IMG/VR virus record: IMGVR_UViG_3300045988_089718
Location: 1 to 64,000 of that record
Length of the DNA: 64,000 nucleotides
Source of the DNA: a virus
Direction: 5' to 3' (one strand)
Shown: one piece after another, positions 1 through 64,000 of the stretch
Position numbering within the stretch: position 1 is the first letter of the stretch
Layout: each line of letters begins with the position of its first letter
Made by a program: the position numbers and the translations under genes
The notes under the pieces: model-generated
The model's input: the letters and a program-made list of their open reading frames with translations, nothing else
What the model was told of the DNA's origin: nothing
The model's database searches: none

Positions 1-20
1 AAGTAATAATTCCATATAAT

Positions 21-320
21 ATGTTAACGGGTCGATCAAGTCTCTTGCAGGTACATCAATTGTATCTGCGAGAGATAAAAACTAAGGAACATTTACATTG
101 GCGTAAACAAATCATTAAGACACATAACATGGCTGTAGCCAATCGTAAATCTCACAATTATGCAGTTCAACTTTTAGTAAAAGCTACTAATATTCCATAT
201 TCAGCAGAATTAGCTAAATTAATGAACCTCATAATTAATGAGAAATTTACTCAACGAAAAATGTATTATGTGTCTATTGACACTGCGGTATTTAAACTTG
301 TAAACAATTTAACGATTTAA
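21..320 (+). CDS. hypothetical protein (99 aa)
   Basis: + strand ORF at window start in co-directional compact array; no motif recognised. Confidence 0.45.
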   Translation: MLTGRSSLLQVHQLYLREIKTKEHLHWRKQIIKTHNMAVANRKSHNYAVQLLVKATNIPYSAELAKLMNLIINEKFTQRKMYYVSIDTAVFKLVNNLTI

Positions 321-325
321 ATAAA

Positions 326-790
326 ATGAAAAGATACAACATTTGGAATAAAATTTTCCACAAAAAGGAATTAAACAAGAATGTTGCAAATTATAGACTT
401 CAACAAGGTCTTGTTAATAGCTATGAGTGTTGGCTTACTAAAATTGGTAATGCTAATACTCTAGCTGAGTGTATGATACTCCATAAGCGTATTTGGCGTA
501 AAGGTTTTCGTAATGCTAATCTTGGTCCAGATAAACATGGAATGTTTAGAACTAAAGATATAAATCTTATGACAATAAATGAGGTTTATATTGGAGGAAT
601 CTATGGTCTTAATACTCAAACTATTGCACAATGGGAAGATTCTAAAGAAGAACCATATGATTCTGAACAAACTTGTTACGACATTATTCTGTGCTCTTAT
701 AAAAGATTGTTAAAATCTAATATTATAGCACTTGCAGATAATGCTAAGTTATTAGTAGCAGAATACCAACAAAATAATTATAAGTTATGA
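326..790 (+). CDS. hypothetical protein (154 aa)
   Basis: ORF packed 5 nt after previous stop; no motif recognised. Confidence 0.55.
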   Translation: MKRYNIWNKIFHKKELNKNVANYRLQQGLVNSYECWLTKIGNANTLAECMILHKRIWRKGFRNANLGPDKHGMFRTKDINLMTINEVYIGGIYGLNTQTIAQWEDSKEEPYDSEQTCYDIILCSYKRLLKSNIIALADNAKLLVAEYQQNNYKL

Positions 791-872
791 TATTCTTACA
801 AAATATTATTTTAATTATCCTACTTGTAGGAATAGGTAAAATAGCATATGACGATTTTAAAGAAATGAACTC

Positions 873-1334
873 ATGATAAATGTACAACAAAATGAAAAGG
901 AATATGTAATTTCTATGACTATTCCTTTTAAAAAGGTTGCATTCTCTGAAACTCCATACAAAAGAGATTTCAAGAAGTTTGCAGAAGAAGTATTTGCAGC
1001 TTATACTATAGTTATAGTACAAGCTATAGAAGCTAGAATGAAGGCTTGTGCAAGTAATCTTATTAAGCATTCAGATAGTATAAAGTATTGTGATGATAAA
1101 TACATTACATATATTAGAAAGTCTGGAGGAGAACATACATTCTCTCTTAACGCTTACGAGACTATGCGAAGATTAGTTAAAAAAGTTCAACAATGTAAAT
1201 TGGGTGAATTAACTAAATTTGATCTTAGACAGATTGCTAAAGCTCTTAATTGGGTAGAAAATAAAGTAGATATCAAGGAATATACATTCCAGGACTTAAT
1301 TGATGTAATCGATGAATACAGAGAACTTAAATAA
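873..1334 (+). CDS. hypothetical protein (153 aa)
   Basis: ORF in compact array; no motif recognised. Confidence 0.55.
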   Translation: MINVQQNEKEYVISMTIPFKKVAFSETPYKRDFKKFAEEVFAAYTIVIVQAIEARMKACASNLIKHSDSIKYCDDKYITYIRKSGGEHTFSLNAYETMRRLVKKVQQCKLGELTKFDLRQIAKALNWVENKVDIKEYTFQDLIDVIDEYRELK

Positions 1335-1689
1335 AAAAATTGTATCAGGTTATGAGAGTCTTGCAGGTAAGGCTCTCACAATAGACCATAAGGCTAGAAC
1401 TTATCACATTGGTGATAGAGTAGTCCCATTTTCTTCTTGTGTTATAAAGGAAGGTAATATTTATTACTTAACACCTATGTGTAAAGTTCTTGTTGATATG
1501 GGTTTTAAAGGCGTAACGGATTTTACCTCTAACACAGTTACTTGTACTAGTTTTGATAATTGTAATCGCAATATTAAAACTGTAGGACTTGTAACTATTG
1601 ATGATAGAGTCTTTATTAAGATTACTCTTAATTCAGAGTTTCCAATATATGAAGGTTACGAATCTTTAAGAAATGTAATTTATGAATAA
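1312..1689 (+). CDS. hypothetical protein (125 aa)
   Basis: ORF overlapping previous stop by 23 nt (phage-like coupling). Confidence 0.5.
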   Translation: MNTENLNKKIVSGYESLAGKALTIDHKARTYHIGDRVVPFSSCVIKEGNIYYLTPMCKVLVDMGFKGVTDFTSNTVTCTSFDNCNRNIKTVGLVTIDDRVFIKITLNSEFPIYEGYESLRNVIYE

Positions 1690-1838
1690 AAAAAGAATGA
1701 AGATAATCTCTGCACTCTAGTACTATAGAGTATAATAAATAGTTGACATCTTGGAAAGAAAATTGGTTAATCATAAGACAAGACTTATGTATTTTTAAAA
1801 TAAAATAGTTATCAACAATATACAGTTTAGATCATTTC

Positions 1839-1868
1839 GCTAGTTCGGTCTGTGATAGATAGGGCTAG
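1839..1868 (+). repeat. Hairpin family member A1: stem CTAG/CTAG around conserved loop TTCGGTCTGTGATAGATAGG
   Basis: Read directly; conserved 20-nt loop shared with copies at 1924, 6134, 6317, 7968 and 8162, with a different stem at each copy. Confidence 0.7.
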
Positions 1869-1923
1869 TTACTTTAGTAATCTATTATGTCCATAAGCAC
1901 AATAGATTACAAAGACAAATATT

Positions 1924-1952
1924 AGAGTTCGGTCTGTGATAGATAGGACTCT
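1924..1952 (+). repeat. Hairpin family member A2: stem AGAG/CTCT around loop TTCGGTCTGTGATAGATAGGA
   Basis: Same loop as A1 with a different, covarying stem. Confidence 0.7.
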
Positions 1953-2044
1953 AGTGTAAACCTACATCCTGCATATCCAAAGTAGCAGACTCTTAACGAG
2001 AAAGGTGATGGCACATTATTAATAATTAAATAGTTTAAACAAAA

Positions 2045-2215
2045 ATGGAGACAAAAGACATTATTAAGATTACAGCATTAGTCTTTTCTAAAAAGAAAAC
2101 TATTGCACAAGTTTGCCGAGAGTACAAAGCTATTCATGGTAAAGAACTTCCAATTAAAAGTGACTTAGAAACATTACAGGCACAATTATCTTTGGGAGGA
2201 ATTTTTCAATGGTAA
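2045..2215 (+). CDS. small hypothetical protein (56 aa)
   Basis: ATG ORF (METKDIIKITALVF...) directly upstream of and overlapping the 2209 gene; below the ORF-track size cutoff. Confidence 0.35.
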   Translation: METKDIIKITALVFSKKKTIAQVCREYKAIHGKELPIKSDLETLQAQLSLGGIFQW

Positions 2216-2568
2216 CGATGAATCATAACACCTTGGGAGAATTAGTAATAATGCTCTCAGCACAGATTGATGCTGAGTACAATGTTTCTAAGACTACACA
2301 TTCTAACTATGCTAATGCTTTTAATAAGAAATATCAATATCTTAATAATACATTAAGAATTATTTCTGGAGAAAGTGTAAAAGGAGGAACATTTGCATTA
2401 TATACTAGAAATCCTTTACTAGTGTTATCAGGACTAATTATGGATAAGTACAAGAAAATATTATTTACAGATATAAAAGGTAATACTTTTGTTGTAAATA
2501 ATGTTAAATGGCTTTACCAATATATGAGTTCTAAAAACATTAATACAGAACCAAGAATATATGGATAA
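2209..2568 (+). CDS. hypothetical protein (119 aa)
   Basis: ORF in array. Confidence 0.5.
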   Translation: MVTMNHNTLGELVIMLSAQIDAEYNVSKTTHSNYANAFNKKYQYLNNTLRIISGESVKGGTFALYTRNPLLVLSGLIMDKYKKILFTDIKGNTFVVNNVKWLYQYMSSKNINTEPRIYG

Positions 2569-2959
2569 AGGTTTGCTGGGAATTGTTATACTTGCTTTTA
2601 TTTTATGTGTGATTTGGACTATTGCCGATCATAATAAAGTAATGAAACAAGTAAAACTTGATCAACTAAGAGACATAAAAAGCAATATAAATAATGCTTT
2701 AAGTCTCTACGACTGTTTGTATATACATATTAATATGTATAGTAAAGGATTTACTGGGAGTAAATCTTTGGCATCTGATGGAATAGTATTTCTGTTAGAT
2801 AACTTATCATCTAAAACTGTAATGTTCAAAGAGGGAACTTTAGAATATATCGAAGGTCATTATGAAGCTGATTCTGAAACTTATAAAACAGCATTAGCTA
2901 TATATAAATCTAGATTAAATTCTGAAGTTGATCTTGAACTAGATAGATATAACTATTAA
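2561..2959 (+). CDS. hypothetical membrane-anchored protein (132 aa)
   Basis: N-terminal hydrophobic segment LLGIVILAFILCVIWTIA; overlaps previous gene by 8 nt. Confidence 0.5.
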   Translation: MDKGLLGIVILAFILCVIWTIADHNKVMKQVKLDQLRDIKSNINNALSLYDCLYIHINMYSKGFTGSKSLASDGIVFLLDNLSSKTVMFKEGTLEYIEGHYEADSETYKTALAIYKSRLNSEVDLELDRYNY

Positions 2960-2970
2960 TTTTAAAAATT

Positions 2971-3366
2971 ATGGAATTATTATTTAATGTTAAACAGAAA
3001 AATGTTGTGGCTAAGATTAAGGAAGACTACTTCTTTCTTAGCAAGAAACCAAAGAAACTAGAGTTTGCTGATGAAAAGCATAAAACTCTAGTCTTAAAAC
3101 ATTTTAAGACTCTGAAACCAACTATTGAGGAGCATTCAGTTATTGATGAATCATTAACTGTAGATGAGTGGAAAGATTTTCCAGTATGGTTAGAAAATGA
3201 ATCTAATGGTGCTGAAGGGAATCTTGAGATTACTAAATTTGCTTATGGTAATATTAAACTGTATGTAAATGGGGGATGTCTTTGTGGCAATGTTCCAGAA
3301 TATGCTTTAAAAGGCATCATCGAGTTATTCAAACAATCTAAAACGAAAGAAAATGCAGACAATTAA
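2971..3366 (+). CDS. hypothetical protein (131 aa)
   Basis: ORF in array. Confidence 0.5.
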   Translation: MELLFNVKQKNVVAKIKEDYFFLSKKPKKLEFADEKHKTLVLKHFKTLKPTIEEHSVIDESLTVDEWKDFPVWLENESNGAEGNLEITKFAYGNIKLYVNGGCLCGNVPEYALKGIIELFKQSKTKENADN

Positions 3367-3868
3367 GAAAGTAAAGTACAACATTGAGAGAGTTGGTAAC
3401 AGTACATTTTGTACTATGTCTTGTGATCTGGAATATATAATGGGTCACTTAGAAGGAGCTAATGTAAAGGTTTCAGAAGCTGACACTTCTGTACTTTTTA
3501 AAATTGCGAATTCTAAAGAGAGAAAGATTTTTATTAAGAATCTTATTCCTTGGGGACTTACTGTTGATAATTCTACTATTACAATCGTTGCTAAAATTAC
3601 TTTAAGTAAAAATGACAAGGACGACCAGGCAGTAGCTAATCAAATTGTAAGAGACAAAGCTATGCACACTATGTGTAAAGTTATTGCAAATGCTCTGCAT
3701 CAAGCTTTAGAATCTACTTATAATAGAGTAGCTAAAGTAAACAATATTATTGATAAGTTGGATCATATTGCTTACTATTCAAAATATAGTGAGAGTGACA
3801 CAACTTGTGATCTTGGGGATTGTTCAGATCCAGGAGATGATGATGTAGATGTTACAGACGTACTATAA
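3353..3868 (+). CDS. hypothetical protein with acidic C-terminus (171 aa)
   Basis: ORF; C-terminal DPGDDDVDVTDVL. Confidence 0.5.
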   Translation: MQTIKKVKYNIERVGNSTFCTMSCDLEYIMGHLEGANVKVSEADTSVLFKIANSKERKIFIKNLIPWGLTVDNSTITIVAKITLSKNDKDDQAVANQIVRDKAMHTMCKVIANALHQALESTYNRVAKVNNIIDKLDHIAYYSKYSESDTTCDLGDCSDPGDDDVDVTDVL

Positions 3869-3983
3869 AACTGTCTTTGTATTGTATTAAAGTTTAAAAT
3901 TTGTAAAATATAACGATTTAAACTATAAAATTTGAAATTAACAAATTTTTACTTTTACAATGGATATTTGAAACTATAGTAGA

Positions 3984-4247
3984 GTGTTGTTGAGAAACAA
4001 TGCTCTATATACTATTAACTTTATAAAAATTATAATTATGAAAGTTTTAAGAAAGATATATAATGTTATTAACAATAGCATTCAGTCTCGTGTAGTCAAT
4101 TCTAAAGAAGAGGCTAACAAATACATTATTTCGCTCAATAGAACTTTAGAAAATAAAGTATCTCTTGAGACAGTAAATAATAAACAGATAGAAGCCATTA
4201 AAATTAATGGTAAATGGTGTATATCTGAAACTGAAATAATAGAGTAA
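3984..4247 (+). CDS. hypothetical protein (87 aa)
   Basis: ORF before the tRNA cluster. Confidence 0.4.
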   Translation: MLLRNNALYTINFIKIIIMKVLRKIYNVINNSIQSRVVNSKEEANKYIISLNRTLENKVSLETVNNKQIEAIKINGKWCISETEIIE

Positions 4248-4273
4248 TTCTGTAAAGTTCATATATATTGTTG

Positions 4274-4296
4274 GCAACTAGCAGACAATTAGTTGC
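4274..4296 (+). repeat. Perfect palindrome GCAACTA-GCAGACAAT-TAGTTGC immediately upstream of tRNA-Arg; copy 1 of 2
   Basis: About 30 nt block ATATTGTTGGCAACTAGCAGAnAATTAGTTGC repeated at 7581-7613, both times directly 5' of a tRNA. Confidence 0.6.
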
Positions 4297-4300
4297 ACTT

Positions 4301-4373
4301 GGTCCTGTAGCTCAGTGTATAGAGCAGGAATCTTCTAAATTCCGGGTCGTGAGTTAGATTCTCGCCAGGACCA
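4301..4373 (+). tRNA. tRNA-Arg (anticodon TCT)
   Basis: Cloverleaf folded by hand: acceptor GGTCCTG/CAGGACC, D arm TAGCTCAGTGTATAGAGC, anticodon stem GGAAT/ATTCC with loop CTTCTAA, T loop GTTAGATTC. Confidence 0.85.
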
Positions 4374-4378
4374 CATAT

Positions 4379-4459
4379 ACGGAGTTCGCTTAATGGTTAG
4401 GGCACCTCACTTCCACAATTCATAGAGAGGGTATATTGGTTCGAATCCTTTACTCCGTA
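4379..4459 (+). tRNA. tRNA-like gene, non-canonical (about 18-nt loop in the anticodon region)
   Basis: Acceptor ACGGAGT/ACTCCGT pairs perfectly; D arm GCTT-AATGGTTA-GGGC; T loop TTCGAAT. The only stem in the anticodon region is CCTC/GAGG enclosing 18 nt. Architecture shared with 4890-4970. Confidence 0.5.
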
Positions 4460-4483
4460 CTAATATTAAAAAGATTGAGTAAT

Positions 4484-4834
4484 ATGAAAAAGATTATCTT
4501 ATTGATGAGTTTTATTGTATTAACTACAATAGCTCATGCGTTTAATTACGGTTCTATCACTATTTATCAAGATGGTGAATGGGGCAAGCCATTATATATT
4601 AAAACTTCAGTAGTATATAATAAGGCTAGAAAAACTATTACTTTTAGTAATAGTAAGTTTGGTAAAATGGTATTAAAAATATACTCTTCTGAAATGAAGG
4701 ATGGAGTAGAAATCCATAACTGTGGAGAGGTTAATACAGGGAGACGCTTTGTTGTCTTTATTACAGTGAGGAATAAAATTCCTTATGTGACTCTTAGTAC
4801 TTCCGCAGATACCATGTTTTCATTTGGCTTTTAA
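4484..4834 (+). CDS. secreted hypothetical protein (116 aa)
   Basis: Internal ATG giving signal-peptide-like MKKIILLMSFIVLTTIAHA. The 4436 start in the ORF track lies inside the preceding tRNA-like gene, so the later start is preferred. Confidence 0.5.
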   Translation: MKKIILLMSFIVLTTIAHAFNYGSITIYQDGEWGKPLYIKTSVVYNKARKTITFSNSKFGKMVLKIYSSEMKDGVEIHNCGEVNTGRRFVVFITVRNKIPYVTLSTSADTMFSFGF

Positions 4835-4889
4835 GTTTCCATAATAATGTGTTAACGTTTTACTAGTTTTCCGATATAAACTAGTACTT

Positions 4890-4970
4890 ACGGTAGTAGC
4901 TCAGTGGTTAGAACATCTCTTTATATAGGTCATTTCGAGATGGTCATTGGTTCGAATCCTTTCTACCGTA
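4890..4970 (+). tRNA. tRNA-like gene, non-canonical (about 17-nt loop in the anticodon region), paralog of 4379-4459
   Basis: Acceptor ACGGTAG/CTACCGT pairs perfectly; D arm GCTC-AGTGGTTA-GAAC; stem ATCTC/GAGAT encloses 17 nt; T arm ATTGG-TTCGAAT-CCTTT. Confidence 0.5.
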
Positions 4971-5214
4971 CAAATTCAATTTGATAGAGATGGAGGTGAG
5001 ATCTTCAATTATTAGATAGCTTGGCTAACTATCAATAGTTTCGTTTAAAATGCTCATTTATGTAGAATTTCTACAATCACCAGCCATGATTTGAGAAGAC
5101 CCTATCATTTTAATAGAATTTGATATATTGTTAATGTGTATAATAATCCTGACTAATAAATCTATTAGTATGGGTAGGTGTTACCACTATTCTCCTTACA
5201 GAAATGTGGGCTAT

Positions 5215-5287
5215 GGAGATATAGCTTAGAAGGTCAGAGCGCGGGACTGAAAATCCCGAGATTGTGGTTCGATTCCACGTGTCTCCA
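5215..5287 (+). tRNA. tRNA-Phe (anticodon GAA)
   Basis: Acceptor GGAGATA/TGTCTCC; anticodon stem CGGGA/TCCCG with loop CTGAAAA; T loop TTCGATT. Confidence 0.85.
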
Positions 5288-5291
5288 CTAT

Positions 5292-5381
5292 GTACGGATG
5301 CCTGAGTGGTCGAAAGGGTAGGTCTCCAAAACCTACAGAGACGAAAGTTGAACAACGTAGGTCCGAATCCTACTCCGTATG
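5292..5381 (+). tRNA. Type II (long variable arm) tRNA with apparent anticodon CCA
   Basis: Acceptor GTACGGA/TCCGTAT; 3-bp D stem; anticodon stem TAGGT/ACCTA with loop CTCCAAA; about 22-nt variable arm; T arm GTAGG-TCCGAAT-CCTAC (C at position 55). Confidence 0.6.
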
Positions 5382-5404
5382 CAAATAAATCAAATAAATA
5401 AAAT

Positions 5405-6019
5405 ATGGTAAATTGGGATAATGAAATTGAAAAGCTAAAAGACTATGTATTTACATAGAAACTTTCTTATGAAGAAATTGGTAGAATTTATAATTGTACT
5501 GGTGGCAACATAAAGAAAGTAATGCAGAGAAGAGGTATAGAATTACCTATTCGATCTAAAAATGCAGGAAAAGAACCTATTAATAAAGGTACTGGCAAAA
5601 AATGTTATTGTTTAAACTGTGGTAAAGATATTACAGATGCCAGAAATACTACCCATAAATATTGTTCTAATAAATGTCAACGTGAATATGAGTATAAACA
5701 ATGGGTTCAACAATATAAAGAAGATAACTCTATAGCTAAATCTACTAAATGGGGTTAGATACCTGGTCATTTAAGACATTATATATTTGATAAATTTGAT
5801 AACAAGTGTTGTATATGTGGTTGGTCAAAAATAAATCCCTACACAAATACAATTCCTTTAGAAATTGATCATATAGATGGAAATTCAGAAAATAACTCAG
5901 AAGATAACTTAAGATTAATATGTCCTAACTGTCATTCTCTAACCTCTACTTATAGAGGAGCTAATAGAGGTCAAGGAAGAAATATTACTTGGATTATTAA
6001 AGATAAATCTGCCCTCTAA
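5405..6019 (+). CDS. HNH homing-endonuclease-like protein; reading frame contains two in-frame TAG codons (5456-5458 and 5756-5758); either TAG-recoded or a pseudogene
   Basis: Single frame from ATG 5405: MVNWDNEIEKLKDYVFT-TAG-KLSYEEIGRIYNCTGGNIKKVMQRRGIELP...KSTKWG-TAG-IPGHLRHYIFDKFDNKCCICGWSKINP...EIDHIDGNSENNSEDNLRLICPNCH. The classic HNH motif (CxxC...HID..N...N...CxxCH) lies entirely downstream of the second TAG. Confidence 0.6.
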
Positions 6020-6133
6020 GCTTTAAGGTGAAGCACGAAACTTTTAATTTCGGGAAGACAGGTCAGTACTGTCAGGGGGTACTCCACATCTATTTTCGTT
6101 TTAGTCAAAATTTAAAATTAGACAAAAATCAAA

Positions 6134-6162
6134 GATTCTTGGTCTGCGATAGATAGAGAATC
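6134..6162 (+). repeat. Hairpin family member A3: stem GATTC/GAATC around loop TTGGTCTGCGATAGATAGA
   Basis: Conserved loop, covarying stem; lies just 5' of tRNA-Glu. Confidence 0.65.
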
Positions 6163-6167
6163 TACTT

Positions 6168-6240
6168 GGCACTATCGTCTACCTGGTTAGGACGCCACTC
6201 TTTCAAGGTGGAAAAACGATTTCGAGCATCGTTAGTGCTA
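6168..6240 (+). tRNA. tRNA-Glu (anticodon TTC)
   Basis: Acceptor GGCACTA/TAGTGCT; anticodon stem CCACT/GGTGG with loop CTTTCAA. Confidence 0.8.
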
Positions 6241-6316
6241 CCCTTTAAATAAAACTAATACGATTAATGTTTAAGATATAAAGTCAGCGGACTTTATAAC
6301 GTTAAAGAGTTGTTAG

Positions 6317-6342
6317 GCTTCTTGTCTGTGAAGATAGGAAGC
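6317..6342 (+). repeat. Hairpin family member A4: stem GCTTC/GAAGC around loop TTGTCTGTGAAGATAGG
   Basis: Conserved loop, covarying stem; just 5' of tRNA-Ser. Confidence 0.65.
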
Positions 6343-6348
6343 TTTATT

Positions 6349-6436
6349 GGAGAAATGACTGAGCGGTCGAAAGTGGCACCCTGCTAAGGTGTTAGTCATG
6401 TTATGTGGCTCGAAGGTTCGAATCCTTCTTTCTCCG
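6349..6436 (+). tRNA. tRNA-Ser (anticodon GCT), type II
   Basis: Acceptor GGAGAAA/TTTCTCC; anticodon stem GCACC/GGTGT with loop CTGCTAA; long variable arm; T arm AAGG-TTCGAAT-CCTT. Confidence 0.85.
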
Positions 6437-6442
6437 CTATAT

Positions 6443-6513
6443 TGGGTTATGGTGTAATGGTAGCACTACAGATTTTGGTTCTGTCAGCTCCAGTTCGAAT
6501 CTGGGTAGCCCAA
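6443..6513 (+). tRNA. tRNA-Gln (anticodon TTG)
   Basis: Acceptor TGGGTTA/TAGCCCA; D arm GTGT-AATGGTA-GCAC; anticodon stem ACAGA/TCTGT with loop TTTTGGT; T arm TCCAG-TTCGAAT-CTGGG. Confidence 0.75.
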
Positions 6514-6520
6514 CAACTTA

Positions 6521-6598
6521 CAGGTGACTTACGGTGTGGGAACCGTTATCTATTAAAGATATATAGCCCATGGGCATTAGCCTAAGGAGTTCGAATCT
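6521..6598 (+). tRNA. tRNA-like fragment (T arm GGAG-TTCGAAT-CTCT and D-arm-like ACGG-TGTGGGAA-CCGT; no pairing acceptor found)
   Basis: tRNA-like local elements but no consistent cloverleaf by hand; needs tRNAscan/Infernal. Confidence 0.25.
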
Positions 6599-6796
6599 CT
6601 AAGCCTGACAATTTTAATAGGTACTAAACAACTCTCAGTAACTCTATTAAATAGCGTAATTACCTTAAAATTAATCATTTGAGTTAAAAAGAGAAAGAAC
6701 GTTAGATAGCTGAGGACAATGGAATAGTTTAAATATAACCAGTGAAAATCGCCTATTATTTAAATAGATTATTAACACATTAATTATAGATAAATT

Positions 6797-7186
6797 ATGA
6801 CAAGACAAGATTATTTTGTTAGAAAAACCAATTTAATAGCACAAATAGAAAGTGCTAAGAAGTTTGGTTGTAAAAATGTACTTAAGTGTGCTAAATTAGA
6901 TTTAGCCAAGCTTGAAGAAAAGTACAAAAAAGAACATCTTTCTAATCCTCTGTTCAGTTACATGGTAACTGATGAAGAAATGGATGAGCTTATTAGAAAT
7001 GATGAAAAGCCTACATTTAAAATTAAAGTAACTTTCAAAAGTGGTGAAGCTTATGATTTAATGTTTTACCATGAACTTAAAAGTGGAGTTAAACATTCTG
7101 ATGTTGTGAAATGGGCGATGAAAGGGTTAATTAAAACTATCTATCATCCTGAAAATATTGTAGATGCTCGTTTTATTATGGGTTAA
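6797..7186 (+). CDS. hypothetical protein (129 aa)
   Basis: ORF embedded in the tRNA cluster. Confidence 0.5.
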   Translation: MTRQDYFVRKTNLIAQIESAKKFGCKNVLKCAKLDLAKLEEKYKKEHLSNPLFSYMVTDEEMDELIRNDEKPTFKIKVTFKSGEAYDLMFYHELKSGVKHSDVVKWAMKGLIKTIYHPENIVDARFIMG

Positions 7187-7191
7187 GAGAT

Positions 7192-7551
7192 ATGGAAATA
7201 AAAACAATACAAATTGATTCTGATACATTTTTAGTGTTTAAGGGACGAGAGTACAGACAGATAAACATAGAAGACATTGTATGTTTAAAAACATCTGGTA
7301 AATATAGTACTATAATAGATGTTCATGGCTATAAAATTGATGTGTGTTGTTCATTAAAAGAAATTACACATGTTTTATGTATTGATTTTATTCTTGCAAC
7401 ACAAGGATTTTTGATAAATCATAAATACATATCTGAGATAATTAGAAAGAATGATGAAAATAATACATATATCTTAAAATTAAATGATGATATTCATACA
7501 ACTGTGGATATTTCACTACATATAGCTACAAACATGTTAAAACAATTGTAA
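7192..7551 (+). CDS. hypothetical protein (119 aa)
   Basis: ORF embedded in the tRNA cluster. Confidence 0.5.
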   Translation: MEIKTIQIDSDTFLVFKGREYRQINIEDIVCLKTSGKYSTIIDVHGYKIDVCCSLKEITHVLCIDFILATQGFLINHKYISEIIRKNDENNTYILKLNDDIHTTVDISLHIATNMLKQL

Positions 7552-7590
7552 TACCATAATAGTTTAAGGTTTATAAAATAAATATTGTTG

Positions 7591-7613
7591 GCAACTAGCA
7601 GATAATTAGTTGC
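7591..7613 (+). repeat. Palindrome GCAACTA-GCAGATAAT-TAGTTGC upstream of tRNA-Leu; copy 2 of the 4274 element
   Basis: Near-identical roughly 30-nt block with the same position relative to a tRNA start. Confidence 0.6.
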
Positions 7614-7618
7614 TATCT

Positions 7619-7704
7619 GGCTCAGTGGTGGAATTGGTAGACACGAGGGACTTAAAATCCCTTGACCAGGAATGGTCGTGCAAGTTCGATTCTTGTCTGA
7701 GCTA
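7619..7704 (+). tRNA. tRNA-Leu (anticodon TAA), type II
   Basis: D loop TGGTGGAATTGGTAGACAC typical of tRNA-Leu; anticodon stem AGGGA/TCCCT with loop CTTAAAA; acceptor GGCTCAG/CTGAGCT (G1-U72). Confidence 0.85.
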
Positions 7705-7719
7705 CAATAATAAACTAAC

Positions 7720-15843: not shown

Positions 15844-16068
15844 ATGGAAGAGGACAATGTAGGGGTAACTTCATTAGATTTAGTAGTTGGAAAACTTCTG
15901 GCTAGATGTGCAGAAAAACTTAATGAAGAAGCTTATATCTATAAAGATTATGATAGTATTCCACAATTAAAGCTTGTTGATAATCCTCCTAGTGGCAAGG
16001 AAAGACGTAGAACTAGAAGAATGCTGGAACTTAGAAAAAGAAAGGGCAGATTGGGTATTTGTAGATGA
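15844..16068 (+). CDS. hypothetical protein (74 aa)
   Basis: ORF. Confidence 0.4.
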   Translation: MEEDNVGVTSLDLVVGKLLARCAEKLNEEAYIYKDYDSIPQLKLVDNPPSGKERRRTRRMLELRKRKGRLGICR

Positions 16069-16098
16069 GTTGTTTAACTTAATTACGAAAGGAAGTGA

Positions 16099-16425
16099 GT
16101 GATGAAAAAAGCTAAAATCAGAAAGACAGGCGAAATTGTGAATATTGTCTGTTTTAATTGTACTACCAGAAGGTGTAAATATGATAGCGTTTCATATATA
16201 GATAGTAAAGGTGCAGAACATGTAGAAGAACCTCTTAACTACTATTGGGACTTTGAAGAAATTCCCAACTTAGATGCTACAATTAATTGGGAGCAGAGAA
16301 GATATGAGCTAGCAAAAGAACTTTTAAAGATACTTATTTCGAAGCCAAATGAAACTTGTTTCATTGAGGAAAGGCTTGTAATTAAGAGAGCTGATAAGTT
16401 GATAGAAATATTAAAGGAGGATTAA
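16099..16425 (+). CDS. hypothetical protein (108 aa)
   Basis: ORF. Confidence 0.5.
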   Translation: MMKKAKIRKTGEIVNIVCFNCTTRRCKYDSVSYIDSKGAEHVEEPLNYYWDFEEIPNLDATINWEQRRYELAKELLKILISKPNETCFIEERLVIKRADKLIEILKED

Positions 16426-16428
16426 GCT

Positions 16429-16764
16429 ATGATAGATAATAAGAAAATAGAAACTGCTGCAAGTAAACTTTGTGACTATGGTTCAATTTATGATAGTGAA
16501 AATAGAATAGATGGGTTCAAGAAAGGTGTAAATTGGGCAATTAATGAGGTATTTAAGGACCTATGGCATAACACTAAAGAAGAGCCTAAGAATTTGGAAT
16601 ACATAATCTTTACTAGTGATATATTTGGAGAGACTTATTTCTTTACTATGCAAAGGGATAATTCACTTCAAAGTTGGGAAACAGAAGTAGCATGTCATGG
16701 CATAGACCAATGGGCTTATAGAAATGATATTGTTTCTTTAATATTGAAAGGAGGTAAACAGTGA
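16429..16764 (+). CDS. hypothetical protein (111 aa)
   Basis: ORF. Confidence 0.5.
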   Translation: MIDNKKIETAASKLCDYGSIYDSENRIDGFKKGVNWAINEVFKDLWHNTKEEPKNLEYIIFTSDIFGETYFFTMQRDNSLQSWETEVACHGIDQWAYRNDIVSLILKGGKQ

Positions 16765-16779
16765 ATATATTAGCATTTT

Positions 16780-17016
16780 TTGGGTTTTATTTTAGTTATC
16801 ATTGTAATAGTAACTTGTACATCTGAAATAAGATATGAAGGTAATACAGCTTTATCTATTGTACTTTTAGTTATTGCAGTTATAGGATTGTTATTTATTA
16901 TAGCATACATAAGTAATACTCCTACTGCCTTGGATGTATATAAAGGTAATACAGAATTAAGAATTACTTATGAAGGTAAAACTCCTGTAGATTCGGTTGT
17001 AATTTATAAGAAATGA
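16780..17016 (+). CDS. small membrane protein, paralog of 18315-18569
   Basis: TTG start in ORF track (true start uncertain); hydrophobic N-terminal half; C-terminus LDVYKGNTELRITYEGKTPVDSVVIYKK closely matches IDVYKGKTELRITYEGNIPVDSAVVFKK of the 18315 gene. Confidence 0.5.
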   Translation: MGFILVIIVIVTCTSEIRYEGNTALSIVLLVIAVIGLLFIIAYISNTPTALDVYKGNTELRITYEGKTPVDSVVIYKK

Positions 17017-17382
17017 AATGAATAATGGAAATATTTACATTTGACATTATGCTTAATGGAAGATTTATTTGTACTTTAAAATATAAATATAATTCAATCT
17101 TCCCTATTGACTTAGAAGAATTAGAAAAATTTATCTTAAATAAGAGACCTACTCTTAAAGGTAAAGATTTTAGAATTAAATTTTAACAATTATGAAAGTA
17201 CTTAAATTATGTATTATCCCTATTGCTTACTTATTAATAGGGGTATTAGAAGTATATAGTTATTATCTATTTAAAAATGATGCTATAGGAATCTTTACAT
17301 TCTTTACTCTTCTTAGCTTTATAGTAACATTTGGAATGGAAATAGCAGAAGATTAAGTATTAATAAAAATTAATTAATTATT

Positions 17383-17757
17383 ATGCCAAAATATATTACT
17401 AGTGATTTATTACATTATAAAATAGGTAATACTAAATACTTAATAGAAGTAACTAATACTTCAAAGTATGGATATTGTTTTAAAGGGGTTAAAGATAATT
17501 TTAATGGAGTTATCTGTGATGACTTTATTGAAGATATACCTCTTACCCCAGAAATTCTTGAAAAGAATGGATGGAAAAAGGATAAAGATGGTTATTTTAA
17601 TGATTCTTATCATATAAGACTTTGTAAAAGTAATACTAATTATGCTGCTTATAAAGTAGTAAATAAGTCTATTGTATGGTTAAGAGCTGTAGAAAATGTT
17701 CCTGATTTACAACATCTTTTATTTGGTCTTGATATTTCTTTAAAAATAGAAGTATAA
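17383..17757 (+). CDS. hypothetical protein (124 aa)
   Basis: ORF. Confidence 0.5.
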   Translation: MPKYITSDLLHYKIGNTKYLIEVTNTSKYGYCFKGVKDNFNGVICDDFIEDIPLTPEILEKNGWKKDKDGYFNDSYHIRLCKSNTNYAAYKVVNKSIVWLRAVENVPDLQHLLFGLDISLKIEV

Positions 17758-17893
17758 ATGAATATAAAAGAGGTTATAAAAATATTATTTAAAATTAGAA
17801 GTAATCTTATTGACCCTAAGCAAAAACATGCTATTTGGATAGTAATTAAAGCTATTAAGTATTGTAGTATAATAACTAAATCAATTAAAAATA

Positions 17894-18142
17894 ATGAATA
17901 ACAAATATAGAAAGAAGCCAGTTATCATTGAGGCTATTCAGTGGCTGGGAACAAATCTCTCAGAAATTGATGATTTTATAGGTGAAAGTATTACAAATAA
18001 AGGTACTACCCTTATAATTTATACTTTAGAAGGAGATATGAAAGCATCTATTGGTGACTATATCATCAAGGGTGTAAACGGAGAGTTTTATCCTTGTAAG
18101 CCTGATATTTTTGATAAGACTTATGAGGAAGTAACAGAGTAA
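17894..18142 (+). CDS. hypothetical protein (82 aa)
   Basis: ORF. Confidence 0.45.
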
Positions 18143-18314
18143 CTATCATTGATATGGAAGATTCTCAGAAAGAAAATGATCATGCATTAAAGGAATGTTA
18201 CGAAAATTTAATTTCCGTTATAGTAGATATGAGTCTTTTGTGTGGTAAAGCATTGTTTAAAAAATAACTTGCTACCTTCTCTCTGGTAAAAAGGAGAGGG
18301 TAAAATAAAAGAAT

Positions 18315-18569
18315 ATGATAATTTGGTTAATATTAGGAATCCTTCTTGTGATTCTTACTATTTGTTTAGGAATAGCGATCATACATGAATCTGATGAAAA
18401 AATAGGTGTTATAATATCTTATGTAGGATTTATAATAGGTTTAACACTTATTATTGGATACATAAATAGTAGACCACGAGCAATCGATGTGTATAAAGGC
18501 AAAACTGAATTACGTATCACGTATGAAGGGAATATACCAGTAGATTCTGCGGTAGTTTTTAAAAAATAA
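18315..18569 (+). CDS. small membrane protein, paralog of 16780-17016
   Basis: Shared C-terminal motif DVYKGxTELRITYEG..PVDS. Confidence 0.5.
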   Translation: MIIWLILGILLVILTICLGIAIIHESDEKIGVIISYVGFIIGLTLIIGYINSRPRAIDVYKGKTELRITYEGNIPVDSAVVFKK

Positions 18570-18575
18570 AAGAAT

Positions 18576-18734
18576 ATGGCACAAGAAGGATGGATATGCC
18601 CTAGGTGTGGAAAGGTAAACGCGCCTTGGGTGATGCAATGTTCCTGTAATAGGAGTACTCAAATATTACCTAAAGTCGGCGCTCCTTATTATGAAGGAGA
18701 TCAAACAACGTGTAATACAAAGGAGGATAAGTAA
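18576..18734 (+). CDS. small zinc-ribbon protein (52 aa)
   Basis: MAQEGWICPRCGKVNAPWVMQCSCN... (CxxC...CxC); below the ORF-track cutoff. Confidence 0.4.
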   Translation: MAQEGWICPRCGKVNAPWVMQCSCNRSTQILPKVGAPYYEGDQTTCNTKEDK

Positions 18735-18840
18735 TGAGTAATATTTATAAAGAAGATTTTGTTGATGAAGATACAGGAGAAGTTATTCAAATGGAATTGG
18801 ACTTAGACAAACTTCATAAATATCATAAGGAGGATAAATA

Positions 18841-19299
18841 ATGTGTAAAATAAATGTTAAAAAGTCAATTCTAGAAATTGTCGAAAAGAATAATCTAGAA
18901 ATACTCAAAATAGACTTATACAATGATGAAGAATCTTTTGTTAAGTTTGATGAATATTGTAAATTTTATGCTACTCTAAAAGATTTAGATTTTGAGGTAG
19001 AGTCAATCTTTATGTATGATAAAGTTCGTGGTATGGTTTATTGCCGAGATAAAGATACTAAAGAACCAGTATGGATAGTGTCTTGTGGTGATGAAGGAGG
19101 TTCTTGGTGGGAAGTTCACAGAGTTCCAGACTTTTATAAACGAAAGGCATTAAATAAAATAAAGTTATTATTAATCAGCGCTAAAAACAGGTTTCGTAAT
19201 GCTATTGATGGTGTGATGATACCTCCTGATGAGAAATATAGAGAAAAGTCAAAAGCATTTGAGGAACTTGAAAAAGCACTTAAAGAGTTAGAGGATTAA
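18841..19299 (+). CDS. hypothetical protein (152 aa)
   Basis: ORF. Confidence 0.5.
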   Translation: MCKINVKKSILEIVEKNNLEILKIDLYNDEESFVKFDEYCKFYATLKDLDFEVESIFMYDKVRGMVYCRDKDTKEPVWIVSCGDEGGSWWEVHRVPDFYKRKALNKIKLLLISAKNRFRNAIDGVMIPPDEKYREKSKAFEELEKALKELED

Positions 19300-19301
19300 T
19301 T

Positions 19302-19646
19302 ATGACAAAAGAAGAAATAGAAAGGAACGCAGAAAGATGGCGAGAAATCGTTAAATCTTTTATAAATAAAAAGGACAAATTAAATGTAAGACGCGATGAA
19401 CTACTTCGAGAAATGAAACAATTTCAAGAAGACTATATTAAAGCCTTGCCTGTTAAAATCGGAGATAAAATTATGGATGAAGATGGACGTGTAGGTCGGC
19501 TTTCCAGAATAGTTCCATATCGTTCACCATCGGAAAGGTTTATGAGTGCGACATTGAGTTTGACCCTCTTCTTCCATATGGAGAAAAAAGATGGTACTTA
19601 TGACAATCGTGAAGTTTATGCTCATGGTTTCCCAATTAAATTATAA
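19302..19646 (+). CDS. hypothetical protein (114 aa)
   Basis: ORF. Confidence 0.5.
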   Translation: MTKEEIERNAERWREIVKSFINKKDKLNVRRDELLREMKQFQEDYIKALPVKIGDKIMDEDGRVGRLSRIVPYRSPSERFMSATLSLTLFFHMEKKDGTYDNREVYAHGFPIKL

Positions 19647-19651
19647 TTAAT

Positions 19652-20029
19652 ATGAACAGAAATCAAGCTAAAAAATTTTATCCTATAATGCAAGCTTTTG
19701 CAGAAGGAAAAACGATAGAACGTAGAACCAGATCTTGGAAGTTAAATAAAGGCTGGCAATATTCAACAACCTGGAAAGAAACAGAAGAGCTAAAATTCCA
19801 AGATACTTATGAATATCGTATTAAACCTGAACCAAAATATCGTCCTTTCAAAGATGCAAAAGAGTGCTGGAATGAAATGCAAAAACATCAACCCATTGGA
19901 TATACTAAACTGATAGGAGAAATCGAATACAGTTTTATAACAGATGTTGATGATAGTATTAATTATTCAGATGCTATTAAAGAATACACATTTGCAGATG
20001 GAACTCCATTTGGTATAAAAGAAGAATAA
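19652..20029 (+). CDS. hypothetical protein (125 aa)
   Basis: ORF. Confidence 0.5.
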   Translation: MNRNQAKKFYPIMQAFAEGKTIERRTRSWKLNKGWQYSTTWKETEELKFQDTYEYRIKPEPKYRPFKDAKECWNEMQKHQPIGYTKLIGEIEYSFITDVDDSINYSDAIKEYTFADGTPFGIKEE

Positions 20030-20032
20030 ACT

Positions 20033-20302
20033 ATGAAAAAAATTATCTTTATAGTATTATCTATTCTTTCGTTTACATCTTGTAGCAAGGAACAGATGAA
20101 GGAACTTAGAGAAGCGCAAATAGCTCCAACTGATGAATGGTGGTATAAAGGACACCATTATTTGGTATGGGATAATTCTAGAAGTCGTAATAGTATTATT
20201 CATGACCCAGATTGCTCTTGCTATTTAGATACTTTAAGTATTTATGTAGTTAATAATAATGATACAACTTATGTAATTAAGAATCATAAAAGAAAGGATT
20301 AA
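20033..20302 (+). CDS. putative lipoprotein (89 aa)
   Basis: MKKIIFIVLSILSFTSCSKEQ: signal peptide plus lipobox Cys. Confidence 0.5.
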   Translation: MKKIIFIVLSILSFTSCSKEQMKELREAQIAPTDEWWYKGHHYLVWDNSRSRNSIIHDPDCSCYLDTLSIYVVNNNDTTYVIKNHKRKD

Positions 20303-20304
20303 TT

Positions 20305-20655
20305 ATGAGCAAACCAGATTTACATTCATCATTGCTCTTTCTAATGATTAAACTAGAAGAAGCAAAGAATAACTCAATGTCTGACAAAAACTTTGTTGCT
20401 GCATTGACAGATGTTCTCAAATATTTCCGTGATAATGGAGAGTTGAAGAAAGCTTATGAAATCCAAAAGGATTCATTAACAAATATGGCTAATAGTCCTT
20501 GGGCGAAATTAGTAATTGGTATGTTTACCTCAAAAGTACAAGAAGATAAAGTTGATGTAGAGTTACCTGACATTGATGCTCTAATAAAAGAAAATACTTC
20601 TGATGAGTTCATTGAAAAGAAAATCAATGATGTTCTAGGTATTAAAGAAAAATAA
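20305..20655 (+). CDS. hypothetical protein (116 aa)
   Basis: ORF. Confidence 0.5.
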   Translation: MSKPDLHSSLLFLMIKLEEAKNNSMSDKNFVAALTDVLKYFRDNGELKKAYEIQKDSLTNMANSPWAKLVIGMFTSKVQEDKVDVELPDIDALIKENTSDEFIEKKINDVLGIKEK

Positions 20656-20794
20656 GCATGAATAACAATGACTTAGGAATCTTAGAAACCATTACTCACT
20701 CAATCCTCAAAGATGTAAAAAGTTTAGATCCTGATATATCTCAACTAGTAGATAAATACTTTTGGTATTTAGTATAAAACTTAAAAAGAATAAT

Positions 20795-21094
20795 ATGATA
20801 TTTTACAGATTTGATGAAATTCCAGAGGATGAATGTTCATCTATATGGAATAATAGTAATGAAGTAATAGGTAAAGAAAAAGGTGTGTCTGTTTATGAAG
20901 CTCATAAAAATATAAATGGAACATACTCTCCCGTTCTTCCATTTCCAACAAATGAAAAAGCATTTAATGGTTTTATATATCATGTAGCATACTTTACTGG
21001 CAATAAATATCTAGTAACCGGTGATTTGTTAGATGAAACCGGTACTGATGGTGAGCCATTAATTAAAAATGTAAAAATATTAAAAAAATTATAG
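20795..21094 (+). CDS. hypothetical protein (99 aa; internal ATG start preferred)
   Basis: The 20762 start in the ORF track overlaps the upstream small ORF; MIFYRFDEIPEDE start at 20795. Confidence 0.45.
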   Translation: MIFYRFDEIPEDECSSIWNNSNEVIGKEKGVSVYEAHKNINGTYSPVLPFPTNEKAFNGFIYHVAYFTGNKYLVTGDLLDETGTDGEPLIKNVKILKKL

Positions 21095-21097
21095 TTT

Positions 21098-21484
21098 ATG
21101 GATATAAAAGATATTAAATTTAAGGCTAAACGTCTTGATACTGGAGAATGGGTAAAGGGGGACTTGGTACATAGTACAAGTTATATTGGTATATGTATAT
21201 ATCATCCAAATAACATATTTCCTGATGTTCCAGTAGTACGCAAGGTTGACCCGGATACAGTTTGTATGTTCACAGGATTAAAAAACAAGGAAGGTAATGA
21301 AATATACGAACATGATTTTATCTCTATATTTAAAGGTAGAGAACTTTGTGAAGTAATCTTTGAAAAAGGATGCTTCCTAGCATTTAATCCTAGAACTCAT
21401 ATGCGTATGCCATTAATAACAGGTATTAATGACTATGCCTGGGAATTGCATGTAGTTGGAAACAAATTCGATAAAAAGAAATAA
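21098..21484 (+). CDS. hypothetical protein (128 aa)
   Basis: ORF. Confidence 0.5.
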   Translation: MDIKDIKFKAKRLDTGEWVKGDLVHSTSYIGICIYHPNNIFPDVPVVRKVDPDTVCMFTGLKNKEGNEIYEHDFISIFKGRELCEVIFEKGCFLAFNPRTHMRMPLITGINDYAWELHVVGNKFDKKK

Positions 21485-21676
21485 GATATGAAAGAAGAAA
21501 CAAGGAAAGTAGTAATTCTTGATTGGGAAGATAAGCTTAAACTACAACAAATTATCAAGGATTTGGAACAAATTGCTAATTATTACGATAATGGTTGTAA
21601 AGATGCAGTTACTATCAAGAATACACTTTACTATCTCCAAGTAATTGAAGAAAAAATTAATTAAAACATAGAAAAT

Positions 21677-22066
21677 ATGAGTGATTATTCAGAAATGTCT
21701 ATTGAGGACTTAGAAAAGCTTAAAATAAAGTATCTAAGTCAGAGAGATAATATAGAGAATACTATAGGAGAAATAGTAAGTAATATAAGAGCTAAAAAGA
21801 TACAAGTTAATAATCATGCTCTTAGAGAACATCCTTACTATAAAGACAACGCATCTTATTTAAAAGTAACTATCAATGATGGAACTGGATATACTGTAAC
21901 TAAAATTACTCCTGGTGGTAAATGTATAGGAATATACCAGTTTAACGCAGATACTATCGACTTTTTAAAATATTATAAAATCTGCTCTCAATCTGTATGG
22001 GAAAGTGCTATAGATAGACTTAATATATGGTTTAAGGACGCAAGTTTAAAAATTAAAAAGTTATGA
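21677..22066 (+). CDS. hypothetical protein (129 aa)
   Basis: ORF. Confidence 0.5.
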   Translation: MSDYSEMSIEDLEKLKIKYLSQRDNIENTIGEIVSNIRAKKIQVNNHALREHPYYKDNASYLKVTINDGTGYTVTKITPGGKCIGIYQFNADTIDFLKYYKICSQSVWESAIDRLNIWFKDASLKIKKL

Positions 22067-22234
22067 CAGTAGAAGAATGTACAAAACTTATGATAAATGC
22101 CTTAAAAGAAGGTCATTTATCTACAGCTGACATAGTTGATAAATATTGTGAATGGGCTTCTCCCGGATTAAGAAATTCATTAATCTCCGATTTAGAGTAT
22201 GTAAAACATTTATATAAATTAAAAAAAATATTAA

Positions 22235-22474
22235 ATGATTAAAGCAACAGAAGCAAGAGTTATAACTAAATCTGGAGGATTAGATAGGAATGTATTAGAT
22301 AAAATACAAAATGCCATAATTACTGAAGCTAATAAAGGTAATTATGCTGCTTGGATTGGTTCTATACTTCCGACAACTAATGTTGACAAATATTATGATT
22401 ACCTTAAAGAATTAGGATTTGGAATTAGTCTTCTTTATAAAGGTAATCATGGAGTTTATGTAACTTGGAGATAA
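22235..22474 (+). CDS. hypothetical protein (79 aa)
   Basis: ORF. Confidence 0.45.
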   Translation: MIKATEARVITKSGGLDRNVLDKIQNAIITEANKGNYAAWIGSILPTTNVDKYYDYLKELGFGISLLYKGNHGVYVTWR

Positions 22475-22695
22475 AAATAAAAGATATGAATAAACTTTGG
22501 ATATTACCAACAATTTGTTTTATAATTGTTTCAGCTTGGTCAGTTCCTAATTATTATTATCAGAAAGCAAAAATTCTGGAATTACAGGTAATTGTAGATA
22601 GACAAGCAAATGCTATTCAGCAACTTGAGAAAGAAAAGAATAATACGGAAGTAACTATTCCTCAGTATTTGGATAGTCTGCCTAATGATGATTAA
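22465..22695 (+). CDS. hypothetical membrane-anchored protein (76 aa)
   Basis: ORF; N-terminal hydrophobic segment. Confidence 0.45.
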   Translation: MEIKIKDMNKLWILPTICFIIVSAWSVPNYYYQKAKILELQVIVDRQANAIQQLEKEKNNTEVTIPQYLDSLPNDD

Positions 22696-22804
22696 GTATC
22701 TATAATATGGATGCAGATATTCAATTTGTAATTCTATTCTTTATTATAATAGGAATATTAATTGTTTCTATGACTTTTTTATTATATTATATAAGTTAAT
22801 TACT

Positions 22805-23413
22805 ATGTATTTAGAAGGAGATAAATGGAAAAATTGGCACACTAGATGTTCTGATGCTGCCATTAAAGAGAACAAAAATGGAGAAGATACTAAATTAAGT
22901 ACTATATCAGTATCTAAGTTACTTGAATATGCTCACACTGCACTACGTAATTGTGAGATTAATAATTTAGACCCTGATAAAGTCCCAGTATTTCTTACAT
23001 TAGATCATGATGAGAATTTATATTCTTATATAGGATTATCTATATGTTGTAGTAGTCAATTAGGAACTTATGTAACTTTAGGTTCTTCAGACTATTATAA
23101 AATGTTCTATGTTGCTCCAGATTCTAAACCTGAAGTAGGTGAATATTGGAGAAGTAGAGGTGTAGGTTATGATTTATCTGGTTTTGTAGTATCTAAACTG
23201 GCTGGAGAACGTTTAACTAGATTAGTTAAATATGTATTGAATACAGATGAACCTTTGTCTCATCTAAATTACAGAGAATTTGAACCTAATTGGATTCAAT
23301 TTAAGTTTCAAAAAGAAGAATTTAATCTGGAATTGTTAGATAAACTTGCAAGAGCAAACGATAATATAGTTAATGAAGCTATATTAAGACAATGTATGAT
23401 TAATAAAGAATAA
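22805..23413 (+). CDS. hypothetical protein (202 aa)
   Basis: ORF. Confidence 0.55.
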   Translation: MYLEGDKWKNWHTRCSDAAIKENKNGEDTKLSTISVSKLLEYAHTALRNCEINNLDPDKVPVFLTLDHDENLYSYIGLSICCSSQLGTYVTLGSSDYYKMFYVAPDSKPEVGEYWRSRGVGYDLSGFVVSKLAGERLTRLVKYVLNTDEPLSHLNYREFEPNWIQFKFQKEEFNLELLDKLARANDNIVNEAILRQCMINKE

Positions 23414-23566
23414 TAAAGTCATATTTATGTATAGTTTAAGAGAAATCAAGAAACTACATGAAGCTAATGCAGTTATTCGGAATTATCATTTACATCCAGA
23501 TGATTCTAAAATACCTGCAGTTAAAAGGACTTTTAGTATATTAAACAGAATTATATTATTTGGAAA

Positions 23567-23896
23567 ATGATTCCGAAAAAGAGACAGATTTATAATTTCT
23601 TTGACGACGGTAAATGTTCATCAAGTAGATTATATAAAGCTTATGTAAAGAAAGTAATTCCTTTTAATAAAGCTAATATACATCTAAAGATACATTTAGT
23701 TAATAGTGCTCTTGATTATGATTGGATATGGAATGGAGATACTGATTATTTCGTGGGTTGTTACATTCCTAGATATGATAACCATCTTGTCTGGTTTACT
23801 AGAACAGTAAATGGAGAATGGTTTAGTATGGATTTTCAATCTAACTGGAATGGGGGATTATTAGATGTCAATAGAAATATTCAACTTAATTTTTAA
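23567..23896 (+). CDS. hypothetical protein (109 aa)
   Basis: ORF. Confidence 0.5.
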   Translation: MIPKKRQIYNFFDDGKCSSSRLYKAYVKKVIPFNKANIHLKIHLVNSALDYDWIWNGDTDYFVGCYIPRYDNHLVWFTRTVNGEWFSMDFQSNWNGGLLDVNRNIQLNF

Positions 23897-24025
23897 CATT
23901 AATTAATTTTTAAATTATGGATAAAGAATATAGAATAGATCCAGATGATTGGTATGATAATTACAATTATCTACGTGGTAGACACTAATTTATAAAAGAG
24001 TTCTAACTTAGGACTCTTTTAAATT

Positions 24026-24355
24026 GGGGATGTTTTGGTTTTGAACTTCGAGGAGATAAGGAACACAGCAAGACAGTTGGAGAGACAACAAAACAATAAT
24101 CGCTAGAGTTATTAATATGACTCCTGCTTATCAGGCTGCTGCCTGAGAAGCCGAGCAGCACTTGCTTAGGAACAGAAAGGTGCACTATTTTCCATTTCTT
24201 TTGTAAGTTCTCTGTATACTTTAGGAACAGAGTGGTGGAAGTTGGCAATGTTAATCTTGTCAACCCTAATAGACAAGGATAGTCTCTAAAACCTATGCTG
24301 TAAGAATGTTTTGATGCAAATCGGAGTGACAGGGGTTCGACTCCCCTCATCTCCA
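24026..24355 (+). ncRNA. ssrA: tmRNA-like gene (about 330 nt)
   Basis: 5' GGGGATG pairs with 3' CATCTCC, giving a tRNA-Ala-like acceptor with G3:U70. 3' T arm GGGG-TTCGACT-CCCC. Locally GC-rich with no ORF (the minus ORF 24003-24356 is spurious). Candidate tag frame GCT AGA GTT ... TAT CAG GCT GCT GCC TGA (ARVINMTPAYQAAA). Confidence 0.6.
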
Positions 24356-24445
24356 CTAGTTCATAGAACTGTTTTTATTATTTGTTTTTAATCCCTGGGC
24401 TATTATTATAGTTCAGGGATTTTTGTTTAATTTTAACTGTTAATT

Positions 24446-25303
24446 ATGGGAATTTTTAGTAATTTTTTAAAAGAAGACAAAAAAGAACAGAAACCTTTAA
24501 TAACTATAGATAAAGAATTATCTAAGTTAGCGGTAGATTTAGTAGGGGTTTCAGAAGGCACAGCATTAATTCCTTTAAAGTCTAATGATATGTCTGGAGA
24601 ATATGCCAGATTATGTAATTTAGGATTAGGTAATAGTGCAAATGCTAAATTCTTAAAAGATAGAATACGTGATATTAATGCATATAATAGAAATATCATA
24701 AGAGCTCGTGAGTTATTAGATTATATAAAAACTATGAATGAGTTTTTAGGAGATTCTGTTATATTAGTTAGTAGAGATTCTTTTTATAAATTATGTCATA
24801 AATACAAATTATCTATTGGATATCTTGAAGAGTTTACTGGTGTTATACCCGAGGCTAATTTAAAAGAATTATCTGATATAATGTATAAAATGGATCATTA
24901 CGGCGGATATACAAAATTACGTACAAATGCACATACAATAAAAATTAAACGTATACATAATTTCAGTGATAAGAGTGACTCTAGTATTCGTAAATACTTT
25001 GATTATAGTTTTAATATTATTTCTTATCCCGATTATTTATATCGTATGAGTGATATAGATGAATTTAAAGATAAGGAATGGGCTGATAGAGTTTCTTTAG
25101 ATGTACGTTATGTACCTACAATCACAATGTTTATAGCTTGTCCAAAATCAAATCTACAAGAGAAGACAGTTATAGTTTCTCACGCTGTGGACCCAATAAT
25201 ATTTCAATATTGTCCTTATGGAGTATTGATATATACTATGTGGGGAGAAGAAGCTGAAGATAAAGTATTTGAAGAGTATAAAAAGTTAAGAGCTATAAAA
25301 TAA
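24446..25303 (+). CDS. hypothetical protein (285 aa)
   Basis: Long ORF. Confidence 0.6.
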   Translation: MGIFSNFLKEDKKEQKPLITIDKELSKLAVDLVGVSEGTALIPLKSNDMSGEYARLCNLGLGNSANAKFLKDRIRDINAYNRNIIRARELLDYIKTMNEFLGDSVILVSRDSFYKLCHKYKLSIGYLEEFTGVIPEANLKELSDIMYKMDHYGGYTKLRTNAHTIKIKRIHNFSDKSDSSIRKYFDYSFNIISYPDYLYRMSDIDEFKDKEWADRVSLDVRYVPTITMFIACPKSNLQEKTVIVSHAVDPIIFQYCPYGVLIYTMWGEEAEDKVFEEYKKLRAIK

Positions 25304-25408
25304 ATATGAAAGAACATATTAGTAACTTTATTAAAATAATTGATGATATGTTACACAACATAGACATTCTTATAAATTTATTATAGTAATTATTAAACAT
25401 TTATTAAA

Positions 25409-26560
25409 ATGAGTAAACAAATTTGGTTGCAAGATGGCAACGTTTTTAGTCAGGGTAGTGCGACAACAGTATCTCATCCTGAAGGATTACCGAAAGGTGT
25501 TTATGAAGTAAAAGTCTCAATGACTGGATTTTACTTAAGTAAAATTGCTGAGTCTTTTACGTTTGATTACAAACTGTATGGTCTAAACCAAAAATTTATT
25601 GATTATGTCTTAAAGACATATGAGAACACTACAGGTAATTTAGGTGTTCTGCTAGATGGAATCAAAGGAACTGGTAAAACAGTTACTGCAAAGGAACTTT
25701 GTAATAACTTACAGCTCCCTGTGATCTTAGTACAATCAATGGGTGATTCTAATGATAAACTAATAAAATATTTATCTACAACTATTAATTTTGATTGTAT
25801 CTTCTTCTTTGATGAATATGAAAAAGAATTCAAAGATTCTTCTGATGTTCTCTCTTTTATGGATGGCACTTATAACTCTATTTATCGTAAAGTATTTTTA
25901 CTTACTACTAACGAGTTAAAAGTAGATCCAAATCTTCTCGGCAGACCTTCTAGAATAAGATATAAAAAGTCTTTCAGTAATCTTTCCGAGGAAGTTACTA
26001 AAGAAATTCTTAACGATATCTTGGAAGATAAAACTGCTATAGAGAAAGTTATAGAGTTAACTCATTCTATGAATATTATTACTATAGACTTAATTAAGGC
26101 TATAGCAACTGAAATTAATATTCATGGAGTAGAAGCTCTTCCTGATATTAAAGAAACCTTTAATATTGAGTTCTCTAAGTTTACTTATATGTATAAAGAA
26201 GTACAAATCAGACGTTGTGACTTGAAATTTACTCCTGAAAATATAAAGGATATATTAAAAACTTTTTATAAGTTTACAGAACTTAAAAAGAAAAATTGGG
26301 AGAAATATACTCGTGAAGAAAGAAAATTATATAACGAATGGTCTACTAAATTCAGTGAGGATTATGGTTCCACTACTGAAGATAAAGAATTAAAATATCT
26401 GGAACCTGGAGATCGTTTCGAAGAGGATCGTATATTAATGGTAAGTATTAAAGAAAAATATGTAGTAACTATGACTGATTATGGATATATTAGAATGTAT
26501 TTAATTAATAGCTGCTATTCTACAAGTAAAGCCACTGGTCTTGTAAATTGCGAATTATAA
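25409..26560 (+). CDS. AAA-family ATPase (383 aa)
   Basis: Walker A LLDGIKGTGKTVTAKEL; Walker B-like IFFFDEYEKE. Confidence 0.6.
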   Translation: MSKQIWLQDGNVFSQGSATTVSHPEGLPKGVYEVKVSMTGFYLSKIAESFTFDYKLYGLNQKFIDYVLKTYENTTGNLGVLLDGIKGTGKTVTAKELCNNLQLPVILVQSMGDSNDKLIKYLSTTINFDCIFFFDEYEKEFKDSSDVLSFMDGTYNSIYRKVFLLTTNELKVDPNLLGRPSRIRYKKSFSNLSEEVTKEILNDILEDKTAIEKVIELTHSMNIITIDLIKAIATEINIHGVEALPDIKETFNIEFSKFTYMYKEVQIRRCDLKFTPENIKDILKTFYKFTELKKKNWEKYTREERKLYNEWSTKFSEDYGSTTEDKELKYLEPGDRFEEDRILMVSIKEKYVVTMTDYGYIRMYLINSCYSTSKATGLVNCEL

Positions 26561-26638
26561 AAAATAAATGCCCCCTTGGAATTAACATCAGTTAATTCTT
26601 AGATATTTAATTTTTATTATTTAAACATTTACAAATTT

Positions 26639-28192
26639 ATGGAACATTTAGTTCTTATTGGTGTTATCGCAGTTGCTATTATTGTACTACTTGTTATTAT
26701 TGCTATAATGTATGTTAAGGCTCCTCCTTCGATGGCATACATTCTTTCAGGTTTTCGTAAAGAACCACGAGTACTTATCGGTGGTGGTGGAGTAAAAATT
26801 CCTGTACTTGAACGATTGGATAAAGTATATCTTGGTCAAGTAACAGTTGATGTTAAAACTTCACAACCAGTTCCTACTCATGATTTCTTGGATGTAATGG
26901 TAGATGCCGTATGTAAAATTAGGGTAAAACCTGATACAGATGGTACTAGACTTGCAGCTAAGAACTTCTTGAATATGAATCCTGCTCAGATTGCTGCTCA
27001 GGTAAAAGATTCTTTGGAAGGTAATATGCGTGAAGTGGTAGGCTCTCTTGACTTAATTAAAATTAACACTGATAGAGATGCATTCTCTGATGAAATTCAG
27101 AAGAAGGCAGCTCCTGATATGGCTAAGTTAGGTCTTGAGATTTTGTCCTGCAATATCCAGAATATTACTGATGAGAAGGGATTGATCCGTGATTTGGGTG
27201 CTGATAATACAGCAGCTATTCAGAAGAATGCTAAGATTACTCGCGCTAATGCTGATAGAGATGTAGCTAAGGCTCAGGCTGAAGCTGACAATGAGGCTAA
27301 TGAAGCACGAGTAAAGGCTGATACCATTATTGCTGAACGTAATAATGAATTGGCTATTAAGAGAGCTGAACTGAAGAGATTGTCTGATATTAAGAAGGCT
27401 GAATCTGATGCTGCATATAAAATTCAGCAGCAGGAGCAGCAGAAGACTATTAATATCAAGACTGTAGATGCTGATATTGAGAAGACTCGTAAGGAGCAAA
27501 CCTTATCTGAGGAGAAGATTAAGATTAAGCAGAATGAGTATCTTGCAGATGTAAATGCTAAGGCTGATGCTGATAAGTATCAGACAGAGATTGATGCTCA
27601 GGCTGCTTTGGAGAAGCAGAAACGTGAAGCTGAAGCTGAAGCTTATAAGGCAGAGCAGGTAGCTAAAGCTGTAAAGGCTAAGGCTGAAGCTAGTCGTTAT
27701 TCTCAAGAGCAGGAGGCTGCAGGTATTCGTGCTAAAGGTGAAGCTGAAGCATATGCTACTCAGCAGACCTTGACTGCGGAAGCTGAGGGTACTAAGGCTA
27801 AACTTTTAGCAGAAGCTGAAGGTGTGAAGGCTAAGGGTCTTGCAGAAGCTGAAGCTATGCAGAAGAAGGCTGAAGCATACAGTAAGTATGGTTCTATTGC
27901 TGTAATTGACATGCTTTCTAAACTTAATGAGAAAGTTCTTCCTGATATGGCTAAGTATATTGCTGAGCCTATGAGTAAGATTGGCAGTATGACAGTTTAT
28001 GGAACTAATGGTTCTGAGGCTTCTGGTATTTCTGGTAATGTACCTGCTATTATCAAGCAGACTCGTGACATTGTAAAAGATGCCACAGGTGTAGATATGG
28101 CAGACATTATGAAGGCTAACACCATTGATGCTAAGGTTAACAAGAATGTTAACGTTAATGGCGATGTAGAAAACACCAACGTAAATGTGTAA
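26639..28192 (+). CDS. SPFH/flotillin-like membrane protein (517 aa)
   Basis: N-terminal TM helix, then YVKAPPSMAYILSGFRKEPRVLIGGGGVKIPVLERLDKVYLGQVTVDVKT...DAVCKIRV typical of FloT/YqiK band-7 domains, followed by a long Ala/Glu/Lys coiled-coil repeat region. Codon usage shifts to GC-richer codons (GCT GAA GCT repeats). Confidence 0.7.
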   Translation: MEHLVLIGVIAVAIIVLLVIIAIMYVKAPPSMAYILSGFRKEPRVLIGGGGVKIPVLERLDKVYLGQVTVDVKTSQPVPTHDFLDVMVDAVCKIRVKPDTDGTRLAAKNFLNMNPAQIAAQVKDSLEGNMREVVGSLDLIKINTDRDAFSDEIQKKAAPDMAKLGLEILSCNIQNITDEKGLIRDLGADNTAAIQKNAKITRANADRDVAKAQAEADNEANEARVKADTIIAERNNELAIKRAELKRLSDIKKAESDAAYKIQQQEQQKTINIKTVDADIEKTRKEQTLSEEKIKIKQNEYLADVNAKADADKYQTEIDAQAALEKQKREAEAEAYKAEQVAKAVKAKAEASRYSQEQEAAGIRAKGEAEAYATQQTLTAEAEGTKAKLLAEAEGVKAKGLAEAEAMQKKAEAYSKYGSIAVIDMLSKLNEKVLPDMAKYIAEPMSKIGSMTVYGTNGSEASGISGNVPAIIKQTRDIVKDATGVDMADIMKANTIDAKVNKNVNVNGDVENTNVNV

Positions 28193-28255
28193 ACATTAAG
28201 TATCACAGAGGGAGGGAATATTCTCTCCCTCTTTTTCTAACTTTTAAAAAAATTT

Positions 28256-29152
28256 ATGGAATACTTAGATTTTAGAAATCTTGTTACAGAAGCATGTAAT
28301 AAGATGATTAAAGAGAACAAACATCTCTTTATTCTTGACACCCAAAAAGAGTTTTTATGGATGGCTTATATGGAATCTTTTCCTGAAGGAGCCGTACGTC
28401 AGGAATTTAACTGTGTAAATTGTAAACATTTCATTACTCGCTATGGAGCATTAGTCTCTATAGATGAGAATTATAAAATACATTCTTACTGGGAGGATGT
28501 TCATGCTGAAGGAATGTTTGTTAAAGTTGTAGACAATATGTTACAAGTGCTCAAAAATACTAAAATTAGAAATGCATTTGTAACAGAAGAGACTACAATG
28601 GGTTGTAAATGTAATCAGCAGATACTACCTTCTAAAGAAATAATTACTTGGAACCATTTTTATGCTACTCCTACAAGTAATTTAATTATGGATAAGTCTC
28701 AAACTCCAACATTCCGTGCAGGTGCTAAATCTTCACATGATGTATGGTTAAGAACTTTATCTGAACTTAACTATAATTCTGTACAAACAGTATTAGACTT
28801 AATTGCAGATGATAATCTTTACAGAGGTGATACTTATTTACGTCAAGTAAGTGCCTTAAAGACTGCTTTTGATACGATAGAAAGCAAGCATTTGGAAGGT
28901 TTTGAGGTAGATAATTATGCTTGGGTATCTTCTTGTATACTTCCTGATGCTGTAACACATATACTTAATAGTGCTATAGGTCAGCTTCTTAAAGATATAA
29001 CTGATACTAATAACGTTGAAAGTTCAGTTAAGAAGTTTGAAGCTATGGTTGCTCCTTATAATTATAAGAGACCTAAGGGTATCATCACCAAAACTCAGGT
29101 AGAAAATGCTTATAAAACTGTAGTAGAACTTGGCTATGAAGATTCTTTATAG
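28256..29152 (+). CDS. hypothetical protein (298 aa)
   Basis: Long ORF. Confidence 0.6.
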   Translation: MEYLDFRNLVTEACNKMIKENKHLFILDTQKEFLWMAYMESFPEGAVRQEFNCVNCKHFITRYGALVSIDENYKIHSYWEDVHAEGMFVKVVDNMLQVLKNTKIRNAFVTEETTMGCKCNQQILPSKEIITWNHFYATPTSNLIMDKSQTPTFRAGAKSSHDVWLRTLSELNYNSVQTVLDLIADDNLYRGDTYLRQVSALKTAFDTIESKHLEGFEVDNYAWVSSCILPDAVTHILNSAIGQLLKDITDTNNVESSVKKFEAMVAPYNYKRPKGIITKTQVENAYKTVVELGYEDSL

Positions 29153-29224
29153 CGTCGTCATGCTAAAGTAGAAGATATATCTATTGAAGATGTTATCTTT
29201 GTAAATAGAGAAACTCGTAAGAGA

Positions 29225-30289
29225 ATGTCAGGAGGATTTGATTCTCTTATGAATGAAACTATTAATACTAGTAAAGTTGCTACAGATTTTGAGAAGACTG
29301 CTATCCCAACAACTATGGAAGAGTTCCTTAATAATATTGTTTCTAAGGCTAGTAAGCTTGAATTATTCTTTGACAATAAGTTAAATAATAATTTAGTAAC
29401 TCTTACTGCCCCAGTTAATAAGGAAGCTCCTTCTATGTTTAAGTGGACTAATGGTTTTGCTTGGGCATATAATGGTAATATCTCTGATGCTATTAAGCAG
29501 CGTGTCAAAGAAGTAGGAGGTAAAGTAGACGGCTATATGAGAATCTCTCTTCATTGGTATAATTACGATGATTTGGATTTACATATGGAAAGTCCTTATG
29601 GGCATATTTATTATAATAACAAGCGTAATTTGCTTGATGTGGATATGAATGTCTGTGGAGGTAATCCTTCCGCAGAACGTAGTAATCCTAAGAAATATTC
29701 TCGTAACGCTGTAGAAAATATTATTTTCTCAGGAATTCCTGTAGCAGGTACTTATAAAGTATTTGTTAACAACTATAGTAAAGTTGAGAATATTGATTTA
29801 GGATTTGAAGTAGAGGTAGAACTCAATGGAGTTATTCATACTTATACGTATGACAAAGATATCCCTTATAAAAGTAATGTTCCAGTATTAAACTTTACTT
29901 CTAATGGGCGTGAAGTTGTCTTTACTAAGGAATATTTAAATAGTACTACAGCCTCTAAAGAAATTTGGGGAGTAAAGACTCAAAACTTTGTTGAAATATC
30001 TGCTATATGCTTATCTCCAAATTACTGGGGAAATAATAAAGTAGGTGCTAAGCACTATTTCTTTATGCTGAAGGATTGTAAGAATCCAGATGCTGTTCGT
30101 GGATATTTTAATGAGTATCTTAAAGACGAACTCACTAAGAATCATAAAAGAGTATTTGAAGTATTAGCATCTAAAGCTTTAACTCCTTATAATGATAATC
30201 AGATGAGTGGTTTAGGATTTATAGCTACTTCTCGTAACCAAATTATGGTTAGAGTAGATTCAGGTAAAATTTATAAAGTAAACATTTAA
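29225..30289 (+). CDS. hypothetical protein (354 aa)
   Basis: Long ORF. Confidence 0.6.
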   Translation: MSGGFDSLMNETINTSKVATDFEKTAIPTTMEEFLNNIVSKASKLELFFDNKLNNNLVTLTAPVNKEAPSMFKWTNGFAWAYNGNISDAIKQRVKEVGGKVDGYMRISLHWYNYDDLDLHMESPYGHIYYNNKRNLLDVDMNVCGGNPSAERSNPKKYSRNAVENIIFSGIPVAGTYKVFVNNYSKVENIDLGFEVEVELNGVIHTYTYDKDIPYKSNVPVLNFTSNGREVVFTKEYLNSTTASKEIWGVKTQNFVEISAICLSPNYWGNNKVGAKHYFFMLKDCKNPDAVRGYFNEYLKDELTKNHKRVFEVLASKALTPYNDNQMSGLGFIATSRNQIMVRVDSGKIYKVNI

Positions 30290-30301
30290 TAATTAACAAC
30301 A

Positions 30302-30670
30302 ATGTACAAAGAAGCATTACAGAAGAAATTACGTTTTAAGACAAACAAGGGTATGATTACTACAGAAGATTTGTTCGACTTATCTCTGCAGAATCTTAAC
30401 ACTTTAGCTATTATGCTGGATAAAAAGGTCAGTGAGGCTCCTAAGAAGTCTTTCATTGAAGAGCTTCCAGCTGAAGAAAATGATGATGAACTTCGTTTCA
30501 GCATCGTAAAAGATGTAATCAATATTAAATTAAAGGCTCGTAAAGACAATATTGATAAAGCACAAGTTGATGCTCGTAACAAACGTATTGCTGAGCTTAT
30601 CGCAAAGAAGGAGGACGAGGCTCTTGAGAATAAATCTATCGAAGAGCTTCGTGCTATGATTAAGAATTAA
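30302..30670 (+). CDS. hypothetical coiled-coil protein (122 aa)
   Basis: ORF. Confidence 0.5.
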   Translation: MYKEALQKKLRFKTNKGMITTEDLFDLSLQNLNTLAIMLDKKVSEAPKKSFIEELPAEENDDELRFSIVKDVINIKLKARKDNIDKAQVDARNKRIAELIAKKEDEALENKSIEELRAMIKN

Positions 30671-30797
30671 AATTTTTAAGATTTTATTTTTAGAAAAAAA
30701 ATTCACAACTATAATAACCTCAGTAATAAGGAATACTTATTGAACGTTGTGAAACGTGAATTATAGTCGTGATAATTAAAAGGAAACTCAATCTTTT

Positions 30798-30829
30798 GAG
30801 GGGACTCTATTTAGAGTTCCCTCTTTTGG
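30798..30829 (+). terminator. Rho-independent terminator
   Basis: GAGGGGACTCT-ATTT-AGAGTTCCCTC followed by TTTTGG. Confidence 0.6.
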
Positions 30830-30835
30830 TTTATT

Positions 30836-31057
30836 ATGACTAGCAAATTTAAATTGTATGAAAGTATTGTCTTAGACAATATCAAATTTACAGTTACTAA
30901 TATTAGTGTACTCCCACAATGTGCTCAATATATAGATAATAAATTTGTCTATTTATTTGATTTTAATTATTCTTTAAGTTATGGGGATTACAAGATAGAA
31001 CTCACAGAAACAGAAATAAATAATTTAATTAAAAATAATAAAGTAAACAAAAATTAA
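30836..31057 (+). CDS. hypothetical protein (73 aa)
   Basis: ORF. Confidence 0.4.
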   Translation: MTSKFKLYESIVLDNIKFTVTNISVLPQCAQYIDNKFVYLFDFNYSLSYGDYKIELTETEINNLIKNNKVNKN

Positions 31058-31228
31058 CTTTTATAATTTTTATAATTAAATTATATTTATATCACAAACG
31101 GGTTAGGACTGTTATAGTTACGAATTTCATGATTAACCTGATTCCCAGATGTATATATCTATAAATATACTGACTTTTTTGAAGATTTCAACATGAAACT
31201 GGAAGGGTCGTACTTACCTTAGTACACA

Positions 31229-31262
31229 GAACCGAGAATTGGGAAGTTCTCGGTTCATTTTT
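31229..31262 (+). terminator. Rho-independent terminator
   Basis: GAACCGAGAA-TTGGGAAG-TTCTCGGTTC followed by ATTTTT. Confidence 0.65.
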
Positions 31263-31336
31263 AAATTTTATTAAAATTATATTTTGAATAGTAAAATTTA
31301 GATTTATAATAGTCAATACAATAAAGAAAATAAAAA

Positions 31337-31492
31337 ATGAAGAAATTACTTGTACTTAGTGTATTATTTACACTCTTGAGTTGTTCTACTGGTTCAAATA
31401 ATTCAGTAAATTCAACTTCAAATGATTCTATTAATGTTGATACCACAGTAGTTGATACTACTGAAATTGATTCAACTGTATGTCCTGATTAA
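31337..31492 (+). CDS. small lipoprotein (51 aa)
   Basis: MKKLLVLSVLFTLLSCSTGS: signal peptide plus lipobox. Followed by hairpin GTCCTGATT-AATCAGGAC. Below the ORF-track cutoff. Confidence 0.4.
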   Translation: MKKLLVLSVLFTLLSCSTGSNNSVNSTSNDSINVDTTVVDTTEIDSTVCPD

Positions 31493-31503
31493 TCAGGACT
31501 TTC

Positions 31504-31576
31504 GCCTCGGTAGTTCAGTGGTTAGAACGCGAAACTGTTAATTTCGATGTCGGGAGTTCGAATCTCTCCTAGACAA
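31504..31576 (+). tRNA. tRNA-Asn-like (anticodon GTT) with non-complementary acceptor stem
   Basis: D arm, anticodon arm (CGAAA-CTGTTAA-TTTCG) and T arm align closely to bacterial tRNA-Asn, but the 5' acceptor GCCTCGG does not pair with the 3' CTAGACA. Confidence 0.5.
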
Positions 31577-31598
31577 CTAATTAATAAAAATAAATAAT

Positions 31599-32075
31599 AT
31601 GAAAGAGACTTTTAATTATCAATCAGATGCAAACTTTTATGATAAAAAGGATTTTATTATAGCAGTCTTAAAAAGAAAAATAAATAGTTTTAAAGAGTAT
31701 GATGCTGAAAGAAAAAAGCATTATGCTGGACTAGAACAAAAAATTGGAGAATTAGAATCTTATATAGATGAATTAGAGAATGGACTTGGTATAGAATCTT
31801 TAAATAATAAAATTCAATCTTTAGAAAATAAAATTGAAAAACAAAAACTTAAAATTAAAGAATTGCAAGCTAAAGTTAATATATCTTTGTTTGATGATAC
31901 TAAGTCTTTTGAAGAATTAGAATCTATAGCAAATAATTTAAAGAACTTTAATAGTATAAGATTAGCTAATAAAGGTCTTAGAAAACAGCTTAAGGATAAT
32001 AAAAATACTATATCTGATTTAATCTATAAATTAACACAAGCTAAACTTAAAATAAAACAATTAACTGGAGAGTAA
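31599..32075 (+). CDS. hypothetical coiled-coil protein (158 aa)
   Basis: ORF. Confidence 0.5.
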   Translation: MKETFNYQSDANFYDKKDFIIAVLKRKINSFKEYDAERKKHYAGLEQKIGELESYIDELENGLGIESLNNKIQSLENKIEKQKLKIKELQAKVNISLFDDTKSFEELESIANNLKNFNSIRLANKGLRKQLKDNKNTISDLIYKLTQAKLKIKQLTGE

Positions 32076-32085
32076 TCTCCAATTT

Positions 32086-32160
32086 GGGCTCGTAGTTCAG
32101 TTGGCTAGAACGCTACTTCTGCAAGGTAGATGTCGTGGGTTCGAGTCCCACCGTGGTCCA
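32086..32160 (+). tRNA. tRNA-Ala-like (anticodon TGC) with imperfect acceptor stem
   Basis: D arm TAGTTCAGTTGGCTAGAAC; anticodon stem CTACT/GGTAG with loop TCTGCAA (C at position 33); T arm GTGGG-TTCGAGT-CCCAC. Acceptor GGGCTCG with 3' GTGGTCC gives G1-C, G2-C, G3-U and then mismatches. Confidence 0.5.
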
Positions 32161-32178
32161 CTATTAAATTAAATATTT

Positions 32179-32517
32179 ATGAAAATAATTATTGATACAG
32201 ACAATTTAGAAACATTAAAGTATAAAACTGAAGATGTTCCTATTTTAATAAAGACTTTCCAACAATTAATAAATAAATTAATGTATGAAGTAATAGGAAA
32301 TTATTATTCTGTAGACGATGTTCCTGAGGATGCTCCAAAATGGGTAAAAGAAGAACTACTTAATGTAGGAAAAACCTGTTACGTGGATGGATATATGAAT
32401 AAAGAATATGTTTTTAAAGGTATTCAAGAAACATTTGAGGATTATTATTATATATTAGAAAATAATAATAAACAAATTTCTTATTCTTCATGCGTTGGAA
32501 AGATATCTTATAAATAA
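32179..32517 (+). CDS. hypothetical protein (112 aa)
   Basis: ORF. Confidence 0.5.
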   Translation: MKIIIDTDNLETLKYKTEDVPILIKTFQQLINKLMYEVIGNYYSVDDVPEDAPKWVKEELLNVGKTCYVDGYMNKEYVFKGIQETFEDYYYILENNNKQISYSSCVGKISYK

Positions 32518-32519
32518 AT

Positions 32520-32597
32520 GCGAGATTAGTGTAGCTGAAGGCGCATATCTGGCTTCCAACCAGAAGGCTTGCGTGGGTTTGATTCCCACATCTCGCA
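32520..32597 (+). tRNA. tRNA-Gly (anticodon TCC)
   Basis: Acceptor GCGAGAT/ATCTCGC; anticodon stem TCTGG/CCAGA with loop CTTCCAA; T arm GTGGG-TTTGATT-CCCAC. Confidence 0.85.
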
Positions 32598-33028
32598 CTA
32601 TAACAAAGCTCTAGAATACTAGTCACAGGAGCAACGTAACTTATAGGGTGCCTCTCAACGATGCATACTCGCCTATTAGGTGTCGTAGAACCTACGAACT
32701 GGAATGGTTCGACGTTTTTTGCATTCCTACAGAATCCTAAATAATAAAAACAGAGACCATAAGATTGTCTCTGACAGGGGCGATTTACCTGGGATTCTTA
32801 ATTTTTTAAATTCTCCTCCTAGATACTTTATAAGTTAAACTTTAAATTTGATTTATTATGATGAAAATTTTAAAAAGAACTTTAAAAGCCATTAAGAAGG
32901 GTTGGACTTGGTATGCTAATCAGTATTGTAGATTATACATGCCTCCAATGATTTAATCTTATTATTTAATTTGTAAGTACCAAAGGGGTACTTACTGATG
33001 TTGAGTCGGGCAATAAGCTCGACTTTTT

Positions 33029-33430
33029 TTGTTTGTATACATTTTAAAAATTTTATATATTATGGGAATAATTAACACAATTGAAACAACATTAAATGGT
33101 ATTAATGGTGCTACTTGGATTAACAATGTTAAAATAGAAGGAGCACAAACCATTAGTATTAATAATGGTAAAATTTATGTAAATGGAAATTTAAGAGAAG
33201 ATCTTGAAAGTCCATCTATAGAAGTGAAAATAGAGGGTAATGTAGCTAGTGTACGTACTGATAGTGGGGATGTCTCAATTACAGGAGATGTTTCAACTAT
33301 TAATACAGCTAGTGGTGATGTATCCTGTAAAGACGTTAAAGGTGGAGTATTAACAATGAGTGGCGATGTTACTTGTGGTAATGTTGGTGGAAATGTTAGT
33401 ACTATGAGTGGTAATATATGCCATAACTAA
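33029..33430 (+). CDS. hypothetical repeat protein (133 aa)
   Basis: Internal repeats SGDVSITGDVS / SGDVSCKDV / SGDVTCGNV suggest a beta-strand repeat fold. Confidence 0.5.
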   Translation: MFVYILKILYIMGIINTIETTLNGINGATWINNVKIEGAQTISINNGKIYVNGNLREDLESPSIEVKIEGNVASVRTDSGDVSITGDVSTINTASGDVSCKDVKGGVLTMSGDVTCGNVGGNVSTMSGNICHN

Positions 33431-33444
33431 AAAGATTATTTATA

Positions 33445-33828
33445 ATGAGAAGATTTAAATTTATATTAATATTATTATGTTTTTTATGCACTAAAAGTAT
33501 TGCACAAACTGTAACTCATGTAACTCTTACTTGTTATCAGCCAGTAAAGAGTCAGTGTGATAATAAGCCATTAATTACAGCGGATGGTTCTAAAATTAAT
33601 TTACATCATTTAAAACATAATAAAATCAAATGGTGTGCTATATCTCGTGATTTACTTTATTTATTTCCAAAGAATAAGCCTAAAAAAGTGTTTATAGAAG
33701 GATTTGGAATATATGAAGTAAAAGATGTTATGAATAAAAGACATAAACATCGTATTGATATATTAATACATCCAAAAGATTCTAAACGAATTAGTATCAA
33801 GCATGTAAAAGTTAAAATTCTTAAATAA
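33445..33828 (+). CDS. secreted 3D-domain-like protein (possible peptidoglycan-binding or lytic, 127 aa)
   Basis: Signal peptide, then VTLTCYQPVKSQCDNKPLITADGSKIN resembling the 3D (MltA/YabE/RlpA-like) domain signature. Confidence 0.4.
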   Translation: MRRFKFILILLCFLCTKSIAQTVTHVTLTCYQPVKSQCDNKPLITADGSKINLHHLKHNKIKWCAISRDLLYLFPKNKPKKVFIEGFGIYEVKDVMNKRHKHRIDILIHPKDSKRISIKHVKVKILK

Positions 33829-34244
33829 TGTGTTTATATTTACGAGATAAAGTAGAACGTATAGCTACTTCTAATATATATGTGTGGAAAGCTTTAATAA
33901 GTTACGGCGGGTACGGTTATTATTCACCAATATTTAATTATAGATATGATATAGGAGAGACTTATAAATCATACTTAGATGGAAATAGTATATCTATATC
34001 TATAGGACTCCATTCTTTTGGATATAATATACGTATATTAAGTCCTTATGCTGGGAGATATGATTGTTATGGAAGTCCATATAATCGTTATAATATACAG
34101 GAACCTGTTAATACTATAGGTTTATTTATAATTCCTGAAGGCAGTCACTATTATACTGATGGATATTTCTATGCAAGTGATACTTTAAAATTATTAAGAA
34201 CTCTTCCAAAAGATAAATTTTTTAATTATATGATGAACAGATGA
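33828..34244 (+). CDS. MCW-family paralog 7, dispersed copy (starts MCLY; 138 aa)
   Basis: MCLYLRDKVERIATSNIYVWKAL ... LFIIPEGSHYYTDGYFYASDTLKLL: family termini about 21 kb from the tandem array. Confidence 0.55.
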   Translation: MCLYLRDKVERIATSNIYVWKALISYGGYGYYSPIFNYRYDIGETYKSYLDGNSISISIGLHSFGYNIRILSPYAGRYDCYGSPYNRYNIQEPVNTIGLFIIPEGSHYYTDGYFYASDTLKLLRTLPKDKFFNYMMNR

Positions 34245-34352
34245 CATTAAAAGAAATTGTGGAAGCCTTTGATGGCAAGAAGAAAGGGACTAATAAGTTT
34301 ATCTTATTAATCCCTATTTTTGTATTAGCATTACTAATATTTATTAATTTAA

Positions 34353-34553
34353 ATGGTTAAGTATAAAAAGTGTGGGGCATTACGAATTAGAATAGATGGT
34401 AATAAATGTATTGTAGTAAATCTTAAATTACCTTCTATTACTAGTCGCAGTACTTCATATTTAGATTTTTTAAGAGAAACTATTTTAGATAGTAATAAAC
34501 AAGAGTTTAATAATGCTGTAGAAACAATCTGTACTAGGATTAAATCTTTATAG
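34353..34553 (+). CDS. hypothetical protein (66 aa)
   Basis: ORF. Confidence 0.35.
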   Translation: MVKYKKCGALRIRIDGNKCIVVNLKLPSITSRSTSYLDFLRETILDSNKQEFNNAVETICTRIKSL

Positions 34554-34620
34554 TATTATATTATTCTACTTATAATAACGCAGATGATTATTAGTATAAA
34601 AATTATTAATATGATTAAAT

Positions 34621-34803
34621 GTGTTTATTGATTTAACATTAGACAATGACAGTATTAATAGAAGATATTTGATAGCCGTAGATGATATTTCCTTAATAGA
34701 AGAAGTTGGTGAAAGCTCTTACGTTATGTTAAAGAGTGGGGGCTGCTTATCTGTGAAGGAATCTATTGATTATATAAAATCTCTATTAGACAATGTCAAA
34801 TGA
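34621..34803 (+). CDS. hypothetical protein (60 aa)
   Basis: ORF. Confidence 0.35.
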   Translation: MFIDLTLDNDSINRRYLIAVDDISLIEEVGESSYVMLKSGGCLSVKESIDYIKSLLDNVK

Positions 34804-35017
34804 AAAAGTAAAAATTGATTTTGGATGTGGAACTTCGCTTATTCCGGGGTCTTTCCTGATTTTATTGATAGCTAAAGTTCTTTTACATTCAGATATTTCG
34901 TGGTTAATTGTTTTTAGCCCACTCTTAATAGGAATAGGACTCATAATCATACTCTGTATTATATGGCTAATTTTATATTGTATACCTGATGGAAGATCTA
35001 ACAGATATTATAAGTGA
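34793..35017 (+). CDS. small membrane protein (74 aa)
   Basis: Two hydrophobic helices. Confidence 0.4.
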   Translation: MSNEKVKIDFGCGTSLIPGSFLILLIAKVLLHSDISWLIVFSPLLIGIGLIIILCIIWLILYCIPDGRSNRYYK

Positions 35018-35053
35018 TCTAGATGATTATTGGAATGATCTAGAAGCAGACTA

Positions 35054-35236
35054 TTGGAATTCTTTAGAAAAAGAAGGATTATGAATATAGATATATTTGA
35101 GGTAAAAGCAGATGAAGCTTGGAAATCATTAATTGCAGAATCTCCATACCTACTAATGTCTAGTAGAGAGTTAGAAAAATGTAAAAACTTTTTTATCTTA
35201 GGATATTATACAGCAATTAGAGATTCTCACTTATGA
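35054..35236 (+). CDS. hypothetical protein (60 aa)
   Basis: ORF. Confidence 0.35.
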   Translation: MEFFRKRRIMNIDIFEVKADEAWKSLIAESPYLLMSSRELEKCKNFFILGYYTAIRDSHL

Positions 35237-35460
35237 ATTACCAAAAAGCTAGTCAAGTATCTCTATTAGTAGAATTAATTAAATCTTCTGAAATAGTGTC
35301 TAAAGAATACTCTGAAGCACATATACCAGAAGATTTAATTTCTAATATAAAGATACTATGTATGAAAGATAGTAGTTTTAGAAGAAGTTTCTATGGTATA
35401 ATGCAGAAACTTGGAAAGAAATATTCAGATATTTATATAAATAAATTATCAGGGTTATGA
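35233..35460 (+). CDS. hypothetical protein (75 aa)
   Basis: ORF. Confidence 0.4.
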   Translation: MNYQKASQVSLLVELIKSSEIVSKEYSEAHIPEDLISNIKILCMKDSSFRRSFYGIMQKLGKKYSDIYINKLSGL

Positions 35461-35960
35461 ACTTAGTTTGGTTAAAATTAACAAAGCGAATTTTAACTCA
35501 TAAGTATTATGTTGCTAAATATTGCTTTCAAATAGGATTATATTGGCAAGGTATTACTCATGATTTGTCTAAATTTAGTTTTACAGAATTCTCAAGAGCT
35601 ATTAAGTACTGGGATGATAAAATGAGCTCCTTAGCGAATGAGTGTCGAATATTAGGATATAGTCAAACATTCCTTCATCATAGAGGAAGAAATCCTCATC
35701 ACTATGAATATTGGATACATTCCTTAGATAATGGAGGGATTCCTGCTAAAATGCCTAGAAAATACGTTCTAGAACTTATATGTGATTATTTAGCAGCGGC
35801 TAAAACATATGGAGCTGACCCTAGAAGGGAATATACATGGTGGCTTAAACAACAGCCTCATATGAAAATCCACAAAAAAACTAAGAGTTATATAACTGAA
35901 GTGTTTTATAAATATAGTATAGGTTTAACATTAAAAGAATCAATTAATGGAAATTATTAA
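35457..35960 (+). CDS. hypothetical His-rich protein (167 aa) overlapping the NAMPT-family gene start
   Basis: ORF overlaps the next gene by 14 nt; motif HHRGRNPHHYEYW; function unknown. Confidence 0.5.
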   Translation: MNLVWLKLTKRILTHKYYVAKYCFQIGLYWQGITHDLSKFSFTEFSRAIKYWDDKMSSLANECRILGYSQTFLHHRGRNPHHYEYWIHSLDNGGIPAKMPRKYVLELICDYLAAAKTYGADPRREYTWWLKQQPHMKIHKKTKSYITEVFYKYSIGLTLKESINGNY

Positions 35961-37500
35961 TGCAACTGATGGCTATAAGCTTGGTCATCATCGTATGTAC
36001 CCAGAGGGTACACAAATGGTCTATAGTAACTGGACTCCTAGAAGTAATCGTTACTTCCCAGAAGCCACAGAAGGCTCTGTAGTATTTGGTATTCAGTACT
36101 TTGTTAAGAAGTATTTGATCGAGGAATTTAACAAATGGTTTGCTCTTCCTAAGGAAGAAGCTATCAAGCAATTTGCTTATCGTGTAGGTAACTTTGTAGA
36201 CCTTAATCAGGTTGGAACAAAGCATATTGAGGAACTTTATGATTTAGGATATCTTCCTATCGAAATTAAAGCTCTTCCTGAGGGTTCCATCTGTCCTATA
36301 AGAGTACCTATGATGACTATTAAGAATACTCTTCCAAACTTCTTCTGGTTGACTAATTATTTGGAGACTTTGATTAGCTGTACTCTATGGCTTCCTTGTA
36401 CTTCTGCAACAAGTGCTCGTCTTTATAAGAAGAGACTTATGGAACATGCTAGAAAGACTGGATTCCCAGAAGATGTAAATCTAGGTTTCGCCTGTCATGA
36501 TTTTTCTATGAGAGGTATGGCAGGACTTGATGCTGCTATTATTTCTGGTATGGCTCATATGACTTCATTCTGTGGTAGTGAAACAATTCCTGCTATTGAA
36601 GCAGTAGAGCATTATTACAATGCAGATGTTACTAAAGAACTTGTAGCTGCGACTGTTCCAGCAACTGAACACTCCGTAATGTGTGCAGGAGGTGAAAATG
36701 ATGAGATTGAAACATATCGTCGTCTTATTAATGACCTATATCCAACGGGTATTATCTCAATAGTATCTGATACTTGGGATTTCTGGCAGGTAGTTGAAAA
36801 GTTTTTACCTAAGCTTAAGGCAGATATTATGAAACGTGATGGTCGAGTAGTAATTCGCCCTGATAGTGGTGATCCAGTAGATATTATTTGTGGTCTTCGT
36901 ACAAATCCTCACTATCATACTGCCATGAAAGAAGGTAAGTACTACTGTGATTTTAATCCATTTATGGATGATGATGAAAGTCATTATGTAGAAGTATCTG
37001 AAGGTCAGTATTATGGAGCATATTATATGCTAGGTAAAATCTTTGGATGGAATACTACTGTAAACGACTATCGTTATCCAAGTACCAAGGTAGGATTGCT
37101 TTATGGAGATTCTATCACTCTGGAACGTCAGCGTGATATTTATGCTCGATTAGAGAATGCTCATATGGCAGCTTGTAATCTTGTTCTTGGTATTGGTTCT
37201 TATACTTATCAGTTTAAGTCTCGTGATTCTTTGGGATTCGCAGTTAAAGCAACTGCTTGTATAATTAATGGAAGACTTATAGAAATCTATAAGCATCCAA
37301 AAACTGACGATGGAACAAAGAACTCTCTCAAAGGTCTTATTAGAGTTGAAGAAGAGAATGGCAAGTATGTCGCTTATGACCAGCAGACTAAGGATGCAGA
37401 ACTGCAAGGTTGTTTTAAAACAGTCTTTATAGATGAAGAATTAGTAAGAGAATATTCTCTTTCTGAAATTCGTGAACGTGTAAATTCAACATTAATATGA
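35947..37500 (+). CDS. nadV: Nicotinamide phosphoribosyltransferase family protein (NadV/Nampt, or Namat-type ADPR-PP:nicotinamide transferase), 517 aa
   Basis: Strong similarity by eye to human NAMPT blocks: ATDGYKLGHHRMYPEGTQMVYSNW ([24 protein letters not shown]), LPIEIKALPEGS (LPIEIKAVPEGF), FFWLTNYLETL (CYWLTNWIETI), HDFSMRG, SIVSDTWDFW (SVVSDSYDIY), VVIRPDSGDPVD (LIIRPDSGNPLD). Confidence 0.9.
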   Translation: MEIINATDGYKLGHHRMYPEGTQMVYSNWTPRSNRYFPEATEGSVVFGIQYFVKKYLIEEFNKWFALPKEEAIKQFAYRVGNFVDLNQVGTKHIEELYDLGYLPIEIKALPEGSICPIRVPMMTIKNTLPNFFWLTNYLETLISCTLWLPCTSATSARLYKKRLMEHARKTGFPEDVNLGFACHDFSMRGMAGLDAAIISGMAHMTSFCGSETIPAIEAVEHYYNADVTKELVAATVPATEHSVMCAGGENDEIETYRRLINDLYPTGIISIVSDTWDFWQVVEKFLPKLKADIMKRDGRVVIRPDSGDPVDIICGLRTNPHYHTAMKEGKYYCDFNPFMDDDESHYVEVSEGQYYGAYYMLGKIFGWNTTVNDYRYPSTKVGLLYGDSITLERQRDIYARLENAHMAACNLVLGIGSYTYQFKSRDSLGFAVKATACIINGRLIEIYKHPKTDDGTKNSLKGLIRVEEENGKYVAYDQQTKDAELQGCFKTVFIDEELVREYSLSEIRERVNSTLI

Positions 37501-37991
37501 TAAAAATTGTTGATGGAGATTTACTCCAATCAAATTTACCTCTTATAGCTCATCAAACTAATTGTTTGGGAGTAATGGGAGCAGGTATAGCTAAAGCTAT
37601 TAAAAATAAATGGAATAGTGTGTATATACAATACGCTAATTTTTGTAAACTTCTTAAATATTCTAAAGAATTATTAGGAAAATGTCAAGTATGTATAACA
37701 GGAGATGAACCTATTAATCTCGTAGCTAATTTATTTGGAGAATATTCTTTTACTGAATCAGTAGCTCCTTATGAAAATAGACATACTGATTATGATGCTC
37801 TTAAAAAAGCTTTATTAGATTTAAAAGACTTTTGTGAAGATAACGAGATTACAGAGATAGGTATTCCTTATAAATTAGGATATGGATTAGCAGGAGGAGA
37901 TTGGGATGGAGTAGTTTATCCTATGCTACAAGAACTTTTTGCTAATGATACAACAATGACTCTTTATATTTATAAATTATGCAACAATTAA
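37497..37991 (+). CDS. Macro-domain protein (Poa1p/TARG1-like ADP-ribose-processing hydrolase), 164 aa
   Basis: LIAHQTNCLGVMGAGIAKAI matches the H..N..G.MGAGIA signature of Poa1p/TARG1-type macro domains. ATG overlaps the nadV stop (ATGA); the stop overlaps the next gene. Confidence 0.65.
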   Translation: MIKIVDGDLLQSNLPLIAHQTNCLGVMGAGIAKAIKNKWNSVYIQYANFCKLLKYSKELLGKCQVCITGDEPINLVANLFGEYSFTESVAPYENRHTDYDALKKALLDLKDFCEDNEITEIGIPYKLGYGLAGGDWDGVVYPMLQELFANDTTMTLYIYKLCNN

Positions 37992-38788
37992 ATTTAGTAC
38001 ATCTAGAAGATAGTGATATTAAATATTCTATCTCTAGATTTCCTGATGGGGAAGTTCAAATTTCCTTAGAAGAATTCAGTCATAAGGAACAAGTATTAGT
38101 AAAATGTAGAGTTACTAATGCTGAAGACTTATTTATACTTATGCAAGTTTTAGATATTCTTGATAGACATGAAGTTCTATATAAGTTAAATATCTATTAC
38201 TTAATGAGTATGAGAATGGACCGAGTAATGGATTTCAATAGACCATTCACTTTAAAAATAGTCTTAAATATATTAAAAAATTGTAATGCAGAGACTATTG
38301 AAATTTTAGAACCTCATTCTGATGTTTATTATGATCCTAGATTCGGAGTTAAATTTATGCCTCTCTATGGTGAAAAGAATCCATCTAATAATACTTGGAA
38401 AGAATTTCAATTAGTTTTCCCAGATGCCGGAGCTGTAAAGAGAAATGAATTCAGATATAATCGCGTAGGAATTACTTGTAGTAAAGTTCGAGATTTAACT
38501 ACTGGGAAAATCTTAGAGATTAAAATAGATAATCCTGAAAGTATACAGGATAAATCTCTGTTAATTCTTGATGATTTATGTGATGGTGGTGGAACCTTCT
38601 GTGGTATTGCTAAAGCATTTAATGCTTTAGGTATTCCTAAAGAGCGTTTAAATATTGCAGTTACTCATATGGTAAATCCTAATGGTATAAAGAATCTGTC
38701 AGAAAACTTTAACCACGTATGGTTTACTAATTCTTACAAAGATTGGGATAATCTTCCTGAGAACGTTACAATGCTTAATGTTATCTGA
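37979..38788 (+). CDS. Ribose-phosphate pyrophosphokinase family protein (Prs, or Adps-type ADP-ribose pyrophosphokinase), 269 aa
   Basis: N-terminus SRFPDGEVQISLEE resembles the Prs RFSDGEVSVQINE block; PRPP/phosphoribosyl-binding loop LLILDDLCDGGGTF; shorter than canonical Prs (about 315 aa). Confidence 0.7.
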   Translation: MQQLNLVHLEDSDIKYSISRFPDGEVQISLEEFSHKEQVLVKCRVTNAEDLFILMQVLDILDRHEVLYKLNIYYLMSMRMDRVMDFNRPFTLKIVLNILKNCNAETIEILEPHSDVYYDPRFGVKFMPLYGEKNPSNNTWKEFQLVFPDAGAVKRNEFRYNRVGITCSKVRDLTTGKILEIKIDNPESIQDKSLLILDDLCDGGGTFCGIAKAFNALGIPKERLNIAVTHMVNPNGIKNLSENFNHVWFTNSYKDWDNLPENVTMLNVI

Positions 38789-38929
38789 TGTATGTTTTAG
38801 GACTTATTATAACTATTATTTTGGTAATAATTATAATTGATCCAAGATTAGATATTACAGATAACCAATGCATATTATGGTATTCAAATTTCGAAGGAGA
38901 ACGTTGTTATTTAATACTTTGGAATAAAA

Positions 38930-39256
38930 ATGATCATTATAAATAAAAATGAATTAGACCCTAATTTAATTCATGACATTAATTTAGAGTTAGAAGCGTT
39001 ATTTACAAATAATAGAACTTGGGAAATTAGTTCTAGTACTGGAGATTTAGATGATGCTTCAGATGTACGAATTGTTATTAAAGGTGAGGGACACTGTTAT
39101 ATTTCCACAATAGAGGATACTGAAGAATACGTCAGAGATTTATTGAATGGTTATAGAAAATCTCATAATTTTGATACTTTTTGTATGTCTACAACGTATT
39201 TTGATCCTGAAAAGAATGGAATAGTATTTGAATATGCAGATTACATATCTTTATAA
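38930..39256 (+). CDS. hypothetical protein (108 aa)
   Basis: ORF between the prs-like gene and RNase H. Confidence 0.5.
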   Translation: MIIINKNELDPNLIHDINLELEALFTNNRTWEISSSTGDLDDASDVRIVIKGEGHCYISTIEDTEEYVRDLLNGYRKSHNFDTFCMSTTYFDPEKNGIVFEYADYISL

Positions 39257-39258
39257 CT

Positions 39259-39672
39259 ATGTTACAGATTTATACTGATGGTGCTTATAAATCTTCTATT
39301 GACCAAGGAGGTATTGGAATAGTATGGATGAAGGATGATGAAGTATTTAAAAAGTACTCCAAAGGCTTTAAACATACTACTAATAATAAAATGGAATTAA
39401 TTGCTATGCTATGTGCTTTTAAGTCCATTAAAACTCCAATGGATGAAGTAGAATTTATAAGTGATAGTCAATATGTATTAGGATGTCTTACTAAAGGTTG
39501 GAAGAAAAAGAAGAATGTAGAACTCTGGAATATCTTAGATAAAGAATATGAAAGAGTTAAATCTTTAATAAAAAATATTAAATTTACCCATGTTAGAGGA
39601 CATCAAGATTGTTTTGGTAATAATTTAGCGGATGAATTAGCTAGTAATGCTAGCTTAGAATTATTAGAGTAA
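39259..39672 (+). CDS. rnhA: Ribonuclease HI
   Basis: YTDGAYKSS..GGIGIV, MELIAMLCAF, DSQYV, HVRGHQDCFGNNLADELA: the RNase H catalytic DEDD layout. Confidence 0.85.
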   Translation: MLQIYTDGAYKSSIDQGGIGIVWMKDDEVFKKYSKGFKHTTNNKMELIAMLCAFKSIKTPMDEVEFISDSQYVLGCLTKGWKKKKNVELWNILDKEYERVKSLIKNIKFTHVRGHQDCFGNNLADELASNASLELLE

Positions 39673-39890
39673 TGTATTTAGTATTATCAATAATAATTGT
39701 TTTTGCTGGTGCAGCTATTTATATTGGATCTGCATTTGCTGTTATAAACAGGTGGACTAGTAATAACGTCCCTATGAATATAGTATCAATATTGATATTA
39801 TTATGTCCAATTATAAATACATTATTAGCACTATATTATCTGTACCCTGAGTTAACAGAAACTTTAAGTAAAATTTTTAAAAATAATTAA
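39672..39890 (+). CDS. small membrane protein (72 aa)
   Basis: Two hydrophobic helices; start overlaps the rnhA stop. Confidence 0.4.
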   Translation: MYLVLSIIIVFAGAAIYIGSAFAVINRWTSNNVPMNIVSILILLCPIINTLLALYYLYPELTETLSKIFKNN

Positions 39891-40349
39891 TTATGGCTAA
39901 AGAAATTGTAAAAGCAACGGTAGACACTATTACTATTTATCGTACTACTGGTGGTAAAATTGCGGTAAAACGTAGTGACCGATTAAAACCAAGTAGATAT
40001 TTTGATGATATCAAAGATGCTCGTAAGTATACTGAGGAGCACTTTGAGGGTAATGTCTCAGAGTCTCTCTAAGACGTTTTCATTTCTAGAGTGATAAATT
40101 GTTCATGATTCTAAATTTAGAAGTTTGTAGGCTATTCTAGATGTGTCTATAACTAAATTATGGTATTTTACCTAGATAATTTTAATATTACACAGATGAT
40201 TAATTTTCTTTTAATTTTCAATTCTAGTTAAAATGAAGTATAAGGCAAAGCTTGAAAGACTTCGTCAGAAGCAGGTATGGTGGGATAAGCTCCCTCAGAC
40301 AGTAAAAAATGCATCAACAAGACCTGGCGGTATTGGATCAAAGTAATCT

Positions 40350-40667
40350 ATGATAATTAAAGAGTCTGATTTTGAATTAAAATCTTCAACAAATGATGAA
40401 AGTTGTCCTCATTGGGATTTATATATTATAAAGACTATTAATGCCAAATCTAAAACTAGAGAGGCTAGAGAGGAACTTACTTTAGCAGGATATGGATTAA
40501 CCTTATCTGGAGCTATGGCATCAATTGCTAGATATAGAGTAGCTAAAGCTAATCCTGAAAAAGCTTTAACTATGCAACAATATTTAGATTCCTATACAAA
40601 AGAACTTCATAGATTATATGATATTGTGGGGGAAACTCCTAATAATACTACTTTGATGGAGGAATGA
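40350..40667 (+). CDS. hypothetical protein (105 aa)
   Basis: ORF. Confidence 0.5.
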   Translation: MIIKESDFELKSSTNDESCPHWDLYIIKTINAKSKTREAREELTLAGYGLTLSGAMASIARYRVAKANPEKALTMQQYLDSYTKELHRLYDIVGETPNNTTLMEE

Positions 40668-40933
40668 TTAAATCCATTCCTATAACTACTTGGAGAGACG
40701 AACATCATAGAGACATTACGGTTTCTAAGATGTTCGTCTATGAACTTACAGCATATGCTCACTATAAAGATAGAGAAGAATTGCTAGGTAGTAAGTTTAT
40801 ATCTTCAAGTAAACCTCTTAAAGAGAGAGTGCAAGTTACTAAAAAGATTGGATATAGAATTATAAAATCCATTGATTTAGTATCAGCTCCTCTAGATTAT
40901 ATTATTAATAATTCCAAATTTAAAAAATTATGA
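40664..40933 (+). CDS. hypothetical protein (89 aa)
   Basis: ORF. Confidence 0.45.
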   Translation: MIKSIPITTWRDEHHRDITVSKMFVYELTAYAHYKDREELLGSKFISSSKPLKERVQVTKKIGYRIIKSIDLVSAPLDYIINNSKFKKL

Positions 40934-41364
40934 CAAACGTAAAACAGAAACTTGTAGATTACAGAGAAGGCAGTTTTGTAGACTTTGAAGGCAAAGATCA
41001 TTATTTCGTAGTATGTGCTGTTCTTAGAGAAAGTACTGTATTTGAAAATGTTACTAGAATTCTTAGTTTTGGAGTATCTTTCTGTAATCCAGTAGATAAA
41101 CATAACAATGAGCTTGGTAAGAAAATTGCTTATGGTAAAAGTGTTAGTGATAGAAATACCAATGTACTATTAGGTAGAGCAGGACTTCTTAATATTGATA
41201 CTGTGAAATACATACTTGATAACGAAGTCAATCACGTAAAGCAATATCCTGAGCAGTACAGTGTGTCTTATGCTAAAGCTAAAGATAAATATGAAAAATC
41301 TAAAGAGAAAGCTGAAGCTTTAACTCAGAAAGCAGCTTTATATAATAAGGCAGTAGCAGATTAA
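40930..41364 (+). CDS. hypothetical protein (144 aa)
   Basis: ORF. Confidence 0.5.
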   Translation: MTNVKQKLVDYREGSFVDFEGKDHYFVVCAVLRESTVFENVTRILSFGVSFCNPVDKHNNELGKKIAYGKSVSDRNTNVLLGRAGLLNIDTVKYILDNEVNHVKQYPEQYSVSYAKAKDKYEKSKEKAEALTQKAALYNKAVAD

Positions 41365-41696
41365 TGAAACTTTTAGATAGATTAATTTTAATATTAATTT
41401 TTATTACTATTATAGGGGCTACTATCTTTTTATATAGAGGATTTAAACCTACTACTGTAATGTCTACAGATACATTAGAAAGAAAAATAGACTCATTAAA
41501 TAGTAAGAAAAATTCTATTAAAGTTGATATCAATAAGTGTGATACTGCTATCTACTATAATAAAACTATCTATGTTAAAGAGAAGGACAATATTATTAAG
41601 CAGTCTCCTGATAGCGACATGCAGTTTTTCACAAACTACATTCAAGAAGTCGGGGGAAAACTTCTTATTGACACCGTATCAATTAAAAATAACTAA
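41364..41696 (+). CDS. hypothetical membrane-anchored protein (110 aa)
   Basis: ORF; overlaps 41572-41937 in another frame. Confidence 0.4.
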   Translation: MKLLDRLILILIFITIIGATIFLYRGFKPTTVMSTDTLERKIDSLNSKKNSIKVDINKCDTAIYYNKTIYVKEKDNIIKQSPDSDMQFFTNYIQEVGGKLLIDTVSIKNN

Positions 41697-41937
41697 TCTT
41701 ATTTTTAATGAGCATAAATATTTACTAGTAAATGATAGTCTACAAAAAATTCAAATAAATAACTACAAATCTTTAGTAAATACATTGGATAGTACGCTAA
41801 CATATAAAGATTATCAAATAAAGATTCAATCTGATAAAAATAATGAATTGTATATACAAAATAAAAAATTATCAAAATTGAATTATTTATTTGGAGGTAT
41901 AAGTATATTATCTATAATATGTGCTCTAATACATTAG
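41572..41937 (+). CDS. putative secreted or lipoprotein (internal ATG start MLKRRTILLSSLLIATCSFSQ)
   Basis: Signal-peptide-like start inside ORF 41524-41937; overlaps the previous ORF by about 125 nt in the +1 frame. Confidence 0.4.
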   Translation: MLKRRTILLSSLLIATCSFSQTTFKKSGENFLLTPYQLKITNLIFNEHKYLLVNDSLQKIQINNYKSLVNTLDSTLTYKDYQIKIQSDKNNELYIQNKKLSKLNYLFGGISILSIICALIH

Positions 41938-42145
41938 ATACTTACATAAAGGATACTGACGGTAAGAAATTTAAATTTCCAGATAGAGATTGTAAGAATT
42001 GTAAAAGATATAAATGCTTAGTAAATATGGACATGCTTAAATGTAATTTTGCTAAGTATGGATGCAGAAATTATAATCCTAGATAACTAAAATTACTAAA
42101 AATTGATAAATAATATTTACGCCTTGAAAAAGGATTACCATATTA

Positions 42146-42484
42146 TTGCGGAAATTTATTTATCAATTAATGGTTGTTTATAGTAAATTACTTGAGAAAT
42201 TTAATGATAGCTTAGGCTATGTAATATATGTATTCGAATTGTTAGATAATGAGGATAAGCTTAGAGAAAAGACTAAATACCTTATGTGTACCCAACCTCC
42301 TAATTGGAGTGCTGCTACTATAAATTATGGGGATATTGGTTATCTCGAAGTGAAGCCTGTAATAGCAGGGATAGATGAATGGTACGATGGAGACACACAA
42401 CAGAAATACAGATATAATAATATCTGGTTTATTAAGTTTGTCCCTCAAAGACCTAAAAACGTAGATGATATAATAATACAATAA
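42146..42484 (+). CDS. hypothetical protein (112 aa)
   Basis: ORF. Confidence 0.5.
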   Translation: MRKFIYQLMVVYSKLLEKFNDSLGYVIYVFELLDNEDKLREKTKYLMCTQPPNWSAATINYGDIGYLEVKPVIAGIDEWYDGDTQQKYRYNNIWFIKFVPQRPKNVDDIIIQ

Positions 42485-42500
42485 ATAATCTTTAAGATTT

Positions 42501-43487
42501 ATGACAACAGTTTTAGGTGATAAACTCAATCAAGCTTTTGAAGCTAAGAATAATGATGTAGAAACATTTCTCTGGAAAGGTTCCAGAAAAATTGTAGATG
42601 GTGAACGTATTCAGTCTTCCGTGAAAATGGTAGATATGACTGAAGAGGAATTACGTAAAGCATATAAACATTGTGAATCAATGCTTTATAGTGACAACTA
42701 TGAAAATCCTGGACGACGAGTTTTGTTGGAACAAATTGAAGACCAAAGAACTCGCTGCAACGCTGAGTTGTTCTTAATTTGGCTATTATATCCAGGTGAA
42801 GGCAGTACTAGACAAGGTATTGTAAGAACTAGTTTCTTTAATATGCTCAATCAGCAGATTACTGCTCAGGCAGAACAGTTTGCTAAAGAGAATGCAGAAA
42901 GTGGTGAGGGAGAAACAAATGTTAGTGCTATTGCAGAGACTCTCTTTAAAGAATGGACTCTTAATGATATTATGAATAGTGATGAAGATTCATTTACTAT
43001 GTTTGCTTCATTGCCTTTATATATTGTTAGAGAAGCTTGTTTATCTGCTTTAGGTAAGTGTATCCGTAAACATATTACTCTTACATTCATTACTGAGCTG
43101 GGATTGTGGTTTACACGTTCTGAATTACTAGAATTAAATAAGAAAGATGAGAATGGTCGTTTAGTAGATAGAATTAAGCAAGTTGCTGAACTTCTAAATA
43201 TTAAACTAAGAGATCCTAAGAATCCTGAAGATAGAAAGGGTCTTGTTTTAAAAATTGATGATAGAAAAGGCTTAACTCTAAAAGAGTTTAGTGCAATGCT
43301 TACATTCCGTAAGGATAAATATGATAAGCGTTATAATGATCTGACTAAAGTGCAATTAGAAACCTTAAGAGATAAAGTTTTACTGCATCTCGAAAATAAG
43401 GTTAGATGGCAAGCTTCAGAATGGGAGAAGCGTATTAAGCAAATCAAAGCAGTAGCTGATTACAATGGCTACAAACTCTCTGATTGA
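42501..43487 (+). CDS. hypothetical protein (328 aa)
   Basis: Long ORF immediately upstream of the helicase, overlapping it by 23 nt. Confidence 0.6.
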   Translation: MTTVLGDKLNQAFEAKNNDVETFLWKGSRKIVDGERIQSSVKMVDMTEEELRKAYKHCESMLYSDNYENPGRRVLLEQIEDQRTRCNAELFLIWLLYPGEGSTRQGIVRTSFFNMLNQQITAQAEQFAKENAESGEGETNVSAIAETLFKEWTLNDIMNSDEDSFTMFASLPLYIVREACLSALGKCIRKHITLTFITELGLWFTRSELLELNKKDENGRLVDRIKQVAELLNIKLRDPKNPEDRKGLVLKIDDRKGLTLKEFSAMLTFRKDKYDKRYNDLTKVQLETLRDKVLLHLENKVRWQASEWEKRIKQIKAVADYNGYKLSD

Positions 43488-44754
43488 AGGAGAATTATTT
43501 CATAAAATCACTAGAGATGAACGACAAGAAGAGTGTCGTAGAAAATGGATAAAAAATCGTTGTGTAGGGACAATAGTTGCATCTACTGGATTTGGTAAGA
43601 GCAGAATAGGACTAAACTGTATTAAGACAGTGCTAAAACACTTCCCTCAATATCGAGTACTAATAATTGTACCAACAGAAACTTTACAAAAACAATGGTG
43701 TGGTCATATAGATTCTAATGGGCTAGGATTAAGTTGTGATGTACAAATAATAAACACTGTAATAAAACATCCTGCCAAATATGATCTTTTAGTACTGGAT
43801 GAGGCGCATAGATATGCAGCTGAGACTTTTGTAAGGCTATTTGAAGTAATAAAATACCAATTTATCTTAGGTCTTACAGCTACTTTTGAGCGTCTTGATG
43901 GTAGAGATAAAATATTAGCAAAATACTGTCCAGTAATTGATACTATTGATATTAATACTTGTCTTGCAAATGGTTGGGTTAGCCCATATAAAGAATATCT
44001 AGTCTTAGTAAATGTTGATGATTTAGAAGAATATGAAAAAATAAATAAAGAATTCATTTCTCATTTTGAATTCTTCGGATTCTCTTGGGAGTTAGTTAAT
44101 AAATTAGCTGGTCCTATGGGTTGGCGAAATAAACTGCTCCTAAGAGATTCTATGTGTAGTGATCCTAACAAGAAATCTGAAGTACTACAAAATATAAATT
44201 ATCATGCTATCAGATTTTGGTCTACTATGCATGAAAAGAAAGCTTTCATAAACAATCATCCAAAGAAAATTGAAATAGTAAAGAAAATTATAGAAGCTAG
44301 AAAGGATAAAAAAATAATAACTTTTGCTAATAATATTAAAATGGCAGAAAAAATTCCTAATGCTACTGTATATTCTAGTAGAACTTCTAAAAAGAGAAGT
44401 GCTACAGCTATTGAAGATTTTAACTCTGGAAAGATAACTCTATTATCTACAGTAAAAAAAGCTGATGAAGGACTTGATGTAAAAGGTCTTTCTGTAGCAA
44501 TTATATTTGGATTAGATAGTTCAACTACTAGAGCTTGTCAACGAAGAGGAAGATCAATCCGATTTGAAAAAGGTAAGACAGCAGAGATATTCAATATAGT
44601 ATTAAATAGGACTCAAGAGACTAAGTGGTTTTATGATTCTCATAAAGGAGATTCTTTTATAACTATAGACGAATCAGAATTGGATAAAGTATTACAAGGT
44701 AAAGACTTTACCCCAGGTGAAAAGATAGTTCCTAAATTTGATTTTAGATTCTGA
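43465..44754 (+). CDS. Superfamily 2 DEAH-box helicase (429 aa)
   Basis: Motif I VASTGFGKS, motif II LVLDEAHRY, motif VI QRRGRSIR. Confidence 0.75.
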   Translation: MATNSLIEGELFHKITRDERQEECRRKWIKNRCVGTIVASTGFGKSRIGLNCIKTVLKHFPQYRVLIIVPTETLQKQWCGHIDSNGLGLSCDVQIINTVIKHPAKYDLLVLDEAHRYAAETFVRLFEVIKYQFILGLTATFERLDGRDKILAKYCPVIDTIDINTCLANGWVSPYKEYLVLVNVDDLEEYEKINKEFISHFEFFGFSWELVNKLAGPMGWRNKLLLRDSMCSDPNKKSEVLQNINYHAIRFWSTMHEKKAFINNHPKKIEIVKKIIEARKDKKIITFANNIKMAEKIPNATVYSSRTSKKRSATAIEDFNSGKITLLSTVKKADEGLDVKGLSVAIIFGLDSSTTRACQRRGRSIRFEKGKTAEIFNIVLNRTQETKWFYDSHKGDSFITIDESELDKVLQGKDFTPGEKIVPKFDFRF

Positions 44755-44832
44755 ATCTATGTATTAATATCGCTCTGAGAAGAGATTAACTTAATTACAG
44801 TATGGAAGACTTTTAATTATCCGAATTACTGT

Positions 44833-45444
44833 ATGTTTGATTTAAACATTGATGAAGAAATAACAATTTTAGAAAAATATAATATTACTCCTACTGAGTT
44901 ATTTGTTGTTAAAGCTATAAATGCTTATATAGAAGATTATTCAGAAGATTATCTTCGTAGGTATTTAGCTATTGATAAAAAGTATGTAGGAAGTTTTATA
45001 GATGTACTTAAATCTTTACAAGATAAAGGTCTTATCCTTAAAAGTTATAAAATTATTCCAGGAATGAAATTAATTCCTGAAGAGATACCATTTAATAAAA
45101 ACTTCTTAAAATGTTTAGCTAAGAGCTCCTTTGAAATGGGAAAAGAACTTAGAGAACATTATCCTAGATTTAGAAATATTAATGGATGCTTAACTAGTAT
45201 GCTAGGTGTTTCTAAAAAGTTTAATAGTCTTGAAGATGCTTATAGAACTTATGGAAAGAAAATTCATTGGAACGAAGAACTTCATAAAAAGATTATTGAC
45301 TTACTAGATTGGGAAGCTAATACTGATAATGGTATTATTAATTATAGCTTAGCTACATTTATTGTGGATGAAAAATGGGAAGATCTTGAAGCTTTAAAGA
45401 ATGGAGACACTGGAATGGATTGTAATACTGTTGCAACTCTGTGA
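44833..45444 (+). CDS. hypothetical protein (203 aa)
   Basis: ORF. Confidence 0.55.
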   Translation: MFDLNIDEEITILEKYNITPTELFVVKAINAYIEDYSEDYLRRYLAIDKKYVGSFIDVLKSLQDKGLILKSYKIIPGMKLIPEEIPFNKNFLKCLAKSSFEMGKELREHYPRFRNINGCLTSMLGVSKKFNSLEDAYRTYGKKIHWNEELHKKIIDLLDWEANTDNGIINYSLATFIVDEKWEDLEALKNGDTGMDCNTVATL

Positions 45445-55509: not shown

Positions 55510-56122
55510 TAGAAGAGACGTTTTACAGGAGGCTTTACATAAGTGTTTTGTAGAAATGTATAGATGGGCTCAGCCTTCTATAGATTTAGATGAGCTTATT
55601 AAGAATGGATTTAAAGATAGTACAGAAGATCCATTATATGCTAGACATTATTTATCTCAAGATAATTTTAATTATATAAGAGATACTTATATGTATGCAT
55701 ATGGTATTAAGGATACTTGGGATGATACTTTTGAAACATTAATTAAGCAACTCTTAGAAGGAGGTATAGAAGATGATTATAAAAAAGCCACTGCTGATAG
55801 ACCAGCCTATAGGGATTATAAAAAAGTTCTTCCATTAAAAGAAGTTATTACTTGTCCAGGAGAAATTAATACTATTATTGACTATATAAAGAAATGTCAA
55901 AACTTTTATAAAGGACATTGCTATGAAACTAATCAGTTTTCTTGTAGTATTGCGTTAGGTCCTAGTCCTAATTGTAATGCAAAACATGTTGAAGAATATT
56001 GGCATACTCATGGTAAGCCAGAATTTAAAATAGTAGAATATAATATCTCAGATGTTATTTATGGGGACGGAGACTTTGAAGAAGTATCTGATGAAGAATT
56101 CCTCGCTACATTAAGATGGTAA
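55502..56122 (+). CDS. hypothetical protein (206 aa)
   Basis: ORF. Confidence 0.55.
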   Translation: MIDRRDVLQEALHKCFVEMYRWAQPSIDLDELIKNGFKDSTEDPLYARHYLSQDNFNYIRDTYMYAYGIKDTWDDTFETLIKQLLEGGIEDDYKKATADRPAYRDYKKVLPLKEVITCPGEINTIIDYIKKCQNFYKGHCYETNQFSCSIALGPSPNCNAKHVEEYWHTHGKPEFKIVEYNISDVIYGDGDFEEVSDEEFLATLRW

Positions 56123-56352
56123 CTAATGAAATTACTAAAGATAACAAAACACTGCTTATCTGCTATAAAAATTCATATCCCTGTGGACAAATATTATACA
56201 ACGGGAGTAAGTGGATATATATTACTAGTGTAGATATAAATAAAGTTAATTATGCGGAAGATACTCCTCATAATTTAGTACAAAAATTATTAGATAAAGA
56301 AATTATTGATAATATAATGTTTTTCACATACAATGGAGAGAATGCCAACTGA
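56116..56352 (+). CDS. small protein, possible third member of the 54959/55225 family (78 aa)
   Basis: LLICYKNSYPCGQILYNGSKWIYITSVDIN echoes the IIAYK...W.Y..D pattern. Confidence 0.4.
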   Translation: MVTNEITKDNKTLLICYKNSYPCGQILYNGSKWIYITSVDINKVNYAEDTPHNLVQKLLDKEIIDNIMFFTYNGENAN

Positions 56353-57127
56353 ATTTACTTTAGAAGAAGTATTAGAAGGAAAAGCTACTAGTATTAAAGG
56401 TAAAGATTATCTTCCTACTAGAGGATATATTGAGCCTTTCCTAGAAAGAGTTCAAAAATTAACTTCTGATATTAGAGTACATGTAAAATTACCTGATCAA
56501 ATCACTTATAATAAAAATGGTGATATAGATACTGCTGATTTAACTTTTAATAGAGTATGGTTAGAAGCAGTATTACCAAATGAATATCAATATGCTAATC
56601 ATCAGCAAGTAATTGGTATGGTATATGGTCTAGACACTAGAAAAGCTGTTGTAAAAATGTATTCAGGTGCTCTGAATTCTGCATGTACAAATCTTTGTGT
56701 ATTTAATCCAGACAGTTTAGTAGTTAATGAGATAGAGCCAGAAACTCCAATTAATTTTAAACCAATTACAAGACTTGTAGAGCAAACCACAGAGATAGGA
56801 GTTACTCTCAGACGTTTTGCAGACACAGATTTCGACTATACCAATAAAAGTTTTGTAAATGAACATTTGGGTAGATGGATTCGTAACTGTATGTCTGAAT
56901 CTGTTGATAATGGTTTTGGTAAAGTGAAATTAGCTACATCAACTCCTATTGATGCTTATAAATTATTATTTGATAAAAAAGATAGTCCATATCTTATATC
57001 AGATGATAACGCAAATATGTTTACTGTATATAATGCATTCACTCAAATTATAACTGATTCTATGAAAAAGGATATTATGAATCAGGTTGAGAAAACTTTA
57101 CTAGTAAACAGCATTTTAACTTTGTAA
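56333..57127 (+). CDS. hypothetical protein (264 aa)
   Basis: Long ORF. Confidence 0.55.
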   Translation: MERMPTEFTLEEVLEGKATSIKGKDYLPTRGYIEPFLERVQKLTSDIRVHVKLPDQITYNKNGDIDTADLTFNRVWLEAVLPNEYQYANHQQVIGMVYGLDTRKAVVKMYSGALNSACTNLCVFNPDSLVVNEIEPETPINFKPITRLVEQTTEIGVTLRRFADTDFDYTNKSFVNEHLGRWIRNCMSESVDNGFGKVKLATSTPIDAYKLLFDKKDSPYLISDDNANMFTVYNAFTQIITDSMKKDIMNQVEKTLLVNSILTL

Positions 57128-57150
57128 ATAATATTTTGAAATAACTATAT

Positions 57151-57191
57151 AAGCACTATATTATTAGTTCAGTACTAGTATTATAGTGCTT
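57151..57191 (+). promoter_or_regulatory. 10-bp perfect inverted repeat AAGCACTATA...TATAGTGCTT upstream of nrdD
   Basis: Read directly; the half-sites CACTATA/TATAGTG resemble NrdR-box half-sites (acaCwAtATaTwGtgt) but are separated by 21 nt. Confidence 0.35.
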
Positions 57192-57224
57192 ATTTCGTAG
57201 ATGATTTAAAATGTTAATTTATAA

Positions 57225-59453
57225 ATGTTATTTATGGTAATAAAAAGAGACGGAATTAAAGAAGAGTTTAACAGAAACAAAATTAGAGATGCTGTACTAA
57301 AAGCTTTTGGAGTTACCCAAAATTCTAGTAAAACAATAGATGAAGATATTTACAGAGCAGTTACTGAGATAACTAATTCTGTAGTAGAGACTGAAGATCA
57401 ATCTATTGAGGATATTCAAGACCAAATTGAAGAACTTTTAATGGATTTAGGATATCACGACGTAGCTAAAAAATATATTCTATATCGTAAAGAACGTGAG
57501 GATATTAGAAATCATGCTACTAGGGATATTAAATTTATTCATAATTTTGTAAAATCTGATAATACTGCTAATGCTACTATTGACGACAATAGTAATGTTG
57601 GAACTAAAGGTATTGGAGTATTAAACGCTGAAATACATAAAGTCGATAATAAACTCACTAATACAGAATGGTGGGAAAGTTTTGTAAAGAAGAGAGATCC
57701 TAACTTTAATATAAAAGTTATGAGAAATGATTTTAAAACTATTTTATATCCTCATGACTCATCTTCTCAAGTAGGAGAACCATATTGTATGGCAGCTTCT
57801 ATGTATCCTTTCTTGTTGTCTGGATTAGAGAAATTAGGAGGCAAATCAGCTGTTCCAAAGAATCTTGATTCATTCTGTGGTATTTATGTAAATTTAAACT
57901 TTGCATTAGCTTCTGAAATTAAAGGAGCAGTAGCTACTCCTGAGTTCCTAATGTATATGGATTATTTCTGTAGAAAAGAATGGGGAAATAATTATTATCT
58001 CAAACCAAGTGTAAAAATAACTACAGACTATTGTATAAAACAAAAAACTATTGGTAGTCAAATTGATCAGTATTTCCAACAGGTAACTTATTCTATTAAT
58101 CAAATAGCAGGAGCTAGAGGAATGCAGTCTCCATTTACAAATTTTTCATTCTTCGATAAATATTTCTTTGAAGGTATGTTTGGAGAATTTGTATTTCCAG
58201 ATGGAACAAAGCCAGAATGGAACTCTACTAATTGGCTACAAAAACGTTATTTACATTGGCTAAATCAAGAAAGATTAAAATGTATTTTAACATTCCCTGT
58301 ATGTAGCTATGCTTGTTTAACTGATAAGGAAGGTAATTTTAAAGATTTAGACACTTTCCATTATATATGCAATGAATATGCTCAAGGAAATTCTTTCTTT
58401 ACTTACATGTCTCGTAGCGTAGATAGTTTAAGCTCATGTTGTCGCTTACAGAATGCAGTACAAGAAAATACGTTTAATACTACTAATGGTCAGATAGGAA
58501 TAATGACTGGTAGTAAGAATGTTATTACCCTTGATTTAAATAGAATTATTCAGGATTGGCAGCATACTTGGTCTGATTATAAAGACCATATTGATGTTGA
58601 TACTAATAGATGTTGCTTCCCAGTAGATTGGATTACACATAAAGACTTCCAAGAAGGAATTAAGAAATATATAGAAAATATTCTTGAAAGAGTTTATTTA
58701 TATCAGTATGCTTACAATGACTTAATGCATTGGTGTAAAGACCATCATTTATATGCTGCTTATGATGCTGGTTTTATTAATCTTGATAAACAGTACTTAA
58801 CTATTGGAATTAATGGTTTAAATCAGGCTGCTGAATACTTAGGAATGGAATGTAATAATAATATTTATTATAAGACATTCTGTAGATTGATATTCAGTAC
58901 TATAAAAGAACAGAATAAGAAACATAAAACTAAAACAGCTCAATTTAATACTGAACAAGTGCCAGCAGAATCTGCTTCAGTAAAACTCTATAATAGAGAT
59001 AAAGCTGATGGCTATTGGGTTCCTACAGATACTAATCTGTATGCTAGTTATATATTTAAACCTAATGATACACATATAAGTATACTTGATAAAATTATAC
59101 TTCATAGTTCTGAGTTCGCTGCTGATGAATTAGATGGAGGTTCTGCTTGCCATCTTAATTTATCTGAACATTTGAGTCAGAAACAATATGAGTATTTACT
59201 TAAATTTATGGCTAAAGTAGGTTGTAAATATGTTACTTTTAATATTCCTAATTGTGAATGTGAAGAGTGTCATTTTATAGCAAAACAACCATTCAGTAAA
59301 TGTCCTAAATGCGGCAGTACTCATGTAAGTCTATGGGATAGAATTATCGGTTATCTTACAAAAATTTCTAACTGGAGTGCTGCTAGACGATTAGAAGGTA
59401 GTACTAGAAGTAGAAAAAATGGATTAGAAATTAATATAGAATTAGCACAATGA
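57225..59453 (+). CDS. nrdD: Anaerobic (class III) ribonucleoside-triphosphate reductase
   Basis: N-terminal ATP-cone-like VIKRDGIKEEFNRNKI; C-terminal Zn ribbon CECEECHF...CPKCGS, then glycyl-radical motif RIIGYL; 742 aa. Confidence 0.85.
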   Translation: MLFMVIKRDGIKEEFNRNKIRDAVLKAFGVTQNSSKTIDEDIYRAVTEITNSVVETEDQSIEDIQDQIEELLMDLGYHDVAKKYILYRKEREDIRNHATRDIKFIHNFVKSDNTANATIDDNSNVGTKGIGVLNAEIHKVDNKLTNTEWWESFVKKRDPNFNIKVMRNDFKTILYPHDSSSQVGEPYCMAASMYPFLLSGLEKLGGKSAVPKNLDSFCGIYVNLNFALASEIKGAVATPEFLMYMDYFCRKEWGNNYYLKPSVKITTDYCIKQKTIGSQIDQYFQQVTYSINQIAGARGMQSPFTNFSFFDKYFFEGMFGEFVFPDGTKPEWNSTNWLQKRYLHWLNQERLKCILTFPVCSYACLTDKEGNFKDLDTFHYICNEYAQGNSFFTYMSRSVDSLSSCCRLQNAVQENTFNTTNGQIGIMTGSKNVITLDLNRIIQDWQHTWSDYKDHIDVDTNRCCFPVDWITHKDFQEGIKKYIENILERVYLYQYAYNDLMHWCKDHHLYAAYDAGFINLDKQYLTIGINGLNQAAEYLGMECNNNIYYKTFCRLIFSTIKEQNKKHKTKTAQFNTEQVPAESASVKLYNRDKADGYWVPTDTNLYASYIFKPNDTHISILDKIILHSSEFAADELDGGSACHLNLSEHLSQKQYEYLLKFMAKVGCKYVTFNIPNCECEECHFIAKQPFSKCPKCGSTHVSLWDRIIGYLTKISNWSAARRLEGSTRSRKNGLEINIELAQ

Positions 59454-59713
59454 AAAAAATATTAAAATTTGAAGCAGAATGGTGTGGACAATGTAAAGCT
59501 TTAGCACCTATTTTAAAAAGAGTATTAGAAAATCATACTGATATTACCTTAATTACAGTAGATATAGAGACAGAGGAAGAAACTACTCTTAAATATAATA
59601 TTAGGAATCTCCCAACTCTTGTATTTATAAAAGATAATATAGAGGTAGGAAGAACTTCTGGAGTTCTAACTGCTGATATGCTTGAGAACAAAATTAAAGA
59701 GTTCTATGCTTAA
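59450..59713 (+). CDS. Thioredoxin/glutaredoxin-like redoxin (87 aa)
   Basis: Active-site WCGQCK (CxxC) with the characteristic thioredoxin-fold order; start overlaps the nrdD stop. Confidence 0.7.
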   Translation: MKKILKFEAEWCGQCKALAPILKRVLENHTDITLITVDIETEEETTLKYNIRNLPTLVFIKDNIEVGRTSGVLTADMLENKIKEFYA

Positions 59714-60182
59714 ATATGTTGATACTGCTGTTACTTTTGCAGAATTTCCTAATGAAGTTTCTCTGTGTATTAACATCAGTAATTGCCCTTGTTGCTGTGA
59801 TGGTTGCCATTCGCCTTATTTGTCAAAAGATATTGGAGAAGTGCTATCATTGGAACGACTCCAAGGATTAATTGAATCTAATAAGGGGATTACATTAGTA
59901 GGATTTATGGGAGGAGATTCTGATCCAGAAGAAATAAATAAATTAGCTAAATGGGTTAGAGAAAATTATCCCGAATTACATATTGGATGGTATAGTGGCA
60001 AACAATTACTAGCTGATAATGACATAGATATTGATAATTTTGATTATATTAAACTTGGTCCTTATATGAAACAATTTGGACCATTAAATAATCCGAATAC
60101 TAATCAAAAATTTTATAAGATAGATAGAAATGCCCATATAATGATATGGTGTACTGATATATTTTGGAAGGAGGCTGAATAA
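59706..60182 (+). CDS. nrdG: Anaerobic RNR activating enzyme (radical SAM)
   Basis: CPCCCDGCHSP provides the CX3CX2C cluster; size and position after nrdD; internal ATG chosen (the ORF track's 59682 start overlaps the redoxin). Confidence 0.7.
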   Translation: MLKYVDTAVTFAEFPNEVSLCINISNCPCCCDGCHSPYLSKDIGEVLSLERLQGLIESNKGITLVGFMGGDSDPEEINKLAKWVRENYPELHIGWYSGKQLLADNDIDIDNFDYIKLGPYMKQFGPLNNPNTNQKFYKIDRNAHIMIWCTDIFWKEAE

Positions 60183-60358
60183 GCCTCCTTTTTTAGTTTT
60201 TATGGAGTGTGCAATTTTAAATTATGGTGTAGGAAGTGTTGATTTAGTAACAGTTCCAGATGATATTGATGATGTAGAAGTTTATTTATATGATGTCCTT
60301 GGCTACAGAGAAGATGAAATAGAATTTATGATTAAAGAAGGAAGAATTGATATAAAGG

Positions 60359-60754
60359 ATGATAGGGACTAAACGAATAAATAATTTAGAATTTAAGGTT
60401 GCTACCTATCTTTTAAAAAATCCTCCCGAAATTAAAGCTTACCATATAAATAGATATATGCCTAATTGTTATTATGGTCATGAGTCTGATTTTATAAAAA
60501 TAGATAATGATTGGTACAGAGACCCGAACTTTTCTTGGCATAAATTACATAAGAGTTGTTTTAAAAATCCTGAAACTTGTTATGCTATAGCAAAGTTTGA
60601 ATATGATGATCACGAAGGAATTTATGAATTTATATGGATAGATGAAAGACCTTTAGATTTAACAAAACAAGAAGAAAAAGATTTTAAAGAATTAATTATT
60701 TATGGTTTTAATAAGTTAAATCATGGAAATAACGAAAGTAAATCAGGTTACTGA
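60359..60754 (+). CDS. hypothetical protein (131 aa)
   Basis: ORF. Confidence 0.5.
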   Translation: MIGTKRINNLEFKVATYLLKNPPEIKAYHINRYMPNCYYGHESDFIKIDNDWYRDPNFSWHKLHKSCFKNPETCYAIAKFEYDDHEGIYEFIWIDERPLDLTKQEEKDFKELIIYGFNKLNHGNNESKSGY

Positions 60755-60932
60755 TAATCTTAAAAAATATACGTATAGTGGTAAAGAATCAGACTATATA
60801 ACTATAACGGAATGGGCTAATGGAGAAGGGTATGATATTGATATTAATGGTAAATTAATAACTCTATCTGATAGTGAGTTAGAAGCTATCAACTATTTAA
60901 CTTTAGCACTACGTTATAAAAATAATGGATGA
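60723..60932 (+). CDS. hypothetical protein (69 aa)
   Basis: ORF. Confidence 0.4.
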   Translation: MEITKVNQVTDNLKKYTYSGKESDYITITEWANGEGYDIDINGKLITLSDSELEAINYLTLALRYKNNG

Positions 60933-61084
60933 CATAATTATATTAGATTATTCCAATGGTGAAGTTTATATTTATACTTTGCCTAGATTAAATATGTATG
61001 ATAGTGAGATAGAGACTTGGTTAGGTTATATGGACTTTAATCTAAGCGATGTAAGTTGGATGGTTAATAAAAATATTACAATTA

Positions 61085-61543
61085 ATGATGAAAGAAAATA
61101 ATACAGAATCAGAAAGTAGAACTGAGTTAGAGCAGAATATTGATGAAATTATTGAGAAGGCTAGAAAAACTTCTAATACTTGTATTTTAGAGATTGTAAA
61201 ATTAATTAAATCAGAATTATCTCGCAATAAGTATTCTGAGAAACCGATTTCTGAATTGGAGGTTCTACAGCAAATGGCTAAAACCCGTGTAAAAACTATA
61301 GCTATATATGATAAAGCTGGACGTTATGATTTAAGAGATAAAGATGCTAAAGAATTAGGTCTTATCCAAGAATTTATACCTAAAGAACCTTCAGAGCAGG
61401 AGATTGAGGAACTTATTGCTGAATTAATGGAAGCAACAACTCTCACTATTAAAGATACTAAAGGTGTTATTGCAGATGTTCAAAATAGATTCCCTACTGC
61501 TCAAAAGAGTACTATTGTCAAAATATTTAAATCTTTACTGTAA
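61085..61543 (+). CDS. GatB/YqeY-domain protein (152 aa)
   Basis: C-terminal ...TLTIKDTKGVIADVQNRFPTAQKSTIVKIFKSLL and N-terminal helical region resemble YqeY-family proteins. Confidence 0.45.
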   Translation: MMKENNTESESRTELEQNIDEIIEKARKTSNTCILEIVKLIKSELSRNKYSEKPISELEVLQQMAKTRVKTIAIYDKAGRYDLRDKDAKELGLIQEFIPKEPSEQEIEELIAELMEATTLTIKDTKGVIADVQNRFPTAQKSTIVKIFKSLL

Positions 61544-61860
61544 TGAAGTTATACGGAAAATTGGATGGCGAGGCTATTACTGACATTTCTTATAATTCGA
61601 AAGCTTTTGAATGGTATGATGATGTTTATTATACTACTAAAGAAACTGTATCAGTATGTAATGTTTACATGCCTTTTGAAGAAAATTGGGATGCGGACTG
61701 GCTTCCTTATAATTGTACTATCGTAGAAGATGATATATTTTTCAAAGATGGTAAATACTATTATGAGGGATATGAGCCTGATAATTATTCAGCAAGGGGT
61801 GAACGAACGTTTGAATATAAAGAAGGTAAATTAATAAAACAACAGTTTAAACCATATTAA
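61543..61860 (+). CDS. hypothetical protein (105 aa)
   Basis: ORF. Confidence 0.5.
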   Translation: MKLYGKLDGEAITDISYNSKAFEWYDDVYYTTKETVSVCNVYMPFEENWDADWLPYNCTIVEDDIFFKDGKYYYEGYEPDNYSARGERTFEYKEGKLIKQQFKPY

Positions 61861-61861
61861 T

Positions 61862-62191
61862 ATGTATTTTATATATAAGAAACAAATAAATGTAGCTAGT
61901 GAATATAGTTATAATGTAGACTCTATAGTTGAATGGTTTAAAAATTATATCGATCAAGATGATATTATAGAGGCATATGGAGGAGTAGAAGAAGTTACTG
62001 CTAAAGATATAGTAGACGATATTTTCTGTGAATCCGATTCTTGGTATGATGATTTTATAAAAAATTTTGATATAGAATCAGATGTTGTGGAGAATATGTA
62101 TCCTGAAGATATTGCTGAACAGATAAAAGAAGTAGCAGGAGATAAATTAGTAGATTATTATACTAAATATTTAAAAGAACTTCAAAAATGA
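61862..62191 (+). CDS. hypothetical acidic protein (109 aa)
   Basis: ORF. Confidence 0.5.
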   Translation: MYFIYKKQINVASEYSYNVDSIVEWFKNYIDQDDIIEAYGGVEEVTAKDIVDDIFCESDSWYDDFIKNFDIESDVVENMYPEDIAEQIKEVAGDKLVDYYTKYLKELQK

Positions 62192-62475
62192 TAGATTTAA
62201 CATGGCGTGAAATTCGACAAGTGTTTGTTGAAGAAGACACTCTTTACTCAGCTTTACTTTACGTATATCGTACTTATATAGGAGATGAAAATGATAGCAT
62301 AGACGAGATTATTGAAGGCATTCAAGACAATATAGAAAATTACATAGAGGAATTAATTAAAGAAGCTTCCCCTTATGATTATTCTAATGGAGATATAGAT
62401 GCTGAAGATATTACAGAGTTAGTTACCAAAGATGAATTCTTAGAAAAATTTAAAGAATGGTACGAAAATGGATGA
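62188..62475 (+). CDS. hypothetical acidic protein (95 aa)
   Basis: ORF. Confidence 0.45.
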   Translation: MIDLTWREIRQVFVEEDTLYSALLYVYRTYIGDENDSIDEIIEGIQDNIENYIEELIKEASPYDYSNGDIDAEDITELVTKDEFLEKFKEWYENG

Positions 62476-62767
62476 TACAATTGAATTACAATGGACATTG
62501 AATGAAAGTGATACTTTTACAAAGTACGAAATATTCGAGGCATTAGCAGATTTATTCGATACTTATGAAATAGTGCCAGAAAATGTAGATTATTCAAGTT
62601 ATGTAATTAATTGGCTAAATACTAATTTAAAAGATTTTGTAGAAGATTTTCTTACTATATTATATCCAATGATGGACATTAATGAAAAGGTAGATTATTG
62701 TAATATCACTAATTTATTAGATAATGAAGAATTTATAAAAGAATTTAAACTATATTTAGGTGACTAA
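62468..62767 (+). CDS. hypothetical acidic protein (99 aa)
   Basis: ORF. Confidence 0.45.
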   Translation: MDDTIELQWTLNESDTFTKYEIFEALADLFDTYEIVPENVDYSSYVINWLNTNLKDFVEDFLTILYPMMDINEKVDYCNITNLLDNEEFIKEFKLYLGD

Positions 62768-62999
62768 AATACTAGTAATTCCGGATGTACATGGTCGTGG
62801 TTTTTGGAAAGAACCATGCAATAATTGGACAGGTAAAATTATATTCTTAGGAGATTATCATGACCCTTATGGAGAATATGTAGTTGGAGAACCTGATAAA
62901 ACAGAATCTTTAATCAATCTTAAAGAATTAGTTACTTTTGTAGAGAATAGACGTAAAATTTCTGATGTTATATGCCTATTAGGCAATCATAAATTTTAA
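62760..62999 (+). CDS. Ser/Thr-phosphatase-like metallophosphoesterase, 5' exon only (interrupted directly after the GNH motif)
   Basis: VIPDVHG (DxH), IIFLGDYHD (GDxxD), LLGNH, then KF-stop where GNHE and the C-terminal half are expected; followed by intron-like sequence. Confidence 0.55.
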   Translation: MTKILVIPDVHGRGFWKEPCNNWTGKIIFLGDYHDPYGEYVVGEPDKTESLINLKELVTFVENRRKISDVICLLGNHKF

Positions 63000-64000
63000 C
63001 ATAGGTTTCCTTGGAAATCTTTTCTAAAATATGTATACTTAAGTGTTAATAATTAATACTTAAGCTATGCATCAATTTAATCACAATTATTTTAAAACTA
63101 TTGATACAGAAGAAAAAGCTTATATCCTTGGTTTTCTGTATGCTGATGGCTATAACTCTGATAAGCAAGTAGTTATAGCCCAATTAGAACAAGATGTTGA
63201 TATTTTAGAAAAGATAAATAAAGCACTAGATGCAGATAATCAAATAAAAAGAAAATTACAGAGTACAAATAATAAAACTGTATGTCAATTATACTATAGT
63301 AGTATAGATATGTGTGCAGACTTAACTAATCTTGGATGTTTTAGAAATAAATCTTTAGCATGTACTTTTCCAACATTTCTAGATAAATCTCTAATTCGAC
63401 ATTTCATTAGAGGTTATTTTGATGGTGATGGATGTGTTTGGATAGGTAAAAGAAAAATAATGACTGTTAAAGATAAGACGAGACCAAGTGGATTTCGGGA
63501 GCGCATAGTTCAAAATGTTAAATTTACAATAACTGGTAATATGACATTTATTAATAGTTTACAAGATGAGTTAGTACAAATGTTGGGATTTAAGAAAACT
63601 AAACTTAATTTTAGCAAGGCTAAAAATGCTAATAATAGCACTTGTGATAAAGTTTGTACTATGGAGTATTCTGGCAGAAAACAGATGCAATCTTTTTATA
63701 ATTATATGTATGAAGGAGCTTCTATTTGGGGAAATAGAAAAAAATTAAAATTTGAAGAAATTTGTGCGTTTGAAGAGAAATCTTCAAAGGACACCTAGTT
63801 AATTGCTGGAACGCCTGAGATGGTAATCAGCAGCCAAGCCTCTAATATTGAGGAAGGTTCATCGACTATCCCTGAAATGGGAGTAGAATCAAGTGATTCG
63901 AAATGCTAGGCTCTTAACGACACGCAAGTGGGCGAAGATGAAGATATAGTCAGTTCTGTAGTTAAATGAAGCTACAGCGATAAAATTGGGACTAGAGTAA
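63000..64000 (+). mobile_element. Probable group I intron carrying a LAGLIDADG homing endonuclease, inserted in the metallophosphoesterase gene (3' boundary beyond the window)
   Basis: Gene interrupted at a catalytic motif; the intervening ORF is a homing endonuclease; 63799-64000 is non-coding, locally GC-rich and hairpin-rich. Confidence 0.55.
63067..63798 (+). CDS. LAGLIDADG homing endonuclease (two-motif, 243 aa)
   Basis: Motif 1 ILGFLYADGY and motif 2 IRGYFDGDGCVW. Confidence 0.8.
   Translation: MHQFNHNYFKTIDTEEKAYILGFLYADGYNSDKQVVIAQLEQDVDILEKINKALDADNQIKRKLQSTNNKTVCQLYYSSIDMCADLTNLGCFRNKSLACTFPTFLDKSLIRHFIRGYFDGDGCVWIGKRKIMTVKDKTRPSGFRERIVQNVKFTITGNMTFINSLQDELVQMLGFKKTKLNFSKAKNANNSTCDKVCTMEYSGRKQMQSFYNYMYEGASIWGNRKKLKFEEICAFEEKSSKDT

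Follow-up and report, generated by a model that had tools for sequence, protein, structure and literature searches.

Long variable arms are, in the textbook account, a property of tRNA-Leu, tRNA-Ser, bacterial tRNA-Tyr and tRNA-Sec. A tRNA that joins such a body to the anticodon of tryptophan falls outside this set, and the question it raises is which amino acid it brings to the ribosome. We analyzed a gene of this kind in a stretch of phage DNA of 64,000 nucleotides (hereafter the window; positions 1 to 64,000 of the IMG/VR record IMGVR_UViG_3300045988_089718). An initial annotation, based on hand folding, had correctly pointed out that a long-armed body with a Trp anticodon is abnormal, and had proposed that the tRNA might be mischarged, might serve as a decoding trick, or might owe its anticodon to a misassigned stem. 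All window features given below lie on the plus (+) strand.

The gene occupies positions 5292-5381 and comprises 90 nt including the discriminator G73, with support from ARAGORN, the Rfam tRNA model RF00005 and covariation. ARAGORN reports a tRNA-Trp(cca) at 5292-5382, while RF00005 matches at full length (model positions 1-71) with 50.9 bits against a gathering score of 29 (E = 7e-9), remains the best match after clan competition, and aligns to the same cloverleaf in the same register as the hand fold. The acceptor stem pairs GTACGGA (5292-5298) with TCCGTAT (5374-5380), followed by G73 at 5381, and it opens with a G1.U72 wobble where the family consensus is A1-U72. The D arm (5301-5317, from the Rfam alignment) is of class-II type, with a stem of 3 bp (CCT 5301-5303 / AGG 5315-5317), a G13.A22 mismatch and a loop of 9 nt, AGTGGTCGA, that contains A14, G15 and G18G19; the tRNA-Ser(gct) of this phage and phage tRNA-Cys(GCA) genes have D arms that are almost the same. 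The anticodon arm (5319-5335) consists of the stem TAGGT (5319-5323) / ACCTA (5331-5335) and the 7-nt loop CTCCAAA (5324-5330), in which the anticodon CCA (5326-5328), reading UGG, is flanked by U33 and A37. The variable region (positions 44-48 of the tRNA; 5336-5356) is 21 nt long and ends in the invariant C48, the partner of G15. The T arm (5357-5373) reads GTAGG / TCCGAAT / CCTAC and carries a C at 5363 (position 55) in place of the near-universal U55, giving a 7/5 acceptor/T-stem layout. No CCA end is encoded, the letters that follow the gene being CAAATAAA.

Every detail of the fold first proposed for the acceptor, D, anticodon and T arms is thus present in the sequence, and the variable arm, initially put at about 22 nt, is indeed long. 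The anticodon was likewise borne out: ARAGORN and Rfam both return CCA, and the different anticodon that software folding might have given did not appear. The worry about a misassigned anticodon stem could be laid aside, and with it that explanation of the locus, since the two programs and the covariation described below share one register. The minimum free energy fold of the single sequence has a z-score of -0.99, which is uninformative alone, so the test of whether the gene is real has to come from its relatives.

Relatives were collected through pattern scans of IMG/VR and of metagenome contigs, and the same tRNA(CCA) gene recurs in dozens of contigs from gut phages, 100-240 kb in length. 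The covariation alignment holds 25 distinct homologues and 23 helix pairs, comprising the cloverleaf and a small variable hairpin. Across these 25 variants 99.6% of the alignment cells are paired and 16 of the 23 pairs show compensatory changes on both sides, values matched by none of 500 shuffles; in shifted registers the paired fraction falls to 28-48%. Compensatory changes affect four of the five pairs of the anticodon stem and three of five in the T stem. Examples are G5:C68 to A:U together with U27:A43 to C:G (relatives L076 and L089), C4:G69 to A:U (L077), and a T stem in which GTGGG/CCTAC has become GCAAG/CTTGC (L081 and L088). No variation is seen in the anticodon loop or at G15, G18G19, C48 and G73. 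Because pairing is conserved and the pairs covary, the gene at 5292-5381 is a real, conserved phage tRNA gene under structural selection, and its CCA assignment stands.

The window copy is nevertheless not the commonest allele. The T loop TCCGAAT, singled out as unusual in the initial annotation, is present as described; it is a rare allele, found only in the window, in its identical copy L061 and in L001, and most relatives have the canonical TTCGAAT. Two features of the window allele, G1.U72 and U55C, are possibly weakening. Together with a very weak variable hairpin they lend something to the reading that the copy is a once-functional long-armed tRNA-Trp in the course of losing its function, and clear pseudogenes do occur among the relatives (L009 and L101, whose T arm is deleted, and the truncated L074). 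We regard such decay as very improbable. The window copy retains every one of the 23 helix pairs, along with the anticodon loop, G15, G18G19, C48 and G73; the same allele recurs in an independent assembly (L061); and G1.U72 occurs in 7 of the 25 family variants and, among the matches listed, in 33 of 104 long-armed CCA tRNAs of the wider phage class introduced below, frequencies that make it a normal state.

The amino acid that a tRNA receives is determined by a small number of identity elements. In bacteria, the Trp set consists of G73, A1-U72, G5-C68 and the anticodon C34 C35 A36 (PMC9976931), and A/G1:U72 with G73 has been used elsewhere as a working Trp criterion (PMC8629427). In the 25 variants CCA and G73 are invariant, G5-C68 is found in 21, including the window tRNA, and the 1:72 pair is A-U in 18 and G.U (as in the window) in 7, never G-C. 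The secondary Trp determinants G2-C71, G3-C70, G4-C69 and A9, known from B. subtilis and E. coli, are absent from the window tRNA, which has U2-A71, A3-U70, C4-G69 and G9 instead, and its 21-nt variable region and class-II-type D arm depart from the class I shape of bacterial tRNA-Trp. For serine, G1-C72 and G2-C71 are absolutely conserved in most bacterial tRNA-Ser (PMC9976931); both pairs are missing from 25/25 variants and present in 13/13 Ser tRNAs with the same D arm, and the anticodon is CCA rather than a serine anticodon (NGA/GCU). Judged by these rules, which derive from E. coli and B. subtilis and not from Bacteroidota hosts, the identity-element analysis recommended at the outset returns an acceptor end that is Trp-like (A/G1:U72, G73, G5-C68) and not Ser-like.

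An internal comparison was obtained by grouping, according to anticodon, the distinct tRNAs that carry this same class-II-type D arm. The Ser tRNAs have G1:C72, G2:C71 and G73 (13/13), the Cys (GCA) tRNAs G1:C72 and U73 (8/8), the Thr (UGU) tRNAs G1:C72, C2:G71 and U73 (2/2), and the Tyr tRNAs A73 (2/2), while those with CCA have A/G1:U72 and G73 in 24 of 27 cases. The three exceptions are L047 and L075, which have Ser-like bodies, and L076, where ARAGORN places the start one base early. On a single D-arm scaffold, the marks at the acceptor end thus go with the anticodon, which is our strongest argument concerning identity. G73 acts as an anti-determinant towards LeuRS and TyrRS alike (PMC9976931), which makes charging by either enzyme unlikely. 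Three other assignments were considered and rejected: cysteine charging, given G73 and C34 here against U73 and G34 in the Cys tRNAs; a tRNA-Sec, allo-tRNA or selC* tRNA, given a 7/5 layout where 8/5, 8/4 or 9/3 would be expected, and a D arm (3-bp stem, 9-nt loop) that lacks the long stem and tetraloop of the Sec type; and a body borrowed from Ser, Leu or Tyr, given that the nearest sampled relatives are long-armed phage tRNA-Cys(GCA) and tRNA-Trp. Taken on these marks, the tRNA at 5292-5381 most likely carries tryptophan.

The most direct challenge to this assignment is a mistranslating or dual-identity tRNA, in which SerRS would load serine through the long variable region and G73, so that UGG would be read partly as Ser, either as a weapon or as a source of proteome diversity. 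For SerRS the anticodon does not matter; recognition depends chiefly on the variable arm, and G73 is a Ser determinant (PMC9976931). The window D arm is close to that of the tRNA-Ser(gct) encoded by the phage itself; nev-tRNAs (PMC3333845) and allo-tRNAs (PMC5389517) are precedents for class-II tRNAs whose anticodon is non-cognate; and truly Ser-bodied tRNAs with CCA exist in L047 and L075. As G73 and a long variable region are serine determinants too, some serylation may occur. The mistranslating or dual-identity reading is nevertheless very improbable: the serine pairs 1:72 and 2:71 are lacking throughout the family, and C2-G71, which is a reported SerRS anti-determinant (PMC9976931), is found in many members of the wider long-armed CCA class. 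The putative handle itself is poor, for the sole hairpin of the variable region, described below, is barely stable at 3 bp, and a 7-nt deletion within the region is tolerated in L005, L006, L067 and L069, both of which fit badly with an arm read by SerRS. Finally, UGG falls at conserved Trp positions of phage proteins, so serine inserted there would harm the phage's own products.

The two Ser-bodied tRNAs are of interest in their own right. L047 (7828-7914, a Dehalococcoidia MAG) and L075 (10852-10941, a soil contig) combine a true tRNA-Ser body (G1-C72, G2-C71, G73, a variable stem of 5-6 bp) with the anticodon CCA, and may be better candidates for UGG-to-Ser mistranslation than the window tRNA, or else mutated or misassembled Ser(CGA) genes. 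L047 was also the one real tRNA recovered when a narrow, D-arm-specific pattern was run over 185,579 species genomes, the other 14 matches being due to chance.

How UGG is used by the phage was read from its proteins. The window has a G+C content of 30% and carries nearly all of its long ORFs on the plus strand; a Pfam search of the 20 largest ORFs identified NrdD, NAMPT, helicases and homing endonucleases, and one helicase has distant matches in crAss-like phages. In NAMPT, five of seven Trp residues align with Trp in a solved homologue, and in NrdD two conserved Trp residues match, from which UGG reads as Trp in this phage; reassignment of UGG, considered as an explanation, was discarded on the same grounds. 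In the window TGA terminates 19 long ORFs, and in no case does it lie between two long segments of the same frame. It behaves there as an ordinary stop, and accordingly neither TGA recoding nor a Hirsh-type tRNA-Trp that reads UGA was retained as an explanation. Nor does the gene resemble a suppressor, since CCA reads UGG and the in-frame stop that is seen is TAG, not TGA. With Trp marks present, the Ser pairs G1-C72/G2-C71 absent, UGG meaning Trp and TGA not recoded within the window, neither the mischarging idea nor the proposed decoding trick is supported.

The in-frame TAG codons occur in an ORF for an HNH-type homing endonuclease (5405-6019) directly downstream of tRNA(CCA), at 5456-5458 and 5756-5758; this ORF has no start codon before the HNH domain. 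Relatives encode a tRNA(CTA) (L004 1260-1332, L076 1092-1165), and the two observations together suggest that the phage is probably TAG-recoded. The source is a large (about 180 kb), AT-rich and probably TAG-recoded human-gut phage, whose host we infer from the gut origin and from short matches to Prevotella and Bacteroides phage tRNA genes. A LAGLIDADG-type homing endonuclease ORF lies at 63067-63798 and, with the HNH ORF, shows that mobile endonucleases are scattered across this early region.

According to ARAGORN and Rfam, the window encodes about 16 tRNA or tRNA-like genes and one tmRNA, the latter at 24026-24356 with the tag peptide ARVINMTPAYQAAA (ARAGORN). No other tRNA-Trp was found by ARAGORN in the window, and the Pfam search of the 20 largest ORFs returned no aminoacyl-tRNA synthetase, TrpRS and SerRS included, which makes the host TrpRS the likely charging enzyme. 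A tRNA-Phe(gaa) called by ARAGORN (5215-5288) ends 3 nt before tRNA(CCA); the spacing is 3-4 nt in nearly every complete copy of the pair and about 40 nt in L011 and L014. This conserved tandem suggests that the two genes are probably co-transcribed; a scan for promoters and terminators around the tRNA cluster gave hits that were not above those in shuffled sequence. Several neighbors are themselves irregular. Two tRNA-like genes at 4379-4459 and 4890-4970 (Rfam tRNA scores of 40.4 and 42.6 bits) have good acceptor and D arms together with an "anticodon loop" of 17-18 nt and U.U mismatches in the T stem. ARAGORN calls their relatives inconsistently, as '???' (ta), Stop (tta), Tyr (ata) and, in L061, Trp (cca), and insertions and deletions in the loop separate even close relatives. 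Pseudo-tRNAs, decoys resembling tRNAs, or tRNAs that have gained a short insertion are all candidate readings. At 6011-6081 Rfam (39 bits) detects a tRNA-Lys(UUU)-like gene that ARAGORN does not call in the window; its T loop (TCAGTAC) is odd, and its copies in relatives are called tRNA-Lys.

The variable region of the window tRNA contains a single hairpin, GAC-GAAA-GTT (5340-5349), of 3 bp with a GNRA loop and a 7-nt tail on its 3' side. Its free energy is marginal (-0.2 kcal/mol); all three of its pairs covary, as in L102, where GAC/GUU has become GGC/GCU. Other long-armed phage tRNA-Trp commonly carry GAC-GAAA-GTC, of which it is a weakened variant.

To delimit this wider class, IMG/VR was scanned independently of the D arm for CTCCAAA followed after 19-31 nt by GGTTCGAATCC, which gave at least 120 matches; the class sample consists of tRNA(CCA) genes of at least 79 nt by ARAGORN in 152 loci, drawn from the matches listed and from other loci gathered. 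It contains at least 104 distinct genes, at least 82 of them outside the window family. Among the matches listed, 84 of 104 long-armed CCA tRNAs have A/G1:U72 with G73, 98 of 104 have G73, and the loop CTCCAAA is invariant in all 84 that bear the Trp acceptor marks. Outside the window family, again among the matches listed, a variable hairpin is predicted in 75 of 82 genes, mostly of 3-5 bp, and 44 of these 75 hairpins are capped by a GNRA loop, most often GAAA. The class extends to cultured phages: in the Caulobacter phage CcrColossus, an annotated 86-nt tRNA-Trp (JX100810.1, 59240-59325) has A1-U72, G73 and the variable hairpin GGC-GCAA-GCC, and a form of 82 nt is present in Brevundimonas jumbo phages. 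In the paper on the CcrColossus genome the tRNAs are listed and the long-armed architecture goes unremarked (PMC3556154), and a full-text literature search of incomplete coverage found no description of a long-armed tRNA-Trp. The class is therefore widespread in phages, annotated in GenBank and, apparently, undiscussed. The first judgment that this is not a normal bacterial tRNA holds for its shape, which is abnormal for a Trp anticodon; the design is common in phage genomes. The long variable region of the window tRNA is most likely a lineage feature of this large class of phage tRNA-Trp and not a serine identity handle.

Compensatory changes that preserve the variable hairpin, together with its stable tetraloops, suggest selection, and possibilities for its role include folding stability, escape from tRNA-cleaving defences and recognition by a phage factor. 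From here one can argue that decoding is not the main role at all, and that the gene is a decoy or replacement directed against a host tRNA-targeting nuclease, or a tRNA that the phage distinguishes from the host tRNA-Trp, with the arm as the selected feature. The compensated, often GNRA-capped hairpins would fit this proposal, as would the adjacent canonical and long-armed tRNA-Trp of L092, L162 and L163; passages in PMC11555353 and PMC13096335 describe phage tRNAs as countering tRNA-cleaving defences and some such defences as cutting the variable loop. We nonetheless hold a mainly non-decoding role to be improbable, as the features for decoding and identity are conserved in their entirety and ordinary translation is the simpler account, no nuclease, defence or anti-defence gene is linked to tRNA(CCA) here, and the arm is degenerate and partly deletable in the window family. 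A related speculation, unlikely in our estimate though deserving somewhat more weight, leaves decoding in place: the GNRA-capped hairpin might be a selected mark that separates the phage tRNA-Trp from that of the host, with the same mark on long-armed Cys, Arg and Thr tRNAs, allowing the tRNA to evade host tRNA-cleaving defences, or to survive when the phage attacks host tRNAs, its correct charging by the host synthetase being unaffected. If this were true, the class II shape would be a recurrent phage strategy and not the property of three amino acids.

Other long-armed phage tRNAs bear on how such genes arise. The nearest non-CCA relatives in our sample are long-armed tRNA-Cys(GCA), and with Cys and Trp anticodons one base apart, a Cys-to-Trp switch, or the reverse, would be a plausible origin. 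Canonical-length and long-armed tRNA-Trp(CCA) also stand side by side in L092 (1194-1360), L162 (4444-4604) and L163 (5128-5290), the short copy of L092 having a poor anticodon stem, an arrangement consistent with a duplication after which the variable loop expanded. Descent from a long-armed tRNA-Cys and descent from a duplicated canonical tRNA-Trp are both compatible with the data.

The phage tRNA-Cys(GCA) genes, of 81-89 nt, were found in L017 (1495-1575, Prevotella phage Lak-A1), L020, L021, L022, L026, L030 and L036. Their acceptor ends bear G1-C72 and U73, their D arm is that of the window tRNA, and their variable regions, 11-19 nt long, form clear hairpins in several cases. Relatives of the window phage (L001 4108-4193; L005, L013, L016) encode a tRNA-Arg(UCU) of 85-86 nt with a GGC/GCC variable hairpin, A20 and A73, which takes the place held in the window (4301-4374) by an unrelated tRNA-Arg(UCU) of 74 nt. 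A long-armed tRNA-Thr(UGU) of 81-90 nt with G1-C72, C2-G71 and U73 occurs in L019 and L028. The 435-kb phage contig L025 carries a long-armed amber suppressor tRNA(CTA) with A73 that looks Tyr- or Leu-derived, so that TAG there would be something other than Gln. At the level of ARAGORN calls, unusually long phage tRNAs for Asn, Val, Ile and Pro are also seen. The occurrence of long-armed Trp, Cys, Arg and Thr tRNAs in phages makes long arms on class I isotypes a recurrent phage trait, and in each of these four cases the acceptor-end identity marks agree with the anticodon.

Taking these lines together, we put a probability of roughly three in four on the reading that 5292-5381 encodes a working tryptophan tRNA, charged with Trp and reading UGG, on a class-II-like scaffold (3-bp D stem, large D loop, G15-C48 pair, long variable region). 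The gene, its fold, its conservation and covariation, its identity marks, the meaning of UGG and the breadth of the class are observed here, whereas expression, processing, TrpRS charging and any role of the arm are what we infer. The tRNA would be transcribed together with the tRNA-Phe that lies 3 nt upstream, and the transcript trimmed and given a CCA end, which has to be added because none is encoded. A host bacterial-type TrpRS would then charge it with tryptophan by reading C34-C35-A36, G73 and the weak 1:72 pair, and the charged tRNA would decode UGG as Trp in phage proteins. Taken alone, the window gene is a modest case, an unusual body put to an ordinary use, in a somewhat degenerate allele, and the wider class is of more interest. 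It indicates that tRNA shape and amino-acid identity are separable in nature without mistranslation, that annotators should not take such genes as mischarging or as errors, and it raises the question of what retains the arm in phages, the candidates being stability, nuclease escape and recognition by a phage factor.

Compared with known systems, the window tRNA shares with canonical bacterial tRNA-Trp (class I, about 74-77 nt) the CUCCAAA loop, G73, a weak 1:72 pair, G5-C68 and the 7/5 acceptor/T layout. It differs in its 21-nt variable region (about 5 nt in the canonical form), its 3-bp D stem, its enlarged D loop and the lack of the secondary determinants G2-C71, G3-C70, G4-C69 and A9. With bacterial class II tRNAs for Ser, Leu and Tyr it has in common a long variable region, a 3-bp D stem, a 13:22 mismatch and a large D loop, and with tRNA-Ser also G73; unlike them it has the anticodon CCA and lacks G1-C72/G2-C71 (Ser) and A73 (Leu, Tyr), and its variable stem falls well short, in both length and strength, of the 5-bp stem that the tRNA-Ser(gct) of the phage carries. 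The nev-tRNAs (PMC3333845), allo-tRNAs and selC* tRNA-Cys (PMC5389517) likewise join a long arm to an anticodon beyond the Leu/Ser set. However, nev-tRNAs (PMC3333845) and allo-tRNAs (PMC5389517) have Leu or Ser identity and mistranslate or suppress, and allo-tRNAs and selC* tRNAs have 8/4 or 9/3 acceptor/T layouts (PMC5389517), whereas the window tRNA has a 7/5 layout and identity marks that agree with its anticodon. Also comparable are the long-armed phage tRNA-Cys(GCA) (L017 of Lak-A1; L020, L021, L026, L030, L036), whose D arm (GCCTGAGTGGTCGAA) is nearly the same and whose layout is 7/5, unlike the published selC* tRNA-Cys. The T stem GTGGG/CCTAC is common to both groups, their anticodons are one base apart, and the variable-arm sequence CAGAGAAATCTC is common to the Cys tRNA of L021 and the Trp tRNA of L095; the Cys versions bear G1-C72 and U73, the Cys marks, and the CCA versions A/G1:U72 and G73. 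The design recurs in CcrColossus and the other long-armed phage tRNA(CCA), which share CCA, A1-U72 or G1.U72, G73, the class-II-type D arm and a GNRA-capped hairpin, and from which the window family is set apart by its weaker hairpin (GAC/GUU) and 7-nt 3' tail, and the window allele by U55C.

Follow-up and report, generated by a model that had tools for sequence, protein, structure and literature searches.

Reading of the amber codon TAG as glutamine (genetic code 15) is an already known phenomenon in gut phages, described for Lak phages, crAss-like phages and the gemstone clades (10.1101/2021.08.26.457843; PMC6784885; PMC9523058). According to Borges et al. (10.1101/2021.08.26.457843), code-15 phages combine an early block of standard-code genes with recoded late genes, and TAG suppressors are detected in only 40% of the TAG-recoded genomes. 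The same study reported, within an early gene of the Agate phages, a recoded homing endonuclease encoded by a group I intron; this selfish nuclease is located in the early standard-code part and contains in-frame recoded stops, which are predicted to postpone its production until the code has switched. Free-standing nuclease genes that are present in one phage and absent from a close relative are exemplified by SegB and MobE of phage T4 (PMC2330249, PMC2790892); SegB, a GIY-YIG enzyme, lies inside the phage tRNA gene cluster (PMC2330249), and MobE belongs to the HNH family. Group I introns are found in the anticodon loops of bacterial tRNAs (PMC3984707), and in Patescibacteria an interrupted tRNA escapes standard tRNA finders (PMC13011429).

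Here we analyze a 64-kb stretch of viral DNA (hereafter, the window) in which an HNH endonuclease gene with two in-frame TAG codons lies among tRNA genes (Table 1). Along with its relatives, the window shares with the known code-15 phages a low GC content (30%), a human-gut source, the combination of standard-code early and TAG-rich structural blocks, alignment of TAG with glutamine, a phage tRNA(CUA) (found here in relatives), and a large tRNA cluster. Unlike in those phages, no release factor 2 was found, and an ORF-bearing insert splits the suppressor gene in several genomes. The first-pass annotation had invoked Lak and crAss-like phages, but this phage belongs to a separate lineage with genomes of about 180-210 kb that has no DNA similarity to Lak or crAss-like phages beyond tRNAs and a single element approximately 160 nt long. 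The parallel with the Agate nuclease is close, except that the Agate gene is intron encoded and uses TGA in place of TGG (Trp), whereas the gene in the window is a free-standing HNH gene between tRNAs with TAG for Gln. Similarly, the likeness to SegB and MobE extends to genomic location and patchy distribution, but the T4 enzymes are encoded in the standard code and biochemically demonstrated, whereas the protein from the window is known from sequence. The insert in the suppressor gene of the relatives resembles bacterial tRNA introns in following a U, ending with G and containing core-like helices, but differs from them in interrupting an amber suppressor of a recoded phage, in carrying a 272-aa HNH ORF and in lacking an Rfam group I match. 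In our assessment, the window very likely comes from a recoded phage with an intact homing-type HNH gene in its tRNA cluster, the TAG codons of which are decoded by a phage tRNA(CUA).

With TAG read as sense, the HNH gene is a single frame of 204 sense codons on the plus strand. As previously noted from the sequence, this frame is interrupted only by TAG, and direct reading confirmed two TAG codons and no TAA or TGA ahead of the terminal TAA. The probability of 204 codons free of TAA and TGA at the composition of the window is about 1e-6, and a protein search with the translated frame retrieved upwards of 2,500 homologues, each approximately 200 aa long, with the best match (E ~1e-127 to 4e-127) covering 100% of the protein; therefore, this is a genuine gene frame rather than a chance one. 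The encoded protein consists of an HTH-like N-terminal region, a central Cys-rich segment (CxxC...CxxxC) and a C-terminal HNH motif (CCICGW...EIDHIDGN...NLRLICPNCH). Of the two domains proposed at first pass, the HNH motif held up, with a marginal score against Pfam HNH (PF01844, 21.6 bits versus a cut-off of 21.4) and a score under the cut-off for HNH_3 (PF13392, 23.2 versus 24.8 bits), whereas the HTH remains a weak Sigma70_r4-like Pfam match at residues 15-41. Among 25 aligned homologues, D155, H156 and N168 are invariant and N175, C176 and H177 nearly so, and the predicted product thus appears to conform to the beta-beta-alpha-metal motif of HNH nucleases. A sequence search of the PDB with this protein gave nothing useful.

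Table 1. Features of the HNH locus and its surroundings in the window, and tRNA(CUA) genes in related genomes
Feature	Location	Strand	Remarks
tRNA-Phe	5215-5288	+	precedes the 91-nt tRNA
tRNA, 91 nt, long variable arm, anticodon CCA	5292-5382	+	ARAGORN, Rfam; left flank of the insertion
HNH-carrying segment, ~614 nt	5389-6002	+	absent from near-identical genomes with an empty site
HNH endonuclease gene	5405-6019	+	ATG 5405, TAA 6017-6019; full-length homologues
In-frame TAG, codon 18 of the HNH gene	5456-5458	+	also TAG in L003, L088, L089
In-frame TAG, codon 118 of the HNH gene	5756-5758	+	TAG in 8 of 17 distinct homologues
tRNA-Glu(UUC)	6167-6243	+	right flank of the HNH gene
tRNA-Gln(UUG)	6443-6514	+	ARAGORN; D-arm, U1:A72 and A73 in common with the tRNA(CUA) of relatives
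Second gene with an in-frame TAG	28256-30289	+	TAG 29150-29152, codon 299; 677 aa, PHROG family 1735
Intact tRNA(CUA), 73 nt	L185, 6354-6426	-	ARAGORN
Intact tRNA(CUA)	L187, 5782-5855	-	ARAGORN
Split tRNA(CUA)	L184, 4501-5576	-	search with the intact sequence
Split tRNA(CUA)	L186, 5407-6482	-	search with the intact sequence
Split tRNA(CUA)	L086 (MT835539), 14976-16051	+	search with the intact sequence

Nearly all genes of the window are on the plus strand; they include NrdD, helicases, exonucleases and nicotinamide phosphoribosyltransferase, together with 13 or more tRNAs and one tmRNA. The fraction of sequence covered by ORFs of at least 100 aa was compared under the standard code, with TAG as sense and with TGA as sense. 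Within the window itself, reading TAG as sense gave no greater gain in coverage than reading TGA as sense, and the recoding surfaced in two close relatives, MT835492 (121.6 kb; 95% identical to and collinear with window positions 19.8-63 kb) and MT835539 (55 kb; 90% identical over the tRNA region). Coverage rose from 0.51 under the standard code to 0.91 with TAG as sense (0.55 with TGA as sense) in the former and from 0.35 to 0.82 (0.40) in the latter, and long blocks of both contigs went from 0-0.5 to about 1.0. Late ORFs in these blocks contain 4 to 128 in-frame TAGs, for example, 46 in the portal gene and 4 in the gene for the major head protein. An IMG/VR contig (L173) links the far ends of MT835492 and MT835539, so that the two records make up an almost complete genome of about 184 kb.

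Four other contigs (L184-L187, 44-210 kb) encode a protein identical to the product of the first ORF of the window and are 98-99.5% identical to the window over positions 5-4300 (99.5% for L185); of the relatives, L186, a ZHAN22 scaffold, has on average the highest identity to the window where the two align. Genes located 4-10 kb upstream of the window start in L184-L186 contain 4-48 TAGs and no TAA or TGA. In relatives that are 95-99.5% identical, late-gene blocks that are open only if TAG is sense flank the equivalent of the window on both sides. Given these TAG-rich late blocks, the window most probably represents the standard-code early half (replication and nucleotide metabolism) of a TAG-recoded gut phage with a genome of about 180-210 kb. 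The collection contains an identical copy of the first ORF in 57 blocks, from contigs that reach 210 kb, and the lineage is common in human gut metagenomes. A search for the GGQ motif of release factors revealed no release factor 2 in the window, MT835492 or MT835539, and GlnRS was not found in these three sequences either. L007 and L008 were rejected as genomic relatives, having the HNH gene and tRNAs in common with the window but not the flanking genes; MT835839 and MT836720 encode tRNA(CUA) but show no similarity to this lineage.

TAA is the commonest stop in the window, as the first-pass annotation had stated, ending 72 of the 113 plus-strand ORFs, compared to 31 for TGA and 10 for TAG. 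TAG ends about eight ORFs apart from those discussed here, most of them with TAA or TGA 0-13 codons beyond, so TAG is not exclusively a sense codon in the window. Besides the HNH gene, one gene in the window contains an in-frame TAG, with hundreds of further cases in the flanking late blocks of the relatives. This gene comprises two ORFs, 28256-29152 and 29225-30289, which together make up one PHROG-1735 protein: they match profile positions 2-300 and 331-671, respectively, and the fused protein matches positions 2-671 of 673 in one stretch (E = 7.5e-199). The orthologue in MT835492 (93% nucleotide identity) has the same length and GAG (Glu) at codon 299. Another candidate for a TAG-joined gene, 20762-21094 plus 21098-21484, was rejected, the second ORF being a complete YopX domain with its own start.

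To analyze the TAG codons of the HNH gene, DNA of homologues was collected from Logan, ENA, IMG/VR and JGI, yielding 17 distinct copies; L099 was left out of the alignment, its extracted frame having 30 stops (frameshift or extraction error). Homologues in the protein database show Q at both TAG positions, but standard-code translation of the underlying DNA does not give the listed proteins: these Q residues are TAG codons that the gene caller of the database rendered as Q. Three orthologues (L003, L088 and L089; 92-93% amino acid identity to the HNH protein of the window) have TAG at codons 18 and 118, and more distant copies (76-80% identity) at columns 41, 92, 99 and 118 and in the C-terminal tail. 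Altogether, TAG occurs in frame in 14 alignment columns. TAG alternates with glutamine codons at column 92, where Gln is found in 14 of the 14 sense copies (CAA in 13, CAG in 1) and TAG in the remaining 3, and at column 118, where TAG is joined by CAA in six copies and GTG in two. At codon 18, homologues without TAG carry D, E, N or K. The TAGs are thus conserved and selected as sense codons, and TAG occupies glutamine columns; the amber recoding that had been suspected from the two interruptions is borne out by this conservation, by the exchange with CAA/CAG at Gln positions, by purifying selection downstream (see below) and by the recoded relatives.

A plausible course of events would be the following. 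Early in infection, TAG would terminate translation, and the HNH message would yield only a 17-residue peptide. After the phage tRNA(CUA) had been transcribed, if necessary spliced, and aminoacylated (presumably by GlnRS of the host), TAG would be read as Gln, and the full 204-aa nuclease would be produced alongside the TAG-rich late proteins. Because translation would stop after 17 residues before the suppressor becomes available, full-length nuclease would appear only late, after the code switch, and the TAGs may bring a regulatory benefit or may simply be tolerated. The HNH gene would then be another selfish nuclease whose synthesis is tied to the phage code switch.

The strongest competing explanation, to which we assign somewhat less than an even chance, accepts TAG as a sense codon and attributes its presence in the HNH gene to neutral drift rather than to a timing device. 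A genome with a suppressor tolerates changes from CAG, GAG or AAG to TAG in any gene that is dispensable or needed late, and the same route of accumulation has been proposed by Borges et al. (10.1101/2021.08.26.457843). Consistent with such drift, TAG accounts for only 2 of the 204 codons here compared to 4-6% in late genes, TAG positions shift between HNH homologues, and the TAG of the PHROG-1735 gene is replaced by a Glu codon in MT835492. On the other hand, the copies sharing TAG at codon 118 come from several lineages, and the retention of both TAGs in the window copy and its three closest orthologues exceeds what transient drift would leave, without being proof of function. This alternative alters only the reason for the presence of the TAGs, not the mechanism of their decoding.

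For decoding by a dedicated phage tRNA(CUA), a source of this tRNA is needed. The first-pass annotation had pointed to a large cluster with several non-canonical tRNAs; the cluster and its unusual members are real according to ARAGORN and Rfam, but none of these tRNAs has a CUA anticodon. More generally, no tRNA(CUA) was detected in the 64-kb window by ARAGORN, Rfam or a custom scan for a CUA stem-loop with a T-arm and an acceptor stem; the scan, which recovered the L007 controls, also returned nothing in L002, MT835492 and MT835539, and ARAGORN and Rfam found none in the approximately 176 kb of MT835492 plus MT835539. The gene was found in genomes nearly identical to the window, intact in two of them and split in three, about 3.6 kb upstream of the equivalent of window position 1 (about 3.5-4.6 kb for the split loci). 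By analogy with these relatives, the genome from which the window derives would carry the gene at the corresponding site. No further suppressor was found in the genome of about 184 kb represented by MT835492 and MT835539; because the split gene would be the sole suppressor there, we argue that it is functional.

These findings also bear on the possibility that the TAGs are read without any dedicated suppressor, by a near-cognate tRNA such as the tRNA-Gln(UUG) of the cluster or through leaky termination, as the initial absence of tRNA(CUA) from the window and from the ARAGORN and Rfam results for MT835492 and MT835539, along with the low suppressor detection rate in recoded genomes at large (10.1101/2021.08.26.457843), would allow. 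We consider this highly unlikely given the tRNA(CUA) genes of the five relatives, the genes with up to 128 TAGs, which leaky termination could not produce, and the fact that a UUG anticodon would misread TAA, the main terminator, more readily than TAG.

As for the amino acid inserted, the tRNA(CUA) of the relatives and the phage tRNA-Gln(UUG) have in common the D-arm (TATGGTGTAATGG(T)TAGCAC), the U1:A72 pair and A73, and crAss-like phages have tRNAs, annotated as tRNA-Gln, with 92% identity to the related suppressor of L007. Assignment of TAG to an amino acid other than glutamine draws on the D/E/N/K residues of homologues at HNH codon 18 and the Glu of the orthologue at codon 299 of the PHROG-1735 gene, two positions that by themselves do not identify the amino acid, and on the label "Pyl" that ARAGORN gives by default to CTA anticodons. 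Such an assignment is very unlikely considering that Gln predominates among the sense residues of the two TAG columns with the best conservation (all 14 at column 92, 6 of 8 at column 118), that the tRNA features point to tRNA-Gln, and that only TAG-to-Gln has been seen in such phages, with confirmation by proteomics. Thus, the two TAGs of the HNH gene are almost certainly read as glutamine, a reading of in vivo insertion that derives from the sequence comparisons; metaproteomics provides a route to Gln peptides at TAG positions (PMC9523058).

Selection on the HNH gene bears on whether it is intact. The whole-gene dN/dS against orthologues is 0.08-0.12, and in comparisons of the window copy with the three orthologues that have both TAGs (dS 0.34-0.45), the ratio ranges over 0.085-0.113 in codons 19-117 and over 0.053-0.138 in codons 119-204. 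Approximately 21% of the one-step nonsense paths in this family lead to TAG and 79% to TAA or TGA, so under a decay model the occurrence of TAG in all 14 columns with nonsense codons and of TAA or TGA in none has a probability of about 2e-10. The alternative raised by the first-pass annotation, a decaying homing-endonuclease pseudogene in which the TAGs would be plain nonsense mutations that preclude a full-length product, has in its favor that free-standing homing endonuclease genes often decay, that this gene is dispensable (absent from L185 and MT835539), and that the L002 copy lacks 3 codons in frame and includes an assembly gap and the L095 copy has 4 TAGs, but it is the least probable of the readings and is rejected because sequence past a true stop would not keep such constraint, with both TAGs persisting over this divergence, no frameshift, premature TAA or TGA in any of the 17 distinct copies, and TAG alternating with CAA/CAG at an invariant Gln column. 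The HNH gene is an intact mobile nuclease gene.

Mobility is apparent from the comparison of near-identical genomes, among which the HNH-carrying segment is present or absent at one site. L185 is 99.5% and 97.9% identical to the window to the left of the site and then jumps from window position 5388 to 6003; MT835539 lacks window positions 5386-6002, and the segment is missing from L184 as well. Being located between the CCA-anticodon tRNA and tRNA-Glu, the HNH gene lies within the tRNA cluster, and homologues in other phages are also found in tRNA clusters. Taken together, these features suggest a free-standing insertion of the homing-endonuclease type, with homing as its putative activity.

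The split tRNA(CUA) of L184, L186 and MT835539 consists of two exact halves, nucleotides 1-35 and 36-73, with 1,003 nt between them, the break falling between U35 and A36 of the anticodon. Neither ARAGORN nor Rfam detects the split genes. The insert, the boundaries of which are exact, is preceded by U and has G as its last base. It encodes a TAG-free HNH ORF of 272 aa that is 43% identical over 68 aa to the HNH domain of the protein from the window. In the last 172 nt of the insert, candidate P3 (CUCUUU/AAAGAG), P7 (GACUA/UAGUC), P8 and P9 helices were recognized by eye; the insert showed no convincing U.G-containing P1, and the Rfam group I model (RF00028) gave no match to it even at an E-value of 10 or below. 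In L186, the T-stem part of exon 2 has two compensatory changes that set it apart from the other copies. Judging from its boundaries and candidate helices, the insert is probably a group I intron. Whether the very suppressor that decodes these TAGs is itself split, in the closest relatives, by a mobile, HNH-bearing, group I-like insert is a proposition that we regard as evenly balanced. If it is correct, RNA splicing would be an additional step on which the change from the standard code to code 15 depends. ORF-bearing introns would then hide suppressor tRNAs from ARAGORN and Rfam, which could account for part of the approximately 60% of TAG-recoded phage genomes without a detected suppressor. 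A literature search yielded no paper on an amber suppressor tRNA split by an ORF-bearing insert.

For annotation, these results imply that gene calling on the entire contig should treat TAG as Gln, through code 15 or a mixed-code caller. Otherwise, the HNH gene, the 677-aa PHROG-1735 gene and about half of the genome are mis-called as fragments.

The tRNA cluster is highly modular between near-identical genomes and includes several unusual genes. The tRNA that directly precedes the HNH gene has a type II variable arm, as in tRNAs for Leu, Ser and Tyr, yet a CCA anticodon, for the Trp codon, and was rejected as a suppressor on account of this anticodon; it is conserved in L001, MT835539, L088, L184 and L185. 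The tRNA at 4890-4971, also rejected, has no CUA; ARAGORN interprets it as tRNA-Ile(UAU) with a 10-nt insert, the alternative reading being an anticodon loop of 6 nt. The MT835539 orthologue receives the call tRNA-Stop(UUA), and the length of the loop varies across three relatives. The candidate at 4379-4459, detected by Rfam only (40 bits), has an 18-nt anticodon loop without CUA. Both 4890-4971 and 4379-4459 are reminiscent of the introns described as "enigmatic" in Lak phage tRNAs (PMC6784885). The tRNA-Arg(UCU) of the window (4301-4374) has the ordinary 74-nt form, whereas in L002 (8706-8791) and MT835539 (6957-7042) it is 85-86 nt long with a long variable arm. On the 184-kb contig L089, a tRNA at 8900-8973 has a CTA-containing anticodon loop of 6 nt, CACTAA (ARAGORN "Ser|Pyl (ct)"); it may represent a second, non-canonical amber suppressor in this related genome and has no orthologue in the window.

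Downstream of tRNA-Gln(UUG) lies a tRNA-like gene (6515-6612) that is called by neither ARAGORN nor Rfam and, lacking CUA, was likewise rejected as a suppressor. Its acceptor stem and D-arm show compensatory changes relative to Lak (ACGG/CCGT versus ACAG/CTGT), and its T-arm reads GGAG-TTCGAAT-CTCT; an 11-nt deletion in the copies of the window and L002 removes one strand of the "anticodon" stem. The tRNA-like gene separates tRNA-Gln(UUG) from a non-coding element of about 160 nt (6612-6775) that is more than 95% identical to the Lak-A1 and Lak-C1 megaphages and nearly invariant in all relatives, with the adjacent tRNA-Gln visibly more diverged from that of Lak. No ORF, Rfam match or stable fold (z = -0.1 and +1.1) was found in this element.

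Near the right end of the window, an ORF for a LAGLIDADG endonuclease (Pfam; 63067-63798) overlaps a group I intron (63744-63971; RF00028, 71.6 bits). Because the alignment with MT835492 ends at window position 62989, the region 63067-63971 looks like another mobile insertion. The tmRNA of the window (24026-24356) encodes the tag peptide ARVINMTPAYQAAA, and a tmRNA is also present in L007.

Follow-up and report, generated by a model that had tools for sequence, protein, structure and literature searches.

A complete one-piece tmRNA gene with a host-type acceptor stem on a phage-specific body in a large phage lineage of the human gut

In trans-translation, tmRNA releases ribosomes that have stalled and adds a tag to the incomplete protein. 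We analyzed a stretch of 64,000 nucleotides from the IMG/VR virus record IMGVR_UViG_3300045988_089718 (hereafter, the window) and confirmed that positions 24026-24355 on the + strand are a complete one-piece tmRNA (ssrA) gene, which spans 330 nt from G1 to the discriminator A. The gene was delimited with ARAGORN, the Rfam model RF00023, and 32 distinct homologues. Judged by sequence, it is very probably a functional one-piece tmRNA gene of a large, lytic-type phage of gut Bacteroidales. Every feature of a one-piece tmRNA that could be tested was found in the gene. It is a further example of the documented phage tmRNAs, real but ordinary, whereas several members of its family are unusual.

ARAGORN called a tmRNA at 24026-24356 (+) with the tag ARVINMTPAYQAAA*. 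RF00023 matched 24026-24358 with a score of 65.5 bits (E 2.7e-23; gathering score, 47 bits), and the match covered model positions 1-374 of 374. A preliminary description of this DNA had proposed a phage-encoded tmRNA, to be checked with ARAGORN and Rfam and to be given up if no model matched; both programs call a tmRNA, and the proposal stands. Along the DNA, the 5' acceptor strand, the tag, the T arm, and the 3' acceptor strand follow one another in the standard order, which ARAGORN reports as non-permuted. Two other architectures were considered and rejected. A two-piece permuted tmRNA (RF04321 and related models) does not fit a gene in which the 5' acceptor/tag piece precedes the T arm and the 3' acceptor strand and for which the ARAGORN call is non-permuted. 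A mini-tmRNA consisting of a tRNA-like domain (TLD) only, of the DS6A type (PMC4131195), does not fit a gene of 330 nt with a conserved tag frame.

The G+C content of 24026-24355 is 42.1%, compared with 30.1% for the whole window and ~27% for the flanks, in agreement with the GC-richer segment noticed earlier. The segment had also been described as free of ORFs. This is correct for the + strand, on which no ORF reaches 50 aa, but not for the minus strand, on which the mechanical ORF list contains an ORF of 117 aa (24003-24356). If that ORF were a protein gene, the RNA signal would be a coincidence. We regard this as exceedingly improbable: in 31 relatives, the antisense strand is open for 50-87 aa at most, the variation tracks RNA pairing and not codons, and the genes around the tmRNA, like nearly all ORFs of the window, lie on the + strand.

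Homologues were gathered from IMG/VR and human-gut metagenomes by pattern scans with the gene ends and two invariant internal segments. After trimming, we obtained 32 distinct full-length sequences, plus two intron-interrupted genes. All of the homologues are on human-gut phage contigs of 94-225 kb, a size at which the "huge phage" of the preliminary description is roughly right. Contigs of 181-225 kb in this lineage include IMGVR_UViG_3300045988_076685 and ENA OPLR01000001. More than 30 related phage contigs have the gene in the same position, and the identity of the family bodies to the window gene is 82-98%; a more distant homologue, the contig of L250, is 74% identical. A consensus structure of 73 pairs was determined by RNAalifold on an alignment of 31 family sequences. 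In these 73 pairs, 99.1% of the cells are standard-paired, compared with 38-44% in controls with the 3' partners shifted by 1-3 columns. Furthermore, 13 pairs are changed on both sides, compared with 0-2 in these controls.

The acceptor stem consists of GGGGAUG (24026-24032) and CAUCUCC (24348-24354), followed by the discriminator A at 24355. The seven pairs include G3:U70, as had been read from the letters GGGGATG and CATCTCC. Seven standard pairs, G3:U70, and the discriminator A were present in 32/32 distinct family sequences, and positions 5-7 exist in three fully compensated versions. Since the 5' ends were staggered in the MAFFT alignment, the acceptor stem of the family sequences was checked by anchoring both ends. 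The T arm, also noticed earlier as GGGG-TTCGACT-CCCC, lies at 24331-24347 and has the stem AGGGG/CCCCU and the 7-nt loop UUCGACU (24336-24342). Four of the five T-stem pairs (nt 306-310 / 318-322) are changed on both sides in the family. The D-loop analogue, UUUUGGUUUUGA (24033-24044), is part of a 19-mer identical to the 5' ends of Bacteroidales tmRNAs; by analogy, it would be the elbow region bound by SmpB. The bases after the discriminator A read CTA. CCA is thus not encoded in the window gene, and its addition would have to be posttranscriptional. Membership in the tmRNA family does not call for an encoded CCA, and the trinucleotide in the relatives is CTA, CCA, CCG, CTT, CTG, or GGA.

The resume codon of a tmRNA is usually Ala or Gly, and the tag frame has neither a start codon nor a Shine-Dalgarno site. 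In the window gene, the tag frame (24102-24146, +) begins with the resume codon GCU at 24102, has 14 codons (ARVINMTPAYQAAA), and ends with the stop codon UGA at 24144-24146. ARAGORN and the Rfam alignment, in which the consensus resume codon GCa of the model falls on this GCU, agree on the position. This settles the location of the resume codon, which had been left for checking, in favor of the frame ending in YQAAA-TGA. A second frame proposed as the tag, ARQLERQQNNNR followed by TAG, was rejected, as it sits in the 5' strand of P2 and the hairpin at the PK1 position, is shifted by indels of 1 and 2 nt in relatives, and is at odds with a resume codon at 24102. Just 5' of the resume codon is the frame-setting upstream sequence U(-5)A(-4)AUC (24097-24101), of which U(-5)A(-4) is retained in all three upstream versions of the family. 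Its counterpart in E. coli is U85/A86, of which A86 sets the frame four nucleotides downstream (PMC2481249).

The family has five tag versions: ARVINMTPAYQAAA, ARVINMTPVSYAIAA, ARVINMTPATAVAIAA, GEVNNTSASYAIAA, and GEVNNTSVSYAIAA. All five are in frame, end with Ala-Ala, and are followed by TGA or TAA. Their length is 14-16 aa. Indels within the tag frame are of 3 or 6 nt only, and those outside the frame are of 1, 2, or 4 nt. Conserved N-terminal halves, ARVINMTP and GEVNNTS, recur within the family. Most family tags keep Y-A-I-A-A, which is near the YALAA of the host; the window tag ends with QAAA. The long tag with its Ala-Ala end probably still marks its products for proteolysis. As the window tag ends with QAAA and not with the host-type ALAA, its recognition by the protease is uncertain.

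These tags bear on whether a full tmRNA could serve the phage mainly by re-tagging, in which a phage-specific tag of 14-16 aa gives the products a fate different from that of the host tag GNNNYALAA. The products would be degraded more slowly or faster, or be recognized by a phage or host adaptor. The tags of Bacteroidales that share the 19-mer are 9 aa long (GNNNYALAA, GNNSYALAA, and GENNYALAA), compared with 14 aa for the window tag and 14-16 aa for the family. The QAAA end in place of ALAA and the conserved N-terminal halves also fit this idea. However, the C-terminal Ala-Ala of all tags and the Y-A-I-A-A of most suggest the usual protease route, and no adaptor candidate was identified. We consider re-tagging as the main role possible but unlikely.

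Known tmRNAs have a pseudoknot PK1 before the tag and PK2-PK4 after it. In the window gene, the tRNA-like domain is joined to the body by P2a-d, which comprises 22 pairs that are 98-100% paired in the family. The 5' strand of P2a (nt 20-26; 24045-24051) pairs with nt 296-302 (24321-24327); 5/7 of these pairs are changed on both sides and 100% of the cells are paired. In the RNAalifold consensus, the 5' strands of P2b-d are at nt 35-49 (24060-24074) and their 3' partners are nt 283-287, 271-276, and 257-260 (24308-24312, 24296-24301, and 24282-24285). One of the five pairs of P2b (35-39 / 283-287) is changed on both sides, with A:U replaced by G:C in three sequences. Apart from this single compensation, P2b-d is invariant in the family. 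The usual PK1 position is occupied by the hairpin GUUG-GAGAGA-CAAC (24076-24089), which in relatives has the compensated extension ACUUG-GAUAGA-CAAGU. We found no second stem at this position, only the hairpin of 4-5 bp.

The 3' portion of the tag and its stop codon lie within helix 5 (nt 96-111 / 116-130; 24121-24155), and the UGA of the window tag is in the 3' strand of this helix. Helix 5 was obtained from the RNAalifold consensus and has 13 pairs, 3 of which are changed on both sides, with 97.8% of the cells paired. At the PK2-PK4 position, the body (nt 128-256; 24153-24281) contains conserved RNAalifold stems at nt 133-138/153-158, 182-189/197-203, 216-222/233-239, and 240-242/251-253, which are 98-100% paired. 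The Rfam posterior probabilities are low in this region. As nt 128-256 are almost invariant, covariation is uninformative on PK2-PK4, and for the same reason an all-against-all helix and covariation screen for pseudoknots was too noisy. In E. coli, the tmRNA pseudoknots can be replaced by unrelated structures (PMC2481249). At the level of sequence and pairing, the comparison of the family shows that the RNA has every feature required for alanylation identity, a P2 scaffold, frame setting, and tag templating, and that these features are under selection.

The 5' 19-mer, GGGGATGTTTTGGTTTTGA (also given as GGGGAUGUUUUGGUUUUGA), is the exact 5' end of the tmRNA in at least 120 genomes. Among the matches listed, almost all are gut or rumen Bacteroidales (Muribaculaceae, Prevotellaceae, Rikenellaceae, Cryptobacteroides, and others). 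The Bacteroidales tmRNAs resemble the phage gene in being one-piece, in the first 19 nt and the acceptor stem GGGGAUG/CAUCUCC with G3:U70, which are identical, and in having an A-rich upstream region and a tag ending with Ala-Ala. Nevertheless, they are 390-409 nt long, compared with 330 nt for the phage gene, which is thus ~65 nt shorter, and their T stem is GGCGG/CCGCC, compared with AGGGG/CCCCU in the window gene. In blastn, the window gene had no similarity to Bacteroidales tmRNAs outside the 19-mer. Given the shared 19-mer and acceptor stem and the unrelated, shorter body, the gene is neither a recent copy of a host gene nor a 3' fragment of one. By its sequence, the phage gene is best described as a shorter, phage-specific body joined to an acceptor stem and D-loop analogue of the host type.

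The same comparison bears on whether the segment is bacterial DNA, introduced by host contamination or a chimeric assembly. The identity of the 5' 19-mer to Bacteroidales tmRNA is what such an origin would leave. However, the body is unrelated to those tmRNAs and 60-80 nt shorter, the flanks have phage-type genes and a GC content of 27%, and more than 30 viral contigs, independent of one another and from different samples, have the same gene in the same context. There is hardly any chance that this origin is the correct one.

An integration-site remnant was another explanation raised in the preliminary description. It would be an attP-like 3' fragment of the host ssrA carried by a temperate phage that integrates into the tmRNA gene. 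Sequences of this kind are present among viral contigs. The 3' 24-mer GGGGTTCGACTCCCCTCATCTCCA alone was found in 60 viral contigs; many of these matches are unrelated tmRNAs or bare 3' ends, often at contig edges, which look like integration remnants. Similarly, 30 of 67 loci, mostly matches to the 24-mer, had no ARAGORN tmRNA call, and a few of these are family members that ARAGORN misses. In the window, however, the whole gene is present, with the 5' acceptor strand, P2, the resume codon, the tag, helix 5, and the T arm, and model positions 1-374 are matched. In addition, BLAST detected no similarity between its body and Bacteroidales tmRNAs, the ~105 ORFs of the window yielded no integrase family, and the gene keeps its position in more than 30 related contigs. 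The comparison with host tmRNA thus returned a full gene, whose homology is not confined to the 3' part of the host ssrA, and the likelihood of a remnant is negligible.

The gene is flanked by hairpins on both sides. Upstream, a mini-ORF of 23 codons (23917-23988) is followed by the hairpin AAAAGAGUUCUA-ACU-UAGGACUCUUUU (23994-24020, +), which was read from the sequence and ends 5 nt before G1. It is present in most relatives, with variation in the loop, and may be the terminator of the mini-ORF or a structure of the 5' leader. Downstream, the 3' trailer (24359-24421) contains the small hairpin GTTC-ATA-GAAC with a T run (24359-24377, +) and a strong intrinsic terminator (24390-24421, +) with a 14-pair stem and then TTTTG. 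The terminator scan found 2 sites, compared with 0.4 expected. This arrangement of downstream hairpin and terminator is conserved in relatives.

With the standard genetic code, the window has 81 ORFs of at least 100 aa, which cover 48.3 kb. Recoding of TAG or TGA, as in Lak phages, was considered and rejected, since the gain in long ORFs over these 48.3 kb is less than 3.1 kb when either codon is read as sense. Phage replication, nucleotide metabolism, and other functions are represented by two helicases, a DnaB-like helicase, a Sak4 annealing protein, a primase, exonucleases, RNase H, NrdD (anaerobic ribonucleotide reductase), NAMPT, PRPP synthetase, thioredoxin, an AAA ATPase, an SPFH/flotillin protein, and a macro domain. 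At least 13 tRNA genes and one group I intron are also present. The nearest GenBank record, MT835492.1, is an unannotated 121.6-kb "Bacteriophage sp." from human faeces with ~91% identity. In addition, a 300-bp stretch of the window (20795-21092) shares 90% identity with Prevotella Lak megaphages. This stretch, together with the identity in the tRNA-like domain, points to a gut Bacteroidales host.

Three versions of the tRNA-like domain (A, B, and C) occur on one body in the family. Type A, to which the window gene belongs, has the acceptor stem GGGGAUG/CAUCUCC and the T arm AGGGG-UUCGACU-CCCCU; ARAGORN detected 3/7 sequences, and the Rfam score of the window gene is the 65.5 bits given above. 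One type A sequence has the T arm GAGGG-UUCGAAU-CCCUC. Type B has GGGGCAU/AUGCUCC and UGGAG-UUCGACU-CUCCA, and one of its sequences has the T loop UUCAACU. All 11 of the 11 type B sequences were detected by ARAGORN, and the Rfam score was 44.2 bits, below the threshold (locus L092). Type C has GGGGCUA/UAGCUCC and GACGG-GGCAGUA-CCGUC, with an altered D-loop analogue and a non-canonical T loop. ARAGORN detected 0/14 type C sequences, and Rfam gave no match at E <= 0.001 (locus L001). In total, 18/32 family sequences were missed by ARAGORN. The 5' ends are GGGGCATTCGTGGTTTTGA in type B and GGGGCTAAACTAGTATTTGA in type C. In scans of IMG/VR and the metagenome collection, every match to the type C 5' end was a member of this phage family.

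Larger changes were found in three relatives. Two of them, L094 and L070, have a group I intron inserted in the T loop after GTT, with Rfam scores of 85.9 and 87.3 bits, respectively; the window gene has no intron. The insertion in L094 is ~880 nt, with the 3' exon resuming at L094 position 10743. Within the insertion, the opposite strand has an ORF of 209 aa, for which only a weak zinc-finger match was obtained. In L064, ~150 nt replace a 21-nt linker in the body, and this insertion had no Rfam match. As cited in PMC13011429, Williams (2002) describes bacterial tmRNA genes with a T-loop group I intron like those of L094 and L070. According to PMC13011429, almost all of the known T-loop intron cases are in Bacillota chromosomes, in contrast to the phage loci L094 and L070.

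Four of the five tag versions are each paired with two or three types of tRNA-like domain, from which we infer that the parts have been shuffled. A modular tmRNA in this lineage, with one conserved body and interchangeable cassettes for the tRNA-like domain (A, B, and C) and the tag, would extend this observation; we regard this reading as a whole as speculative and rather improbable. The exchange could proceed via a mobile group I intron with an endonuclease that targets the T loop, with co-conversion of the flanking exon. The type C T loop (GGCAGUA), missed by standard detectors, would then mark an allele that is immune to the intron but still functional. Another possibility is that the cassettes follow differences in SmpB and AlaRS among Bacteroidales hosts, in which case the window gene would be the host-mimicking type A member.

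Some huge phages encode SmpB (PMC7162821), including 15/15 Lak phage records. Among the window ORFs of at least 70 aa, there was no match to the SmpB family. With the SmpB of E. coli, T. thermophilus, Lak-A, and Lak-B as phmmer queries, neither the window nor MT835492.1 gave a match (best E, 0.07-0.5); the two together make a ~140-kb composite that covers part of this genome type. A scan of viral contigs with an alignment of the E. coli and T. thermophilus SmpB was swamped by enterobacterial prophage ends and is uninformative on the family; the E. coli sequence in this alignment was 100% identical to its matches. No SmpB was found beside the Bacteroidales ssrA loci. The host-identical acceptor stem and D-loop analogue suggest that the RNA uses the SmpB of the host, and the results for the window and MT835492.1 suggest the same for host SmpB and AlaRS. 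Judging from these sequences, dependence on host SmpB is likely.

The same features could be those of a decoy, an RNA that titrates host SmpB or AlaRS and shuts down host trans-translation. A tRNA-like domain that copies the host acceptor stem and D-loop analogue, with no phage SmpB found in the window or MT835492.1, is compatible with such an inhibitor, and a precedent has been proposed for the TLD-only RNA of mycobacteriophage DS6A (PMC4131195). However, a decoy does not need a conserved resume context, a tag frame with indels of 3 and 6 nt only, or a compensated helix 5. We therefore consider it very unlikely and return to a functional tmRNA.

For a functional tmRNA, we propose the following course. 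The precursor would be transcribed with a 5' leader and end at the downstream terminator. RNase P and 3' trimming would free the RNA, and the CCA-adding enzyme would finish its 3' end. Host AlaRS would then charge the tRNA-like domain with alanine via G3:U70 and the discriminator A, and host SmpB and EF-Tu would bring the charged RNA to ribosomes stalled on broken or non-stop mRNAs. Translation would restart on the GCU at 24102, in the frame set by U(-5)A(-4). The tag ARVINMTPAYQAAA would be appended to the stalled chain, and termination at UGA would free the ribosome. The phage would probably gain capacity for ribosome rescue during infection, when host mRNA decay and RNA-cleaving defences stall ribosomes, as suggested for other phages (PMC7162821, PMC9004378).

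Knowledge of phage-borne tmRNAs goes back to the mycobacteriophage Bxz1 group and Bacillus phage G (PMC4131195). They have been reported in huge phages (Al-Shayeb et al. 2020; PMC7162821) and are present in ~2.3% of sequenced phage genomes (402/18,146) (PMC9004378). The window gene resembles those of phage G, the Bxz1 group, and huge phages in being a complete tmRNA amid tRNA and translation-related genes. The tmRNA of Bacillus phage G is likewise short (308 nt), with a long tag unlike that of a host, AKLNITNNELQVA (PMC12484599). However, other large-phage tmRNAs have no detectable sequence relationship to the window gene: in blastn against 50,697 phage records, MT835492.1 was the sole match. 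The two-piece tmRNAs of marine phages such as Melnitz are also phage-encoded, and a contribution to the upkeep of the hijacked translation machinery has been proposed as their role (PMC9004378). In contrast to the standard one-piece window gene, they are circularly permuted, and the Melnitz gene is under a glutamine riboswitch.

Phage tmRNAs are under-counted, as ARAGORN misses 18/32 sequences of this family and types B and C are below the threshold of Rfam or give no match. The family provides a natural variant series on the needs of the tRNA-like domain, the pseudoknots, and the tag, with three acceptor/T-arm versions, five tags, a reduced PK1, T-loop introns, and a 150-nt body replacement. 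With the window gene, the translation genes of this uncultured phage lineage of the human gut (~100-225 kb) now include a tmRNA that is well supported and mimics that of the host.

The 330-nt, one-piece tmRNA gene of the window (24026-24355, plus strand; tmRNA nt are counted from 24026) is preceded by a mini-ORF of 23 codons (MDKEYRIDPDDWYDNYNYLRGRH) and then a 12-pair hairpin, which together occupy 23917-24020. A gap of 5 nt separates the hairpin from the first nucleotide of the tmRNA, and both elements are kept in most relatives. Within the tmRNA body, we observed a near-repeat, UUAGGAACAGAAAGGUG at 24166-24182 and UUAGGAACAGAGUGGUG at 24221-24237 (nt 141-157 and nt 196-212), which may be a duplicated pseudoknot module.

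The tmRNA genes of three related phages carry inserted or replaced sequence. In L094 and L070, a group I intron lies in the T loop, directly after GTT, at 9861-10742 (Rfam, 85.9 bits) and at about 397-648 (87.3 bits), respectively. The L094 insertion measures approximately 880 nt, and the 3' exon CGACTCTCCAATGCTCCA restarts at 10743. The insertion contains an ORF of 209 aa on the opposite strand (10044-10673), the product of which has a Cys-rich N terminus and a weak zf-FCS match. In L064 (about 7050-7200, minus strand), a GC-richer stretch of approximately 150 nt, without an Rfam match of its own, takes the place of the 21-nt linker in the tmRNA body downstream of ...GAAAGGUG; the gene with this replacement remains a tmRNA by Rfam (65.1 bits). 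The window itself has a group I intron at its end (63744-63971; Rfam, 71.6 bits), which overlaps the last part of an ORF (63067-63798) that matches LAGLIDADG endonucleases.

Two adjoining window ORFs match the N-terminal half (28256-29152, profile positions 2-300) and the C-terminal half (29225-30289, positions 331-671) of phrog_1735, a PHROG family of unknown function. From sequence, the pair looks like a split gene or a gene with an interruption of about 70 nt. Clusters of tRNA genes lie at two places in the window, 4301-11674 and 31503-32598. An odd tRNA at 4890-4971 has a 2-nt 'anticodon' according to ARAGORN (Rfam tRNA, 42.6 bits), and Rfam places an extra tRNA at 4379-4459 that is absent from the ARAGORN calls.

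We also compared the window with the Prevotella Lak megaphages. The 300 bp at 20795-21092 are 90% identical to Lak-A and Lak-C and 76% identical to Lak-B; the remainder of the 10-kb query around them had no Lak match. This stretch lies in an ORF of 110 aa without a Pfam family (20762-21094), followed by a YopX-like ORF (21098-21484). All 15 Lak records encode an SmpB homologue with 35-38% identity to E. coli SmpB (e.g., MK250025.1 115640-116065 and MK250016.1 507047-507478). Searches of the window and of MT835492.1 for SmpB were negative.

MT835492.1 (L001, 3986-4318) carries a tmRNA of type C, one of three versions of the tRNA-like domain in the tmRNA family; the window's is type A. Type C has 14 members (L001, L072, L074, L077, L079, L085, L089, L093, L122, L252, L255, L257, L260 and L261). 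Its acceptor stem, GGGGCUA/UAGCUCC, is fully compensated, the T arm (GACGG-GGCAGUA-CCGUC) has a non-canonical loop, and the D-loop analogue is altered. ARAGORN called none of the 14, and Rfam gave no match at E <= 0.001 (L001). Matches to the type C 5' 20-mer in IMG/VR and the metagenome collection were confined to this phage family.

Across the 31 aligned sequences, a body of about 90% identity is combined in many different ways with the three versions of the tRNA-like domain and five versions of the tag. Such mixing of sequence modules indicates that parts of the tmRNA gene have been exchanged by recombination.

What the first reader, a model, noticed from the sequence alone, without database searches (positions are those of the whole stretch)
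35457..39672. NAMPT-family + macro domain + Prs-family operon: NARP1-like NAD+ reconstitution module with an embedded ADP-ribose-processing macro domain
Three translationally coupled genes (ATGA and 13-nt overlaps) encode a NAMPT-family enzyme (clear block-by-block similarity to NAMPT), a Poa1p/TARG1-type macro domain (H..N..G.MGAGIA) and a short (269 aa) ribose-phosphate-pyrophosphokinase-family protein. In phages, a Prs homolog (Adps) plus a NAMPT homolog (Namat) make up the NARP1 pathway, which rebuilds NAD+ from ADP-ribose and nicotinamide to defeat NAD+-depleting defences (Thoeris, DSR, SIR2-HerA and similar), as described by Osterman et al. 2024. I am not aware of a macro domain inserted between these two genes being described. 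By inference, it may convert modified ADP-ribose species (ADPR-1-double-prime-phosphate, O-acyl-ADPR, cyclic ADPR signals) into free ADPR, widening the range of immune NADase products that can be recycled, or it may remove ADP-ribosyl marks. The His-rich protein just upstream (35457-35960) overlaps the operon start and may be a fourth component. RNase H follows.
Basis: partly seen in the sequence, partly recalled or inferred. Interest (0 to 1): 0.85.

Follow-up and report, generated by a model that had tools for sequence, protein, structure and literature searches.

The report
Phage NAD+ rebuilding operon with phosphatase
This gut-phage operon encodes three enzymes that most likely rebuild the cell's NAD+ from the fragments left by bacterial anti-phage defences; the same three-enzyme system (NARP1-AP) was tested experimentally in a January 2026 preprint, so this is a new example of a known system.

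Summary
Window 35947-38788 holds three overlapping genes: a NAMPT-family enzyme, a macro-domain protein and a short Prs-like protein. Each is homologous to a component of the Adps-Adpp-Namat operon of Vibrio phage Gary. Osterman et al. (bioRxiv 10.64898/2026.01.28.702374) showed that operon rebuilds NAD+ and overcomes the aRES defence, with the macro protein (Adpp) converting ADPR-1''-phosphate to ADPR.

Evidence for each protein:
- **NAMPT homologue:** it scores 473 bits against the solved SPbetaL1 Namat, versus about 200 bits against Nampt entries. It carries the Namat adenine-clamp signature (GSYTYQFKSRD, Arg35).
- **Prs-like protein:** it fails every curated PRPP-synthetase cut-off, as the validated Gary Adps does. 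It keeps the essential Lys (K169) and an Adps-type PP loop.
- **Macro protein:** it keeps the essential His (H19) and the ADPR-binding loops. It lacks the DarG/TARG1 catalytic residues.

The upstream DUF5662 gene is probably a conserved neighbour, not a fourth component.

Side observations in related gut phages: a HAD-type phosphatase sits in the macro gene's position, and mobile insertions and deletions disrupt Namat. No biochemistry was possible.

The parts
35947..37500 (+). Namat (nicotinamide ADP-ribose transferase, NAMPT family), 517 aa. Catalytic His242 is at 36670-36672. The adenine-clamp helix motif GSYTYQFKSRD is at 37195-37227. The clamp-loop residue is Arg35.
   Evidence: phrog_448 4e-177. 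Best solved relatives are 9W5X/9W5W, the SPbetaL1 Namat, at 473 bits; Nampt entries score about 200 bits. 41% identity, E 8e-119, to Gary Namat. Motif definition; residues read.
37497..37991 (+). Adpp (macro-domain ADPR-1''-phosphate phosphatase), 164 aa. His19 is at 37551-37553. Loops are GVMGAGIA and GYGLAGGDW.
   Evidence: Pfam Macro 4.9e-7. phrog_335 'phosphatase' 2e-35, the same PHROG as the validated Gary Adpp. 37% identity over the full length, E 1e-25, to Gary gp137. All invariant columns of an alignment of NARP1-associated and stand-alone phage macro proteins are kept. Gary H24A was constructed, and inactivating any of the three genes abolished anti-defence.
37979..38788 (+). Adps (ADP-ribose pyrophosphokinase, PRPS-like), 269 aa. 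Lys169 is at 38483-38485. The PP loop DDLCDGGGTFCG is at 38570-38605.
   Evidence: phrog_619 7e-61, the same PHROG as Gary Adps. It is below every NCBIfam PRPS cut-off, like Gary Adps. 29% identity, E 2e-18, to Gary Adps. Invariant R79, H113, D149, K169, D198, D199, D202 and F207 across 8 Adps proteins match the functional residues of the ICP1 Adps structure.
35457..35960 (+). DUF5662 protein, 167 aa, His-rich with an HD dipeptide. It is an adjacent gene overlapping the Namat start by 14 nt. It is probably a conserved backbone neighbour and not a component of the module.
38788..39256 (+). Two small ORFs (52 aa at 38788-38946, 108 aa at 38930-39256) between Adps and RNase H. Function unknown. 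They travel with the cassette in the same phage species.
   Evidence: No Pfam or PHROG hit for the 108-aa ORF. Conserved at 90-100% in all close relatives, including those with Namat deleted, and not detected in other clades.
39259..39672 (+). RNase H, 137 aa. A flanking backbone gene, not part of the module.
   Evidence: Pfam RNase_H 1.3e-24, phrog_531 4e-37. In related phages it lies upstream of DUF5662 whether or not NARP1 is present.

Best explanation
The three genes at 35947-38788 are a NARP1-AP module (NAD+ reconstitution pathway 1 with associated phosphatase) carried by an uncultured human-gut phage of about 180 kb.

The inferred mechanism has three steps:
1. NAD+-depleting defences cleave NAD+ to nicotinamide plus ADPR. 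RES-type NAD+ phosphorylases such as aRES instead give nicotinamide plus ADPR-1''-phosphate. The macro protein Adpp removes the 1''-phosphate to give ADPR.
2. The PRPS-like Adps transfers the beta,gamma-pyrophosphate of ATP to the 1'' position of ADPR, giving ADPR-PP.
3. The NAMPT-like Namat replaces the pyrophosphate with nicotinamide, giving NAD+ directly.

What is shown here: homology, conserved functional residues and gene arrangement. What is inferred from experiments on homologues (phages Gary, SPbetaL1 and ICP1): the chemistry and the anti-defence role.
For: Published system:
- The Adps-Adpp-Namat operon of Vibrio phage Gary overrides aRES and Nezha defence.
- Purified Adpp converts ADPR-1P to ADPR.
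- 15% of NARP1 phages carry such a macro gene.

Window versus Gary proteins:
- Namat 41% identity, E 8e-119.
- Adpp 37% identity, E 1e-25, full length.
- Adps 29% identity, E 2e-18.
- The PHROGs are identical: 448, 335 and 619.
- The Gary residues targeted by mutation (Adps K192, Namat H243, Adpp H24) correspond to window K169, H242 and H19. Inactivating any of the three Gary genes abolished anti-defence.

Namat versus Nampt:
- 473 bits to the SPbetaL1 Namat structures 9W5X/9W5W; about 200 bits to Nampt entries.
- The Namat-specific motif GS-X-Phi-X-Phi-X-Phi-TRD, with aromatics at positions 3 and 7, is present as GSYTYQFKSRD.
- The clamp-loop Arg40 corresponds to window R35.

Adps versus PRPS:
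- TIGR01251 scores 71 against a cut-off of 113. PRPS equivalog models score 25-60 against cut-offs of 296-536.
- The validated Gary Adps gives the same pattern.
- The loop is DDLCDGGGT where B. subtilis PRPS has DDIIDTAGT.
- The functional residues of ICP1 Adps (R87, H121, D161, K185, D212, D213, D216, F221) are conserved.
- The protein is short (269 aa), consistent with the reported loss of the PRPS C-terminal regulatory helices.

Selection and genomic behaviour:
- All three genes are under purifying selection among close relatives: dN/dS is about 0.06 for Namat, 0.12-0.21 for Adps and 0.19-0.59 for Adpp.
- The cassette is present or absent as a unit against a conserved backbone in related phages.
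Against: - No biochemistry or infection data exist for these proteins. Identity to the validated enzymes is only 29-41%.
- Some contact residues differ. The Namat motif has Lys at Phi3 and Ser for Thr. The equivalents of ICP1 Adps Phe92 and Phe223 are Met84 and Gly209.
- The window macro protein is slightly more similar (40-42%) to stand-alone macro proteins of Geobacillus and Bacillus phages. Those proteins are not next to NARP1 genes. The family is therefore not exclusive to NARP1, and substrate specificity cannot be read from sequence.
- The host is unknown, as is whether it carries an aRES-type system. aRES candidates are listed in Bacteroides.
- Close relatives often carry a deleted or interrupted Namat. 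The module is therefore dispensable in some settings.
Confidence: 0.82

Rival explanations
1. Classic PRPP-dependent salvage. The Prs-like protein makes PRPP, the NAMPT homologue makes NMN from PRPP and nicotinamide (NadV type, as in NARP2), and the macro gene is an unrelated passenger.
For: Curated NCBIfam NF006629 names the 517-aa protein a phosphoribosyltransferase above its cut-off (507 vs 405). Namat enzymes keep residual PRPP activity in vitro.
Against: - The validated Gary Namat also passes NF006629, so that model does not discriminate.
- The window protein is much closer to the solved Namat than to the Nampt entries, and it carries the adenine clamp.
- The Prs-like protein fails all PRPS cut-offs and lacks the DT.GT loop.
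- No NMN adenylyltransferase, which would be needed to finish NAD+ from NMN, is among the flanking genes scanned.
Confidence: 0.04
2. The macro protein acts on something other than ADPR-1''-phosphate. It might reverse DNA or protein ADP-ribosylation (a DarG/TARG1-like anti-DarT activity). Or it might deacylate O-acyl-ADPR from Sir2-type enzymes. It would then sit in the operon only because its product is ADPR, or by chance.
For: - The closest solved sequences are DarG (5M3I, 5e-8), BT1257, SCO6735-like 5E3B and TARG1. Poa1p is weaker (1e-4).
- There is an NCBIfam DarG N-terminal match, 6.7e-15.
- The nearest phage homologues by identity are not NARP1-linked.
- Its dN/dS is higher than that of its neighbours.
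Against: - The DarG score is 55 against a cut-off of 250, and the validated Gary Adpp gives the same weak DarG hit.
- The Lys-Lys of the DarG/TARG1 'TKK' motif is Glu82-Tyr83 here. In the Adpp-profile alignment, TARG1 Asp125 falls on the small-residue column (Ala132 here).
- The gene is embedded with 4-nt and 13-nt overlaps between Namat and Adps. In the Gary operon the macro gene likewise lies between Adps and Namat, in the reverse gene order, and there the ADPR-1P phosphatase activity was measured.
Confidence: 0.1
3. A four-component system. DUF5662 would be an HD-type phosphohydrolase that also feeds or tidies the pathway, for example by opening ADPR-cyclic-phosphate or a cyclic ADPR-type signal. 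RyDEP does this kind of job in mycobacteriophage NARP1 operons.
For: - It overlaps the Namat start by 14 nt.
- It is directly upstream of Namat in several diverged gut phages (L005, L012, L025, L026, L029). In L030 it lies inside the operon, between a HAD remnant and Adps.
- There is precedent for accessory feeder enzymes inside NARP1 operons.
Against: - It is present without any NARP1 gene within 6 kb in L008-L011, L027, L028, L031, L032 and in all more distant homologues L035-L045.
- NARP1 in crAss-like phages and in Gary has no DUF5662.
- It co-occurs with RNase H at least as consistently as with NARP1, which suggests backbone synteny.
- Overlapping gene starts are the rule across this whole region.
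- The HD fold assignment is weak: Foldseek finds nothing significant, and the His-rich loop is modelled at pLDDT below 50.
Confidence: 0.12

Closest known systems
NARP1-AP of Vibrio phage Gary (Adps - Adpp gp137 - Namat; Osterman et al., bioRxiv 10.64898/2026.01.28.702374)
   Same: The same three protein families (PHROGs 619, 335, 448), with the macro gene lying between the other two. The three residues targeted by mutation there are conserved. The macro domain is Poa1p/TARG1-class.
   Different: - Gene order is reversed: Namat-Adpp-Adps here, Adps-Adpp-Namat in Gary.
- Identity is 29-41%.
- The carrier is an uncultured, low-GC (about 30%) human-gut phage. Searches of the preprint's Table S1 gave no hit for MT835492, Bacteroides, Flavobacterium, Bacillus or Escherichia; the part read lists Vibrio, Pseudomonas, Acinetobacter and Pseudoalteromonas phages.
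- The genes overlap here. In Gary a 68-nt spacer precedes Namat.
NARP1 of Bacillus phage SPbetaL1 / Escherichia phage Bas63 / Vibrio phage ICP1 (Adps + Namat; Osterman et al. 2024; PMC12774641; PMC13586617)
   Same: Namat is closest to the SPbetaL1 Namat crystal structures and has the selectivity-clamp motif. Adps keeps the ICP1 catalytic Lys, the acceptor residues and an Adps-type PP loop.
   Different: Those systems have two genes and no phosphatase. According to they cannot use ADPR-1''-phosphate.
Yeast Poa1p, human TARG1 and bacterial DarG macro domains
   Same: The same macro-domain class. The N-terminal H/N-x-x-N-C...GxMGxGIA loop and the G-x-G-L-x-G-G loop are shared. Poa1p is the reference ADPR-1''-P phosphatase cited for Adpp.
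   Different: The catalytic Lys of DarG/TARG1 and the Asp of TARG1 are absent. Sequence similarity to Poa1p is weak (E 1e-4 for the single sequence, 1e-13 for the profile). BT1257 of Bacteroides thetaiotaomicron is the best solved match to the Adpp profile (2.6e-24).
RyDEP inside mycobacteriophage NARP1 operons (bioRxiv 10.64898/2026.05.28.727677)
   Same: The same logic: an accessory enzyme embedded in a NARP1 operon converts a non-substrate NAD+ derivative into linear ADPR for Adps.
   Different: RyDEP is a RyR-domain glycosidase acting on 2'/3'cADPR. It is unrelated in fold and chemistry to the macro phosphatase here.

Membership tests
NARP1 (Adps + Namat) | Adps and Namat homologues encoded in close proximity (the operational definition used by Osterman et al.) | tested here: met
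   The genes at 35947-37500 and 37979-38788 are separated only by the macro gene. Definition.
NARP1 (Adps + Namat) | The NAMPT-family member belongs to the Namat group, not to the PRPP-using Nampt group | tested here: met
   473 bits to SPbetaL1 Namat 9W5X/9W5W; about 200 bits to Nampt entries. 41% identity to the validated Gary Namat. No tree was built.
NARP1 (Adps + Namat) | Namat selectivity clamp: motif GS-X-Phi-X-Phi-X-Phi-TRD with aromatics at positions 3 and 7, plus the clamp-loop Arg (SPbetaL1 R40) | tested here: met
   GSYTYQFKSRD at aa 417-427 has Tyr at position 3 and Phe at position 7. Deviations: Phi3 is Lys and Thr is replaced by Ser. R35 aligns with R40.
NARP1 (Adps + Namat) | Conserved Nampt-like catalytic core, including the catalytic His | tested here: met
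   H242 aligns with Gary H243, which was mutated in that study. D8, Y10 and the GDS and GS residues align with the SPbetaL1 NAD+-contact residues.
NARP1 (Adps + Namat) | Adps: PRPS-like fold that is not a canonical PRPS | tested here: met
   TIGR01251 scores 71 against a cut-off of 113. All PRPS equivalogs score far below their cut-offs. The validated Gary Adps behaves identically. phrog_619 is shared with Gary Adps.
NARP1 (Adps + Namat) | Adps catalytic Lys (ICP1 K185 / Gary K192) and acceptor residues R87, H121, D161, D212, D213, D216 | tested here: met
   K169, R79, H113, D149, D198, D199 and D202 are invariant in an 8-sequence Adps alignment. ICP1 numbers were mapped through Gary with an offset of 7, because the ICP1 sequence itself was not retrieved.
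NARP1 (Adps + Namat) | Adps donor-site PP loop and aromatic contacts (ICP1 C215-S220, F221, F223, F92) | tested here: inconclusive
   The loop DDLCDGGGTF keeps C, D and F221 (F207 here), with Ser replaced by Thr. The F223 equivalent is Gly209 and the F92 equivalent is Met84.
NARP1 (Adps + Namat) | ADPR + ATP gives ADPR-PP; ADPR-PP + nicotinamide gives NAD+ | not testable with these tools
   Requires purified proteins and LC-MS.
NARP1-AP (with Adpp) | Macro-domain gene (PF01661/PF14519/PF20016) within two genes of the NARP1 pair | tested here: met
   PF01661 at 4.9e-7, above the gathering score. The gene lies between Namat and Adps. Criterion.
NARP1-AP (with Adpp) | Homology to the experimentally validated Adpp (Gary gp137), including the His mutated there (H24) | tested here: met
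   37% identity over 98% of the length, E 1e-25. H19 aligns with H24 and is invariant in 13 phage macro proteins.
NARP1-AP (with Adpp) | Intact ADPR-binding loops of the macro fold | tested here: met
   N22, GVMGAGIA and GYGLAGGDW are conserved. The profile matches solved macro domains at up to 2.6e-24.
NARP1-AP (with Adpp) | ADPR-1''-phosphate phosphatase activity and rescue from aRES | not testable with these tools
   Needs enzyme assays and plaque assays.
Canonical ribose-phosphate pyrophosphokinase (PRPS) | Passes the curated PRPS models and has the R5P 5-phosphate loop D-T-x-G-T | tested here: not met
   Below all NCBIfam cut-offs. The loop is DGGGT where B. subtilis PRPS has DTAGT.
DarG / TARG1 ADP-ribosyl glycohydrolases | Catalytic Lys of the TKK motif (and Asp125 in TARG1); DarG model score | tested here: not met
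   The aligned positions are Glu82-Tyr83 and Ala132. The DarG model scores 55 against a cut-off of 250, and only for the N-terminal 50 residues.
NARP2 (Nampt + Nmnat) | An NMN adenylyltransferase partner next to a PRPP-preferring Nampt | tested here: not met
   None of the genes scanned at 35233-39672 hits an NMNAT or Nudix family. The rest of the phage genome was not scanned.
HD-domain phosphohydrolases (for DUF5662 only) | HD fold with an H...HD...H...D metal site | tested here: inconclusive

The most novel reading that the evidence does not exclude
In this clade of human-gut phages, NARP1 may be a modular platform with interchangeable feeder enzymes. The position between Namat and Adps holds either the macro phosphatase Adpp (this window) or an unrelated HAD-type phosphatase (L012, L026, L029, L030, crAss-like DAC15). 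The flanking DUF5662 protein could be a further, undescribed HD-like hydrolase that widens the range of NAD+-derived products that can be recycled. If so, the window would encode a four-enzyme variant of NARP1-AP. The HAD/macro swap would mark different host NADase chemistries in Bacteroidales.
Probability: 0.12. Interest if true: 0.6.

Novelty: new member of a known kind. Interest (0 to 1): 0.3.

Why it matters
It has since been shown experimentally in another phage, so this locus adds no new principle.

It does extend NARP1-AP from phages of marine and clinical Proteobacteria to an abundant uncultured human-gut phage lineage. That implies RES-type NAD+ phosphorylase defences also matter in gut anaerobes.

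The comparative side observations are leads for finding further accessory enzymes in the NAD+ arms race. They are the HAD phosphatase in the same position in crAss-like and related phages, the recurrent linkage with DUF5662, and the mobile insertions and deletions hitting Namat.

Tried and rejected
- **Classic Prs + NadV salvage:** rejected on the PRPS cut-offs, the loop sequence and the Namat clamp.
- **DarG/TARG1-type de-ADP-ribosylase:** considered less likely, because the catalytic Lys and Asp are absent and the validated Adpp gives the same weak DarG hit.
- **NARP3 (PnuC + NadR):** different proteins.
- **DUF5662 as an obligatory fourth component:** rejected on its distribution. A facultative link is not excluded.
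- **ICP1 Adps sequence:** I looked for it to map structural residues directly. The first 50 kb of NC_015157 did not contain it, and the ICP1 structure is not in the PDB copy. I mapped residues through Gary instead.
- **Group I intron in the Namat insertions of relatives:** Rfam found none in L033.
- **Literature:** a search for DUF5662 found nothing. A search for a HAD phosphatase in NARP1 operons was uninformative, and the NARP1-AP preprint does not mention one.
- **Fold searches:** the afdb50 library was unavailable. Foldseek against the PDB gave no significant match for DUF5662.

Full report
**1. Observation**

| Coordinates | Length | Family |
|---|---|---|
| 35457-35960 | 167 aa | DUF5662, His-rich |
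| 35947-37500 | 517 aa | NAMPT family |
| 37497-37991 | 164 aa | Macro domain |
| 37979-38788 | 269 aa | Prs-like |
| 38788-38946 | 52 aa | No family (not scanned) |
| 38930-39256 | 108 aa | No family hit |
| 39259-39672 | 137 aa | RNase H |

The junction sequences confirm a 14-nt overlap for DUF5662/NAMPT, an ATGA overlap for NAMPT/macro and a 13-nt overlap for macro/Prs-like.

HMM matches leave no doubt about the families:
- NAMPT family: phrog_448 4e-177; NF006629 3e-152.
- Macro: Pfam Macro 4.9e-7; phrog_335 ('phosphatase') 2e-35.
- Prs-like: phrog_619 7e-61.
- RNase H: 1.3e-24.
- DUF5662: 1.2e-31.

One correction applies. Overlapping starts and stops run through the whole string of + strand genes from about 34793 to 40072. 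Coupling is therefore a property of this phage genome, not a marker of operon boundaries.

**2. What it is**

A literature search found that this architecture was published in January 2026 by Osterman et al. (bioRxiv 10.64898/2026.01.28.702374). Their findings are:
- RES-domain defence proteins (aRES) phosphorolyse NAD+ to nicotinamide plus ADPR-1''-phosphate.
- The two-gene NARP1 pathway cannot use ADPR-1''-phosphate.
- 15% of NARP1-carrying phages have a macro-domain gene within two genes of Adps/Namat.
- The Adps-macro-Namat operon of Vibrio phage Gary overrides aRES and also Nezha.
- Purified macro protein (Adpp) converts ADPR-1P to ADPR.
- Inactivating any of the three genes abolishes the effect.
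- The system is named NARP1-AP.

I fetched the Gary operon (L001) and compared it directly with the window proteins:

| Protein | Identity to Gary | E-value |
|---|---|---|
| Namat | 41% | 8e-119 |
| Adpp | 37% over the whole length | 1e-25 |
| Adps | 29% | 2e-18 |

The Gary proteins fall in the same three PHROGs as the window proteins. The residues mutated in that study are listed in its primer table: Adps K192A, Namat H243A and Adpp H24A. They align with window K169, H242 and H19.

**3. Namat or Nampt?**

The best solved relatives of the 517-aa protein are 9W5X and 9W5W at 473 bits. These are the SPbetaL1 Namat structures. Entries deposited as Nampt score about 200 bits.

The structural paper (PMC12774641) defines a Namat-specific adenine 'selectivity clamp'. 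[quoted passage not shown] The window protein has R35 at the aligned position and GSYTYQFKSRD at residues 417-427. Both aromatics are kept. The two deviations are Lys at Phi3 and Ser for Thr.

The curated NCBIfam model NF006629 passes for both the window protein and the validated Gary Namat. That model therefore cannot separate the two activities.

**4. Adps or PRPS?**

The 269-aa protein is below the cut-off of every NCBIfam PRPP-synthetase model. TIGR01251 scores 71 against 113, and the equivalog models score 25-60 against 296-536. The validated Gary Adps and the DAC15 homologue behave the same way.

Where B. subtilis PRPS has the ribose-5-phosphate loop DDIIDTAGT, the window protein has DDLCDGGGT.

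The ICP1 Adps structures (PMC13586617) identify the functional residues R87, H121, D161, K185, D212/D213/D216, the PP loop C215-S220, and F221. Mapped through Gary with an offset of 7, these are window R79, H113, D149, K169, D198/D199/D202, C201-T206 and F207. All are invariant in an alignment of eight Adps homologues.

The equivalents of F92 and F223 are not conserved (Met84, Gly209). The short length fits the reported loss of the PRPS C-terminal regulatory helices.

**5. The macro protein**

An alignment with the Gary Adpp, eight NARP1-associated macro proteins from the preprint's Table S1, a close relative and two stand-alone phage macro proteins shows that the window protein keeps every invariant column: H19, N22, G30, A32, P124, G128, G133 and W136.

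A profile of that alignment matches solved macro domains of the TARG1/DarG/Poa1p class:
- BT1257 of Bacteroides thetaiotaomicron, 2.6e-24.
- SCO6735-like 5E3B, 6e-22.
- DarG, 2e-20.
- TARG1, 1e-17.
- Poa1p, 1.5e-13.

The DarG/TARG1 catalytic Lys of the 'TKK' motif aligns with Glu82-Tyr83. In the profile alignment TARG1 Asp125 falls on the small-residue column, which is Ala132 here. A DNA or protein de-ADP-ribosylase role is therefore less likely.

One caveat: the nearest phage homologues by identity are Geobacillus virus E3 at 42% and Bacillus phage Thrax5 at 40%. They are not flanked by NARP1 genes. The family is broader than NARP1-AP, and the substrate is inferred from context plus the Gary experiments.

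**6. Genomic setting**

- The window resembles a 181-kb IMG/VR contig from a human-gut data set (L013). Flanking genes are 99-100% identical and Adpp is 94% identical.
- The closest GenBank record is MT835492 from human faeces.
- GC content is about 30% and all genes are on one strand.
- The window also carries 14 tRNA genes, a tmRNA, a group I intron, an anaerobic ribonucleotide reductase and a flotillin-like gene.
- At the nucleotide level, the nearest Namat genes outside this group are in crAss-like Bacteroides phages and in Prevotella Lak phages. This suggests, but does not prove, a Bacteroidales host.
- The preprint's list of putative aRES systems includes Bacteroides.
- Searches of the preprint's Table S1 of NARP1-AP phages gave no hit for this record or for Bacteroides, Flavobacterium, Bacillus or Escherichia.
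- All three genes are under purifying selection among close relatives. dN/dS is about 0.06 for Namat, 0.12-0.21 for Adps and 0.19-0.59 for Adpp.

**7. DUF5662**

The evidence is as follows.
- Across 45 loci, DUF5662 lies directly upstream of Namat in the window's species and in several diverged relatives (L005, L012, L025, L026, L029).
- In L030 it lies inside the operon, next to Adps.
- It also occurs with no NARP1 gene within 6 kb in L008-L011, L027, L028, L031, L032 and in all distant homologues L035-L045.
- NARP1 in Gary and in crAss-like phages lacks it.
- It keeps company with RNase H at least as regularly as with NARP1.

I therefore treat it as a conserved backbone neighbour of unknown function, possibly HD-like. 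There is a small residual chance of a facultative functional link.

**8. Mechanism and confidence**

Shown here: homology, diagnostic residues, arrangement, and selective constraint. Inferred from experiments on homologues:
1. Adpp removes the 1''-phosphate from ADPR-1''-P.
2. Adps pyrophosphorylates ADPR using ATP.
3. Namat couples ADPR-PP to nicotinamide to give NAD+.

Together these steps would restore NAD+ after attack by ADPR-producing NADases or by RES-type phosphorylases. I put 0.82 on this reading. The rivals are classic PRPP salvage (0.04), a different macro substrate (0.10) and a four-component variant with DUF5662 (0.12, not exclusive of the main reading).

**9. Novelty and score**

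The kind of system is known and experimentally characterised. This locus is a new member in an uncultured gut phage, with the reverse gene order and fully overlapping genes. Interest is 0.3.

The side observations that might repay follow-up are:
- The HAD-type phosphatase that replaces the macro gene in the same position in related gut phages and in Bacteroides phage DAC15. The NARP1-AP preprint does not mention it.
- The two recurrent insertion sites in Namat, next to the catalytic His and the clamp motif.
- The in-frame 1858-bp deletion between 7-bp repeats in MT835492, which removes Namat but keeps Adpp and Adps.

Noticed in passing
L012:8098-8568, L026:8569-9000, L029:~8389-8811, L030:5580-5993, L006 (Bacteroides phage DAC15):6421-6849: In related gut phages and a crAss-like Bacteroides phage, the gene between Namat and Adps is not a macro domain. 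It is a 142-156 aa HAD-type protein (FDFDNT, LYT[AS], KKP, LLDDRAG; phrog_1238, labelled 'phosphoheptose isomerase'). This is a non-homologous candidate phosphatase in the same position as Adpp. The NARP1-AP preprint does not mention it.
   Followed up: partly
window 35546-37410 versus L004 (MT835492) 12090-12096: The closest GenBank relative has an in-frame 1858-bp deletion between two GCAAGGT repeats (35546-35552 and 37404-37410). It fuses DUF5662 aa 1-32 to the last 29 aa of Namat. Namat is lost while Adpp and Adps remain. Other relatives carry different deletions: L044 35601-38411, L034 35615-35702, L022 36442-36510.
   Followed up: yes
window 36677-36727 and 37235-37240; L015, L020, L023, L024, L033, L034: Six close relatives have Namat interrupted at two recurrent sites. 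One is just after the catalytic His242 (inserts of 257-777 bp, with an HNH-like ORF at L015 7668-7856). The other is just after the clamp motif (inserts of 222-1225 bp). In L015 the gene reads as two 280-aa ORFs. Rfam found no group I intron in L033.
   Followed up: partly
L030:3895-7331: The order here is Namat, a truncated HAD ORF, DUF5662, Adps. DUF5662 therefore sits inside the NARP1 operon in this phage.
   Followed up: partly
window 37497-37991 versus L013-L021: Adpp diverges faster than its neighbours among close relatives. Examples are 94% against 99-100% in L013, and 82% against 96% and 87% in L021. dN/dS is 0.19-0.59, compared with about 0.06 for Namat.
   Followed up: partly
L005 (MT836666):6401-8386: A 661-aa ORF joins an AAA/ClpX-like ATPase N-terminal region to a Namat whose C-terminus is cut short. 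DUF5662 lies upstream and Adps downstream, with only remnants of the HAD gene.
   Followed up: no
window 24026-24358: A phage-encoded tmRNA (Rfam RF00023, 65.5 bits; ARAGORN tag ARVINMTPAYQAAA).
   Followed up: no
window 63744-63971: A group I catalytic intron (RF00028, 71.6 bits) at the end of the window, overlapping the end of the 63067-63798 ORF.
   Followed up: no
window 4301-11674 and 31503-32598: Two clusters of tRNA genes, 14 in all by Rfam. They include one with an odd anticodon loop at 4890-4971.
   Followed up: no
window 26639-28192 and 57225-59453: An SPFH/Band 7 plus flotillin-domain protein (517 aa), and an anaerobic ribonucleotide reductase NrdD with an ATP cone. The latter fits an anaerobic host.
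   Followed up: no
L002 (Geobacillus virus E3) 4001-4453; L003 (Bacillus phage Thrax5) 4001-4468: The macro proteins most similar to the window Adpp (40-42% identity) are stand-alone genes with no Adps or Namat within 4 kb. The Adpp-like family is therefore not restricted to NARP1 operons.
   Followed up: partly

Follow-up and report, generated by a model that had tools for sequence, protein, structure and literature searches.

Why does a phage metallophosphatase gene stop two codons after a catalytic motif, and what is the endonuclease gene that follows it? The sequence in which this question arises is IMG/VR record IMGVR_UViG_3300045988_089718, positions 1 to 64,000, one strand, read 5' to 3'; this whole stretch of 64,000 nt is referred to as the window. 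An original prediction, made from the letters of the window, held that a group I intron carrying a LAGLIDADG endonuclease splits the phosphatase gene exactly at its GNH motif.

A metallophosphatase gene is split between the His and Asp codons of GNH/D

62760..62999, + strand: ORF of the 5' gene fragment, GTG start, 79 aa, reading MTKILVIPDVHGRGFWKEPCNNWTGKIIFLGDYHDPYGEY...VICLLGNHKF, then stop
62760..62990, + strand: exon 1, GTG start, 77 codons, ending ...GGC AAT CAT (G-N-H)
64022 (position 6956 of contig L002), + strand: start of exon 2, GAT TTA AGC TAT TTC AAT (DLSYFN), right after ...AAAAAG

The phosphatase ORF (62760..62999) indeed carries DVHG, GDYHD and LLGNH, followed by two codons and a stop. 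Alignment with an intron-less homologue (contig L001, 2978..3685), one of the checks that had been proposed, placed the exon 1 junction and puts the insertion exactly between the His and Asp codons of GNH/D (here and below, a slash within a motif or sequence marks the insertion point), as anticipated. The missing 3' end was read from contig L002, whose sequence and that of the window agree at 100% identity for 6934 nt; the 3' 21 nt of the intron and exon 2 thus come from a second assembly (Logan SRR341634), outside the window sequence itself. There, exon 2 begins at 64022, beyond the window as had been expected of the 3' exon, and continues in frame as DLSYFNGNGK...; the remainder of the phosphatase, whose absence downstream would have counted against the original prediction, is therefore present.

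Predicted exon ligation would join ...GGCAATCAT to GATTTAAGC, that is, 62990 to 64022. The two exons together are in frame, contain no stops and encode a 239-aa product. Aligned end to end with the 235-aa protein that MT835492 encodes without interruption (...LLGNHDLVYFNGNGKCRFDYW), it shows 87% identity, and the match continues across the junction. This product exceeds the Pfam Metallophos (PF00149) cut-off (23.6 vs 21.5 bits), while the 5' fragment alone falls below it (17.1 bits), and it contains, in order, the motifs D9-V-H11, G31-D-Y-H-D35, G75-N-H-D78, SH128AG and FGH200S. Other matches of the host phosphatase were weak, namely to the phosphoesterase region of a PHROG 'RNA ligase' and to ApaH-like proteins; an NCBIfam search gave weak matches only, and a search of the spliced phosphatase against the PDB by sequence gave nothing useful. 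The window phosphatase should be annotated as a single gene instead of three.

The intervening sequence is a group I intron of the IA type

62991..64021, + strand: group I intron, 1031 nt (62991..64000 inside the window, last 21 nt past it)
62988..62997, + strand: P1 5' strand, CAU/AAAUUUU, 5' splice site after U62990, forming a 10-bp helix with 63757..63766
63757..63766, + strand: internal guide sequence and P1 3' strand, GAAAUUUGUG, in which G63764 pairs with U62990
63770..63787, + strand: P2 hairpin, UUGAAG AGAAAU CUUCAA, 6/7 pairs compensatory
63794..63799 with 63905..63910, + strand: P3, 4/6 pairs compensatory
63804..63857, + strand: P4-P5-P6 (RNAalifold, pair counts)
63864..63868, + strand: P7 5' strand (RNAalifold, pair counts)
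63869..63882, + strand: P7.1 (RNAalifold, pair counts)
63886..63899, + strand: P7.2, 5/5 pairs compensatory
63912..63938, + strand: P8, from the minimum-energy fold of the mini-intron, with J8/7 next
63947..63951, + strand: P7 3' strand, UAGUC
63956..63977, + strand: P9 hairpin, 5/7 pairs compensatory
63989..63995, + strand: P9.1 5' strand, 6/7 P9.1 pairs compensatory
64005..64021, + strand: P9.1 3' strand, tail and terminal G, beyond the window, from L002

A covariance-model search, likewise proposed at the outset, matched Rfam RF00028 at 63744..63971 (71.6 bits, gathering cut-off 50, E 7e-18, model positions 1-253), which is the sole group I intron hit within the 64 kb window. Together with the covariation described below, this score supports the identification of the intervening sequence as a group I intron. 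GC content is 0.37-0.43 across 63700..64000 vs 0.23-0.32 upstream. The original prediction had taken 63799-64000 as a GC- and hairpin-rich stretch resembling an intron core; the rise in GC and the Rfam match bear this out, but the ribozyme already starts within the 3' end of the endonuclease ORF, with the guide sequence (63757..63766) rather than at 63799. U stands at -1, and the intron closes with a terminal G (...AAAAAG/GAT in L002) at 64021; within the window only the P9.1 3' strand, the tail with its terminal G, and exon 2 are therefore missing.

Covariation was assessed in a set of twelve distinct related introns using RNAalifold and pair counts. From P1 to P9.1, 98.8% of cells were paired and 34/63 pairs showed compensatory changes, a level reached by 0/500 shuffles, while slid controls gave 28-40% pairing. 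Pairing was 96-100% in P2, P3, P4, P5, P6, P7.1, P7.2, P9 and P9.1, and compensatory changes were found in each of these helices, save in the outer two pairs of P6. In P1, 3/8 pairs were compensatory and the U.G wobble was invariant (12/12 relatives); in the Rfam alignment, too, G63764 falls on the model's guide-sequence G, and the terminal G was likewise present in all twelve introns. P7 was 100% paired but invariant, as were the junction nucleotides, and covariation is therefore uninformative for both. P8 was left out of the count, as MAFFT places its 3' strand one column apart in different sequences; by eye, its outer stem covaries among relatives (UCUU with AAGA, CCCU with AGGG, UCCU with AGGA, CCUU with AAGG).

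P3 (63794..63910) encloses P4-P5-P6, the P7 5' strand, P7.1 and P7.2, and P3 and P7 make up the pseudoknot of the conserved core. Since the extra helices P7.1 and P7.2 lie between P7 and the P3 3' strand, the intron is of subgroup IA type (IA2-like). When the interior of the P1 loop was removed from the window intron, the minimum-energy fold of the resulting mini-intron was P1-P9.1. The potential for P10 amounts to about 2 bp only (G.U, A-U).

Other candidates for the guide pairing were rejected. Those close to the 5' end of the intron would either place A opposite U-1 or yield no more than 3 bp. GUGAUU at intron position 903, a 6-nt match to the exon, lies inside the P7.2 3' strand, where it is topologically misplaced, and has a chance expectation of about 0.5 per 1 kb. 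Rfam's own P1 uses an ORF-internal AAAUUU as 5' strand, an artefact that arises because the model cannot span a 770-nt loop; its 3' strand and guide G are correct.

A two-motif LAGLIDADG endonuclease gene occupies the P1 loop

63067..63798, + strand: LAGLIDADG homing endonuclease ORF, 243 aa, in the P1 loop
63031..63072, + strand: leader hairpin, 19 bp, in the P1 loop, with the endonuclease AUG (63067..63069) in its 3' strand

The ORF contains the motifs LGFLYADGY (residues 21-29) and IRGYFDGDGCV (residues 114-124) and scores above the Pfam cut-offs for LAGLIDADG_3 (PF14528; 29.3 bits, cut-off 22.5) and LAGLIDADG_1 (PF00961; 23.6 bits, cut-off 23.1). LAGLIDADG_3 also matched 6/6 members of the endonuclease family (best E 1e-9), and the protein matched phrog_4645, 'endonuclease', at 5e-49. 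Each of the two LAGLIDADG helices ends in a putative catalytic Asp (LGFLYAD27G and YFDGD121G); across 27 homologues, D27 never varies, and conservation of D121 is at least 90%. An AlphaFold model, for which the alignment was built from a large protein search, reached pLDDT 89.3 and pTM 0.86. Foldseek placed I-Tsp061I, I-AniI and the I-OnuI group as its top folds in the PDB; at E <= 1e-3, 38/39 matches were LAGLIDADG endonucleases or endonuclease-bearing inteins, and the remaining one was DUF199/WhiA, which has the same fold. The model and these matches display the tandem alpha-beta-beta-alpha-beta-beta-alpha fold, and a search of the endonuclease alone against the PDB by sequence gave nothing useful. 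Profile and predicted fold thus agree with the original call of a two-motif ORF and support its assignment as a LAGLIDADG enzyme, predicted to be of the monomeric two-motif type.

As LAGLIDADG domains are common in inteins, and NCBIfam and PDB matches include intein-bearing proteins, splicing at the protein level has to be weighed. The reading frames rule it out: the endonuclease ORF is out of frame with exon 1, and the stop two codons past GNH is followed by a 67-nt non-coding leader. Hint-domain blocks are also absent, and the insert contains a ribozyme, leaving the intein with a negligible probability.

Several relatives lack the ORF, and in these (L025, 265 nt; L014 and L023, 302-304 nt) P1 is a plain hairpin; we therefore place the endonuclease gene in the P1 loop. 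These ORF-less versions at the same site bear on a second alternative, in which a free-standing homing endonuclease gene lies between unrelated or independently functional genes with no RNA splicing, as in the mobE-split nrdA of Aeh1. Free-standing endonucleases splitting phage genes are known (PMC3045599), and in records of crAss-like phages the homologous arrangement appears as three CDS, each annotated on its own. Here, though, a complete group I ribozyme lies on both sides of the ORF (the P1 5' strand upstream, guide sequence to P9.1 downstream), and the flanking ORFs are halves of one protein split within a motif rather than the unrelated genes that the original prediction had named as contrary evidence. 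We consider a free-standing gene very improbable.

Another alternative, a decayed and no longer splicing intron, would leave the phosphatase a pseudogene or two separately expressed fragments. Gene callers annotate 79-aa and 124-aa fragments separately, and endonuclease genes have decayed in relatives (only a C-terminal remnant persists in L015, and the 5' part is replaced in L012 and L021). Against this, all core helices of the window intron are intact, family-wide compensatory changes indicate ongoing selection on structure, and the splice-site U, guide-sequence G and terminal G are all there. Exon 2 is also in frame, stop-free and as similar to intact homologues as noted above (87%), and the endonuclease ORF is full length with D27 and D121 conserved. 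Decay is accordingly unlikely, if less remote than the other two alternatives, and an intron competent for splicing remains the preferred reading.

The leader hairpin has a folding energy of -16.6 kcal/mol (z -5.65; 0/200 shuffles equally stable), and hairpins of differing sequence surround the AUG in L003, L004, L020, L006, L008 and L009. A hairpin that covers the initiation region keeps translation of I-TevI in check (PMC3984707), and the leader hairpin may play a comparable role in translational control. At the other end of the gene, the guide sequence, P2 and the P3 5' strand share sequence with its final 14 codons, and the stop codon TAG (63796..63798) lies within P3.

Intron-less alleles are common and differ at the splice-site base

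The same gene is uninterrupted in 20 IMG/VR contigs and in MT835492, and carries the intron in the window and one other contig. Intron-less alleles read AATCAC/GAT in 21/21 cases, while all intron-bearing genes examined read ...CAT/; this T at -1, in place of C, fits the requirement for a U.G wobble. The predicted intron-less target site is GGTAATCAC/GATTTA, or in longer form TTAGGTAATCAC/GATTTAGTT. A close DNA search (megablast) in phages returned only exon 1 of MT835492, which is intron-less.

The anatomy, the reconstituted ORF, the covariation-backed RNA structure, the protein fold and this sporadic distribution are best explained by a mobile group I intron of subgroup IA type, located between the His and Asp codons of GNH/D in a phage metallophosphatase gene (probability about 0.93). 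It is a textbook type of selfish element and leaves the established principles of group I intron biology unaltered; the lineage to which it belongs is little described.

A model for splicing and homing

Splicing, catalysis, endonuclease cleavage and homing of the window intron would proceed as follows. One pre-mRNA would be transcribed across the whole split gene. P1 would form between the guide sequence (63757..63766) and the bases around the splice site, three from the end of the exon and seven from the start of the intron, with the U.G at the splice site. Free guanosine, bound in P7, would attack on the 3' side of U62990; its place would then be taken by the terminal G, which lies 21 nt past the window, and the exons would be joined, restoring ...LLGNH-DLSYF... 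and the 239-aa enzyme. The endonuclease, made from the P1 loop of about 770 nt, presumably cuts intron-less alleles around GGN AAY CAY/GAY, and repair from an intron-bearing copy would then insert the intron. As the ORF extends across the guide sequence and P2 into P3, with the start codon inside the 19-bp hairpin, endonuclease translation and ribozyme folding are probably mutually exclusive, with translation probably held down.

Related introns occupy the same motif in unrelated metallophosphatase genes

At least four metallophosphatase families that cannot be aligned with one another carry the same intron lineage at GNH/D (once at GNH/G), and pairwise comparison of the host genes gave no significant similarity. 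In all copies examined, comprising at least 15 distinct introns, the insertion comes after (G/S)NH in a metallophosphatase-type ORF; the 3' exons that were recovered start with Asp, or with Gly in L015. The endonuclease family numbers 3263 homologues, almost all without a name, and when homologues were sampled at 53-60% identity, 3/3 lay at a metallophosphatase (G/S)NH site. The ribozymes of L008 and L015, which reside in unrelated host genes, are 97% identical, which, judged from sequence, points to a recent transfer between host genes.

With confidence only slightly better than even, we read the window intron as one copy of a large, essentially unannotated lineage that is specialised on the GNH/D superfamily motif (in codons, GGN-AAY-CAY/GAY) and jumps among non-homologous metallophosphatase genes of gut phages. 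Such a lineage, endonuclease and ribozyme alike, would persist because the codons it targets are unalterable throughout the enzyme superfamily, and movement between unrelated genes and phage families would therefore be possible. No account of an intron in a metallophosphatase or Mre11 gene of a phage emerged from a literature search, although its coverage was incomplete and it is weak evidence of absence. If the lineage is undescribed and our reading true, it would represent a clean natural case of ectopic intron spread via a shared catalytic motif. With more than 3000 diverse endonucleases, of which the sampled members all address variants of one short core target, the family could also serve as a natural series for studies or engineering of LAGLIDADG specificity.

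Comparison with known systems

The closest structural matches to the endonuclease, I-Tsp061I (2dch), I-AniI (1p8k, 3eh8) and the I-OnuI group, cover both domains (Foldseek E 2e-9 to 1e-7, probability 1.00, TM 0.5-0.64), and the profile match to 2dch runs from the first motif to the second. At the sequence level, identity is no more than 12-14%, and these enzymes reside in archaeal rRNA or fungal mitochondrial genes; I-AniI is also a maturase for its own intron.

The IA2 introns of T4 td, nrdB and nrdD (sunY) likewise interrupt conserved catalytic regions of nucleotide-metabolism or enzyme genes of a phage. Like the window intron, they have P7.1 and P7.2 in an IA architecture, carry their endonuclease genes in peripheral loops and are sporadically distributed. 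They home by double-strand-break repair, and their ORFs lie in P6 or P9.1 loops, in contrast to the P1 loop of the window intron. Their host genes also differ, and I-TevI, I-TevII and I-TevIII are GIY-YIG or HNH enzymes rather than LAGLIDADG. According to a review (PMC3984707), LAGLIDADG is not the usual endonuclease class in phage introns. A precedent for a LAGLIDADG gene in the P1 loop of an IA-type intron is the mitochondrial IA1 intron cox3-i2 of Hypomyces aurantius (PMC4964425), which differs in its organellar host gene, its place in a twintron and its degenerate ORF, and is unrelated to phage or metallophosphatase genes. For Bastillevirinae phages, a systematic survey reports loop-encoded endonucleases in group I introns, including one LAGLIDADG case; in contrast to the window intron, HNH dominates and the host gene in the survey's table passage is DNA polymerase, with no mention of phosphatase or phosphoesterase hosts in the main text (PMC11878797).

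Close relatives come from crAss-like phages, for which a high density of introns with LAGLIDADG ORFs is published (PMC7886860). In cr125_1 and cr114_1 (Suoliviridae; NC_055900, NC_055897), the same lineage interrupts an 'MRE11 nuclease' (metallophosphatase) gene at the same point, GGT AAT CAT/GAT (GNH/D), again with the endonuclease gene in the P1 loop. Their DNA is 68-70% identical to the window across the 3' half of the endonuclease gene and the ribozyme, and their endonucleases are 49-53% identical to that of the window, whereas the host phosphatases show no significant similarity. Both records list split CDS plus an 'endonuclease; mobile intron protein' and leave the intron itself unannotated; the 'MRE11' fragments and 'endonuclease' annotations could be corrected in the same way as those of the window. 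Unlike the window intron, these copies score below the Rfam gathering cut-off, and their endonuclease ORF extends 80 nt past the guide-sequence G, compared with 32 nt in the window.

A group I intron splits a phage metallophosphatase gene at GNH^D

The original prediction was that a group I intron with a LAGLIDADG homing endonuclease gene splits a metallophosphatase gene at its GNH(E) motif, with the 3' exon beyond the window. The elements it named are present (carets mark insertion points):

62760..62999: phosphatase ORF (GTG start, 79 aa) with DVHG, GDYHD and LLGNH, then Lys-Phe-stop
62991 to 64021: intron of 1031 nt, with U at -1 and G as final base
63067..63798: two-motif LAGLIDADG ORF (243 aa; LGFLYADGY and IRGYFDGDGCV), above the Pfam cut-offs for LAGLIDADG_3 and LAGLIDADG_1
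63744..63971: Rfam Intron_gpI (RF00028), scoring 71.6 bits (gathering score 50; E 7e-18)
Final 300 nt: the GC-rich tail, GC 0.37-0.43 against 0.23-0.32 before

RF00028 was the only intron match in an Rfam scan of the whole window, the others being 14 tRNA model matches and one tmRNA, and minus-strand ORFs around 62760-64000 are each shorter than 46 aa.

The 3' exon was obtained from a 48.8-kb contig, Logan SRR341634_497, which was found by exact-protein look-up of the endonuclease and is identical to the window across all 6934 common bases. Beyond the window end it reads ...GAGTAA / CGAACTAGTTTAAACAAAAAG / GATTTAAGCTATTTCAATGGAAATGGTAAATGTAGATTTGATTATTGG..., and holds the rest of the phosphatase in frame, as predicted. 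The same gene is unsplit in the 121-kb gut phage record MT835492, whose 235-aa protein reads ...ICLLGNHDLVYFNGNGKCRFDYW.... Joining window 62760..62990 to contig positions 6956..7444 yields an in-frame 239-aa protein that is 87% identical to it end to end, straight through the junction, and this match to an intron-less protein sets the intron bounds. The joined protein scores 23.6 with Pfam Metallophos, above the cut-off of 21.5, whereas the 5' fragment alone falls below it. The phosphatase remainder is thus not absent downstream, nor is the endonuclease free-standing between unrelated genes. Taken together, the Rfam score, helix covariation and joined exons support a group I intron interrupting the metallophosphatase at its GNH motif, for which we infer splicing, cleavage and homing.

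Covariation supports a subgroup IA ribozyme

A distant DNA search returned the same endonuclease and ribozyme in the crAss-like phages cr125_1 and cr114_1, and protein-guided and ribozyme-pattern scans of IMG/VR supplied further relatives at 33 loci. Twelve distinct introns were aligned (alignment A2): three natural ORF-less introns, and nine with the P1-loop interior cut out, in which exon -9 to intron +9 was joined artificially to the stretch from guide sequence (P1 3' strand) -11 through 3' splice site +6. Of the 58 pairs predicted by RNAalifold, 32 show compensatory changes. When a hand-drawn structure (P1, P2, P3, P4, P5, P6, the P7 pseudoknot, P7.1, P7.2, P9 and P9.1) was imposed on the twelve introns, 98.8% of cells were paired and both partners had changed in 34/63 pairs. 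Not one of 500 shuffles did as well, and sliding the 3' partner by 1-3 columns gave 28-40% pairing. P7 is invariant across the alignment and so uninformative for covariation. P8 was excluded from the pair count because the aligner displaces its 3' strand; on visual inspection, the outer stem of P8 covaries among relatives (UCUU/AAGA, CCCU/AGGG, UCCU/AGGA, CCUU/AAGG). The presence of P7.1 and P7.2 places the intron in subgroup IA.

RNAalifold also pairs guide sequence UUUGUG with a 3' tail CACAAA just ahead of the terminal G (columns 31-36 with 315-320; window 63761..63766 with 64015..64020, the latter past the window end). This pairing is perfect in 7/12 aligned introns; the window's intron has CAAAAA there, which leaves a G.A mismatch. 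The match might represent an alternative pairing or one formed after splicing, or it might only echo the CAUAAA splice-site sequence.

The endonuclease gene occupies the P1 loop

Rather than lying close to the 5' splice site, the guide sequence is found 767 nt further downstream, directly ahead of P2. There GAAAUUUGUG (63757..63766) forms a 10-bp helix with CAU^AAAUUUU (62988..62997), with a U.G wobble at the splice site that is invariant among relatives. Intron positions +2, +4 and +5 vary jointly with their partners: the +4 pair of the window is U-A, that of related introns L006, L008 and L009 is A-U, and the +2 pair is generally A-U but G-C in L015. The clearest evidence comes from ORF-less relatives L025 (GGTAATCAT^AAAATATAATTTGTGCT...) and L014 (AATCAT^TGATTGTATTTAAATACAATTTGTGCT...), whose P1 folds as a plain hairpin. 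The endonuclease gene thus sits in the P1 loop, an arrangement with precedent in a fungal mitochondrial IA1 intron (PMC4964425).

The ORF overlaps the ribozyme (63757..63798), with codons I-C-A forming the guide sequence, F-E-E-K-S-S-K forming P2, and the TAG stop falling within the P3 5' strand. In cr125_1, L006, L008 and L009 the frame stays open 80-206 nt further into the ribozyme, accounting for the many 285-300 aa database homologues. Constraints on the RNA, rather than protein function, probably account for the invariant C-terminal residues K-F-E-x-I-C-A..E-K-S. A 19-bp hairpin (-16.6 kcal/mol, z -5.65) has the start codon in its 3' strand, and relatives have hairpins of other sequence round their AUG. 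By analogy with I-TevI, endonuclease translation would be restrained, and ribosome transit and ribozyme folding would be mutually exclusive.

Leaders (5' splice site to AUG) of L006, L008 and L009, and weakly window 63013..63040, carry ..GG(A/T)AA(C/T)C..AATCAT-ATTTGT(G/A).., which in those three relatives resembles a repeat of the exon end and guide sequence. The L006 and L009 leaders further read TATATTTG, similar to a Bacteroidota -7 promoter box. The repeat may have been left behind when an endonuclease gene invaded, or may serve as an internal promoter.

Profile searches found LAGLIDADG_3 in 6/6 family members, and the family profile matches I-Tsp061I (2dch) from motif 1 through motif 2. 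The AlphaFold model (27 homologues; pLDDT 89.3, pTM 0.86) has a tandem alpha-beta-beta-alpha-beta-beta-alpha layout, and Foldseek matched both domains to I-Tsp061I, I-AniI, I-AabMI and the I-OnuI group (E 2e-9 to 1e-7). The catalytic Asp positions D27 and D121 are conserved. By profile and predicted fold, the protein is a monomeric two-motif LAGLIDADG enzyme.

In anatomy and predicted mechanism this is a standard mobile group I intron of phage IA type, functionally most like the T4 introns in td, nrdB and nrdD. The T4 introns carry their endonuclease ORF at another position, and the window's intron differs from them in its LAGLIDADG endonuclease class. A review states that this class is not the usual one in phage introns (PMC3984707). 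Introns with LAGLIDADG ORFs have been reported in crAss-like phages, where the listed host genes encode the major capsid protein, PolB, primase and an ATPase (PMC7886860).

One intron lineage interrupts unrelated genes at the same motif

All related introns examined are inserted after the codons for NH in an ORF of metallophosphatase type; wherever the 3' exon was recovered, it starts with Asp (Gly in L015).

Host protein sequence at the insertion point
Window: LLGNH^DLSYF
L006: RGNH^DNQELG
L008: LGNH^DTTRW
L009: LGNH^DELH
L013: KGNH^DFRQN
crAss-like "MRE11": PGNH^DFF
L014: GDSNH^DGDWGW
L015: CGNH^GGNFEY

Three more endonuclease homologues, picked at 53-60% identity, all lie directly after ...GNH. 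The host proteins fall into at least four groups, between which BLASTP shows no significant pairwise similarity. Nevertheless, the ribozymes of L008 and L015 are 97% identical in unrelated host genes, and those of the window and L006 are 84% identical in host genes whose proteins share only 27% identity. The lineage therefore probably moves between non-homologous genes that share a GGN AAY CAY GAY core. A partial literature search found no published intron in a phage metallophosphatase or Mre11-like gene, nor motif-level targeting; the interest lies mainly in this family-level pattern, less in the window's copy.

In cr125_1 (NC_055900, 1901..3808) and cr114_1 (NC_055897, 1074..2957), the short, separate CDS on both flanks of an 'endonuclease' are labelled 'DNA double-strand break repair protein / MRE11 nuclease'. 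Judged by sequence, these CDS belong to a single metallophosphatase gene that the same intron lineage interrupts at GNH^D. In L014 (host gene 439+ aa), exon 2 ends after 53 codons at ...ILFMHGDIFFIFLI and a stop, about 150-200 nt past the 3' splice site (locus position 2971), and another ORF comes next; in its homologue L015, exon 2 runs 145 codons. The L014 host gene may carry a second insertion.

Intron-less alleles and intron decay

The sporadic distribution of the intron points to mobility: the same gene is unsplit in 20 IMG/VR contigs and MT835492, and besides the window, the intron occurs in only one contig (L005/L030). All 21 intron-less alleles read AATCAC^GAT, and all intron-bearing genes of every family read ...CAT^, a synonymous change to the T at -1 that the U.G wobble demands. 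This difference fits co-conversion at homing or selection for splicing, and the C allele could be resistant to cleavage. Among relatives the endonuclease gene is full, decayed (L015), partly replaced (L012/L021) or absent, states typical of the life cycle of mobile introns. At the 5' splice site (about 2404..2435) of the near-identical copy in L005 (IMGVR_UViG_3300045988_096232; endonuclease 99% identical), 10 nt are duplicated in tandem, AAATTTTAAT / AAATTTTAAC.

Overall, the window forms a block of replication and nucleotide-metabolism genes, among them helicases, exonucleases and a nicotinamide phosphoribosyltransferase. Other features include:

4301..11674 and 31503..32598 (+): two clusters totalling 13 ARAGORN tRNA genes (Arg, Phe, Trp, Glu, Ser, Gln, Leu x2, Met, Asn, Ala, Gly, plus one at 4890..4971 whose anticodon loop is odd); Rfam adds a tRNA-model match at 4379..4459
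24026..24358 (+): tmRNA gene (RF00023, 65.5 bits against a cut-off of 47; ARAGORN tag peptide ARVINMTPAYQAAA, then stop)
57225..60182: anaerobic ribonucleotide reductase module a short way upstream of the interrupted gene (NrdD-like 742 aa, thioredoxin-like ORF, NrdG-like activase)
SRR341634_497 12552..12732, 5.6 kb past the window end: another Metallophos gene of the same phage (229 aa, PF00149), which follows a DNA ligase gene downstream
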